This document shows positions 1-64,000 of a stretch of 64,000 nt of DNA, one piece after another (positions within the stretch are counted from its first letter, which is position 1; the number at the start of each line of letters is the position of its first letter). Both the position numbers and the translations under genes were made by a program. Under the pieces are notes generated by a model that worked only from the letters and a program-made list of their open reading frames with translations, made no database searches and was not told where the DNA came from. The stretch covers positions 199,206,001 through 199,270,000 of the forward strand of contig JBITNC010000001.1 in assembly GCA_050084985.1 (NCBI GenBank). Direction: 5' to 3'. This DNA is from Nageia nagi (taxonomy: Eukaryota; Plantae; Pinophyta).

Positions 1-204
1 TTTGGGACATGACAAGGTTATCATATATGAAGAATTTTGCAAAAGAGTTCTTGATAGGTTTGAAAGAAAAGATGAAGAAGAATACTTTATGGCTACACTT
101 GACCAAGTCACCTCCGTGGGTAACTATGTTGAAGAGTTCTAAAGAATTTCAGTTATGGTCTTGGATGTGTCAAGCAAGAAGATAGCTTTCCTCTTTATGG
201 AAGG

Positions 205-1389
205 TGTGACGTCCCCCTTTGATTATTGTACTTAATTTTGGAATCCTCTTTGTACATATTTAATTATTTAATTTTCCTTTATTAGTTAGAACTTGGGATA
301 AAAGATATAAAGGTCCGTTGGACCCCACTATGAGCCCCTAGTGGGATGTCTCCCTCCCAAATGTAGTTTAGTATGATTTAATGTACTTGAAGATCCTGAA
401 ATATGATTGTAGGAATCCCAAGGCTTATTTAGCTCTTAGAGCATGGATAGTCACCTAATGGCCCCATTGTTGAGATTGGGAGCACTTGTACACATTTGCC
501 AACCTTGGGGAGACTCCTAGACCCCCACATTGGCCCATGATACCCATGCATGCCTCCTAGGTGCCCACGCATGCCCACTTAAGCCCATGTTGAGCTTGAG
601 GACCCATGTGGAGGATAAGGGAGGCCTAGATACCCACGTTGGGCCTGGAATGATTCCTAGGTGCCATCCTTGGGGTTTGAGGGGTTGGGTGATGACTTTG
701 AGGTGAGATCCAGACCATTGAGAGCTATATTAAACCTTGGAGCATCATTGCTGGATATACAGATTATTGATGATTACTCATACCGTCCAGTGGACAAAAG
801 CCTTGGCGCAGCGTTAAGCAACATCCGTAGGTGCAACATCTAGGAGGGTTAATAGGCTGAGGGATCCTATTGATCTACGGCTGTGGTGTAGCATCTTAGT
901 CCATCTAATGGCATTCCAAAGTCACATTCCTACCATTCAGTTGGTTGCCAAGGTTTGGAGAGAGCTCCTTCGATGGAGAGGATTCAAATTCTGAGGGAGT
1001 GAGGTTGTTCCATTCAATGTTCTGTCCGTCCAACATTAATCATATTCGTTGTGCCCTAGTTGGCTCCTTTGAGGCTAACGTTGAGCCCTATGAGCTTGGT
1101 ATTGTATCATTGTTCATTATACATCTTTAATACAACTTTTGGGCATTGAGATCCCATATTACATTGTGCACTTGTTCATTATTGCAATGTTGTGGTGTGT
1201 TTGCCATTCATGCATGTTGTAGCCAGACGTTCGCATTATTGTGTTGTGTAGACTTGTATTTGGTGCCCTAACCCTAAAGTTGGCATATTGAGGTGCTTGA
1301 TGCTTGTAATTGCCTTTCTAGGCCAAACGTTGGTGCATACTTGTGTGTTTTGGTTTAATTGCACTTGAATTCGTGATTGGGATTCTATA
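205..1389 (+). mobile_element. Solo LTR, family A
   Basis: Starts TGTGAC and ends ...ttctaTA (decayed CA). TSD GAAGG at 200-204 and 1390-1394. Homologous to the LTRs at 32478-33681 and 36886-38088. Confidence 0.92.
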
Positions 1390-3371
1390 GAAGGACTTAA
1401 AGAACCATTGAAGGATTTGGTCAAAGCTTTCGACAAGATGCAATTAAGAGGGCTCTTACTCTTGAAGAGTCTACTCTACCAAGGACCAAGCACGTTACAC
1501 CATACCATAGACCAAGCATGGGAGAACCATTCAAGAAGGATGCTTCACCACCAAGAAGAGACTCATCAAGTGGGAAGGCCACTCTTGCTCCTCCCATTAC
1601 ATACACAAGAAGAACCAAGGATGAGAGGAATGAAAGAAACAAACTAAGGAGGAAGAATTTATGCTTTAATTGCAAGCAACCTTGGACATTAGGTTACCGT
1701 TGCCTTGGCAAAGGGGCAATACATTAGATTGAGGTCTTATCTGAAGGAGAGTCATTCTATGAAGAAGATGAAGCTAATGATGAGTATGATGAGGAGTCAT
1801 CATATAGAACCATGAACATCTAAGGACCAAAGCATACTCCACCAATGACCTCAAGAGGAGGAACACTAGATACATTGAGTGGTATGAATCAATACTTCAC
1901 TACGAAGGTTCCCAAAGAAGTTTTGGTAGAGAAGGTTCTAGTTTTGATAGATGGAGGTGCAACCAATAACTTTGTCAATGAGAAGCTAGCCACTGCCAAG
2001 AAGATGAAGATTGAACCTATTGGTATGTTTTTCTTTCCTAGTCCAAAACATGCACAAGATTTGGAGGAAACAACGTTACTTGTTTCCGCCTGAAAGGACT
2101 GGTTACCCCAAGCGCTCACATGGAATATGGTCTTTAAGAAACAGTAGTCAAAGATGCATATTGTTAATTGTATACAAGGGAAATACGACGTTGAAGTTCT
2201 TCTCCACAATGAGGAAAGACTACAAATGTGAACGAAAGCGAAGAAAGATCACAAATGTATGGACAAACACAGGGATACATGCAAAGGAATACTTGGAAAG
2301 ATGAACTTATGAAGGCATTACTAGTGGTGTAGTGTTTCGGTAGGTCATCTTCAGATTCATTAAGGTCAATGTACTCACTATCAAGCCGGGCAACAAATAG
2401 CAATATGCACTCAAATCACTACCAAACGAGAGCAAGAAGCTGTTGGGTCTTGGTGGAAGACTTAGTGGGAAGGAATAAATGAGGTGAGGGCATGGGCACA
2501 AGGACCTAATTGAATGGTATAAAGACAAGCTATGAGCCTCAGAATACATCCACTTATGTGCAAATCATGTAAAGAACAACTCAAACCACTTCCATGAATA
2601 TTCAATATGTAACTCCAAGAGGAAAGTCATTCAAATATGCATGATCCCACAAATGATATTCTTCACAGTATTAACTTTATAATCTCATTCCACAAAAGAA
2701 ATAAATTCATAATGATATTCAATGATAAACATGCATAGAACCCCTTATGCAGCAAACCTCTATGCAATGGAATGTAAAAGCTTTAGGATGCAACAAACTC
2801 AAAATCTTGCACATGTAAAGGCTTGAAACCAGCATCTCAAAATGCAAGATTGTCAATATGTAATACTTCTATTAAATGCAGAGTCTCACATGTGCAAATA
2901 TGCGTAAAATTCTCAATATCATTTAGTATTTCAAATGCAAAAATCCCCTTCTAAATGGCCACGATGGAGTATAAATAGGCCACTAGAAGTGTTTCCCTAA
3001 AGGCATCAAATCTAATATGGTGTGCACACATGCAACACACATACTGATACAAAATCAGATTGTTCTCCTGAATCGATGCAAGTGGCACTTAAAAGTGTAA
3101 CAAAATATAAATGCCACCACTAAAATGCATTTAATCTACCTCTAAACTACTCAAAGCCAAACTAGATATGCAACAAAAGGGTTTGACATCTGAACTGGCG
3201 GGAGCAAAACCTCATCCCTGCACTAGTTAGAGTCATAAATGAGTCTGATAGATTTGACCTAGCGGGAGCAAAAACTCATCCCTTCACCAATCAAATCAAG
3301 TAAATAAAGTTTGACATAACAACCACCATCAAATATGCATCAAACAAAAAGAACAAATATCACAGGCGGAA

Positions 3372-4568
3372 TGTGACGTCCCATTTGGATCATTGAGAAA
3401 ATATGTCATGGTCACTTTGTAATCTAGTGTTTGCTTATGATCATGTTGTGCTTGTGTAACTCAAGCAGGAGCTTATGGTTTGTGGACCCCACTGTGAGCC
3501 AGTAATGGGACGACTCCCCTTGAGTAGTGTTGAGTTAATTGTAATGGGTTATCCCGAATTGTGGGAATCCCTAGATAGGCATGAGTCTTGTTTAGTCCAG
3601 AGTGGAGCATATAGCGTTGGGAGGGCCCCACATACCCCACGTTGGCTTATGAGGCTACTTGGACCCCCACGTCAGCTTAAGAGGCTCATCCCCAGGTCAG
3701 CCTTGATGGCCTTTATGACCCCCATGTTGGCATATTGGGCTTATGGGACCCCCATGTTAGCATATTGGGCCAATATGACCCCCACGTTGGCATGGTTGAC
3801 CTGTTGACCCCAACGTTGGAATAGACTTGGCTTGGGATGATAATAAGGCATGATGGATACGAAAGGCTATATATTGAGGATGGAGCTCCATGATGAGATT
3901 AGCTATTGATTATACTTCTTCCATACTCAACCCGATTGGGCATTCAAGTCTTGGTAGTGCTAAGCATTATTCCTAGACGATGTCTGGAGGGGTGATAGGG
4001 TTGGGAGCTTGGCATTCTACGACTTAGGTGGGTCACCTAGTCCATTTGATGGTATTTCGAGGGCAAGCTTCTACCTTCAATGGTTGCTAGGGTTCGAGGA
4101 GGCTCCTTTGCAGGAGAAGATTCAGAGTTTGAGGGAGTGAGTCTTTCCTGTGGTGTTCGGCTTGCAAAGGGTTTGGAACCCTAGATCTGAGTGTTGAGAT
4201 CCTCATTGTATTCCATTCCATATCATAATAATATACAGCTTGTGTCTCTCTCCATTGTGTTGTGCATTGTTTATGTATGTGTTGTGTCTCTTGTATATTG
4301 GTGTTGGAAGCTTCATTGCATTCGTGGGTATTCAAGCATTGCATATTCACCTGTGAAGCATTCGTTGAGGTGCCAATTGTTGGTGTGTTCCTTAGAGGGC
4401 TAACGTCAGGGTATAAGGGTTGCGTGAAAGCCTTAGGAGGCTCACGTCTACATTGTAGGGAGTTTGGGTGCCCCAGGGGCCTAATGTGGGTGTGTCTGCA
4501 TCATTCATTAAGGGTTTGAGTATCATAATTGGAATTGTTTTTGTTGAGGGTGATTTTAGGTCATCACA
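3372..4568 (+). mobile_element. Solo LTR related to family A, nested in B1
   Basis: TGTGAC...ATCACA with TSD CGGAA/CAGAA (one mismatch, CpG-type). Absent from the equivalent site in B2. Contains 30-bp tandem repeats at ~3715-3810. Confidence 0.85.
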
Positions 4569-4569
4569 C

Positions 4570-7500
4570 AGAATCTGTGAGTGGATCAGACCTAAGCCAG
4601 ATTTGATTCGATACTGGCGGAGTTCCACTCCTTGTTGGTGAGACCGTACGACTCAGTGGTCTCCTCCAAGAATGCCACAGTCTTCCGTACGCCCTTGAAA
4701 TCATTTTAACGGTGCTACCATTCTGCGGAAAGTAGTCCTCTATCTTCCTAGACGTAGCCTGCATCTTGTGTCTCTAGATGACCATCTGCCTTTCTTGGAC
4801 GATAGGATGCCCTACCTTCAGCAAGTTGAGATCATCGATGTCTAGATGCTCCTATATCAGGTTCTGAGCCTCTACCAATATCGCCTCTTTTTACATTGTT
4901 ATCCTCCCCTTGGAACTTGAGCTAATAGGCATAGTTGCTCATCTATTCCTCAACCTCCTTTCTCAAGGGGATTCTAAGCTTCAGGATTGTGTTGCACTTC
5001 TCGAGTGCATGATTCAGCCAATCATGGTGGTAAGTGAACTCGTGGCAGTAGAATAATTTTTCAGGATTGTCAGCGTAGACATGCTGCAGATGGGAGACAT
5101 TGGGGAGATAGCTATTCAATGTACTAAGGTGTGCTAAGATTTGTGCCTTAAGGTCCCTAATTTCCACACCTTCAACAAGGAGCTTATAGATTTGAGAAGA
5201 CAACCTCTCGATAGCCTCCATCATTTCTTTTTGTAACTACTCCTTCATCAATTCCCATCCCTCATGGAAGGAAGTCTGCTTCATCAAATCTATGGGGGTG
5301 GTATTGACCTTCATGAATTTGTTGATGATCTTCTTGTTAGCCGTGAGTTCCTTTTTCAGCCTCTTCACATCCTTTTTGGCTTCGTAGCCTTCCTACTCCA
5401 TGATTGCAGCGTTTTGAGTGACTATATGTTTATGGGCTGTCCATCTTAACTTTACGAGCATCTTAAATGTCTTGATGGTACAGTCTTCTGCTCTCTGAGG
5501 ATGTTTCTTCTTTGAATAACAATGGCTGATGGAGATTTCCTTTTGGGAGGTGGAGACAATTGTATCAACCCTTTGAATCTTTTCACCATCCGAAAGCTCC
5601 TCTTCCTCATCTTCAAAGCTCAGATTTTGGTCTATATCTTCATCATGAGCTGTGCTCATGCTAAGGGCTCTAAGGAAGGCATCCAAGTCAAAATCTAGAT
5701 GCTTGGTTGCTGGTTGGGGAGGAAGCCTTTGTACCAACAATCGTCCTTTATTGATCTTCTTGGCTTCTTGTATCGGAGTATTTTGAACAAAGGGTGATCT
5801 TCTTACTCTGGTTCTCTTCCTGTCTTCTCTTCTTTTTTTATTCTTCGATTTCTCCTTCATCCTCTTCATCTCCTCCATCACCATCTATAGATATGCCTTT
5901 GTTCCTAGGTTGGGGGGACCTTTCATGGCTCGTTCTCTTTGTAGAGGATTTCTACAAATAAGAAGAGGACCTTTTCCTATGCTCGGTAGGAGAGGGTATG
6001 GAGACACCCATCCCTCTGGCATACGTTACTTCGGTGACTTGGACCTCGTCATCATCATAGCTCCCAATGTCCACAATCTCATCATCTTCATGGAGATTCT
6101 TGATCTCTATCTCATTAGGTGCAGAGGCACCTACGATTACGTCTTCTTGCTCAGGGACAACGATAGCATCATCATCTTCCTCTTCTTCTTCTCTTCCACA
6201 CGACTCTTTGACTCTTCTCCGGAGTCTTCCGTTGTACGATTGGGCTCTTCATCAGTCTCTACGTCGAAAGAGGAAGTGGAGCGTTCGGAACTGAAACTAG
6301 AACTTGGTTGCGACGGGGGGAATTTCTCTCTGCATCCAGAAGAGCGAGTCTGGAAGGGATCGCTTATGTGGGTGAATCACTAGCACAAGTCTCATTCACT
6401 ACATCATCCAGCACATCCGAGGGGATAATGCAATAGCCAGCATCCTTGAAATCAGCCATTAGTACACTACACTTGCTAGGGCCTAGAATGTGCTCCCTCG
6501 GAGCCTCTTGCCTTTTTCCAGTGGGAAGCAAGGGTGCCTTAACTGGCGGAGGTGCAACACGTACAAGAGGAGGGGATGACCTGATCCTAAGAGGGACCTC
6601 TTTAGATCTAGATTTAGTAGTTCGGGGTTTCTGAGGTGGTTTTCCTTCTTGGAGGGAAGCCTTTTTCCTGCTCAAGAGAGCATCTACGTTTGCAATCTCC
6701 TTCTTATCTTGCACGTTTTGGTACTTCTCCACACCCCCCAAAGACTTATGCTGAAAAGCAATAGGTTTGTGGAATGCAATGCTGTAGAAATGTGCAATAT
6801 TGCCTCTAGGATCATAGTTTTGTACCATTGCCTCCTTGGAGAAAACATACTGCTATAGCTCCTTCTTCATTCTGGTTGCTTCAACCCATGTCTGACACAC
6901 ATACCTTGCAATTGAGATAGGCATGTTAATGGACGCATTCTTCTTCTTCCAAACTTTCTCTTTCAAGAACAAAAGTTGCCTGGTAAATTCCATGAGGATA
7001 AGCCTATCACTAGCATATCTTGGTAGGAGTAAGGGTCGCTTTTTCGAGCCATAGACTTTGATGAATGTATGGTCACATCTTGCAGAAAGAAATCTGCATG
7101 TACACTGATGGCTTGGATGACTGCATCAGAAATCCTCTTCACCATGGACTTCCCTTTGATATCTTTATAGATATCATACTCCCAGTGATCATTCCTCTCA
7201 CAAAAATGCTGGAACTTGTTCTGGTACCACCACTTTGGATAAGCCCGCCACACGGGGGTGCCTTTTAGACCCAAATACCTTTTATCAACCAGCTCCTTGG
7301 ATCTAACCTTGCCATGCAATAACAAGTATACAAGATAGGAATTCATGTAGAATCTCCTTGAGGAGCCAAAGTAAGCTAACTGGTGGCATAGGGAATCATT
7401 GATCACCCCACTTCATCGGATAGCTCTCCCCGAACTAATGACTGCAATGAAGCTGTAAACGCCTTCCTACACTTAGCATCAATTTCCTGACCAGTGATCT

Positions 7501-8125
7501 TGGACAAAAGAGTGATCAATTTGGCTACGACAGGTAAGAACTCTTCTCTGCGAACATTGATCAAACCTCTGCCCTTGAAGATTTTGGTAATCTTCTAGTA
7601 ACCATGGCCGAATGTAGTCCCCAGGCTAGGTCGTGGAATCATGGAACTCTTCAAAATATGCCAATGTGTAGTCGTCCCCATATCTTTTCCAGCCAAAGGT
7701 TGCTTCAATTCCAGCAGGGGGGAAGTCCATAATTACATTTCCCTTTGTGTCCTATAGGACTCTTGTCGTTTTCACATCTACTGGCTACCTCATAGCACAA
7801 ATTAGGAAAAGGTACTACAAAAGGCATCATAGTGGCATTGAACAATCCACAGGTGTGGATAAGCTCCTCTGATAAGTCCTCCTTGTTGATGGAGGCAATG
7901 GAGGCTAAATTCTGGATGGGATCCAACTTTCCCTAGTCCGTATCACCAACAAAGATATATCTTCCCTTAAATTTGGCTTCAAGGAGCTCTGGTCTTTCTC
8001 TCTTGAAACTCAATCAGGCTCTCTTTCAAAAGTTAGGCCATCTTGTTCTTAGTTACATGTCTCTCGAATAATTGCCCTTGAATTTTCCTGGCTCTTGATG
8101 GAGGTGGTCTGATATTTGAAGCCAT
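4570..8125 (-). pseudogene. Degenerate ~1,170-codon ORF of unit B1 (unknown TE accessory protein)
   Basis: ORF fragments MASNIRPPP..., MDPIQNLAS..., RRFYMNSYLVYLLLHG..., an acidic/basic middle and a coiled-coil-like C-terminus. All fragments align with the B2 copy; broken by stops and frameshifts. Confidence 0.8.
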
Positions 8126-8244
8126 GTAAGAATGTTTGGAATGCCCCCAAAAGAACCTAAGGACGATTCTGGATGCAACAAGAAAGAACCAAACATGCAG
8201 GTCTGGGCTATAGGACGTCCAATGCATTGGATAAAAGTTGCCTT

Positions 8245-9230
8245 CCTTTTATATGAGATGCATGGAAGGTGAATGTATGGCAAAGTGCATGCCTGCCACT
8301 TGTCTTCTTCTCCTCTCAACTCCTAGCATCTCACACTTGGCCAATTTCATCTTGTAACCTTGTATGCACAGTTTTGGATGAGTGCTTGAGCATTGCCTGA
8401 AAATCATGCGACTGGGCCTTGGGTCAGTCAAATTTCGGGGTATAATTCACCTCACACTTGGGCGCATGGATCTGGGTGAGTGAAAAAACATGCACTGCAA
8501 AGCATGCGCCTCAAGCTCGGGGCTTAATTGTAATGCCTTAGCCAAAAATGGCTATCTGGATGCACAACGACCCTCTAGACTCCTTATTTCTCCCTTGCAC
8601 ATTGTTTTGAGTGAGTGCAAAAGCATGTGCTAGAAATGGTGCTACTGGGAGTAAGGTGAAAATCTGAGATGAAGTGGTAAAAATGACTAAGGGGTGGCTT
8701 GATATTTATAACCTTCCATGTTGCCACGTGTCACCTCTGGGTTGGTCAAATTAGGGGTCAAATGGTACAGCTAACATAAGGGGTGCATGGTTTAGGACGT
8801 GTGCAAAAGCATGTGTCAAAAAGCATGCGACTAGGATCTGGAAACTTAGTCAAATTTCGGGTCATGATGGGGCTCAATTCCTGGTTGCATCGTTTAGAAG
8901 GGGTGCAAAAGCATGCACCTTAAACCTTGTGCCTGGCCCTTTCTCTTAAATTTCAAACACTTAGCCAATTTCAATCCCGGGCCAAAACATCTAGGAGTGG
9001 GCGCATGACTTGGGAGGAGTGCTTTTTCATGTACAAAAAATGATGCGACTGGGGTCCAACACACCTCCCGAGACCAAAAATTTCAAAAATAGGCAAAAAT
9101 GACAAAAAATGCAAATCTAACATAGTTTGCATGTTTTGGAAGACATGCTTTTTCTCCCTTAGCTCCAAGTAATGTTCTAGACAATTTTGCAAACAGAATG
9201 ACTGAGGCTCACTTTTCTTTTATAGCCTTC
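8245..9230 (-). promoter_or_regulatory. Three TATA-containing promoter-like modules upstream of the B1 ORF
   Basis: TATAAAAGG (8245-8253), TATAAATA (~8703-8710) and TATAAAAG (~9217-9224) on the minus strand. GACACGTGGC G-box/ABRE at 8723-8732 lies just upstream of the second. The two distal TATAs are also present in B2 (15339, 15731). Confidence 0.5.
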
Positions 9231-12200
9231 TCGGATAGGACAAGTGTTGTCATATGATTGGTGCAAGAGGGTGGCGAATGCATGTGTTAACACTTGTCAA
9301 CAATCCGGGCCGAACACTTGAAAACATGTGACTAGCCTTGATTGTCTCAAAAATGGCTAAGTACAAGTCTCCTCTTCCCTGGTCGCATGGTTTGAGTTGG
9401 GTGCAAAAGTACTCACTTGAAAACATGCGATTGGCTTTTTCCAGAAAAATGCTAAATATGAGAGCCTCAAGTTTGGTCACACCATTTTGGGTGGGTGCAA
9501 AAGCACACACTTGAAAACATGCGACTAGCTGAAAACACATTTTTGCCTTGAACTCTGACCATAATGACTTCAAACATGAAATGCAATGAGGGAGAGATGA
9601 ACTTTTGCAGCATGGGGGACCTTGAAAGTGTAATTTTAAGACTAAAGAATGCAGGTAATGAGTATGAAAATGCAGCATGAGGTTGGTTGCACCGTGTAGG
9701 GGATGTGCAGAAGCATGTCCCTCAAAACATGCGATTGAGGAAAAATGCATGTTTCTGACTTGATTTGACCATGAATGTGCAGGTTTAACATGTTTCCAAA
9801 AGCTAGACCAAATGCATATAGATGTTTACTTCCATGCATTATTCTTTTATTTTCGAGGGTCCTCAAAAATGCAAAATTTTGGGGGATGTTGTGCAGGCAC
9901 AACAGAACCATTTCCGGATTTTCATGTGATAGTTGGAAATGGGAACATCACACCTTGTAAGAAATATGTGCCCAAGATGAAGGTTAGTTTAAAAGACTAA
10001 ATTATTGAAGATGACTTCTTCATCTTCCCTTTGGGAGACTCACCTCATTTTGTTTTTGGAGTACAATGGTTGGTATCCTTAGGAGACTACACCACCAACT
10101 ACTCAACCTTGCAATTCAAGTTCAAGAGTGAAGGCTGTGAAATCACACTTCAAGATATCAAAGAGGACAAGAACCAAAATGCTTCAATCAAGAGATTGGA
10201 GGCAACCACATCAAGTGCAAAGGATAGAACCACCTCAAGCATGGGACCGCAAGAAGATAGAAGAAGACCTTTGGAACAAAGATGGACTTTGACACCCAAA
10301 GGCATTCAAGAAGAAGGTACACATGTAGCTCCCTTCACTTTTTGTTCATCTCCCCATTCTCCAATTTTTGAAAATAAAATTAGTCCCTCATTTGGTCTAG
10401 AAATGCTAAAGCTCCACCAAACATTCTCTATGAAACCTAGGATGTCCACTAGGCCTCACATATATGGAAAAAGATTAGCCGCAAGAGACATCCCTCATTT
10501 ACCCATCAAGAGAATAAAAAAAGACCTTAGAGAGCTCATCAAACCATTGATTAGACCCATCAAATACCCTACTCTCAAATTAGAAGGGCACCTTATGGGA
10601 GATTCCATTCTTATCCTAGACTCCTAGTAGACAATGGAGCTACCAATAACTTCTTTAATGAAGCCTTGGTCCTTAGAGCAAATATGAAAAGAGTTGAAAC
10701 TCAAGAATTTGGTATCACCAATGCTAGGGATTACCAAACCATATGCAAATACATGGTTAGGGATCTTAAGTTGACCATTGGAGACCACACCATCATAAAA
10801 GACTTCTACATTTACCCCATGGGTGGCTCACCTTATATTTTTTAGGAGTCCAATGGTTATACCAATTAGGAGATGTCACCTTCAACTATCGAAAATTGGA
10901 AATGAGCTTCTTCGAACAAGGAGAGAAGCTCACATTGAAAGGCATCCATCCTATACACCCATTGATGGCTTTGAATAGTTTGGAAAGCATCTATGAAGAT
11001 CTCCCAAGAGAGAGCTTTCCCATTAGCCATCACACTTTTTCAAGCAAATCTAACAATGGTAAACTAAGTTTTAAGAGAGGGCAGCCTTGGTTAGAGAAGG
11101 GCAAAAATATGACTACATCATTTGAGCCTCCACCCACATTTGGCAACCAACAAGCAAGAATCTTATGGGTGATAAAGGTAGCATCGGCAACAACATTACA
11201 AGGCAGCCTTTGTTTGCAAAAATGTGTCATTTTATCTACATTGGTTTGGACAACAATCATCTCAGTTTGGATAGAGTCCATGGACAGCCTTGGATTGTAA
11301 GAAACATTCCTAGCTCTTGCAATACATGGAGGCACCATACAATTGGTTTTTATGGCAGGACATGGAGCATGTTTTCATCCCTTGAATATATACTCAGTTT
11401 GGGATAAATAAAGTTGAAAAACATTGGCAAAAAAACACTTCAATCCAGAACAAAAAGGAACAACAATATACCTACCAATTGCAATCATGATTGCATCAGG
11501 GAAGAGGGACAAAAACCATCTCAAAGGGGAAGGAACAGGCAAGACATCATTTCTGATTTTTATGACAGTCTTGTGAAAGGTAAAGAGCACATGTTGAAGA
11601 TTGAACTCAGCCATTTTTCCCCTCTCAAAGAAGTATTACATATGAAAGTAAGAGAGTCTTTGAAGATCCACGCATATCCACTTCTTGGACAGCTAGACAT
11701 GAGGTATATCAGTCCATATCACATCAACATTCTTGATTCCATTTCATTCCTTTGGTTAACCATCATGAAGGGTGATATACAAGCACTCTTTGAGTTTCAT
11801 ATGACACCTTCCGTTGGGATACTTGAAGGTATGATCTACACCTTGCTTGACAAAGTTTATGATGCAAATAAGAAAAGAAATCAGTCCTTGTTACTTCAGC
11901 CTATGATATTGCCAATGACAGCATGTATGAATCTTGATGTTGCCAAAAAGAGATGAGCTTACTATCATCCCTCTATGACCTTGGCATAAACAAGTACAAT
12001 TCAGTTTTGAAGATTGATATTGGTTAGGAAGACACAGTTTGTGGACTCAAATATCAGTCCACTATTGATTGATTTGTACCTTGTTTTGGTTGGGAACAGG
12101 CCCACCAAGTTCAGCACACTTGGCACAAAGGACATAGCAACAAGATCAAATGAAGAAGATACACTTGGCAAGCATTTGAACAACATCCTCACCTCATCAG

Positions 12201-12522
12201 CTATGATTTCTCACAATTTTGGAGCAGCAAAGCTTTGTGATCATAGTTGGTACATGACACCATATTGGAGGATGAAAAGACATGCATCATCAACAACATT
12301 TCTTGCTTTTACACTTTGGGACAACCATCATCATGATTTCATCCTTTTAACATCATCAAAGGACTACTTCAAGAGTTGCTTGGACAGATTGTTGGCACAT
12401 ATGAAGAAGCATTATGAAGTTAAGCATCACTTGGCATACTTGAAGACAAGGCAAGAAGATAAGCATCATTTTGGGATACATTTGGAATTGCTTGAGGGCA
12501 AGCAATTTGAGGAGGGTGGACT

Positions 12523-13501
12523 TGTAATGTCTTGGATTTGGGAAATTTAAACATCTCCCCTCATACCTATTCATTGTGATCTCTAGCACTTAGCTTAGGA
12601 GTATTTTATTATCATTTTATTTATATTTGTGCCTAAAAGGAATGCGCCCAAGTAGAGGGCATATTTGGTGTTTACTAAGGAAAGAAAAAGGGCCATTTAA
12701 TGTAATAAATCTCCCCTCACCAAGTCGACCATGTTTGGGGGACTTTAAGTGCATTTAATATTTTATTATTATTACCTCCTTGGTCGGCCATCCTGGGAAG
12801 ATATAATTGCATTTTTTAAGGACTATAAAGGCAAGTCATTTGGTCACTTGAAGACATCATCTTGTGCATTCGATCTTTGATCATCCAAAGCTTAGGGATG
12901 TTTCCCTTCTCTACCTTCTAGGGATTAGGGCTGCTCCCTAACCAAGAAGTGACTCATCTACACTTCTACATCTCTTGGAGAGCTTGCACCTATCATTCTT
13001 GCCACTTGGAAGCTTGGACCAGCCATTGGAAGACATCTTGAGACTTGCGCCTAGCTTTGGAGCCTTCTTGGGACATGCGCCAGTCTTGAGGAGTCTAGTT
13101 TGAGTATTTCGGAGTCTTGGGCTTTGCCTTAGAACTTGTTACAGTCCTATACATATTCTTGGTTCATTATTGATGATATTGGCTCTCATATTGCATCTTG
13201 AATGTGAATGAATGTTCCTACATATTTCTACTATGCATCTATCTTTTTTGTGGCATGGGAATGTATGTGAATTGAGTACTTTGCAGCTATATTTCTGTTA
13301 TGTAACAGATCTGATTTGTACCCTAGTTTTGATCAGGTTTGCATGTTATATAGGCTTTATATCAGATTTAGCTACTGCTGTTATATTCCAGTTTGAGTGC
13401 ATGTTTTGGATGGTTTATTAGCATGTTCATTGATGCCCTAATTCGTGAATAAGGGTTGAATTGAATGCTAAATTGGATAAACCCTAGAAAGGTAGATTAC
13501 A
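12523..13501 (+). mobile_element. 3' LTR of H1
   Basis: TGTAATG directly after the PPT, ends GATTACA. Similar to 21097-22092 and 43949-44200. Confidence 0.85.
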
Positions 13502-14593
13502 ATGTACCTTCAGCTCTAGAACAACAATATGGGATGACTTCTATGAAAATCTGTAGGGTAATTTTAACCTTTGACATATTTGCTTCTAAACACTTGGGTT
13601 GTGGAGCATTAGATGGAGAAGGCTCTACCACTTACAAGTTGAGGAACATTGTTGATGAAACTGCTGAGCATTCATTGTCAAACTCACTTCTCATGTTTCT
13701 TCTCATTGATTTACTCATTACTACTGTCGGTTTTGCTCACTCTTGTCATGATACAACCTTAGAAGATGCTGGAGGATTGAATTTAAATGATACTGAGAGG
13801 TTTGGACAGTTTTTTCTACTAATATACATGTAAAATCAGACCTATTGCATGTAAAATCAGATTTGTTCGCACTTAGTTTGAGGACAATTGGAGGCTTGAA
13901 ACAATTTGGAAACAGCCTTGAAGAATTGTTCTGTGGATGTTATCTAGTTGTCGTATTATTCTTTGGCTCCATTACGAGTTTTAGTAGATTTGGGGGTTGT
14001 TCTTTCATGTTATGGACAAGAGTAATGATAAATGAGCATGGCGAGCAGTTGAGCTTATTGGGAGCTTTCTGGGATCCCACTCCACTCCCAAAGGAGATCG
14101 AGCTTCATTTTTTCTTACATGTTTATTTCCTTCATACAAGCTTGAGGATTCTTGTACACCCTTGATGATTGTGTTGGTAAGCCCAATTAGCCGTACTTCC
14201 ATGAGAGATGCAGATCTGATCAAGTTTGGCATGAGTTTTAGCACCTCATTGATGATACGATTACTTAACTTGAACATCATGGACATTCAAGGGAAGGAGG
14301 CATAGTTTTGGTATGATGACTTCTTGATCAAAGTTGATTGTAGGTTGACTTGGGACCCAGGACTTGCAATCATTGTCATGTGGGGCAGCCAAATGGTTTT
14401 GGGAGGATACATTCTGTTGTGCCTACACAACACCCCCCAAAATTTATGCATTTTGAGGACCCTCAGAATAGTGACAAGGAAGTTGCATAGAAAATAATTT
14501 GTCAAAGGGAATGCATATTTTTTTGGGCTAGCTTTGGGAACATGTTTTAGATTGCATTTTCATGGTAAAGTCAAGATCATACATTTTCCAGCC

Positions 14594-16085
14594 TGTTGCA
14601 TGTTTTTGAGTGAGTCCTTTTGCACTCCTTTCAAACCATGCAACCAGCCTCCTCCTGCGTTTTTCATCCTTGCTATGTAGTGGCACCCTGAAGGCCTTCA
14701 TGTTGCAGGAATTTGTAATTCTGTTTGCATTTCATGTATGTGTTGTTTTGGTCGAAAATGCAAAGGAAAATCACATCCTTTTCAGCTTGTCGCATGTTTT
14801 TGAGTGAGTCCTTTTGCACTCATCCCAAAAGGTGCGACCAGGTTGAAAACTTTCTCGTACTTAGCATTTTTGATGCATGGAAAGTTGTTGCATGTTTTCT
14901 AGTGAGTCCTTTTGCAACCATTAGAAAAGGTGCAACCAAGGTAGCAGTTTCTATACTTAGCATTTTTTTTGAAATGAAAGCTGTTGCATGTTTTTCAATG
15001 AGTTGTTTTGCACTCACCAAAAACAATGCGACTGGAATGGAGATTTCATACCTAGCACTTTTTTCAGAGCTATGAGTTGTCACATGTTTTTGAGTGAGTC
15101 CTTTTGCACTCGTCCAAAATGATGCGACCAAGGAGAAAAGTTCTTAGTCATTTTTATGGTCATCAAAGCTAGTCGCATGCTTTTCAATGAGTCCTTTTGC
15201 ATCCTACTTGAACCACTACTAGAATCACTAAGGGAAAATTGGCTTAGTGTCGGGTCTTGTTTGTTGACAAGTGGAAGCTCATAAATTGGACCTCCTTCTG
15301 CACCTATCACATGGCGACACCTATCCTATCCAGGGGACTATAAAAGGGAAGTCAGCCCCATTATTTCAGTTTGCTATCTTGTCTGGAGCAGAGCGTGGAG
15401 CTAAGGAAAACAGGGCACCCCGTCCGAAACGTATGACCAAGGTTTGAATAGCATTTTTCGAGGTATTTTGGAATTTCTGGTCTTGGGAAGCATGCCAGAA
15501 CCTAGGTGCAAGGATTTCGAGTTGTGCTTTTGCACTCATCAAAAACAGTGCGACCAAGGGGTTAAAACTTCAATGTCAAGTTGAAAATCAGCTAAGTGTT
15601 TGGAAGACTAGTTGCATGCTTTTCATCACATGCTTTTGCACCTTTGAAGAAACATGCACCCTTGTTCTTACTCCACTATTTGACCCCTAGATGGACCAAT
15701 CAATAGGTGACACCTGGCAGTACATGAATCTATAAATATCCCTTCACCCCTTAATCATTTGAAACATTCCATTTCAGAATCACCACCTTTTTCTAGTCGC
15801 ACCATTTCTTATGCATGCTTAGGCACTCATTCCAAATCGTGTGACCAAGAAGAAGGAAGGTTTTTGGGGTACATTGCGCATCTAGTCAGCCTTTTTGGCT
15901 GAGGCATTTCAGTTCAGCCCTTGAGCCTAGTCGCATGTTTTCAAATCTATGCTCAAAGCATTCATCCAAAACCATGCGCCTAGATTTGAAGTAGAGAATT
16001 TTGTTCCAGAATTTGACCAAGAGGCTCTAGGCCTAGTCGCATGCTTTTCAAGCTATGCTTTGGCACCCATCCAAAATTTTCGTCC
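14594..16085 (+). repeat. Array of ~11 degenerate ~50-bp units bounded by inverted GTYGCA...TGCRAC (~96-bp period in 14789-15220)
   Basis: Example gtcgca(14789)-N38-tgcgac(14833). Further units at ~14594, 14887, 14983, 15079, 15172, 15520, 15611, 15796, 15930 and 16036. Mirrored in B1 at ~8350-9740. Confidence 0.8.
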
Positions 16086-16138
16086 AGATTGGTTAGATGT
16101 CAGGAGTTGAAAGGTGAGGAGATAAGTGACATTCTTGC

Positions 16139-19100
16139 ATGGCTTCAAGCATCAGAGCACCTCCATTGAGGAACAAGAAGGTTTAGGGTCAGTTATTCGA
16201 AAGACATGTAACTAAAAGCCAGATGACCCGACTTTTGAAAGAAAGCCTAATTGAATTTCAGGAGAAAGAGAAACGAAAACTTCATGAAGCCAAATTCAAG
16301 GGAAGACATATCTTTGTTGTTGACACCGATTGGGGAAACTTGGACCCCATCTAGGCATTGGCCTCCACATCCTCCATCAGCCAAGAGGACTTGTCGGAGG
16401 AGCTCATCCACACATGCGGCTTGTTCAACGTCGCTATGATGCATTTGCAGTACCTTTTCCTAACCTATGCAGTGAAGTAGCCAAGAAATGTGGATATGAC
16501 AAGAGGGTCCTGTGGGACACAGAAGGCAACGTGATCATGGATTTTTTCCCTGCTGGAATTGAAGTAGCCTTCGGTTGGAAAAGGTATAGGGACGATTACA
16601 CATTGGCCTATTTTGAGGAGTTCCATGATTCCACAACTCAACTTGGGGACTACATTCGGCCCTGGTTGCTGGAAGATTATCAAAACCTTCAAGGTCAGAG
16701 ATTGATCGGCACACGGAGAGAGGACTTTCTGCCTACTGTGGCAAAGTTGATCACTCTCCTGTTGAGGGTGATTGGTCAGGAAAATGATGCCATATATAGG
16801 AAGGAGTTCACGGGCTTTATTGTAGTCATCAGTTTAGGGAAACTTATTCGATGGGTTGGGGTGATCAGTGATGCCCTACGCCACCAATTAGCCTATTCTG
16901 GCTCCTCAAAGAGATTCTACATGAACTCTTATCTTGTGTACCCGTTGTTGGATGGCAAAGTTAGATCCAAGGAGTTGGCTGATGAAAGGTACTTAGGGAA
17001 GAAGAACGTCCCTGTGTGGAGAGCTTACCAGAGATGGTGGTACCAGAACAAGTTCCAGTATTTCTATGAGAGGACTGATCATTGGGAATATGATATCTAC
17101 AAGGATATTTAAGGGGAATCTGTTGTGAAGAGGATTTCTGATGTAGCTGTTCAAGCCATCAGCATACATGCAAATTTCTTTCTGCAAGACGCTAACTTTA
17201 CCTATATTAGAGTCTATGGTTGGAGGAGCAACCCCTACTCCTACCAAAGTTTTCCAGTGACAGGTTGATTCTCATGAAGTTTGCCAAGAAACTCTTGTTC
17301 TTGAAGGAGAAGGTTTGGAAGAAGAAGAACGCTACAATCAATTTGCCTATTTCTATATCCAAGTATGTGTGTTAGACGTGGGTTAAGGCAGCCCATATAA
17401 GGGAGGAGTTGCAATACTATAACTTCTTCAGGGAGGTTGCTGATAGGAATTATGATTCTTAGGGCATAGTTGTACATTTCTATGACATCGCGTTTAACGG
17501 CTTATTGCATTTCCGTATAAGCCTTTAGGGAATGAAGAGAGGTATAGGAAAGTGTGGGATGAAGGGGAGATTGCGTGGATAAATGTTGCTTTGAGCAAGA
17601 AGAAGGCTCCCCTCTAGACAGAAAAGCCCCCTCAAAGACCTTGAACTACCAAGCCCCGATCTAAAGAGGTCTCTCTCAAGATCAAATCTCCTTCTCCTGC
17701 TCATACTACATCTTCACCAAGAAAGACACTCTTGCTTCCTGTAGGAAAGAGGCAAGAGGCTCTGAGGGAACCTATCCCATGACATAGCAAGCGCATCATG
17801 GTGATGGCAAATCTCAAATACGTTGGCTATCATGCTCTCCTCTCGGATGTGCTAGATGTAGTAAATGTGGCTTGTGCTAGTAATTCAACCATCAAAGCAA
17901 TCCCTTCCCGATCAGTTCATTCTCCTAGGTGTAGGGAGAAAGTTCCCCCTTTACAACCAAGTTCCAGTTCCAGCTCTGAGTGTTCACTTCTTCTGGTGAA
18001 GAAACTGATGAGGACCCTAGCCGTGCGGTGGAAGATTCTGGAAAAGAATTGGAAAGCCGTAGTGAAAGAGAAGAAGAAGATGATGATGTTGACAATACTG
18101 CCAGTATTCCTGAGCAGGAGGACGTACTTGTAGGTGCTTAAGCACCTGATGACCATATAATGAGATAGTGGACGTCGGTACTTATGATGATGACATCCAG
18201 ATAATTGGAGAGAGGTGTGCTAGGGAAGTGGCTACCTCCAAATCCTCTCCTGCCAAACATAGGAAGAAGTCCCCTTCTTCGCATAAGTCCTCCACAAAGA
18301 GGACGAGTCATGAGAGATCTCAGCCACGAAACAAAGGCATGTCCATAGGCAATGATGAAGGAGATGACAAAGATGAAGGATAAACTGAGGAGCAAAATAA
18401 GAAAAGGAGGCAGGAAGAGCATTAGGGAAAAGAGATAACCCTAGTTCAGACCACTCCAACAAAGGGGTCAAGAAGATTGATAGAGGAAGATTGTTGGTTC
18501 AGATATTTCCCCCTCAACCAACAACCGAACACCATGATCTTGACATGGATGTTTGTCTTAGAGCCCTATGAGCACAGGCCATGATGAAGACATAGATGAG
18601 GACATACGCTCTGAAGATGAAGAGGAAGAGCTTTCGGATGGCGAGAAGACTCGAAGGGTTGACACTTTCGTCTCCACCTCTCGAAAAGAGATCTTCGTTA
18701 GCCATTGCTATTCGAAGGAGAAGCACTCTCAAAGAGTGGAGGACTGTGTTATTGAAATGTTCAAGATGCCTGCGAAATTGGGGTTGACAGCCAGAAAGCA
18801 CATAGTTACACAAAATGCTGCAGTCATGGAGCAAGAAGGATACGAAACCCAAAAAGAGGTGAAGAGGTTGAAGAAGGAACTCACGGCTAGCAGGAAAATC
18901 ATCAAAGAGTTCTAGAAGGTTAGCACCACCCCCTTAGATCTATAGAGGCAGACTTCTTTCCATGAAGGGTGGGAATTGATGAAGGAACAACTTAAGGAGT
19001 TGATGGAGGCTATCGAAAAATTGTCTTCACAAATTTACAAGTTGATTGTTGAAGGTGTTGAAATCAAAGACCTCAAGGCAAGCATCTCAACGCACCTTGG

Positions 19101-19660
19101 CAAGTTGGATACTTATCTTCCCAACGTCTCCCACCTGTAGCACATTTTTGCTGACAACCCAGAAAAATTAGTCTATTGCCACGAGTTCACCTATAATCAC
19201 GATTGGTTGAACCATGCACTCAAGAAGTGCAATGCTGTCCTAAAAACTAGAATCCCCTTGAGAAAGGAGGTCAAGGAACAAATGAGTGATTATATCTATC
19301 AACTCAAGTTCCAAGGGGAGGAAAACAATGTTAGGAAGAAGGAAGCAATAATGGCAGAGGCTCAGAATCTGTTGCAGGAGCATCTTGATATTGATGACCT
19401 CAGTTTGCTGAAGGCAGGGCATCCCATCATCCATGAGGGGTGGATGGTCATCTGGAGACACTAGATGTAGGCTACATCAAAGAAGATTGAAGATTATTTT
19501 TGGCAGAATGGCAGCATTGTTGGCATGATTTCTAGGGGCGTGCGGAAGACTGTGGCATTCTTGGAGGAGACCATTGAGTCGTGCGGTCTCATCAGTGAAG
19601 AATGGAACTCCACTAGTATCAAATCAGATCTGGCCTAGGTTTAATCCACCTGTAGACTTC
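16139..19660 (+). pseudogene. Degenerate ~1,170-codon ORF of unit B2
   Basis: ATG at 16139 (MASSIRAPP...), then DTDWGNLDP, VPFPNLCSEVA, KRFYMNSYLVY, WWYQNKF, an S/E/K-rich middle and a coiled-coil-like C-terminus. Many stops are TAG codons. 3' end is approximate. Confidence 0.8.
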
Positions 19661-22092
19661 GTCTGCGATATCCTATTTTGTGTTTAATGCACATTTGATG
19701 TTGGTTGATTATGCCAGACTATATTTCATTGGATTTGACTGGTGTAGGGATGAGGTTTTGCTCCCGCTAGATCAAATTCGTCAGACTCTTTTATGGCTTT
19801 GACTGGTGCAGGGTTGAGGTTTTGCTCCCGCCGGTCTAGATGTCAGACTTTTCAAACCTTTTATTGCATATCAGATTTGCTTTTGCATAGATTAGAGGTA
19901 GATTAGATGCATCTTGTTGGTGGCATTCATATTTTGTCAGCTTTTGAGTGCCACTTGCGTAGTTTTGTATGGCAATATGATTTTTTATTGATATGCATGT
20001 TGCGTGTGTGCACACCATATCAGATTTGATGCCTTTAGAAGGGGATTTTGGAACTAGGGATTTTGCATTGGATTTTCGCAAGAGAAATTTTTGCATTGGA
20101 CTTTTGCATATGAAATATTTACATTGGAGGATCTCTGCAATTTTGCATCCAAACTGTTGCATGATTTCACGCATTGTTGCATATGTGAGACTCTACATTT
20201 AATGGAAATATCATATATTTGGGTTCTTGCACCTTTGATATTCTGGCTATCAAGTCTATGTATGTAATCATTTTGAGCCATTGCATCTTTTAGTATTTAC
20301 ATTCCATTGCATAGAAGATTGTTGCATAAGGGGTTCTATGCATGTCCATTATTGAATATCATTATGAATGTATATCTCTTGAGGAATGAGATTGTAAAGT
20401 TTATATTGTGAAGGATATCATTTGTGGGATTGTGCATATCTGAATGGTTCACTCTTGAGGTTGCACATTGAATATCCATTTGGTTGGTTTGAGTTGTTCT
20501 TTGCATGATTTGCACGTAAGTGAATGTATTTTGAGGCCTATAGCGTGTCTTTATATCATTTGGTTAGGTTCTTGCACTCACATCCTCACCTCACCTATAT
20601 CCTTCCCACCGAGTCTTCCACCGAGACCCAACAACTTCTTGCTCTCGTTTGGTAGTGATTTGGGCATATTTGCTATTTGATGCCTGGCTTGATAGTGAGT
20701 GCATCAACCTTAATGAATCTGAGGATGACCTGCCGAGACACTGCATCACTGATGATACTTTCATAAGCCTTTCTTTCCTCGTGTTCACTTGCATTTATCC
20801 TTGTGTTCGTCCTTGCATTTGTGATCTTTCTTCGCTTTCGTTCATATATGTAGTCTTTCCTCATTGTAGAAAGGATCTCCGACATTTATTTCCCTTGTAT
20901 ACAGTTAACAACATGCATCTTTGACTACTAAGCCTTGAAGACCATATTCCATGTGAGCGCTTGGGGTAACCATTCCTTTCATGCGGAAACAAATAACGTT
21001 ATTTCCTCCAAGTCTTGTGCATGTTTTGGACTAGGAAAGAAAAACATACGAACACATTCATTGCTTGAGGACAAGCAATTTTGGGAAGGGCGGACTTGTA
21101 GTGTCCCCAATTTTGAGAAACCTTGTTAAAGGCATAACTTCCGTCACATGTCTTGGATCACTAATTTGTCTTTTGGAATAGATGGAGAATCTTTTGTTAA
21201 TCTTTTGATAGGTCACATGATTGGTTTTGTCAAGAAACAAGGAAGATATGGACTTTGGAAGTTCACCCAGGAAACTAGAATTCTAATGTCACGGCCATGG
21301 AAAAGTCAACTAAGAGAAGGTTATTTTATTCCAAGTCAGCCAGGAGTTTAATTATTGGTAATTTCAAGGTAAAAGCACCTATACAAGGAGGAAAGGTTTT
21401 CCACTTGAAGAACATCATAATTTGGCATTTGATCTTGGATCATCTCGGAGATGGGGATGCACCCCTCTCTTCCGTCTATGGTCTAGGGCTGCTCCCTAGC
21501 CTAGAAGTGACATATTTGCAATTACATACACATGGAGAGCTTGCGCCAACATTGGAGGACCTTCTAGCCCTAGTTCTAGACCTTAGGAGTTATCTAAAGA
21601 CTTGTGCTAGCCATTCTTGGTACTTGGAGACTTGCGCCAGCCATTATATGTCTTTGTTGTGCACTTTTGGAGTGTTGGGCTTTGCCCTAGAATTTGTTAT
21701 AGGCTTGTTACAGTGCTATACTTACTCTTGGTTATTATTCTTGATATTTGGCTCTCATATTTCTCATCAAATGTGAATGAATATTATTCTACTACTGATG
21801 TACTGTTATCATTCGTTGTGCATGGGAATGTATGCAGATTAGAGTGTTTTGGATGCATATTACTGTCATGTTATAAATCTGCAATTGTGCCCTAGTTTGG
21901 TTGGTTTCGCATGTTGTATGAGCTTCTTCACTGCTATATATCAGATCTGGTTATAGTTATAATATTTCAGTCTTGAGAGCATTATTAGATGGTGAATGAG
22001 CATTTATTATTGTGCCCTAATTTGTGAATGAATGCGAAATTTGGTTGAGTAATTGTGCATGTTTAGCATAAGCCCTAGAAGGGTACATTACA

Positions 22093-25000
22093 TAACTCTC
22101 CAACATCAAATTTGAAAGCTAAGGCAAGTACCCCAACTTGCATGTTTTCAATCTTTAAAAATTGTAAACTCAATATTGATGTGAACTAGATTTTAAAGCT
22201 AGCTTTTAGTTGCATATCATTAGAGTTTGAAAATCCTAGACCGCACGCCTCTAAACTTTGACAGATTTAAATGAGGAATTAATAAGAATTAGATTAAGGA
22301 AAAATCAATGAAAATTCTTGGTTGCATATCACTAACCTTTAAGAAATCTGAACCAAGAAAAGATGCAAATAGGATTTTAAATTAAGTCTTTGGTTGCATC
22401 ATTCCCATCTTAAAAAATTCTATACCTCAAGGAGATGCAACCTAGATTTAGGAGACCTTCCTTCGTTGCACACTTTGAAGCTTTGAAAATTCCAAACCCA
22501 GAAAGCATGCGACCAAGATTCAGACCATAACCCTTAATCTCATGTGCTCAAACTTTGAAAATTTTAAATCCCAAAACGTGAGACTAGTCTTCAACCTCCC
22601 CCCCGACTTGCAAATTGCCTAAATCTTGAAAATACCAGCCATCATAAATTCCTTACTAGCTGAAATTCGTCAATCCTCTACTATTATAAGTCTTCTATGA
22701 ACCAATACTTGCCCGACTAACTATTCATTTTTTTAAAACAATTATATATTCTGAACCAAGATCTCTTTCTCTCAGAGAGAATGGGACAAGCAAATAGGCC
22801 AACTAAAAGTGGATATCAAGATAGCATTGGAAAAACAAGGGAGTACTCTACTTCCAAATGCCAATCTCAAAAATGGCCTTGCCAAGATAAGAGACACTAA
22901 TTAGTTCCAAATGGATCCAACTAAGATGTTGGAAGTGGTCATGAAGATGAAAGAGGGGGAATTGCGAGAAGACTTGTTGCATAAATCCGGGCTGTTTATA
23001 GCAGCAGTCATACCTTTCACAACCCCTTTCTCGGAATTGTGCTTCATGATTGGATCAATATGCGACCAACAAAAGAGGATCCTCCTCAATGCTAAGGGGA
23101 GACAAATTATGGATTTCAATAAGGAAGGGATTGAAAGGGCCTTCGAATGGACTGATGCAGCCATGATTCACATTGAGGAGGATTCCATAGCATTTTATGA
23201 GGCATCCAAAAAACTAGGAAGCTTAATTAGATATTGGTTGGTCGATGATTGCAAAGGGCATCATGAGAAACAACTGATAAATCCTAAACTTATCGAATTC
23301 TATCCTATGGTGTCAAAGATTATATGCTTACTATCCAAAGTACTAAGGAAAGAAGACTTGAAGTTGAGAAAAGAATATGCAAGGTTCATATTCCAGATTA
23401 ATAGAGGAAGAACCATCAGATGGAGCCAAGTTATCAATAATTCTATGGTGAAACAACTAGCCCAAATAGCCATAACTAAGAGGTTCTATATGAACTCGTA
23501 TCTGGTATATCTATTACTTCATGGTAAACAAAGGAATTCGGTGCATGGCAATATAGATGTACTAACAAAATCCCAATTTCGATGGGTTATCTTAGATGGA
23601 AGGTTGGAAATTGCTGGAATGATTTCATTACGAGCAATGATGGGTGGGAATACCAAATATATAGGGAACTTAAAGGGCATCACCATGTGAAGAGAATCTT
23701 AGAGGCTGTAATAGAGGAACTTAGAGGGCACACAAATTTCTGCATGAAAGAAGTGAAGACCACCTATATCAGGGTATACGGATTAGAGGAAGCTCCTTAT
23801 CGCTCTCACGATACATCAACGACAAAATTATACTAATGGATTTTTTGTCGACAACTTTCTTTCTTACACTCACATGTGGAAGAAGTTGACAACAATCAAT
23901 CTGCCTATCGTTGTCGGATAGTACGCTTGGACCAATTGGACGAACGTACCCACTATGTAGTAGGAACTTGATCTCTATGGATTCAACACGGAGATAAGGG
24001 CGCAACACTACGATCTTGATCACAAGATGCATGCCTTTAATAAAAAGTACCTCAAATGCCCCTATATTCACAAATGATTGAATAGAATAGAAAAATATAG
24101 AAACATTAGGGATGAGGTGGAGATTCAAAGGATACACATCCAACTAGCCAGAGCGAAGAACGAAACAACAAAGAAAAACAAGGAGATATCCAAAAGGTCC
24201 TTTGCCATCGATTCTGACCCTATAATTAAAGAAAAACCTACCTCACCTTCAATCAAAGGAAGACAAGACCGACTAGGCCAATATGCCACAATGGATATCC
24301 TAGGAAAGTAGGTCCAAGAAATTGTACAAGAGGTTGGAAAAGATGTAGCAACGTTAATAGGTGTAGAATACCAGACACATCCCTTTGAGGAGTTGGATGA
24401 CACTGCCATAGGTAAAAATGTCAGCCTAAATTGGGGTGAAATGATCAGTTCGCCATTCGTCACTACCCCACCACATGAAATCCATCAAAGCCAATCCGAG
24501 CCTATGGACTCACAACCACTAGAGAGCCCAACTCCACCTTATGCTCACGAACCCCAATGAGAAGAGCATTCAAGTCCTCTCCACGATCATAGTTCACAGA
24601 CTCCACACCATACAACCACCCCTAATCTTGAACACAACTCCTTGTCATCATCATATTCATGTACTTCATCCTCTAGTTCAGACGAGGAAGACCAGTCTAG
24701 CAAAGGTGGCAAAGAAGTAGACCAAGGAAAAGAGCCCCCAAAAGAAAATCCCCACCATTAGTTGAATGTAGATGTATGCACATATTCCAGTGACAAGGGA
24801 AGTGTCAGGATAGAAGATGATAACAACAAAATGCACTCTGAGTTAGATGAAGTCCTCAAAATACCTAACCCTATAGGCCAAGTTACTCAAATGGCGTCCT
24901 CTAAGTATTCTACTCCCAAGAGTAGGAAAAAATCAACAAAATCTCATAAGGAGACTAAGAGGACTTATCCTTGGAAAGCATCTAAACCTAGAGGGTTAGC

Positions 25001-25337
25001 ATCCAATTTAGTAGGAGGTGGGGGAATGAAGAAGATGAAGGTGAAGATGAAGAACAACACAAGAAGTGGAAGCAAATTGAGCATGACGGTAAACAAAACA
25101 CAATAGTTGAAGATCTCCCCTTAAAGCAGTTCCAACCTCAAGTGCAAAAGAGTTGGGACTTCGACATGGAAATGTGTGCCAAGGCACTATAGGTATATGC
25201 TTTAGATAAGGTGGATGATAAAGAGGAAGAAGATGAAGATGATGTTCCTGAAGGTGAAATCCCTCCAAACTATAGCATCAATACGTTCGTTGCTATGAAC
25301 AAAACCACAAGCTCGATTAATAAGCTCTCCACGAGCA
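22093..25337 (+). mobile_element. Unit C: diverged, truncated relative of unit B (repeat array plus homologous ORF at ~22781-25337)
   Basis: ORF 22911-23690 (MDPTKML...PFSELC...IRWSQVINNSMVKQL...KRFYMNSYLVYLLLHG) is homologous to the B ORFs. Preceded by ~72-bp repeats with GTTGCA-N37-TGCRAC at ~22130-22620. Confidence 0.75.
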
Positions 25338-26421
25338 AAAGAAAACCTTTCCTTTGTGAGTGGATACCATTGCATGCTCCTCTTAATTTCAATTCTCATG
25401 GAAGGGCTCTTCTTGTTGCAATATATTCACCAACTCTTCAAAGTTTGTCTTCTATTTGGTGATGTTCAAGGATGTCAGAAAGATGCGATATGATTCCAAA
25501 TTCCAAGTGTCCTCTCAAGACAATGGGTGCAAGGAGCTTATCTTCCACCATCTCTCCTAATGCTTGTAGGGAGGCACAAAGTTCTACAACTCGGTGAAGA
25601 AATGATTCCAAGTTTTCCCCACCTTTCAGATTTAAACTGTGTAACTATATTTGAAAATGAAGAATCTGATTTTGATTTTTTGATTCAAACACTTGCTGCA
25701 ATAAAATTCAACAACATCCTTGGAATCACAAATATGGGGTTGGACATCATCCGATACTCCAAAAAGGAGGATTATACATGCCTTTCTATTGTGTTGATCA
25801 AACTGTTTTTGTGGATCTCCAACAATTTTTGGGCGTTTTTTAGTCCCATCAACGATGTTCGACAAACCTTCAAATTCAAGAATGGCTTGAATTTTTGTTT
25901 TTAGGCAGCATCATTGTTTCCTTTCAAGACTTGAGAGTTAGGAAGGAGGATTTTTGGAACAATTTTTGCCATTTTTACTCAAAGCTACGAAATGGAGCCC
26001 AATTCGAGATTAACGTGAGCAAATTCCAGTAAACAATGGCAGCCACAATGGTCTCCTACACATGCTACACTATGCTTAGTCACAGTCTACAACAACAACA
26101 GTAGCAACAATACACATGAGCAATGACAAGTTTCTTTCATAGGCTACATCTCTTCTCTTCAACAACTAGATCTGATGTGAGAGGTCTCCTGCACTGCATA
26201 TGCACAACTGAGGATTTTATGCTTACCTTCTTATTGGATCTTTGCAAGAATAAATCTTTTACAAGCTTATTGGCAGCGAGAAGCTTACTTTATTATATTC
26301 CGTAGTCAAGTATAAATACAAGAGATTGAACCTAAAAATAGATAAGTGTTCCTAAAAATAATATATATCTATAATTAACCACTATCTTATAATTAACCAG
26401 TAATTTATTATTATTCTAACA
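25338..26421 (-). mobile_element. Truncated Ty1/copia element: 5' LTR (~26176-26421) and degenerate gag
   Basis: Minus-strand gag fragments (VSDDVQPHICDSKD, TNFEELVNILQQEE). TGTTAG...CA LTR with a decayed Met PBS. Similar to the copia at 38630-43948. Confidence 0.65.
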
Positions 26422-27099
26422 TGATACCTGAAATGCGAGTGATTTGGTCGTTGAGCTAGATGAACTTCAACCTAGCCATGAGAGCCAAGGCAAACCTAAT
26501 ATAGCGTAAATTCATCAGTTGTTTGCTCCAGAAGTCCAAGATTCATCCTGCAAGGTCACAGGCTGTTTGTCAGCCTTCTTCCAATCCACCAACTCAAGAT
26601 AAATATTTTCTGTATCTCCTCTTGTAACTTTGCATGATCCTATATTGCATATTGGTATTAATCTATTTTTCATTCCATGGACATAATTAAATAATACATA
26701 TTTTAATACATTGCTCATTATTTTTTCTGTTTACAAAATATTTTTTATTTTTGTCTGCAGTAACCATTTCAGTAACTGACTTTTAATCTATGTAATAACT
26801 ATTTCTCCAAGGCATTTGATATCTTGCATGCCATAGAACCAGTTAGGAGTAATAAAATAAATATATATATACAAGATCAACATCGTTATGTGAGTTGTGG
26901 CTGGTCCAAGGGTGTCTGACATAAAACATTATTATTTATTTCCTAGTCTTAATTTTAACTATTTATAGAAAAATCTCTAATACAAAGCATACATTTTGAT
27001 GTAAACTGAACTTGTTCATCCTGCAGTATTTGTGTAGTTACATTAACTTTTTATTTAAAAACTGTACATAATGCTTGAAAGATGCTGCACGATAAACAG

Positions 27100-27284
27100 G
27101 AGGATTTCGAGTTATGGGTAGGGTTCCCACACAATGCTCCTTGACAGAACCTGTTACAGGGGAGATAATGGTTGAAGCATCAGTTGTGCCAATTCATTCA
27201 ATTGATATTCGGTTACTACGTGTTGAATCAATTATTGTTGGAACCAAAAATGCAATTCAAACCACAGAGATTCAAACAACACAG
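27100..27284 (+). CDS. VPS26C: VPS26C (DSCR3-like) coding exon, first exon visible in the window
   Basis: cag|GA acceptor and CAG|gtaact donor. Encodes GGFRVMGRVPTQCSLTEPVTGEIMVEASVVPIHSIDIRLLRVESIIVGTKNAIQTTEIQTTQ, recognisable as plant VPS26C (SIDIxLLRVESI...IQTTQ). Confidence 0.93.
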
Positions 27285-27379
27285 GTAACTGATTGGTTTG
27301 CTATAACTATAAGAACATCAAGAATTGAGTTTTCAGCATTAGCGGTAAATCACTAATAGAGTTTGTGTTTCTATATTAG

Positions 27380-27468
27380 GTGGCAGATGGAGATGTTTGT
27401 CGATGCATGGCATTACCGATATATATTATTCTGCCCCGACTTTTGATGTGCCCTAGTTTTTCAAATGA
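27380..27468 (+). CDS. VPS26C: VPS26C coding exon
   Basis: tag|GTG acceptor after a 95-bp intron, GA|gtaagt donor. Encodes VADGDVCRCMALPIYIILPRLLMCPSFSN, with the hallmark ADGDVCR...PRLLxCP. Confidence 0.94.
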
Positions 27469-27554
27469 GTAAGTTGTCAATATTTTGATAATCTTATTCT
27501 GCCCCAACTTTTGATGTGCCCTATTTTTTCAAATAAGTTGTCAATATTTTGATA
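27426..27554 (+). repeat. Tandem duplication of the 3' end of a VPS26C exon plus donor region
   Basis: 27426-27490 is repeated at 27494-27554; the copy lacks the gtaagt donor. Confidence 0.85.
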
Positions 27555-27849
27555 TATTTTTGTTTTGTGAGACAAAATGCATCATTATATTCATAAATCA
27601 GAAATCTTATTCATCAGGTTAGTTATCAATATTTATTGGTCATAATAAATTGTTCTATATATATTTATACATACATACATAGTTGAAACCAATGCTCATT
27701 TACTACTTATGACAACCTGAATAAAAACCATATACTAAACATGGGATGGATATCTGTAAATGGGTGTATAAATTTTACTCAGAATTTACATGAGTCAAAT
27801 CTAGTACAACAAAGCATCCAATAATTAAAGTTTTAGCCAAACATTGAAG

Positions 27850-29850
27850 TCATCCAAGAGGTACAACAAATCAAGCAACCACTGATGTCTTAAATATTGG
27901 AAGGTAGGGCAGAATTACAAACAAAATAAAGTTATTCACCACCACAAAGAATTTTGAACCTAATAAAAGGTCTTAAACTATGTTTTGGAAACAAGAAATC
28001 TAAGCTTGTAACAAGTCTATGATCAGAGTCAAATCAACTAATGAACCCCATGGATTGTGCTCTGATCCATTGCAAGATACTGATCAGACAAGCTACTATT
28101 GTCAATATGATCTATGAACCAATGTTTTCTATTGCGCCCAGTTAAATGTAGCATCCACGCAGATCAGAACCACAAACGAAAAGTATTGTAATCCGGCTAA
28201 TTAACTACTTTTGATAACTCATAAATTTGATCCTCAATGACCTGTGAATAACTGGAACATAAGAAAGCACCACAACACTAACCAAATGCAACCATAAAAA
28301 GAAAACCACAAATTGATTATAAGATAGCTCCATGATAATTGTCCAGAAAACAACTGCTAAAATCCAACTAAGTGAACATAGTGATGCAATTGCTAAGAAA
28401 CTACTAATCATCGAAGAAATCTAACCAAATGCCATAATATCTTAGTCGCAAAATAAATATTCAGTCAACTTTGTCTTCCAAAGGGAACAGACAAATGGAT
28501 GAAATCTAGTCTCTGATGAAACTTCCTCAGGATTCTTGATATCGGAAGCACCAAACATCAGCAACTCTTATTTATAGTCAGCTAAAAAAAACACAAAAGC
28601 TTAATAAGCTCTAAACCAATCTGGCATTTTACCAATTGTCCAGATTCTCACCACATAGAAAGTAATGTGAGTGCTGTTTCTATAATGGAATAAGAGCTTG
28701 AAAATGCAAAAGCACAATAAAAATAATACCAAGTTTGTTGATGTATGTACAATCAAGAAATGTGCTTTAAGAATGCAATCATCAAAGATCTAATAGCAAG
28801 TTTTTAATCAAACAAACTCCTATCATCCATCCATTAAATAAGAGCTGGGAAGAAACCAATCCTAATAATAAATCATTGACTGAGGTGACAAAACAATTAA
28901 TCTTCAATTTGAAAGAAAACCAATTAAGTGCATCCAGTTCATGCCTTTCTATGTCATGGATAATTCATGGAGCATCATATTCATGCATCATCTAAATGGC
29001 CTAGGAATAAAGGATCAAAATATGGAAACTGTATAATCTAGATATCTGAATCCAATAATTGAATCTCTGACAATTTTGACACAAGACTCGTTGTGACATG
29101 TTTCTTTTTCAACATTGGAATTATTAATGTTACTGCCAACCTAAATCTCTTCCCAGTCTACATAGCAACACTTCTATGCTTAGTAAAACAGGCATTTGAA
29201 AAATAACTTGTAACCTCACAAATAGGACATAGATAAGTGCCCACACATATCACATTGGGAGACCAGACTGATGTAACTTTTGATGAATTCTATTGGCTTA
29301 GTATAGTCTGGTATAACAAAGGCTGGACCATTACTGGCACAATGTAGTCCATGTCAATTAGGATTTGACTTGATCTATTTGAGGTCTTGTGTCTAAAAAC
29401 TTCTTCTCTGATTTATCGATTCATCACTTTTGAAACATCGGATATACCTCTTTTGAAAACCATATTAGGAATTGTTTTGCTTCTTTCTTTACTACTCTTT
29501 TACAAGTGCGTGCAAAATGTCAGTTTGAATTCCAAAAGGCTGTTATATATATATATATTTTTGAGTTCCTTGATAAAATACTCTTTTGTTTAATATCCTA
29601 TGAACCTGCTTGTTTATAGTCTCATTGCCTTTTCCACATAGGGAGATAACTGTTTATTAGCTTCTTGCTTCTGATAAAATTACGAAGCACATATATAGCA
29701 TGTACAGACAAGATGACTTCCAAACTGGAAAAAATTATATTCCAATGTTCGACTCTTTTGCAAATTGACCAAACAAGGTTGCCAACAACAAAGTCTTCAT
29801 CAGTGTATACAAATTCAGGTTCTTGGGAAAAATGGCTTTGGGCCAAATTT
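27850..29850 (-). mobile_element. Highly decayed LINE (L1-like RT) remnant
   Basis: Faint minus-strand traces in the order expected for L1 RT motifs (FADD-like at ~28445, YLG-like at ~28140). No intact ORF; boundaries approximate. Confidence 0.4.
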
Positions 29851-29975
29851 AAAAAAAGGAAAAAAATATCAGGAAAAACTTGTTACATTAAAAAATACAA
29901 AAAACATTCAATTTTTTTTTCTAAAGAATATGCTTATCTAATTAATTGCCATAAATCATTCTCATATGTGGCATA

Positions 29976-31043
29976 CAAGGTTACACATGGGTTGGGTACG
30001 GGGGTACGCGTACTCGAGGATGGTAGGGTATGGGAACCTGATTTTAGAGGATGGCTCGGAAATGGCAAGTATATAACTAGTAAAAATTCCCAAAAATTTC
30101 AGATTTTTTAGAAATAAACATCTTTTCTAATTCTACATTCATATTATCAATTCATTGACTAAATGAATCATTGAATTCATTCCTAGGACATTCAATTTGA
30201 AATTAAATATCAAATGGTAAAAATTAAAATTAAAAATAAAAACACAAAATTGAGAACTCATAATACTGAAACTTGAAATTTGAAAGTGAAACTAAGTTAC
30301 GAAAATAATAATATTCAAATATGAAAGAGCAATAGGCTAATAGCATAATCAATGACCCATAATTATATAATGTCATTAAGTTGAATCAAGTATATAATAT
30401 TAATAATTAATGTAATATCACTCATATGTAATGTCAAAATGATCATAATGTCATACGTGAAGTCAAAATGAAAACTAAAGTAAAACTATTGCTCTAAGCC
30501 TAAAGACTCTAATTCCAATTGCTCATCCTTTGCTGATCTATTTGAGAAGTTATCCTCCTCAAGATCATCTAACCGAAGAGCATCATCCACTAACAGTCCA
30601 AGAAACTCCTCCTGATCCTCATCCTCATCAATTTGGCTCGGATCCTCTTAAAATTTAAAATTATCATTTTATGGATAATTAAATTATATGTATAAATTCT
30701 TAAATACAAATAATACAATTAAATTATTAAAATTAGAATTAAAATTAAAAATTTAAATAAAATACATAAATAAAATTATTAAAATTATAATTTTGATGTT
30801 GTAAAGCCAAAGTGGATGCTTGACTGTCTCCAAACATCCCCCAACTATCCCCCTTTTGCCCCTTCTTTTGGGGATGGCTCCCCGAGGCCTAGAAACGTTT
30901 CCGGGATGGCCGTTGCTGTTTCCCCAAAAAGGGGTATGACGGGGAAGCATCCCCTTCGGTGTACCCATGTTTTGGGGGATGGGGGAACGGGGGGACGGGG
31001 AAACACGTCCCTCAAGTGGGGGACGTGTCCCTGTGTTTCCGTG
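29976..31043 (-). mobile_element. Non-autonomous hAT-type element
   Basis: Imperfect TIRs CAAGGTTACACA / CACGGAAACACA. 8-bp TSD GTGGCATA/GTGCCATA (7 of 8 match). GGGGACG/GGGTACG subterminal repeats and an acidic transposase-tail remnant at ~30500-30650. Confidence 0.75.
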
Positions 31044-31353
31044 GTGCCATATCATCCAACAACACATTCATGATGTAAATTTGAAGAAAATGATAGTGGA
31101 ACATAATTCATATTCATAAATCATAACATCGATATACAAAAACATATGAAATAAAAAGTCATCTACAAAATGTATGTCAGATGTCTACTCATAACTGATA
31201 AGTCTCATACTTCCAAGTGCCAACAAGTGCAAAAAATAGTAAATAATTAAATACAATGTCAAGGCATCAATGTGAATGGTTCGAGGACATAGCCCTTTTA
31301 TTAGTCAATCGGCCATCAGTACGTATTCTAGCTAGTGCTACGAGGAGGCAATT

Positions 31354-32200
31354 TGTAGAATCCCAATCACAATTCAAGTGGAATTAAATAAAAAGCACAC
31401 AAGTATACTCCAACATCTGATCTAAGGCATCCAGATAAAGCTCAAGCAATGAAATAATGCCAATGGTTGGCCAAGACTAGCAGATACAAGTATTCAAACC
31501 CTCACAATGCCAACGTATGGCTTACACAAACATATACATGCAAAAGTAATCCAACGATGCCAATGGACAAGTATGCACAACACAAATATGAGATCCAATA
31601 GTCCACGACTTGTATTAGGATGTATGATGAAACAAGATACAATACTAGGTTCAAAGGGCCCAACGTTGGCCTCCAAGGAGCCAACTAGGGCACAACGAAT
31701 ATCCTCAATGCTGAACGGACGAAACATTGAATGGGACAGCCTCACTCCCTCAGAATATGAATCTTCTCCACCAAAGGAGCCCTCTCCAAACCTTGGCGAC
31801 CAACTAAATGGTTGAAGTGTGACCTCGGAATACCACCAGATGGGCTAGGGTGCTACACCAAAGCTGTAGATTAATAGGATCCCTCAGCCTATCAACCCTC
31901 CTAGATGTTGCACCCAAGGATATTGCTTGATGTTACGCCAAGACTTATGTCCTTTGGACGGTAAGTGTATAATCAATAATTTGTATATCCAATAATAATG
32001 CTCTAAGGGCTAATATAGCTTTCCTGGATCTGGATCTCACCTCGAAGTCATCACCCAGTCCCCTCAAACCCCAACGATGGCACCTAAGAGTCATTCCAGG
32101 CCAACATGGGTATTTGGGCATCCCTTATGCTCCACGTGGGTCCTCAAGCTCAATGTGGGCTTAGGCATGCATGTGTGGGTCCAGGAGGCATGTGTGGGCA
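31354..32200 (-). mobile_element. Partial family A LTR
   Basis: Reverse complement of the 3' two-thirds of LTR A, starting TGTAGAATCC; truncated at ~32200. Confidence 0.85.
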
Positions 32201-32477
32201 TTCTAATACATGATTCAATCAGGCCAAACGTGTTTTGTCTTTGTCTTTGTCGTGATAGAAGCCCCAAGTCGCTTGTATCATTATGGACATTGATTTCAAA
32301 GTGTGCGAATAGAATATGAAAGGAAGAACGCATCGCATCAACATCACATCAAGTCTACACAAACATACCTGTTGTGACTGCTCATCTAATTATTGATCAT
32401 CTTGCAAGTGTCCAATGCTTGTAGTTCATGAGATTGCATAAAACAAATAGTGAGACTGTGTGGAGTGCATGTTTGTA

Positions 32478-35400
32478 TGTGACTTTCCCCTTTGATTATT
32501 GTACTTAATTCTGGAATCCAATGGATTCCCTCTTTGTACATATTTAATTATGCTTTATTAGTTAGGACTTGGAATAGAAGATATAAAGGTCTATTGGACC
32601 CCACTGTGAGCCCCAAGTGGGATGTCTCTCTCCCAAGTGTAGTTTAGTATGATTTAATGTACTTGGAGATCCCGAAACATGATCGTGGGAATCCTAAGGC
32701 TTATTTAGCACTTATGGATAGTTACTTAATGGCCCCACCATTGAGATTGGGAGCACTTGTACATATGCACCAACATTGGAGAGGCTTCTAGACCCCCACG
32801 TTGGCCCATGAAACCCACACATGCCCTTAGACGCCCACATATGCCTCCTTGACCCACACATGTATCCTTAGGCCCATGTTGAGCTTGAGGACCCACGTGG
32901 AGCATGAGGGAGGCCTAGATACCCATGTTGGGCCTGGAATGACTCCTAGGTGCCATCGTTGGGGTTTAAGGGGTTGGGTGATGAATATGTGGTGAGATCT
33001 AGATCTAGTGTGTGCTATATTAGCCCTTAGAGCATCATTGTTGGATATATAGATTTGATAATATTACTCATACCGTTTAGTGGACAAAAGTCTTGGAGCA
33101 GGGTCAAGCAACATCTCTAGGTGCAACATCTAGGAGGTTTAATAGGCTGAGGGATCCTATTGATCTACGACTTTGGTATAGCACCTTAGTCCATTTGGTG
33201 GCATTCCGAGGTCACACTTCTACCATTTAGTTGGTTGCCAAGGTTTGGAGAGAGCTCCTTCGATGGGGAGGATTCAGATTCTGAGAGAGTAAGGCTGTCC
33301 CATTCAGTGTTCCATCTATCCAACAGTGATCATATTCATTGTGCTCTAGTTGGCTCCTTGAAGGCCAACGTTGAGCCTTGTGGGCTTGGTATTGTATCAA
33401 TATTCATTTTGTATCTTCAATACAAGCCATGGACTATTGGATCTTATTATTGTGTTGTGCATACTTGTGTATTGGCATCGTTGGATTACTTTTGCACGTG
33501 TATGATTGTATGAGCCATACGTTGGCATTGTGAGGTAATGCATACTTGTATCTGCTATTCTAGGCTTGATGTTGGCATTATTGCATTGCTTGCGCTTTAT
33601 CTAGATGCCCTAGGTCCAACATTTGAGTATACTTGTGTGTTTTGATTTAATTGCACTTGAATTTGTTTTTGGGATTTTACAGTGGTATCAGAGCTTGGAT
33701 CTAGCTAGCCTGTGAATGAAACCTGCCATTCACAACTACTACACCAGATCTAGCAGTAGAAGAGAGATGGCTTCTGCAAAGAAGAGCAAAAAGACACAAC
33801 ATGATGAGACCCCTTCTAGAGCTGCCCATGATGAGGATCGCCAACCATGGATGAATGAAGTCCTTGATAACGACAATTTCAGAGAGGAGAATGAGGCAGC
33901 AAGAGGCAGAACCACATCGACCGAGAGGAAAAGCCCTACTCCGGATAGAGAGTCCATGCCGGAGAGGAGGTTTAATGAGCTCATTTCGGCCATCCACAAC
34001 ATGATAGGAGCCATCATCACCATGTAGAAATAGATGACGACTGTCAACAGATACATTGGAGGTCAAGAGAAAGGCATGTGAGGCCCCCACGTCCTATCCC
34101 TGATGAAGAAGAGCCACAGGAGAAGGACAGGGTAAAGTTGAAGGAGATCCCATAGTTTGAGAGATAGAGGATCCACTCACCACGGATCCATGGGTCATCC
34201 AGAACGACCCATGAACCCATATTTTTGAGATCTCATTCTCATAATGCTCCGCAAGGGACTAACCCTCTTCTAGGGAGGTTCCTAAATGAGGATGTTGGGA
34301 AGCAGCTCATTATCCCCAAGCCGTCCAAGCCCATGTTTGCCAAGAAGTCAGCTGATGAAGCAAAGAACCGAATCCTCGGCCCTCTGGAGTTGAACCAGAT
34401 TTTCAGAGAGTATTCCATCTTGGATCCAGGCTTGAGGAGGGACATGAACTTCAATGGCTACTTGGATATTTTAGGGCTGAAAGGAGTCAGCTCCCACGAC
34501 ACACATTCCCTGAGCAACTTGTGGGGAGACAAAAGGGATCTATAGTAGAAAATCAACAAGATGCGGGTGACCCTTTATGATGTCAAGAGGATGACAACTA
34601 AGGCTTGTTTGCATCAATTGCAGACTTACTTTACCTTGAATCCAAACATGGTAGAGGAGGATGCAATTCATTTTGCATCATTGCACTTTGAGGGTGATGC
34701 CCTTGAATGGTGGCAGCATGGAGTAATCAGCTAGGATTACTAACACAACTGTCTTTCAATGAGTTTTCCAGAATGTTGGTAAAAAGGTTTGATCGAAAAA
34801 GGGAGAATGACTGCTTCAGGGAATTGATATCTTTGAAACAACAAGGTGCAGTAGATGAGTATGTGTTTGAGTTTCAGAAGGTTGCAATTATGATCCACAA
34901 CATTCCTGAAGAGTAGTTGACATTGCTTTTCATAGAAGGACTAATGGAGCCATTGCAGGGGATGGTCAAGGTATCTTCACCAAGAAACCTTGATGATTCA
35001 ATTAGGGTTGCATACGATTTGGAACCCACCATGAAATCTCTTAAAGGAGGGAAGACATACAAGGGGCAGGCTAGTCGAAAGACATTTGTAGAGAAAGAGG
35101 GGCCTCGCAGGTCCAAACCCTTTCCCTGGCCTTGCACAAATCAATTGGATGCAACTACTCGGAGAAAGTTGAGAAAAGAGGGTAAGTGCTTCTATTGTAA
35201 GAAGACGTGGGAGCCAAGACATTGGTGCCAAGGCAAAGGGTAGGTGCATTACATTGAGGTGTTTTTGGATGAGTAGATAGATGATTCAGACTTGGACCTT
35301 GGTATGGACATGCTAGACCAAGAAGCACCTAAGGCAAAAGGCTCATTGGGGAGCATGATTGCATCACTCCATGGGGTGAAGAAGTATCTCACATTGAAGG

Positions 35401-38088
35401 TAGTGGGGCAAGTAGGTGGCTAGGATGTGATGGTCTTGATTGACCCTTGAGCATCTCACAACTTCATTGATGAGAGTTTTGCAGAGAAGAAGGGCCTCAA
35501 GATCAAGGGGTTTGAGAGATTCAAAGTTTCTAATGCCAATGGGAAACTCACATTGGTGGATCAAATCGTTGAGAGATTTGGAGTCAGATTGCAAAGCTAC
35601 ATGGTGAGGGAAGATTTATATGTCTATCCTTTGAAGGGACATCCTCACATCATTCTGGGCGTGCAATGGTTGTTTGTGTTGGGTGACATTCACACCAACT
35701 ACCAGAAGCTCACAATGAGCTTTGAGATTGGTGGTAAGACCCACACATTGCAAAGAATTCAAGATGATTGCCCACAGGTCACCAACAAAAGATTCGAGGT
35801 GATATAGTGGTGCTAGAAGAAGAAAGAGGAAGAAGATGAGCCCATGTTGGACATGGAGGGGCCTTGGCATGAAGCATGGAGCAATGAAGAGCTCCCACAC
35901 CTCATGTTGGACACAAAGGAGTTGTGGCACCTCACGTGGAGCTTGGAGGGGGCTTTAGCACCCTTTGTTGGTCTTGGAGGTGCCTCTGCACCTCACGTGG
36001 GATATTGAGGAGGCTTGGTGTTGGACGTTGGGCTTGAGAGGACTCTTGCACCCCACATTGGGCTTGGGGAAGTTTTACACCTCACATGGGAGATTAAGGG
36101 GCTTCAGTATCTAATGATGAGCATGAAGGAGTTTGGGCACCTCACGTTGGGATTGGTGAGGCTTGGGCACCCAACGATTGGCTTGATAGAGTGCTGGCAT
36201 CCCACGTTGGACCTGGGTAGGCTTGGACATGTGTCATTGGGCTTGAAGACAATTTGGTTCCCCACATTGGAAATCAGGGAGGATTTGGACTCCATGTTGG
36301 CAGTTGGGAGAGTTTGGGACCCAACGTTGAGCTTGGGGAAGGCTTGGCCATAGCCATGGAGTAGAGGCTCCTCTTGTTTTTACTCATGCATGATTTAGTT
36401 TATGTTTTTGCAGGCATATCTTCCAAGAGGCTTTCATATGCACACTACTACAAAGGCTTGGCCATAGCAATGGAGCAGAGGCTCCTCCTGTTTTTACTCA
36501 TGCATGATTTAGTTGATGTTTTTACAGGCATATCTTCCAGGAGGCTTTCGTATGCATAGCACTACAACTAGATGCATAGCATGGATGGATGCATCAACAT
36601 CCTTACATGCACTTCCATGTTTTTCGAGGATAATGGCACCAGAATTCTTGCAAGCATCTTGGAACTTGATGTGGAGTGATGACAACATATCAGAATTTTT
36701 GCATGCAATGTTGATACATGAGGAGGCAGCTTCAATGTTTCATATAGGACCTTCACCATGGAGGAGGCTTATTGAAGTTGCATTCCACTCCAGCAGATTG
36801 CAATCAACAAGGCTAAAAGATTCTTGACAATATGCTGCAACATTCTACCATTTCTTGAGGGCAAGCAATTTGAGAGGGGAGGCTTTATGACATCCCCCTT
36901 TGATTATTGTACTTAATTCTGGAATCCACCGGATTCCCTCTTTGTATATATTTAATTATTAATTATGCTTTATTAGTTAGGACTTGGGATAGAATATATA
37001 AATGTCTGTTGGATTGTGAGCCCCAAGTGAGACTTCTCCCTCCCACGTGTAGTTTAGTATAATTTAATGTACATGGAGATCCCAAAACATGATTATGGAA
37101 ATCCCAAGGCTTATTTAGCATTTAGAGCATGGATAGTCACTTAATGGCCCCAACGTTGAGATTGGGAGCACTTGTACACATGCGCCAACCTTGGGGAGAC
37201 TTCTAGACCTCCACATTGGCCCATGACACCCACATATGCCCCCTAGACGCCCACACATGCCTCCTTGACCCACACATGCATTCTTAGGCCCATGTTGAGC
37301 TTGAGGACCCACGTGGAGCATGATGGAGGCCCACATACCCACGTTGGACATGCAATGACTCCTAGTTGCCATCGTTGGGATTTGAGGGGCTGGGTGATGA
37401 CTTTGAGGTGAGATCCAGATCTAGTGTGTGCTATATTAGCCCTTGGAGCATCATTGTTCGATATACAAATTTGATAATATTACTCATACTATCAAGTGGA
37501 CAGAAGTCTTGGTGCAACGTCAAGCAATATCCCTAGGTGCAACATCTAGGAGGGTTAACAGGCTAAGGGATCCTATTGATCTACGACTTTGGTGTAACAC
37601 CTTAGTCCATCCGGTGGCATTCCAAGGTCACACTTCTACCATTCAGTTGGTCACCAAGGTTTGGGGAGATCTCCTTTGGTGGAGGGGATTCACATTCTGA
37701 GTGAGGTTGCCCCATTCAGTGTTCTGTCCGTCTAGCAGTGATCATATTCGTTGTGCCCTAGTTGGTTCCTTGGAGGCCAACGTTGAGCCTTGTGGGCCTG
37801 GTATTGTATCAATATTCATTTTGTCTTCAATACAATCCATGGGCTATTGGATCTCATTATTGTGTTATGCATACTTGTGTATTGGCATTGTTGGATTACT
37901 TTTGCATGTGTATGATTGTATAAGCCATACATTGGCGTTGTAAGGTGTTGCATACTTGTATCTACTATTCTAGGCCATACATTGGCATTATTGCATTGCT
38001 TGAGCTTTATCTAGATGACCTAGGTCCGTTGGAGTATACTTGTGTGTTTTGATTTAATTGTACTTGAATTTGTTTTTAGGATTTTACA
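32478..38088 (+). mobile_element. Complete non-autonomous Ty3/gypsy element (family A): LTR-PBS-gag-PR-repeats-PPT-LTR
   Basis: LTRs at 32478-33681 and 36886-38088; TSD TTGTA; Met PBS TGGTATCAGAGC at 33683. Degenerate gag with CFYCKKTWEPRHWC, protease with LGVQWL, no RT/RH/INT. PPT gagaggggagg. Confidence 0.93.
35840..36570 (+). repeat. ~30-bp degenerate tandem array (~16 copies) followed by a ~114-bp tandem duplication
   Basis: Units of the form CCCACGTTGGGCTT...GGCA at ~35840-36350; duplication at ~36341-36453 and ~36454-36570. Confidence 0.75.
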
Positions 38089-38629
38089 TTGTAGAGCACA
38101 TAGCTATCACATCTGTGACAACAAGCCTGCAGATTGTTAGATTCCTTTGAAAGTGCATCTTGGGTAGTCTTTCAAACTTAATACATCTATTCAACAGATT
38201 GTAAAGGTGCTTTGGTGTTGAATGGTGCCATAGGGAGATACCCAACGTGAAAGGAGAGACCTGCTGCAGATAAGTCTCCAATTATGAACTGGAGATAATC
38301 GATTTGTTGTCTTTTGCTAGAAAGTGATGTGAACGATTTGTGAGTAGTGCAATGAAGGAGGAAGTGCACCATTGGTTTGGGTGTGTTTGTGAGGCAAACT
38401 ATTCTTGGAACCCCCTCATGGTTGCCAGTTGGGTAAACTTTTAAAGTCTCCTCCATCCACCTAGCGGCTATGAATAAAAAGCTTGATTGTAGCCAACTTA
38501 TAGCTAACTCGAAGCCGTACTACGACACAAGGAGACTACAAGTGATATTTGAACTTGAGACCTCCCAAAGGCAAATCCAAGTACTTAACCATCATGATAT
38601 CCTCTTGGGGATAGGAGGAAGTGCACCAT

Positions 38630-41600
38630 TCACCTAAAGGATGTGCATTCATTGCCCAGAGCTTCCATTCACTCTTGGAGGTTTTTCATGGAAATTGCTC
38701 CTCTCGCATTCAATTAGTTGATTGAACAATGTTGCCTTGAGTATTTTCTTTTTGAAGCACAATGGCATCATGTTCAGTGCCATGTACGTGATTCCAAAGA
38801 TGTTGTTGATGCCTAGAAAAAACTGTACCAAATTTTTGAGTCCAAGAATCATAATCAAATCCTTCATCTTCAAGGACAACTTCATAGTTTGAAGTTTAAA
38901 GGTGGCGAAAAGTTGGAGCCTTTTCTTTGTTGAGTTGTGATACTTCGTGCTTCTCTTCAAGCATTAGAAGCATAGTTAAAAAAATCGGAATCGATTGGTT
39001 GCTAGATTCTAATTTTTTCAAAAATCGTATAAAATTAGCAAAAAAATCTGATAAAATCGGCAAAAAATCGGAATGGAGAAAAAATGTAGGAATTTCTCCT
39101 ATTTGATATTAAAACAAATCAATTTTAGCTAAATCTGAATATTGCACATCAAATAGACAACATTCCATATAGAATAACACATAAAATATCCAACATTGCA
39201 TATCAAAGAAATTGTAGAGTTTGATATTACATATCGAATGTCAAGCGTCAAGGATCAAAAACATTAAAGATTTTCAAGGTGACATAACAAAATCTGAATC
39301 ACAAGATTCATCATCTAGTGACTACTACTACAACATTGCTATGAGCTATCATCCATGTTTTGCCTTTCGCAATCTCTCTTTTGCAACCTTGGACCTAGTT
39401 GTTATTAGAGGTTCATCATCATCAATATCATCTTCAAGATCAACTCCTCTATGTGATGGCCCTGCTACTAATATATCCCCTTGGGCCCTTTCTGCTTCCA
39501 TTGCCACCCTTTCAACTTCCTCTCCCATTGCAGTAGCTTGTTCTTCCATCCTTTGAAACTCTTCAAAGGTGAAATCAAAATCCTGAGGTTGTAAAATCAA
39601 AATGCATTGCCCATCAAAAGTTGATAAACTATATTCAAAATCAAATTCAATAGCTAATCTATAAGTTGAAAATTGAAATCAAAATCTTTAACGGTCTAAC
39701 CTCTTCAGGCACATCCTTCAACCGTGAAGCCCACACATCACTTGCATCAATCTCATCCAACTCTATCACGTCATTACTTGTTCCTTCAATTTGTCTATGA
39801 CGGAGGCGAAGGTTGTAATGCACAAAAACCAAATTATTCAAATGCTCATGGGTGAGCCTATTGCGCTTCTTTGAATGAATTTGCTCAAAAATGCTCCAGT
39901 TTCGCTCACACTTAGAAGAACTAGCTGGTTGGGATAAGATTTTTATGGCCACTTTTGGAAGATTTGGCGTATTACCGCCATAATCCTCCCACCATAGATC
40001 TAAAAAAAACACCAGGAAAAACAAATAAGATATGCATTTTTCAAGATGTTACTAATTGGGAAATTCACTTTAAAAAGATTAAAAATGCATTTTGTTACCT
40101 AGAGCTAGAGTTGTGCTTGATTCTATACATTCTGGGGATGAGAACAAGTAGCCTTGTGCTTTCTTGTAATCTTGAAGCTCTACTCTGAAAATTTTGGTCC
40201 TAATTTCCTTATCTGTTACCAAATGGTTAATAGCCTTGTGGAGACCTACAAAATTTAAATATCCATCAAAATCCAATATATTCAAATTCAATAGGTTAAG
40301 TTGAAAATTGAAGCTAAAATCCTCAAAGTTGATTAATATTTACTTGTGGATATCTGCGTTAATCTCCCCGTTCAATGGATCAAAATTGTTTGCATAGAAG
40401 AACTTGGGGTTCCAGTAAATCCCCGCTCCATGTAGAGGCTTATGCAATTGAGTATTCCACCTACAATCAACCATGTCCCAAATGTATTAAAATCTTGATG
40501 CTTGATGATCGAAAAAAAACAGATATGGCCTCCTTTGCCTTATCCATTGCCTCATACATGTACCCCATGGATGGCTTCTCTGAGTCCATAAAGCGAAGCA
40601 CCCTCACTAAGGGCTCTGTAATCTGCAAAGTGAATTATCAATTATACAACTAAATTAATAACAATTTTAATGAATTAAATTTTAATTAATTCAATATGGA
40701 ATGATTCGGAATTTTGGATAGTACAAAAGTGGAAAAGTTGAAAATTGAAATAGAATTATACCCTCAAAATTTGAAGTGCATCTGTCTAATAATCATCATC
40801 AAAGATACAATTAACGATATTCTTGCCCTCTGGTTCACGTGCATATCTCGACTCCATTCACTTGTTGCTCACATACATTTTTTTCAATGCAATTTGAGTA
40901 TTAAAAATACTTTGCAATGTAAGAAATGATGTTGCAAATCGTGAGGTGGCTGCATGCAAAATTCATAAATTTAATTTAATGAAAAATAAAAATAAAAAAA
41001 GACATAAATGCAATAAATTGAAAGTTGGGAAATAATTAAAAATTTACTAGGACGTATTAGACCCTTTCCATTTGTGAAATTTGTCTTCATCAAATGGAGG
41101 ACCCAAGCGTGATTGTAGATATATTTGATGATATTCTTTGCTGTTTCCACAATCTCTTTTATCCAATCTACACTTCCAATGCCCTCAAGAAGTAAGTCAA
41201 TGACATGTGCAGCACAAGGAGTCCAAAAAATGGTAGAGTATTCTTTTTCAATCCTCTCCCTTTCTTCAACGTATGCAGAAGCGTTATCTGTGATAACCTA
41301 CAATGTGCACAACATAAAATTTAAAGTTAAGTTTTAAACTTAGATGAATTAAATTTTAATTATTAAAAAATTAAATCAAAAAATGATAACGTGCACAAAA
41401 TGCATCAAAACGAAATAGATAGAAAATAATATACCTGCACGACGTTCTTAGCCCCCACCTCCTCGATGACTATTTGCAGCTGCCCAAATAAATAATCGCT
41501 ATTTTTTATTTCACCTGATGCATCCACTAACTTCAAGAATACCAGACCTCCTGAAAAAGCAGCAAAAAAGTTCAACAAAGTTCTCCCTTGTGTGTCGGTC

Positions 41601-43948
41601 CAACTATCGCTAAGAATGTTGCAGCCCTTTCTTCTCCAAATCTTCTTTTGCTCATCAATAACCCTCTTGCAGTCTAAAACAACCACATCCAGCATAGAAC
41701 CTCTCAAATCACTGTAAGTTGGTGCTTTGAATTCAACACGACAAGTAGCAATAGCTTTAACCATGTACTCCCAATATGGCGAGTTCGCCACATTGAAGGA
41801 AAGATTAGAGTAATACCAAAAATTTGCAATTGCCTTTCTGGCTTCATCAAACTTATCCTTATTCCATGATTGATTGAGTGTGGTTTGGCCACCAAAAGAT
41901 GCAAAAAAATCACACCTCATTGCATTACTAGAGCCTGCTGGATTCCTCATTTTGTTGGTGGGGGTTTGCTTTGCAATTGCAGTTGTAGCTGCACTTGTTG
42001 CACTATCACTAGCATTGCCCTCTTCAAAGAAATGGCCCTAGGTAGAACCTGCCCTTGAAAACCCTGGAGGTGGAGGTGGAAACCCTCTGGCAATTTCTGT
42101 TTTTGTTCTTTTCTTTGCCTGCTTCTTTGCAGACTTGGCTTTGCCTTTGGACATATTGATCCACCTTAGGGCAAGGTCTAATATTATTGCCAGCCATTCT
42201 TGCTAAGTGAAATTTCATTCTGTAAACACCTCCACCAATAGGTTCCCTACAAAAATTGCAAATATGAGTGCTTGCTGTTTCAGTCTTTGTGACATATGGC
42301 AAGCAGCATCTGTCCTATCTTTCTTACGGCCTAAAGAACTCATACTTGCAGCTGCAAAATCAAACAAAAAAAGAAAAAAACAAATAGCTGAAGCCTTTGA
42401 GAGAATGAAAAACACCCATCAAAACTCACAAAACATTGGAAAGTTGGAAACTTACTTGGAATCTCTTCAAATTTGTTGAAAATGGTGTTAGCTCAGCTCT
42501 AGAATGCAAAAAAAAAATGAAATGAATGAGTTTTTTGATGACTTAAACCCCTCTACCCACGCCCAAGACGACTAGACAATTTTTTGCCGATTTTTTAATT
42601 AGGAATTGTGATTTTTTACAGAATTGAATCAGACAAAAAATTGGATTTACTCCTGAAAAATCATCGGCCGATTTTTTTCGAAAAAATTGCGCTTTTTTTT
42701 GTCTAAAAAATCGCAAATCGGAATCGGAGAAAATCAGATACACTTTTTTGAAAAAAATCGGATCCGATTTGAATTGGATTGTTTGCTTGGCCGATTCCAA
42801 TTTTATCCGATTCCGATTTGATTTTTACAACTATGATTAGAAGTGAAGGTTAAAGACAAACTCCTCATACCATTGTCTTGAGAGCTCTTTAGATAATTAT
42901 CGCATTTTTTTGACTTATTTGAATATTGCCAAACACAAGACAAACTTTGAAGAATTGGTGAATATGCTGCAACAAGAAGAAGCATATCATGAGAATTCCA
43001 ATGAAGAGGAGCATGCAATGGTGTTCTTTCAAAAAGGCAGGCAACAATCTTTCCAACATAAGGGAAAAGACAAGTATCATGCTTTCAACAAGTACTCAAA
43101 AAGTTTCTTGATTTGTGGCAAGGAAGGGCATGAACTCCAATAGTGTTGGTATAATTCTTTTGGATCTTTTAAAAATTCCGAACAAAAGGGACCATCTCAC
43201 AAGCCCAAAAGAGACTGAAGAGAAAAGATCCCAAGGAAAGAAACAAGGCAATGTTTCTAATGTTGAAGAAGAAGCTGAGCCTGAATACTTTGCTCTTGCC
43301 CATCAAGAGCTTCCATCCATTACATCTACTTGGTATGTAGATTTAGGTGCTACGAAGCACATGAATGGCTGAAAGGAATGGTTTGTTTCTTTGGAAGAGA
43401 AATCCTATCCTAGCCAAGTTTAATTGGGGGATGACACACCTTATGCTATTTAGGGCAATAATGATTTACAAATCCGTCTTGGAAAGCACAATTGTAAGAT
43501 CAAGGAAGTCTTGTATGTACCAAGACTTAAAAAGAATCTCTTGTCTATTGATCAAATGTTGGATCACAACTTGAGAGTGAAATTTGTCACTTTGGATGGT
43601 AAAAAATGTTGTCTCATTCGAGATAAGCTCAGGGATTCTCGGATTGTGGCTAAGACAGTATGAGTTGGAAAGATGTTTTTACGTGATGTTGTGGCTTCCA
43701 ACAATCAAGCACTCACAGTTAGTGTTGTCAATATTACAACTCTTTGGCATCATCGCTATGGCCACATGAATTGCAACTATCTTCTCACATTGCGAAAGAG
43801 ACAAATGGTTTGTGGTCTTCCATTACTTGTCTCACCTCCCACTATTTGTTCTACTTGTGTTATGGGAAAACAACATTGGATTCCTTTTGAAGCTAGCACA
43901 CATCATGCTAAGGGACCACTTGATGTGGTTCATTTCGATCTATGCGAA
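38630..43948 (+). mobile_element. Degenerate Ty1/copia gag-pol fragment split by a hAT insertion
   Basis: Gag reads LQALE|VKVKDK across the hAT. Then knuckle ICGKEGH, protease WYVDLGATKHM, GAG-pre-integrase LWHHRYGHMN...CSTCVMGKQH and integrase start VVHFDLC, where it is cut by an LTR. Confidence 0.85.
38971..42835 (-). mobile_element. hAT DNA transposon with a degenerate, intron-containing transposase (BED finger, DUF659-type core, C-terminal dimerisation domain)
   Basis: TIRs CATAGTTAAAAAAATC / CATAGTTGTAAAAATC; perfect 8-bp TSD ATTAGAAG; subterminal AATCGG repeats. Motifs CNFC...KFHLA, SDSWTD, WTPCAAHVIDL, CERNWSIF...KKRNRL. Start ~42343, frameshifted. Confidence 0.92.
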
Positions 43949-44200
43949 TTTAATGTCCCCAGTTTGGGACATCTATACATCAGCCCTCATTCCTATTCAT
44001 TGTGACCTTTAATACTTATCCTAGGAGTGATTTATTTGTCAAATTATTTATCTGTTATATTCATATTTGTACCTCAAGGGCAGCGCCTAAAAAGGGCCAT
44101 TATGATGAATTATAACCCTACGTCCAAGTCGACCATGTTAAGGAGGTTTGGGAGCCACTTAAACTTTATTATTTCCCCCTCCTAGTCGGCTTCCTTTGGT
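43949..44200 (+). mobile_element. 5' fragment of an H1-family LTR
   Basis: Similar to 12523-12790 (…cctcattcctattcattgtga…, caagtcgaccatgtt). Confidence 0.7.
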
Positions 44201-44231
44201 GTAACGGCTTCACCTACTCCCGACTTCACCA

Positions 44232-44914
44232 ATGAATATCCTCAATGTTGGATGGACGGAACATTGAATGGGACAGCCTCACTCCCTCAGAATCTGAATC
44301 CTCTCCATCGAAGGAGCTCTCTCCAAACCTTGGCGACCAATTGAATGGTAGAAGTGTGACCTTGGAATACCACCGGATGGGCTAGGGTGCTACACCAAAG
44401 CAATAGATTAACAATATCCCTCAGCCTGTCAACTCTCCTAGATGCAGCACCTAGGGATATTGCTTGACGCTTCGCTAATACTTCTGTCCTTTGGACAGTA
44501 AGTGTATGATCAATAATCTGTATATCCAACAATGATGCTCCAAGGGCTAATGTAGCTTTCATGGATCTGTATCTCACCTCAAGTCATCACCCAGTCCCCT
44601 CAAACCTCAATGATGGTACCTAGGAGTCATTCCAGGCCCAACGTGGGTATCTGGGCCTCCCTCATGCTCCAAGTGGGTCTAAGAATGCATGTGTGGGTCA
44701 AGGAGGCATGCGTGGGCATCTAATGGGGCAACGTGGGTGTCATGGGCCAACGTGGGCGTCATGGGCCAACGTGGACGTCTAGAAGTCTCCCCAAGTGCTA
44801 AGTCTTCTATCCCAAGTTCTAACTAATAAAACATAATTAATAATTAAATATGTACAAAGAGGAAATCCGTTGGATTCCAATATTCAAGTACAATAATCAA
44901 AAAGGAATGTCACA
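44232..44914 (-). mobile_element. Partial family A LTR with an internal deletion
   Basis: Reverse complement of LTR A, ending ...GTCACA at 44914. Confidence 0.85.
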
Positions 44915-47900
44915 ATTTGGTTGTTAATTGAAACTGTTGTTGGACAAATGTAACTTCCCTCATTTATCAATCATTGAATTTCATTTTTGAGTTTAATGCA
45001 TTGGTTAGTTTTATGACTTTTAGATTATTGATAACCACAATATGGTGTTTTCTTGTACGTTCTTTTGGGAGGCAATGTGATCAATTGTTTTTACAATAAA
45101 TCTATGAGAATGTATTGAGGTGGAATAGGAAAAGTGAGTCTTCTATTTTTTTCTAAGTTTGAGATCTTGGTAATTCTGGTGGTTGAACATCACCTTTAGT
45201 TGTATTCACTTTTTTTTTATCCTTGATATGACTTTTTGTTATAGCCTTCACTAAAGTTCCCATTTATGACTATGCTTGCCTCAAATAAGAATTTCTTTTA
45301 TAATCATCATTTGAGTTATTCCCAAAATGTAAATTGATATCATGACATACATATTTATCTTATATTTTTGATCAAAGAATTTACCAGGATCTCGTTCACA
45401 TTTGATTCTTCTATTAGATTTCATATGCTTTGTCATAGTTTCTTTAATGTAGGAATGTATTTCTCAAGTTTTTCATTAAGTCCTTGTTGAATTGCATAAA
45501 GATTTGCTAACGAAGCTGGTTTGTTGATATTGTATCTGTATTGATTGATAAATGCATCAGTTGCTACTTCAAAACTATTTAGAGATCTATGAGAGTGTTT
45601 TTAAAACCAATCAAATGCTTCACCTTTTAAACTCCAAGGAAGAGATTTAGTAATTAACTTGTCATCATTGTGACATTGCACATTGCATTCATCTTAAAAT
45701 AATAATAGTTGTTGCTTTAGATCTTTCTCGCCACTAAACATTTTAAATGTTGGAGAATTGTAATCTTGTGGGATAGGATGATTCTGAACTTCCAAAGAAA
45801 GAGGAATCATTAGAATAATGTCGATCACTTTGTATTTTTGTAGATTTTATCTCAACCCTATTGTGATCCAACAATTTTATCAATTCTGTTGTTTTGTAAT
45901 CTGCTTGAACATTAGGAGTGGGACTTTGGACAGTTATACTATTCTAATTGTTCTAAATATCTTGATCGCTGTGTGGTATGTTAGATGAAGATTTGTATTC
46001 TTGTGTATTTTGGACGATAAGGTGGTATTCCTGCATGTCATTAGCCTTGAAAATTTGCTGGATCAAATTTAGATTGTTGTAATACGAAGCCATGATGCCC
46101 TAAGGTTTTGACAAGGTTTGACGCATGTATGTTTTTTAGGATGCTCTAGGGCTTACTAAAATATCTAGAGTATTATGCAAATTTGACAAGAGTAGATACA
46201 TAGAACTTATCTAGATGATAGAGGATTGGAAGCTTGCTAGTGGATAACTAGTGTTCTTGGAGGATGAACCCTAGCTGCAATTGACCTGAATAATATTGGA
46301 AATGATAATCTTGAAGATGAATTCTAAGATGATCTTGAAAATGATAATCTTAAACATGATTTTATCTAGTTCAATTGTAGGGGCTATCAAGGCTTGGGAC
46401 CAAATCATTTGTGTCTTGGGCTTGCGATGCTAAAGCGTTGGGCGTTTAGGGCCTGCAATGCTAGAGCGTTGGCAGTTCTAGGCCTGGTTGCTACAGCGTT
46501 GAGTACTTTGAGCTTGGGAATCATAATGCTAGGGTTCTAGCCTAGCTATCTATTTTGGCCTATGCTTTGCTCTTTCAGCCACTTGGATGATTCTGATAAT
46601 ATTTCCACATTTATGGAAGACGATCTTGCATTATTGCTTTCTTCTTATGATAAATTGTGATAATGATTGTTTATGATTCTTCCATATTTGCAATCAACCC
46701 TTGGAAGTGCTTTATAAAAATATTCACAAATTTGATTTTGAATTCCTTTTGAGGGGCCCACTTAGAACAATGTGCATAGAAGATGGTTGTAATTTAGAGA
46801 AATTCAGTTGCTCTTGATTTATGCAAAGTGGATCCAATTTGACTTTAAATTTTGTATAAATCAAATAAAATATTTAAATAAAATCATTTTTAAATAGCTA
46901 AACACAAAATTAAAAGTTTACAACAACCTTGTATGTGACATCTCAAGATATCTAGATAAGCCTTTTTCTTTTTCTTTATATAGGCTTTGAGAAATCTAAT
47001 TTTGAATGTGCCAAGGTGTAATTACCTAGTCCAATGGTACATAAGATAATGCTAATTTGGAAGATATCACTCAAGTTAATTCTTTAATAGCCTCAAGTGG
47101 GTCTAAAATTGACATTTTGCATCAATCAAATAAAACATTTAAATAAAATCATTTTAAATAGTTAAAATATAAATTTAAATGTAAGTAGGTCCAAAGATTT
47201 TGTAGTTGATACTGGATAAAATTTAGATTTTTATGAAAACCGGTGGCAACATGAATGGTATAAAGTCTTGTTACATAAAACTTAGGTTTTGTTGATGTAG
47301 AAGTTTGCTAGAAGGAAAGTATTAAGTCCTAGTTAGACTGTATACAAAATTATTAAAATATACAGTACATAAATTGATTATTATTGACAGCTGTAACTCT
47401 TCGATGAAGCTGAACTATCAAATCAACTCAAATTCCTAACAGGTATAATTTTTACACAATTTCTTTCTCCAATTCCAAAGTCTTGTCTTAGATACAAAAA
47501 CAATGAATAATGTATGTAAAATAAAAGTATTGTTTCAAAAAAATTAACAAACTCAATACAAATAAATATATGTATTCCGTTGTAGTTGGGTGGAGCACTT
47601 AGTTTGAGACTCTTTCAGATTCAGTTTCAAATGGAATGCTTAGCTGTTAATTCCATTCATGGTGTAAAGAAAGTATTGACATATATACGTTCACAAAAAT
47701 TATACTGTAAATGTGTTGCATAGTTTACAGTTTTTTGTGTTTAAATTATTTTATATTCATTCATGTGGAGCATGGATGTACAGTGGACACCATATTCGTT
47801 TTAGGAAAAACTGAGCTAATTACTCCATTATTTATAACACATGTTGCAGATACAGTTAAACAGTTTATAGTTGATAATATTAATTTGAATGTAGTATTAA

Positions 47901-48473
47901 AAATTAATAGTTTATACTACTTGAAAATAACATAAATATTATTCAATAAAATTTATCATAAATAAGTGTAGGTCCAACATTTGAAAAGTGTCAAATATTT
48001 TTCTTCTGTTTACTCATCGGTAGCTTTTGTTTTTATATAAATCATGATTCATTGTTTAAATTTAAATTGTTCTCTCATGAAGGAGCAATAACGTCTTAAA
48101 AGAATAATATTAGTCCAATTCCCCAACCTTCCGTATGAAGTAGGTTTATGATATAGTTATACTTGGTGAGGGTTAAGTTGAGCAGTTTTCAGAAGATACA
48201 GGGCTATCATTAAGGTCCTCAATTCAAGATACCAGTGCTTAGATGTGTGTAAATATACATTTGCCTACATGATAAAGACAGTCTAGCTAACCACATGCAA
48301 TCCTTGTTACAAACCACATTCAATCCTTGTTGCAAACCACCTACGATCCTTGTTACAAATCATGGGAAAGTCCTTTTATACTATTTACATTTGTAGGAGT
48401 TGAAACTCACTGTGAATGCATTTCTTTCAATCATAAGTTCGTTTTATTGGGAGGTTATGGTTGCGATATCTGA

Positions 48474-49205
48474 TATTGGCTAGTGGACTTTGGGTCATAA
48501 TATCTTGTAACATGGTGTTTGTTCCAACTGTGGAACAGGATAGTAGTTGGGTTCAAAGTTTTTCTTTAGGAAAGGCAAGCAAGAACGTAAGATATGTCTC
48601 TGATCCTAAGATGGGAAGGTAAGGATGGACCAACCTATTATGCCAATGGACATGAGGAGTCTTATGTGTAAGAAAAGGATGCCTCTTAGAGGGCCAGTAG
48701 ATCCATGTGTGAAAGAAGACTATGGTGTTGTAAATAAGTTAAAATGTAAAATACAAGCAAATAACAATCAAGTAAATAGACAAGGGTTAAAGGAGGTACG
48801 TTGTGGTCATGTTCTTTAAAGTCCTTTGTCATATATAATATTGGCTAGTAAACTTTGGGTCATAATACCTTCACCTTGTAACATGATGTTTGTTCCAACA
48901 TTGGAACAAGATAGTAGTCATGTTCAAAGTTCTTCTTTAGGAAAGACACTCAAGGATGAAAGATATGTCTCTGATCCTAAGATGTGAAGTAAGGATGGAC
49001 CAACCTATTACACCAATGGACTTGAGGAGAGTCTTATACATTAAAAAATGATGCCTATTATTGGGCCAGTAGCTCCATGTGTGGAAGAAGACTACGGTGT
49101 TATAAGAAAAGTAAAATGTAAAATACAAGTGATTAACAATCAAGTAAATGAAGAAGGATTAAGGGATGTACGTTGTGATCATGTACTTCGAAGTGCTTTG
49201 TCCAG
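48474..49205. repeat. ~365-bp diverged tandem duplication
   Basis: tattggctagt...ctttgtc occurs at ~48474-48830 and ~48839-49205. Confidence 0.85.
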
Positions 49206-49984
49206 TTACTCAAATTATTGAAGATCCATCGCTTCTTGAATGGAAGACTTCATCAACTTGATCCTCTCTTACAACTTTGTTGGAACTGTCCTTGTCACTG
49301 ATGAATGGGGTCTCCTATGTGTCCAAGTGTCAGACTTGAATAGGTTACTTTTAGCAATGCAGGTCTTGAAGGTGGTTCTTATACCCTGTAACAAGTATCT
49401 AATTTGTATTTCATAACTTGGATTTCATGTCTTTACGCCTAATTGTCAAGATTTTCCTTGTATTGGTACCTACTTATCAAATTTAGGAATGCCAAATTCA
49501 ATTTCAGGAAATGTTGGTTTTAAAGCGGATGGCCCAATATGGAAAAAGTTTTATTCTTTTTTTTATTTAGTTTGATGAGTTCATCTCCAAAGATGGGTCT
49601 GGGGGTTTGACATGTATTCTACTAAAACAAGTGGGGGTGGAGGTGGATATGTCAATGTTTTAGGGCAAACATGTGAATGATATAGTTTCTTATTATTATA
49701 GGCATCCCATTGAATAACTATCTATAAAAAATGAAGAAAATTGTAGCACATTCAGTTTCTTACATAAATATGAGACCCTTGTATAAATCTCAAAACTTTC
49801 TTTTTGAGAAAGATAAAATGCTTGCTCTCTACGTAAGTGAACATGCTATATAAAGAAATATCTTATACACTCACTTTGATAGTTTTCAATGATATATTGT
49901 TCATTCTGACGTGTATTAGCCTACTCTGATCTTGTTTTATTGATAATATTTGTTAAGACCTGACATTTTGTGATGTTTGAGCAG

Positions 49985-50084
49985 CTTGTTCTCCATTGAA
50001 TTTCAACTTCAAGTCATTGTAAGCTTTGAGTGTGACTTAGCAAAGCTTTATGCACACTCTGAGTTGAAGACTCCAAACCAATGG
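49985..50084 (+). CDS. VPS26C: VPS26C coding exon
   Basis: cag|C acceptor whose phase completes GA+C (Asp) from the previous exon across a 22,516-bp intron. Encodes LFSIEFQLQVIVSFECDLAKLYAHSELKTPNQW; donor gtaaaa. Confidence 0.92.
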
Positions 50085-50207
50085 GTAAAATGCAACCGTC
50101 ACTTTTAATAGTCAGTTGCAATTTGATGGACTTCCCCTTTTTATTATTTTTGATTGTTCCTACTGTTTTAGTTAGAATTATCAACATTTTGAATGTGCCT
50201 TGTCTAG

Positions 50208-50264
50208 GTGGCCTTTCAAACTCTACCTCTTAGATTGGTCCGCACAGAGCGACTAGAAGAATGA
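50208..50264 (+). CDS. VPS26C: VPS26C terminal coding exon
   Basis: tag|GTG acceptor after a 123-bp intron. Encodes VAFQTLPLRLVRTERLEE-stop, matching the VPS26C C-terminal LPLxLVR motif. Confidence 0.92.
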   Translation: MAFQTLPLRLVRTERLEE

Positions 50265-51489
50265 AGAGTTGTGTTTGCAAGTTGTGCGCCTTGCTTTGGA
50301 GGTTTTATCTACTCTTGTGTGTGGATTGGAATACAGTTTACAATAGAAAGTCGAGGTTGTTATTGTAACACACGGTTGAGCTGTAATATCAAGACTCGTG
50401 CTTTCTACAAATATACATTTATGCAGGGGTTATTGGAACACTTTATATACACAATGATAAAATGCCTATAGGGGTGTGGAAATATGGGACTTTGGAAGGT
50501 TCCAAAATTTTAGGCTAATCACGATTTAGACGAAGCAAGCTATTATCTTGAATTGTATTCTAATTAGAGTTTCTATTTATTGTTTTTTTTTTAGTGAAAT
50601 AACTAAATAGTATTTTTCCATTTGGGTATCCAATTACATAATTCATAAGCTTTTTAAAAACTGTTTTTAATGAATGTTGTAATTTATGTATGTGAAACTG
50701 AAAGTATTTGACCTTATTCCAAAATATATTTTTGATATATCATTGGGATAAAATCTCCCTTTGAGATCTTTATGTTATTTAATATAAATAAATTTGTGTT
50801 GTTATAATTTTAATTTCATGTAATTAGTTTATAAGTTAATTGCATAAATTTTGCATCAGCACTTTCGGACACGTAAACAATTAATTTGGTGCATTGGAAG
50901 TTATCATGGAAGTGAGAAGCATGATTCGAACCCATGAAGAAGCATCTAAAAGTGTGATGAACTGACCGATTCCTAAATCTAATAATAAAAAAATCAATTG
51001 CATAAATTATTTTTTATTATTCTTTTATTTCAATAATTTAATGACAAATAAAGTAATAGTAATAACTTTATTGTTGAGATATTCTTGTGAACTAGGTAAC
51101 TTAGTAAAATATATTAGCATGTAAGATTTAAATCATAGTTCACGATTGAAAGTTACGATGTTGTAGTCAATACATTAAAAATGTTTGAATATATAGTTAT
51201 GTACAATCATACGCATACATATATTTGATTATTATTATTGATGAAATACATTTAAGAAATTTTTTACTATTGACTGTGAAGAATTAAAAAAACAATTGTA
51301 ACTTGGACAATTGAACAGTTATGACTAGTAGAGAAGGATATAAAAGATGAAATTACTATTGACCATGTTAGAAACTAAAACATAGATTATAGTTGTAACT
51401 TAATCCTTGGCAATGGTGCATTAATATCATCAATATTTTTTAAGTGAAAGATTGACTTCATTCCATCCTTGAAAATATTAAATGAAAAG

Positions 51490-51791
51490 TGCTTTCTTTA
51501 ATAAATTCTAATGTACAATCTTCAACATACTTAGGTTTGATTGTGCTTAACTTTGAAGTGTTTCCTTTAATAGATTCTAATGTACAATCTCCAACATACT
51601 TAAGTTTGAGTATGTAGAACTTGCATGTATAATAGGAAAAATATATATGTAGAACTTGCATGTATAATAGGAAAAATATATATGTAGAACTTGCATGTGC
51701 AATTATCTGTATGGAATAAGTGAAATGTAGCTTACAAGTATATTGCTTTTGTTGTTTCCTTAACAATATATATATATATATATATATATAT
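51490..51791. repeat. Short tandem duplications and (TA)n
   Basis: ~45-bp segment twice (51495, 51564), ~35-bp unit about 2.5 times (51612-51697), (TA)n at ~51765-51791. Confidence 0.8.
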
Positions 51792-52958
51792 CTATGTATT
51801 GCAAGCATGTTGATTTTGATATGTTGAGGAATTGATAAGTTTAATATGAATGTCAAACTTTTGGGTATAATAATTATTTTTTAAGAGAATAAAAATTTAT
51901 TTGTTTATTTTTTAATTGTATAAGAGGAAACAAAATAATATGTTAGAAAATTATAGAGGTTTAGATTCTTTAAAGTATAGTAATATTTAATTTAATTATA
52001 TATATATGTTATATTAAATAGAAAGTCAGATTGATAATTTGTATAAAGTTTTAATGTTGGTTACTATGGTTTGGAAAAAATAATTTTGGTTAAGTGGAAA
52101 ACTTTCTATGGTTTGGAAAATAAGTGTAAATATGCATGACTTTGTAGTTGGGATAAAAAGAAAAATATTCTCTTGGTATTATTTTATGATTAAAAAGTAT
52201 TTCTCGACAAACACAATATAAAATCAAGCAAATTCAAAAATAAATTATCCTTTATAATTTCAAAATTAAGCATAACATACATTACCCTATACTTCTCATA
52301 GAAGTTGGGGTTACTTCCTATAAAAAGTGAAACCTTAAAATGATTTATACTATACAATTATAAGCTTTCAAATCTAGACTACCTATAGTCACCCAACAAA
52401 CTTGCCTAATTCAACAATATCTTAAAATAGGTTATTTAAAGACTTTGATTAATGGTTCAATTTGTGGGGTTTGCACAACATCATAACCCCTTATGATAGT
52501 GAAAAATTAGAAGTGCAAATTGTAAACAAAATAATTCAATTTTTTTAGAATGATGATAACATCAAAAATAAAAATAAAAATAAAAAAAAAATCTTTTACT
52601 ATAAAAATATCATTAATCCCAAACTTGAACATCCTTCAGATCTACATAAGATTATTAATTTTAAAAAGAGATTTGTAATTGTTAAATTTAAAACTAATTC
52701 ACATGAACTTCATAGGGAAATTGGTAGATAGATAACACAAAAAACACCTTCAGATATTTTTTTTTATATAAATTATGTAAACTAAATGCCATAGAAGATG
52801 AGATTCATTTTATTTTGTTTTTTTTGCCCACTCCACAAAGATATAAGAGGAACCTAGAAAGGTATTTGTGATTGCAACTTGATCCCCAAATTCTTAAACC
52901 AAGACAGCCAAAATAAGCTTGGTGATTTTATTATACAACTTAGTTAAATGAGAAACTA

Positions 52959-52960
52959 TA

Positions 52961-53032
<72 letters not shown>

Positions 53033-53034
53033 AG

Positions 53035-53098
<64 letters not shown>
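52959..53098. repeat. Compound (CA)n(GA)n microsatellite
   Basis: Directly visible in the sequence. Confidence 0.97.
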
Positions 53099-54053
53099 TT
53101 ACAAACTTTCATATCCAACATAAATATTCAAGTTCAACTTATGATTATTTATTTAAAATATATTTGATACATTTTATCTCATGTTTGTGATATATTTTTA
53201 GGCTTAATAATCATTTTGTTGACACTTGAACTAATAGCATGGCTATTTTAACTATCTACTTTCCGTTCCTTCTTACTATTGATGTTTTGGGTCATTTCAT
53301 TTGTTCCTTCACAAGGGTTCTAGTGTGTTGCTCTCTTGCATTTTAGAATTGTAAATTGTTGAATAAAATATATTGCACACACTTGTTTAACTTTGCTTCA
53401 TGAGTTGAAATGCTAATCCTCATCCTTTGAATGTTACTTCTTAAAAATTATCTTTCTAAGTCCTTTCATGCTAAATTTCAAATTTGAATCAATATAACAC
53501 TTGATCTCTTTGACATACCACTCTTGTTCAAACATATGAGAGCATATTTAAATAAGCTTATCATTTCATTTGAACTATTGAATTTAGGGGTATCCAATGA
53601 GCTTTTGACATACATTTTGATAATACATGATAACATCCATCCATTTAAGGTGTTGGAATCCTATGGGATATGATTATTATTAGATAAATAAATATGTAAG
53701 ACTTTTAACATCCTTTTAAACCCATTTCTTTGTAGAACCTACCAAAGTTTATCCATGAGTAAATATATATCAATTAAATATTTGAATGATTATTTCTCAT
53801 GTAACTAAGTTATATAATAAATTCTCCAAGTTTGTTTTGGTTATGCTATGTTCTCTCTTTTGTCTTAAAAATATAGGACTTAAAAACAAAGAGCAACAAC
53901 ATATGAATATAGATTTAGATCCTTTTAAATTTAAATAACACCTACAACCTTGACAAAACAAGCTATCTATTCTTGAGCATGAACAAGTGGTTTTCCTTAT
54001 ACTCGTCAAAGTTCTCAAACAAGAAAATTGAAGGGTACATGAAATTACTTATA

Positions 54054-54960
54054 TCATATCAAGGAAAGCTCGAAAACCATTGAACATGTTGAGTCACAAA
54101 CATCATTGGAAATATATGGACAACATTCATGTAAGTTCTTCAAGGGACATTGTGGAAGCTGATTCCACTTGTTTAGACTTAGATTGTATACAAGTACCTC
54201 AACACTACCATATTTTTCAAAGCATATGTAGTCTTCCACTCCCACACATTAAATATCTATGGAAACATCATATTATTTTATAATATTTTTGGATATTTTT
54301 CCAACTTTCATCTAAAATAGGTTGGGATGGGAAGGGTTGCCAAGTTCCATCATAATTATGTTTGCCCATCTTTTTTAGAAGAGAAGAAACACCACTAAAA
54401 TTATGCAATCATAAATGACCTACTTGAGATAGTTGTCATCAAACTTTGAACCAAGAAAAGGCACCCAAATTGGGGAATTCAAGTACCTTTTTTTGTAAAC
54501 CACAACACCATCACCAAAAGGTCTATCATAAGTTGGAAGAACAAAAAAATCTTTTCCAAAAATAATTTCTTTTATCTTCCATTGATAAATCTTAGGATAC
54601 CATTTCTTTGCAATGCTTCAAGATCTGATGCAAGAATCCAACACTTCCATGTTTTTGTAATTGCACCCATTACTATCAAAATCATATTCATTTGTACTAT
54701 TATCACTACCCCACACCACAACCTTGTAAGAGTCTCCATCTTTTCCTAGAATGGTAACTACAACAACTTTTCTCATAGATAGGAAAGGAGGAAGTTTTGT
54801 ACATGTTCTTGTGAAGATATTGCAAATGTGCATTTTAAATAAACCTAGTAAGTACTATTGATGAGACTTCATTTATCAAAGTAGGCCCCTCTTCTACAAA
54901 GCTTAATATTGAATTTTCAGCTAGTATTTATTCGGCTACATGCAACAAAAGATGTTTAAA
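54054..54960 (-). pseudogene. F-box/kelch-type protein pseudogene
   Basis: Fragments ICNIFTRTCTKLPP...SYKVVV...MEVLDS and VLVYNLSLNKWNQLPQCP...FE, typical of plant F-box/kelch C-terminal domains; many stops and frameshifts. Confidence 0.65.
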
Positions 54961-55409
54961 GATCTAAAGAATCCTCATGAAGGTAGGGATGCAACATTTA
55001 GAAATTGCAACAATATTGTTAAATCATTGTAAATATTATTATGATATTCTTCTAATATATTATAAATCATTACAATGTTATTTTGAACCATTTTGGTTTT
55101 TATACCCATAGCTTCTAGATAAATAATAAAAAATCTTCATACATTTCACTCACATATTTTCATTTTTTTCATTTTTCATATAATATAACCTCATTATTAT
55201 CATAAATGTAATTCGAGGTTGATATCTTTGACTATTCAAAGGTGTCCATACTTTGAAATCATGGATGTATTATGATGATGAAAAATGCAACACAATTTAT
55301 ATCAGAGAAGCCACCCACCTATGATAGAAAGTAATTGTTGGTAGATCCCGCAACACAAGTTTCAAACATATTACATCTTTTTTTCAACTATGGGGAGCTA
55401 TGAGTTAGA

Positions 55410-58400
55410 TGAGAGAACTATAATGTTCTATTTTACTCATAAAAATGAGTTACATATATAGGCTTTGTGAGCCATTACAAGACAAACTAAATGGTTGAGA
55501 TGCAATATTCTCACACCATAACAAATATCACAAATAGCACACCTACGTGAACTACAAGACAATTACTTGTTATAACAATATACCCTAAATATTTAATCCT
55601 AGACTTTAGACTTTAGGAAAATACTTTAGGGAAAATACTCTTAATCCTAATTAATTAATCTATTAACTTAGGACTTAGGGATATGTAGGATATAATTCCA
55701 ACATCCTCCCCTTTAATGCTAAGTAACTCATGCAAGAGTTCTTAAGCATTACAAAGTTGGAAGAAACATAACCTTTTTCGTTTCCTCCAATCATACAAAA
55801 GAAAATCAAAATTTTCAAGAAATAAGTGTTGGCACTCCTTCCACTCTCTAAGTGGGATCTCCTCCATTGGTGATGTTTCTCCTCCATTGAGTGCCTCCTT
55901 TTGTTGAGTAGCTCCCCCTTCAACAAAAGTCTTTATGGTCTTCAACAACCATATTCTCTCTTCTTCATGGTCCTCAAACCATTCTTGTAGTGACATTCCA
56001 TCAATGTTATAAGTATTGGTTTTCAAGAACCAATCTCTCTCACAATGGTGTTTGAACCATTCTTTCATCTCTCTCTCATTTTTTATATGGTGTTTAAACC
56101 ATGTTTGCAAGTAGTCATTTGCTCTTGCATTCATTACATCATAGCATACTCCACATGAGTATGTTCTCATTATTTCACAATAATCATTATACCACACTAC
56201 TCTCTCACAAATGTCTACACACACTTTGAGACAATATAAAGCCACACATTGGCTAATTACATATGCAACTTTGAGTTGCTCCTCACACAAAGTTTCACTC
56301 AAAAAATCACACCTTACTAAGGTTTTACATTCTTTATTTGGATCCATATGATCCAAGTTTTTCATCAATGTCTTCTCCCAAGGAAGACTCTTCAATGTTG
56401 TCTCCATGATGCAATCTTCAAGCAATGCCTTGATAAGACATTCTCCTCCATTCTCCATAGCCTTCAAGCTATCCTTCACACATCTAATCAGCAAACATTC
56501 ATTAGTAGCATTAGCAAATAAGCCAAAAAATAAGAAATCATTTCCTCTAATGATGTTATGGTGAGTAGATATCCACATTAATCTTTCCTTTGATGTTGCT
56601 TTTAAAGCAATCATTTCTTCATTCATGATAAGGAATTCCCATGATTCCTCTTTTTCTTCACAAAGTACTATCTCACTATTCTTTCTCTCCTCCTTGAGAT
56701 ATACTTTGTCATTCACGCTTGGTGAGTGATCTTCTTGCATGAACATGGAGTTTATAGCCTCCATTTCTTCTTCATCAATGACCTCTCTAAGATCATCATC
56801 CCATATTGTGTTCATAATACAATCATCATGTGCCTTCTCCATGAAGCATTCCTCATCTTCTCCTCTCTTCTCAACAAGAAGAAGATTCTCACATACACTC
56901 TCCTCCTTGAGAGTTTCGTCTTGGTAATCTTCACATTGGGTATCTTCACCATCAACTTGAGCAATGGAATCATCATCACATATGATTTGAGCCTTGTCTT
57001 CATTCACTCCATGTGAGTGAGTTTCAGCCATGGAACACTCCTCCTCAAGGGTGTCTTCATCTTGTTCTTCATCAAAAAAGAACTCTTGCCAACATTGGGT
57101 TGACTCCTCCTCAATCTCCATCATAAGAATGGGTTCACAATATGCCTCTTCCATGAAGCATTCATCATCATATGGCTGAAATGGTGTCTTCAATGAACAC
57201 TCTTCATGACATGCCTCCTCCATGAGACATTCTTCATAACAAGGCCAATCTAATTCCTCTCCAAGGAATTCTCCTTCATAGTTTTCATCATATGTGTCTT
57301 CATAAGATTCTCTCAATGCTTTCCAAGCAATTTGGATTGTTTTACATTTTGCAATGAGAGGTAAAACATTTGGTTTCATTCCTCTCCTAATATCCATAAG
57401 AGCTAAGCAATTTTCATATTGCTTCTCTTTCTTCTCTCTTTTCTCCTCTCCTTCAAGAGACTTCCAAGATGGAGGTTCTTCATACCCATCTTCTATAATG
57501 CTCTAAAGGTCCTTAGCTTTGAGCAAAGTCTTCATTATTATGCTCCACCAAGCATAATTTTCTCCATCAAATTTTGGAACCTCCAAATTTTCAAATATGG
57601 AGTCCATGTTCCTTGTGTGAGTAGACTTTCTTGCTGGAGAACAATGTAGGCTCTCCTGAAAAAACAAGAAATGACTTTCGCTTCCATGTTGCCTAGTATT
57701 CACACCACGACACCTCAGATCCGTCAGGAAACTCACGTACGGGCACTTCTTGCAGTGCTTTCTCAAATTTCATATGTCATCCAATCCTTAACAATGTTGT
57801 CATCTTTCTCTCCATGTATAGCGTTGCTCTGCCTTCACCTTCTCCTCACGACTCAGAGCCACCAAATGACTCCTTCACGAGCTTCATGTAGCGAATGTCT
57901 CCTCCAGATTAGTTCTCACATCTCCAGACCACGAGCTTCATGCCATAAGCTATTTTCCACCTCCACGTCCTCTACCACACGAAAGTCACATGAACAGTAC
58001 ATGAAAGCCTCCTTCTCCGTGAGCAACGCACCTCTGTGAGCAGCTATTTTCCACCTCCGTGAGCAATGCACCTCTGCGAGCAATGCACCTCTGCATACAT
58101 CTCCTCATAGCATGCACGTCTCCTCACATGAACAATAACCTCACGTCTCCTTCAGAGTCTCCTCACTGGATCTGTGATCCCTTCAAGACTCCAATGCTCC
58201 CTGATCTCTATCGTGTAGGCCTTTAAATGCACTCGCAGTCCTCAAATCTAGATCAATTCATTTTCTTTCAACATGCAGCTCCGCTACGTGATAAAAAATA
58301 ATCAGTTCACTATTTCTCCTTCATGCCATGAACATCTCCTCTTCCACGCAGCCTCGTGTGTAGCCTCCTTCAGATCGTGTGTATGCCACAAAATGTTTTC

Positions 58401-59372
58401 CCCGTCCACGCAAGCTTCAGGAAATGTTTCTCCATCCTAGCTTCATGCAGGTTTCCTCCTCCGCACGGGCCACCAAACGCCAAACATGAGCCACCAAACC
58501 AACGTTATCTTTACGCAAGCCACTCCTTCAGCGATCGTGGTCTTCACTTGGGTGTTTTCTTCCTTCACTTAGGTCCTCCCAGTCTTCTCACGCCTCTATT
58601 GCACTGCCTTCATGCACGTCTTCCTGCAACATTCCTCCTCCGCGTGAAAAACCAGATCAGTGCTCACGAAATGCATGAATAAAATAATAGATTTATTGTT
58701 TCTCCTCTCTGACCTCCACCGCTTCAGAAATGAATGTGTAGTCTCCTTTTCATTTGACTGCACATGCTTCTAAACGCAAGCTCTCCTTTCTGCTGTGCAT
58801 GGGTTTCCTTCAAACCTCATGCAACTATTTTTTCTCCAAGCAAATGTTTAGTCTATTCCAGATTCTCTTTGAATCTTCAAAATAGCAAACACTACTTCAG
58901 CTAACTCATGTAGCTTCTTTTCAGAGGCTTTGGATCTCACACTTGCAAGAATTTGATAAATTCTTTGCAATTCATCCACAAGCTCAATAACTCTGATGAC
59001 AGTCCTTGAGGAGCTTGATAAGATCCTTCAAGACTTCACCCACTCTAACCCAATAATCAAATCAGCTCTGATACCAATTGAGAGAACTATAATGTTCTAT
59101 TTTACTCATAAAAATGAGTTACATATATAGGCTTTGTGAGCCATTACAAGACAAGCTAAATGGTTGAGATGCAATATTCTCACACCATAACAAATATCAC
59201 AAATAGCACACCTACGTGAACTACAAGACAATTACTTGTTATAACAATATACCCTAAATATTTAATCCTATACTTTAGACTTTAGGAAAATACTTTAGGG
59301 AAAATACTCTTAATCCTAATTAATTAATCTATTAACTTAGGACTTAGGGATATGTAGGATATAATTCCAACA
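55410..59372 (-). mobile_element. Young non-autonomous copia-derived LTR element
   Basis: 294-bp LTRs at 55410-55703 and 59079-59372 with only 2 differences seen. TSD TTAGA; Met PBS at 59064-59076; PPT AAGGGGAGGA at 55704-55713; no INT/RT/RH. Confidence 0.95.
55742..57607 (-). CDS. Copia gag N-terminus fused to an unknown Glu/Cys-rich region (621 codons, one internal stop)
   Basis: MDSIFENLEVPKFDGENYAWWSIIMKTLLKAKDL* continues in frame into the 551-aa ORF. The TAG at 57503-57505 sits at the W of the conserved DLW. Confidence 0.75.
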
Positions 59373-59780
59373 TTAGAAGCATAACATGATTCTTGAAGAC
59401 TCTATAAATACTACTCATCAACACATTATTACTAAACCCACTACGTTTACTCCATTTAGTTGCAACATCATGAGCTTCTTTCTAATAAAAAATGTTAGGG
59501 GAGCCCTTGACTCCCCATATGCATTATTCTTGATTTTAATCAAATATATTGGATTTGATACTTTGAATCCCCCTTGCTTCTTTTCCTCTTTTCTACTTTT
59601 TATTACACAATGGAGTCTCAAAAGAGCACGTTATATATATATACATTGACCATTGTTTTGGTCATACATGGATATTAATATCAAATTTCAAATTATCACT
59701 TAACATCATTAATTATTATTATTTTATCATAATATTAATATAGTATTTACCTAAAATCTTGTGAGAAATTAGAATACCGC

Positions 59781-61192
59781 ATGGAGGCTGATTCAAATAG
59801 AAAATTCCCAAAGGACAAAAATGCATACATCGAACACTTAAAGGGTATGGATTGCCCTGATTATTTCCTGCATATTGATCTTTTCGATGATGCTATTCCC
59901 ATTCAAATTGAAGATGATGAGTTTGATATTGATTTAAACAAATTTACAATCAATACTCTCATATGCAAGATCATAGGAAGAAGGCCAAGCTTGGTAGTGT
60001 TGGAAAAATACGTTAGATCTTCTTGGGACAAGTTTGCCTTGGTGAATCTTATTCCAAATCATTTTTTTACTATAACTTTTGATGATTTAGAGAAAGTGGA
60101 TTATGTCTGGGGTTATGGTTGGAGTTTGTTTTTCTAACAAAGGGGAATTTATGTTACTGAATGGATGCCCAACCTCAATTCTTTGTCCGAAAATAGTTGA
60201 TTCAATCCTTGTCTAGGTAAATCTTTATGCCCTTCCAATTGAATTACAGGGGTAGAAGATATTTACCAAAATTGGGAATGTTATTGGTGTCTATCGATAT
60301 ATGGATTAACAAACAAAGGCGAATTTAAAGAAAAAATAAAAAATATGCAAGACTAGATTAGCAATTTCAATGGACACTTCTACCCTTGGGCTCAATCTAT
60401 CACACTTTCTTCAAGTAGGGTAGATGGTCTCAGATGATTTCTCTATGCATTGCTATGGATGCCAAAAATATGGCCATGTAAAGAAAAATTATCTGCACTT
60501 TTGTTTTAACTCTCAGTATTTTAGGCATTTGAAAAGGAATGTTTTTTGAGATCACCCCTTTTGAGAAGACTCATGATCCAATGATCCCTTCTTTGTCCTC
60601 TAATGAAATTTTAAAATCCAATGTTCTATTCAATATAGCCTTGCCAAATCTTGAGATTCCTAGGAACTAGTCTCCTTCGATTGTGCCTTCTGAGCCGCAT
60701 ACTAACATGGTGGAAGGTGATTTGGATGTTATCTCAAACCCAATGGATGTCAATGTGGTTAGAAAAGAGATTCAATATTGTAGCAATGAAAAAGATAAAT
60801 GCCTCAATTTTGGAAATAGCTCAATTAAAGAAACTCTATTGGTTTGTGAACATCATTATGAAGTTTTTCATCCTAAAAAATCAGAGTATGGATACTTTAT
60901 GTCATTTTCGAGTGGGGTGGATATGCCATTCAAAATGCCTTTAGAAGAACATAGGTATACAATAAAAGATAAGAAAGTTGAAAGTAGAATCTCAAAAGTA
61001 TCTCTCTTTAGAGCTTTAGAAGAAAGATCAAAGATAGTTAAATTATTGAAGCCTTCAGGAAGAAACTCTAAGACTAATTATGGAGCATTAATAGATGATG
61101 CCGAGGAAAGTTCTCATAGATATTATTTGAGAAGCTTGAAATGTAGAAATGCATTTTTAGACTTAGCAAATTATTTTGAGAAGAACACATGA
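59781..61192 (+). mobile_element. LINE ORF1 remnant (DUF4283-like region plus zinc knuckle)
   Basis: LICKIIGRRPSL...W...FFTITFD...W, later LPIEL, KIGNVIG and CYGCQKYGH; broken by stops. Confidence 0.7.
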
Positions 61193-61489
61193 GCTACAAG
61201 GACCATAGAAATCCATGATAACTATACTGACTATAGTAATAAATTCTTATTTGTTTCACTAATACCCAGTTTGTCCTGGGTCAAATTGGAATAGAAATAG
61301 AATTGGATCAATATGTACTTCATTGAAAATCTATGAACTCTCTATAAAGACAAGTTTTGGGAACCTTGTATAAAGAATCCCGTTAATAAATTTATCCTTA
61401 CAAAATAAAAACATACTTTGATACAAAGTCATGTATATAAAAAAGGAAATTATAATTAATCATATATTTCATGGTAACTACAAAGATTG

Positions 61490-62040
61490 AAAATTAAGTT
61501 TTGAAAAGTGGATAATTCTTATTGTGGGTGAAATGTGCAAGTTAGGGTTATGAGGATGCAAAATATTAAGAGAATATTTAAGAATCTCAAGATGATAATG
61601 AAAAATAAATGGTTTTAACAAGATGGCTATTAATAAAGAAAAACTTTTCACCCATGTTATTTTCAAGAAAATATTGAAATCATTTACTTCAAAGTTTATC
61701 AACTTAGAGATGTTTATGCATACCAAAAAATTTATTAAATTAAATTTTGATAAACTTCAAGGAGCTCTCTTATCATATGAAGTGAGATTGGAGAAGGATG
61801 TAGTCACATTGGACAAAACTCTTACCTCAAAGGAAAGTGCCTTCAAGGAGTTTACTTTAGTTCCAAGAGCTAAGGAGAAGACCAAGAACATAAAGTTAAT
61901 TAGTTTGAGGGGAAGGGAAAGCTAAAGAATAAAGGATTTTTATATCACTATTACAAGAAGTAGGGTAACTTTACGAGAGAATGTAGACAAAAATATGTTG
62001 ACAAAGGAAAAGCCATAGGGCTTAAGGAAATAGGGGAGAC
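61490..62040 (+). mobile_element. Copia gag remnant
   Basis: KILKSFTSKF...LQGALLSYE (UBN2-like) followed by a decayed knuckle. Confidence 0.55.
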
Positions 62041-63479
62041 AAAGTGTGATGGCCCACCCAATTCTAGTTTTCCCATTTGCTACTATGATGTATGTGTGAG
62101 ATTTTGACTTTGCTATTGGACACTATGGTATTTGTGTGATGTATTTATGTGAGATAATTCAATGATATTTTATGATGGATTTCATGATGAAATGAATAAT
62201 ATCTTGCTATGATGAATTTTGAAATGGTATCATGATGCATTGATATAATGTGAGATAAGATGGATTTATTATAAAGGAGTTAATGTTAGTTTTTAGTTGT
62301 ATTTTGCAAGACCAGGTGGACTAAGGGTAAGTTTTCCATTGGGGGAAAAATGTTAGGAATGGATATGATGTGATAGGTTGATAGACCATAGGGGTAATTG
62401 GATATCATGTAGGACATTTTGCATCCATGCATTTTGTGTATATTTTCCCTCATGTTGTGTTGGTTTCATTAATGTTTGGTTTTGTTTCACTCACTTGCAA
62501 GAATAAGGAAAAATAAAATATTTCATTTAAAATTAATTATTGATGATAAATCATTAATGCTTTAAATAATAACAATAATGATATATATACCAAAAAAATA
62601 AAATAATATCAAATAATAATAATAAGATAAATAAATATATAATGCCATAAAAGTATTTTAGAAGCATCTAGTACTATTCCTATTATAGGAAATCAATAAT
62701 TAATTATTAATACATTATCATGGATGTATTATGTAAAAAATATGTGCTTATATATGCATAATATTATTCATTCTAATTGCTTATTTAGAAATCCTCTTTG
62801 GGTAATAGAGGGAATTCATTTTTTAAGAGATCTAAAGGAGAAAAAGAATAAAGAATTTGCTAGATACTTTCTATAACTAAAATAAAAATAATTACGTTTA
62901 TTTATAATATATTCAATTAACCAACTAACCATAAAATAACAGCAAATGATGATATGAAAGATGATAATGACCTAATTGACCTTGACATATCAAACTAGAT
63001 TTACGAAAGAGATAAACTTGTACTTTACCTATCACAATAAATGAAGGTGATATCTAATCAAAAGAGGACGAATGATGAGTTTCCATGAAGAATTGAGCCA
63101 TAAATCCAATGTCAACTCCAATGCTAGAATCCTAGCGGCATTTCTCAATTGCCTTTCCAGATTACCTTGCCCTTTCACTCAATGTCATCGCCTCACCTTT
63201 GATGCTCAGAATATTTGCAAAAATAGATGGAAAAGATTGTAGGAATGCAAAACTTAAAGTATAACAAAATATAGATATGATAGGTTACATTAAGTAACAC
63301 TAATAAAAAATGACACAAGTATATTGCCACCTATCAAGGATTTTGGATCATTTCATAATTGCTTATGCACAACCTCTCCACCTTTATAGGTAATAGGTTT
63401 AGTAATAAGGCTCCTCCTTAGGCTTATTATGATGCATAAATTTAATTGGATTGTGTTCTTCTTTACTTTCGATTGTGGA

Positions 63480-64000
63480 TAATTTATATGCACCTTTTCC
63501 ATAACTTACAATGATAATGTAAGGACCTATCCAATTATGTTAGAACTTACCTTTCTTTACATTTTCTAAATCTTTTGTGTTGGCAAGGTTTTTTTTTAAT
63601 ACTAGGTCACAAACCTTGAACTCTTTAGGATTAATCTTTTTGCTATATGCTTTTTGGCTTCTAGAATGATAGACATAGAGGTGTTGTAGAGCATTAACCC
63701 TTTTTCATCTAGAAGCTCTAGTTGGGTTAGTCTAGCTTTTCTTCTATCTTCATTGGGAATGAGACCATCTAGTGACAAACAAAATAATTGGATCTTTAGT
63801 TCTAATGAAACTACAGCTTCATCACCATACATTAAGGAGAAAGGGGTTTCACCTACTGAAGTCCTATACTTTTTCTATAGGCCCACAAAGCATAAGGGAG
63901 TTGCTCATGCTAATCTTTAACATGCTTTGCAATGATCTTGGATAGGATACTCTTCATAAATTTGTTAGAAGCTTTAAATTGACCATTAACTTGGGGTTAA
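63480..64000 (-). mobile_element. Ty3/gypsy (Tat/Ogre-like) integrase C-terminal fragment
   Basis: YRTSVGETPFSLMYGDEAVVSLEL...RLTQLELLDEK and a downstream WIGPY motif; runs off the window end. Confidence 0.8.

Follow-up and report, generated by a model that had tools for sequence, protein, structure and literature searches.

Two copies of a 6.6-kb unit lie within a 64,000-nucleotide stretch of the Nageia nagi genome (hereafter the window). Both have integrase-type ends, each sits between 5-bp TSDs at a site unrelated to the other, and their gene was under purifying selection before it decayed. With a probability of about 0.5, the unit is a solo LTR left by a Tat-like Ty3/gypsy retrotransposon, and this LTR carries a gene for a PMD/VANC-type protein that counters silencing via an upstream motif. 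The unit is real and unusual; its gene would lie inside an LTR, and an anti-silencing role is predicted for the product.

The two copies, B2 and B1, are colinear from first base to last in a global alignment, as the sequence-only reading of this DNA had claimed, with identity of 67-80% depending on the region (lowest in the 5' non-coding part at 67%, 73-79% across the gene, and highest in the 3' part at 80%). After removal of a nested 1,197-bp solo LTR and one TSD, B1 measures 6,685 bp, in agreement with the earlier estimate. The two insertions are independent, as proposed, since each copy has its own 5-bp TSD and the target sites are unrelated to each other. TG...CA termini and the TSDs CATTC and GAACC had been claimed for the two copies; both TSDs and the ends of B2 agree with this, but one terminus of B1 reads TA instead of CA. 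B1 splits a protease-like frame of another gypsy-type element, read from motifs on both flanks at a place where Pfam gave no match, and B2 lies directly 5' of another element's purine tract and LTR. An LTR pair of about 1 kb each (12523-13500 and 21097-22092, 74.7% identical, with a purine tract before each) encloses an internal sequence of only about 1 kb, in which B2 is inserted, and is possibly a tandem or non-autonomous element.

Contigs from four public runs (at most three samples; 2,466-9,805 contigs per run) were mapped to the unit and cover 30 of 30 bins in every run. Among the contigs listed, those of three of the four runs contain the empty site, in which 14408 is joined to 21054, and this junction confirms both boundaries of B2. 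Contig coverage and the exact unit-skipping contigs therefore establish the unit as a real multicopy family with fixed ends. No terminal direct repeats were found in B1 or B2, no PBS-like motif beside either unit end and no LTR pair inside the unit, where direct repeats reach about 250 bp at most, within the 5' tandem array, which upholds the earlier description; the terminal inverted match is only 4-5 bp.

Table 1. Coordinates of the unit copies, their parts and related features in the window.
Feature	Position	Strand	Remarks
B2, copy of the 6.6-kb unit (putative solo LTR)	14415..21054	+	6,640 bp; TG...CA ends
Left TSD of B2	14410..14414	.	CATTC
Right TSD of B2	21055..21059	.	CATTC
B2 5' non-coding part	14415..16138	+	7 copies of 14-bp motif, tandem array, TATA-like boxes
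B2 gene, broken	16139..19638	+	1,180-codon frame model; 16 stops, ~7 frameshifts
Modelled part of N-terminal globular domain	16411..17109	+	Best structural match VANC21 (PMD/VANC-type fold, predicted)
Low-complexity linker (codons 481-800), rich in Ser/Pro/Thr and in charge	17576..18502	+	Weaker constraint, most in-frame indels
C-terminal helical region	18503..19638	+	Purifying selection; predicted coiled coil
B2 3' non-coding part	19639..21054	+	Conservation within the unit peaks in the final ~450 bp (83-95% identity to B1)
B1, second unit copy	2018..9904	-	GAACC TSD at 2013-2017 and 9905-9909
B1 5' non-coding part	8126..9904	-	4 motif copies; TATA-like boxes 9224, 8710, 8253
B1 gene, broken	4592..8125 (8125-4592)	-	15 stops, ~10 frameshifts
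Nested solo LTR of 1.2 kb, unrelated to the unit, in B1 immediately 3' of the gene	3372..4568	+	TSD CGGAA/CAGAA
C, divergent third relative of the gene	22781..25350	+	37-44% amino acid identity in N-terminal domain; broken
Remaining upstream region of C	22093..22780	+	Twelfth motif copy 22501-22514, 5 copies of 7-bp core

The gene had been read as one long open frame of about 1,170 codons in each copy. It is indeed traceable, with 1,180 codons in a three-copy model, but B1 and B2 are pseudogenes in which the frame is interrupted by premature stops and frameshifts, and the longest open stretch in the B2 gene is 262 codons. The third copy, L001, comes from a metagenome contig and spans the gene but neither unit end. 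Aligned together, the three copies follow a single frame from the ATG at 16139 to a stop common to all, with the frame junction near 18340-18505 based on two copies because L001 is deleted there. Premature stops (16 in B2, 15 in B1 and 9 in L001) are mostly private, with three positions common to B1 and L001. The dN/dS ratio is 0.29-0.32 with transitions weighted sixfold (0.13-0.16 unweighted) and 1.19-1.90 in the two shifted frames, and variable columns number 333, 263 and 620 at codon positions 1, 2 and 3. By part, dN/dS is 0.24-0.33 in the N- and C-terminal regions and 0.41-0.58 in the linker. Neutral decay after insertion, calculated from the stop counts and probably overestimated, amounts to about 0.08-0.14 substitutions per site; because the dN/dS values include this decay, constraint in the active lineage was stronger than they show. 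During the spread of the family the gene still worked, whereas the copies seen here are dead. Lack of a common frame, or dN/dS near 1, had been named beforehand as evidence that would count against such a gene; instead, one frame runs through three copies, with a dN/dS of about 0.3.

Among 1.84 billion representatives, a profile search found 47 matches, mostly unnamed fragments, with identity from about 75% down to about 25%. The element ends of C are not visible because an LTR bounds its 5' side and another repeat starts at 25351. By eye, C is closer to a separate set of database matches (e.g., P0006 and P0024), which suggests that the gene family is old and diversified.

Within the unit, the 5' non-coding part diverges fastest (61-73% identity per 200-bp bin) and harbors most copies of a 14-bp motif, which has 12 matches in the window (7 in B2, 4 in B1 and one upstream of C) versus 0.21 expected, with more than two in 0 of 100 shuffles. 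Upstream of the three genes its 7-bp core has a density of 3.9-7.5 per kb, versus 0-0.7 per kb elsewhere; because the motif was drawn from B1 and B2, independent enrichment is that upstream of C only. Part of the motif array in B2 is a 96-98-bp tandem repeat (14787-15012), and thus two features of VANC systems are present, a short motif concentrated in the unit's non-coding DNA and its tandem amplification. The TATA-like boxes at 15339 and 15731 in B2 are common to B1. A segment of about 240 bp before the start codon, which holds the third TATA-like box of B1 (8380-8137), is absent in B2 (16126-16127); by eye, it looks present in L001. No TATA-like box was found 3' of the gene on the gene's strand, and hence the gene may fall in R/U5. 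On the opposite strand there is one conserved TATA-like site at 20550, on account of which the unit may also be oriented in reverse.

The predicted protein combines a globular domain with a coiled coil, the latter judged from a simple heptad score only, which is best around codons 900-1000; this arrangement is also found in extra ORFs of the Tat clade. The modelled part of the N-terminal domain has a predicted fold similarity to VANC21 (PDB 9LNK), its best structural match, over about 190 residues, with 5-8% sequence identity and a weak fold score. Neither the PMD (PF10536) nor the DUF1985 profile of Pfam matched any of 28 alignment members and 6 longer queries, the Transposase_28 profile did not match the protein, and no transposase or integrase profile matched the scanned parts of the gene. 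A common fold is reported for PMD-C and VANC, PMD-A being retrotransposon-encoded (10.1101/2024.09.27.615353; PMC13547354). An env-like ORF was considered and rejected, because no transmembrane helix was found at a best 19-residue hydropathy of 1.33 and 1.34 in two copies and 1.75 in B2 only.

What kind of element is the unit? Indirect evidence makes a giant solo LTR probable. Without terminal direct repeats, long inverted repeats or a PBS at its ends, it cannot copy itself by standard reverse transcription or as a TIR transposon, and recombination between two LTRs is its simplest origin. U3 is generally more variable than R/U5, and the polarity of the unit fits an LTR because its 5' part is variable and repeat-rich with shared TATA-like boxes, and its 3' end is 83-95% identical between copies. 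In gymnosperm TatII elements (27 elements of at most 18,138 bp), forward extra ORFs lie upstream of the polyprotein in 23% and downstream in 26%, according to the REXdb summary table (PMC6317226 Additional file 5). An ORF inside the LTR would give such a pattern on both sides, and 18,138 bp is close to the 18-19 kb expected here. In the same file, Tekay, too, has extra ORFs on either side of the polyprotein, with orientations that match (forward 33/18%, reverse 12/8%), and these could likewise hide LTR-internal ORFs. Against a giant solo LTR, solo LTRs are a minority in four conifers and gymnosperm lineage II has no extra ORF in another study, at least in the available portions of these sources, and the largest LTRs are stated to be about 5 kb. 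No relative with both unit ends or with gag-pol was retrieved, L001 being without ends; end-pattern scans gave no match to the unit elsewhere, and among the loose ends listed, including the one at the 3' terminus of the unit, none is a clear PBS. For comparison, the accessible text of PMC6317226 gives tRNA-Asp/Asn as the PBS type of TatII and tRNA-Arg as that of TatIII/Ogre.

A unit without LTRs that has the gene as its sole cargo and is copied and inserted whole by a trans-supplied integrase is unlikely. It would account for the fact that both complete copies (2/2) are single with TSDs, that no retrieved relative has a PBS or gag-pol and that the size exceeds the usual LTR range. However, standard reverse transcription requires a terminal repeat, a PBS and a PPT, none of which is inside the unit, cut-and-paste lacks a long terminal inverted repeat, solo LTRs of a conventional family are present in the same window, and the copies number only two. 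Very little probability falls to a deletion or rearrangement derivative of a normal short-LTR element, amplified as a non-autonomous family: the 3' 450 bp, more conserved than the rest, could be common to other families, but there is no direct repeat between the two ends, and B1 and B2 cannot be chance deletions because, despite 20-33% divergence, they remain colinear over their whole length and stop at the same termini. A DNA transposon is at least as improbable, whether of Ginger type (TG...CA ends, gypsy-like integrase) or a non-TIR Mutator/VANDAL-like element reduced to a VANC-like gene. Dispersed subterminal motifs are typical of DNA transposons, but Mutator TSDs are about 9 bp and Ginger-type elements have long terminal inverted repeats, whereas both copies here have a 5-bp TSD and an inverted match of a few base pairs, and no MuDR transposase or any other transposase or integrase match was found in the scanned gene parts. 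VANC genes are known from Mutator-like elements (PMC5735166, PMC13547354, in the parts available), but VANC is described as dicot-specific (PMC13547354).

As a probable giant solo LTR, the unit can be compared with several known systems. Tat clade Ty3/gypsy elements (TatII, TatIII, Ogre and Retand) share with it very long LTRs, a 5-bp TSD, tandem arrays and an accessory ORF with a globular domain and a coiled coil, as far as the accessible sections of PMC6317226, PMC4408406 and PMC11963269 describe them. They differ in that the accessory PMD-type ORFs already known from Tat elements are placed in the internal region (PMC7264820, in the part available), whereas here the 1,180-codon gene is part of the TG...CA unit, and neither PMD nor Transposase_28 of Pfam matches it. 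VANC21 of VANDAL21, a Mutator-like DNA transposon of Arabidopsis, is likewise element-encoded, with repeated motifs in the element's non-coding DNA, a coiled-coil region and the predicted fold similarity given above. According to the available text of PMC5735166, it binds a nine-base motif in its element's non-coding regions, leading to methylation loss there, and VANC targets are often tandem repeats. In contrast, the gene here is borne by a unit with integrase-type ends rather than by a Mutator element, sequence identity is very low, and DNA binding and demethylation are here predicted. Plant mobile domain proteins (MAIN/MAIL1 and retrotransposon PMD-A) are similar through the PMD-C/VANC fold kinship and the retrotransposon-encoded PMD-A (10.1101/2024.09.27.615353; PMC13547354). 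Unlike them, the unit's protein has no PF10536 match, and the structural comparison was with VANC21. Among retroviruses of animals, short LTR-borne genes are known (MMTV sag and the nef overlap). These also lie inside a terminal repeat and persist in solo LTRs, but the gene of the unit comes from a plant, is 3.5 kb long and shows no sequence relation to them.

In the proposed mechanism, a full element of about 18-19 kb, with two 6.6-kb LTRs around gag-pol, would integrate, and LTR-LTR recombination would leave a single LTR with its TSD. The gene would be transcribed in the LTR sense from the upstream TATA boxes into a protein with a predicted N-terminal PMD/VANC-fold domain, disordered linker and C-terminal coiled coil. 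By analogy with VANC21, this protein may oligomerise, bind the repeated motif of the 5' non-coding part and keep family members unsilenced in trans, with young solo LTRs as helper cassettes. The sequence-only reading had every solo LTR staying a complete expression cassette, which could hold for young copies at most, because B1 and B2 are pseudogenes and B2 is without the ~240-bp upstream segment. It is a tentative idea that a retrotransposon lineage, probably gymnosperm, moved a VANC-like, sequence-specific anti-silencing gene together with its target motifs into a 6.6-kb LTR, so that solo-LTR formation, by which the host mainly removes such elements, leaves self-contained cassettes through which the family stays active in trans. 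A bolder version of this idea also has the unit moving without any internal region. There is a smaller but appreciable chance that the product of the giant solo LTR plays no part in anti-silencing and is an ordinary accessory protein of Tat type (PMD with coiled coil, or something unrelated), the motif being an enhancer for host transcription factors. Extra ORFs of the PMD and PMD-coiled-coil kind have been described before from Tat/Ogre elements, to judge from the available parts of the sources, the fold score to VANC21 is weak, and VANC and MAIN domains have a common fold, so the match may only mark PMD ancestry (PMC13547354). On the other side, the motif keeps company with the gene even in C, divergent as this relative is, and its copies are tandemly amplified, as are VANC targets (PMC5735166, in the part available).

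The literature search, with most subscription papers outside its reach, turned up neither a plant LTR reported to contain a long gene nor a retrotransposon reported to have a VANC-like protein-motif pair. The available parts of the literature leave undecided what extra ORFs do in plant Tat/Ogre/Retand retrotransposons; they attribute sequence-specific anti-silencing proteins to Mutator-like DNA transposons and state the existence of an LTR-element counterpart as open. The unit offers a concrete protein-motif pair for probing extra-ORF function. If the gene does lie inside an LTR, a solo LTR would no longer be just an inert scar but possibly a cassette that acts in trans, a point relevant to how retrotransposons stay active in giant plant genomes. 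A 6.6-kb LTR would escape pipelines that limit LTR length, e.g., to 100-3,000 bp (PMC13477047, in the part available).

Other repeats were also recorded in the window. The 1.2-kb LTR family (205-1389, 3372-4568, 31354-32201, 32478-38088 and 44230-44914) comprises two solo LTRs with TSDs, two fragments and one pair, which is 89.5% identical and has a tRNA-Met-type PBS and a 3.2-kb internal region. At positions 1-640 of L001, the copy runs, right before its gene, into the middle of an LTR of this family, through deletion, recombination or an assembly chimera. A young copia-type element occupies 55410-59373 on the minus strand, with 295-bp LTR matches that are 99.3% identical, a PBS at 59076 and a 586-codon ORF with a weak gag match below the Pfam cut-off. 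In addition, 41405-42037 matches DUF659 (E 1.5e-28), which we take to be part of a hAT transposase.
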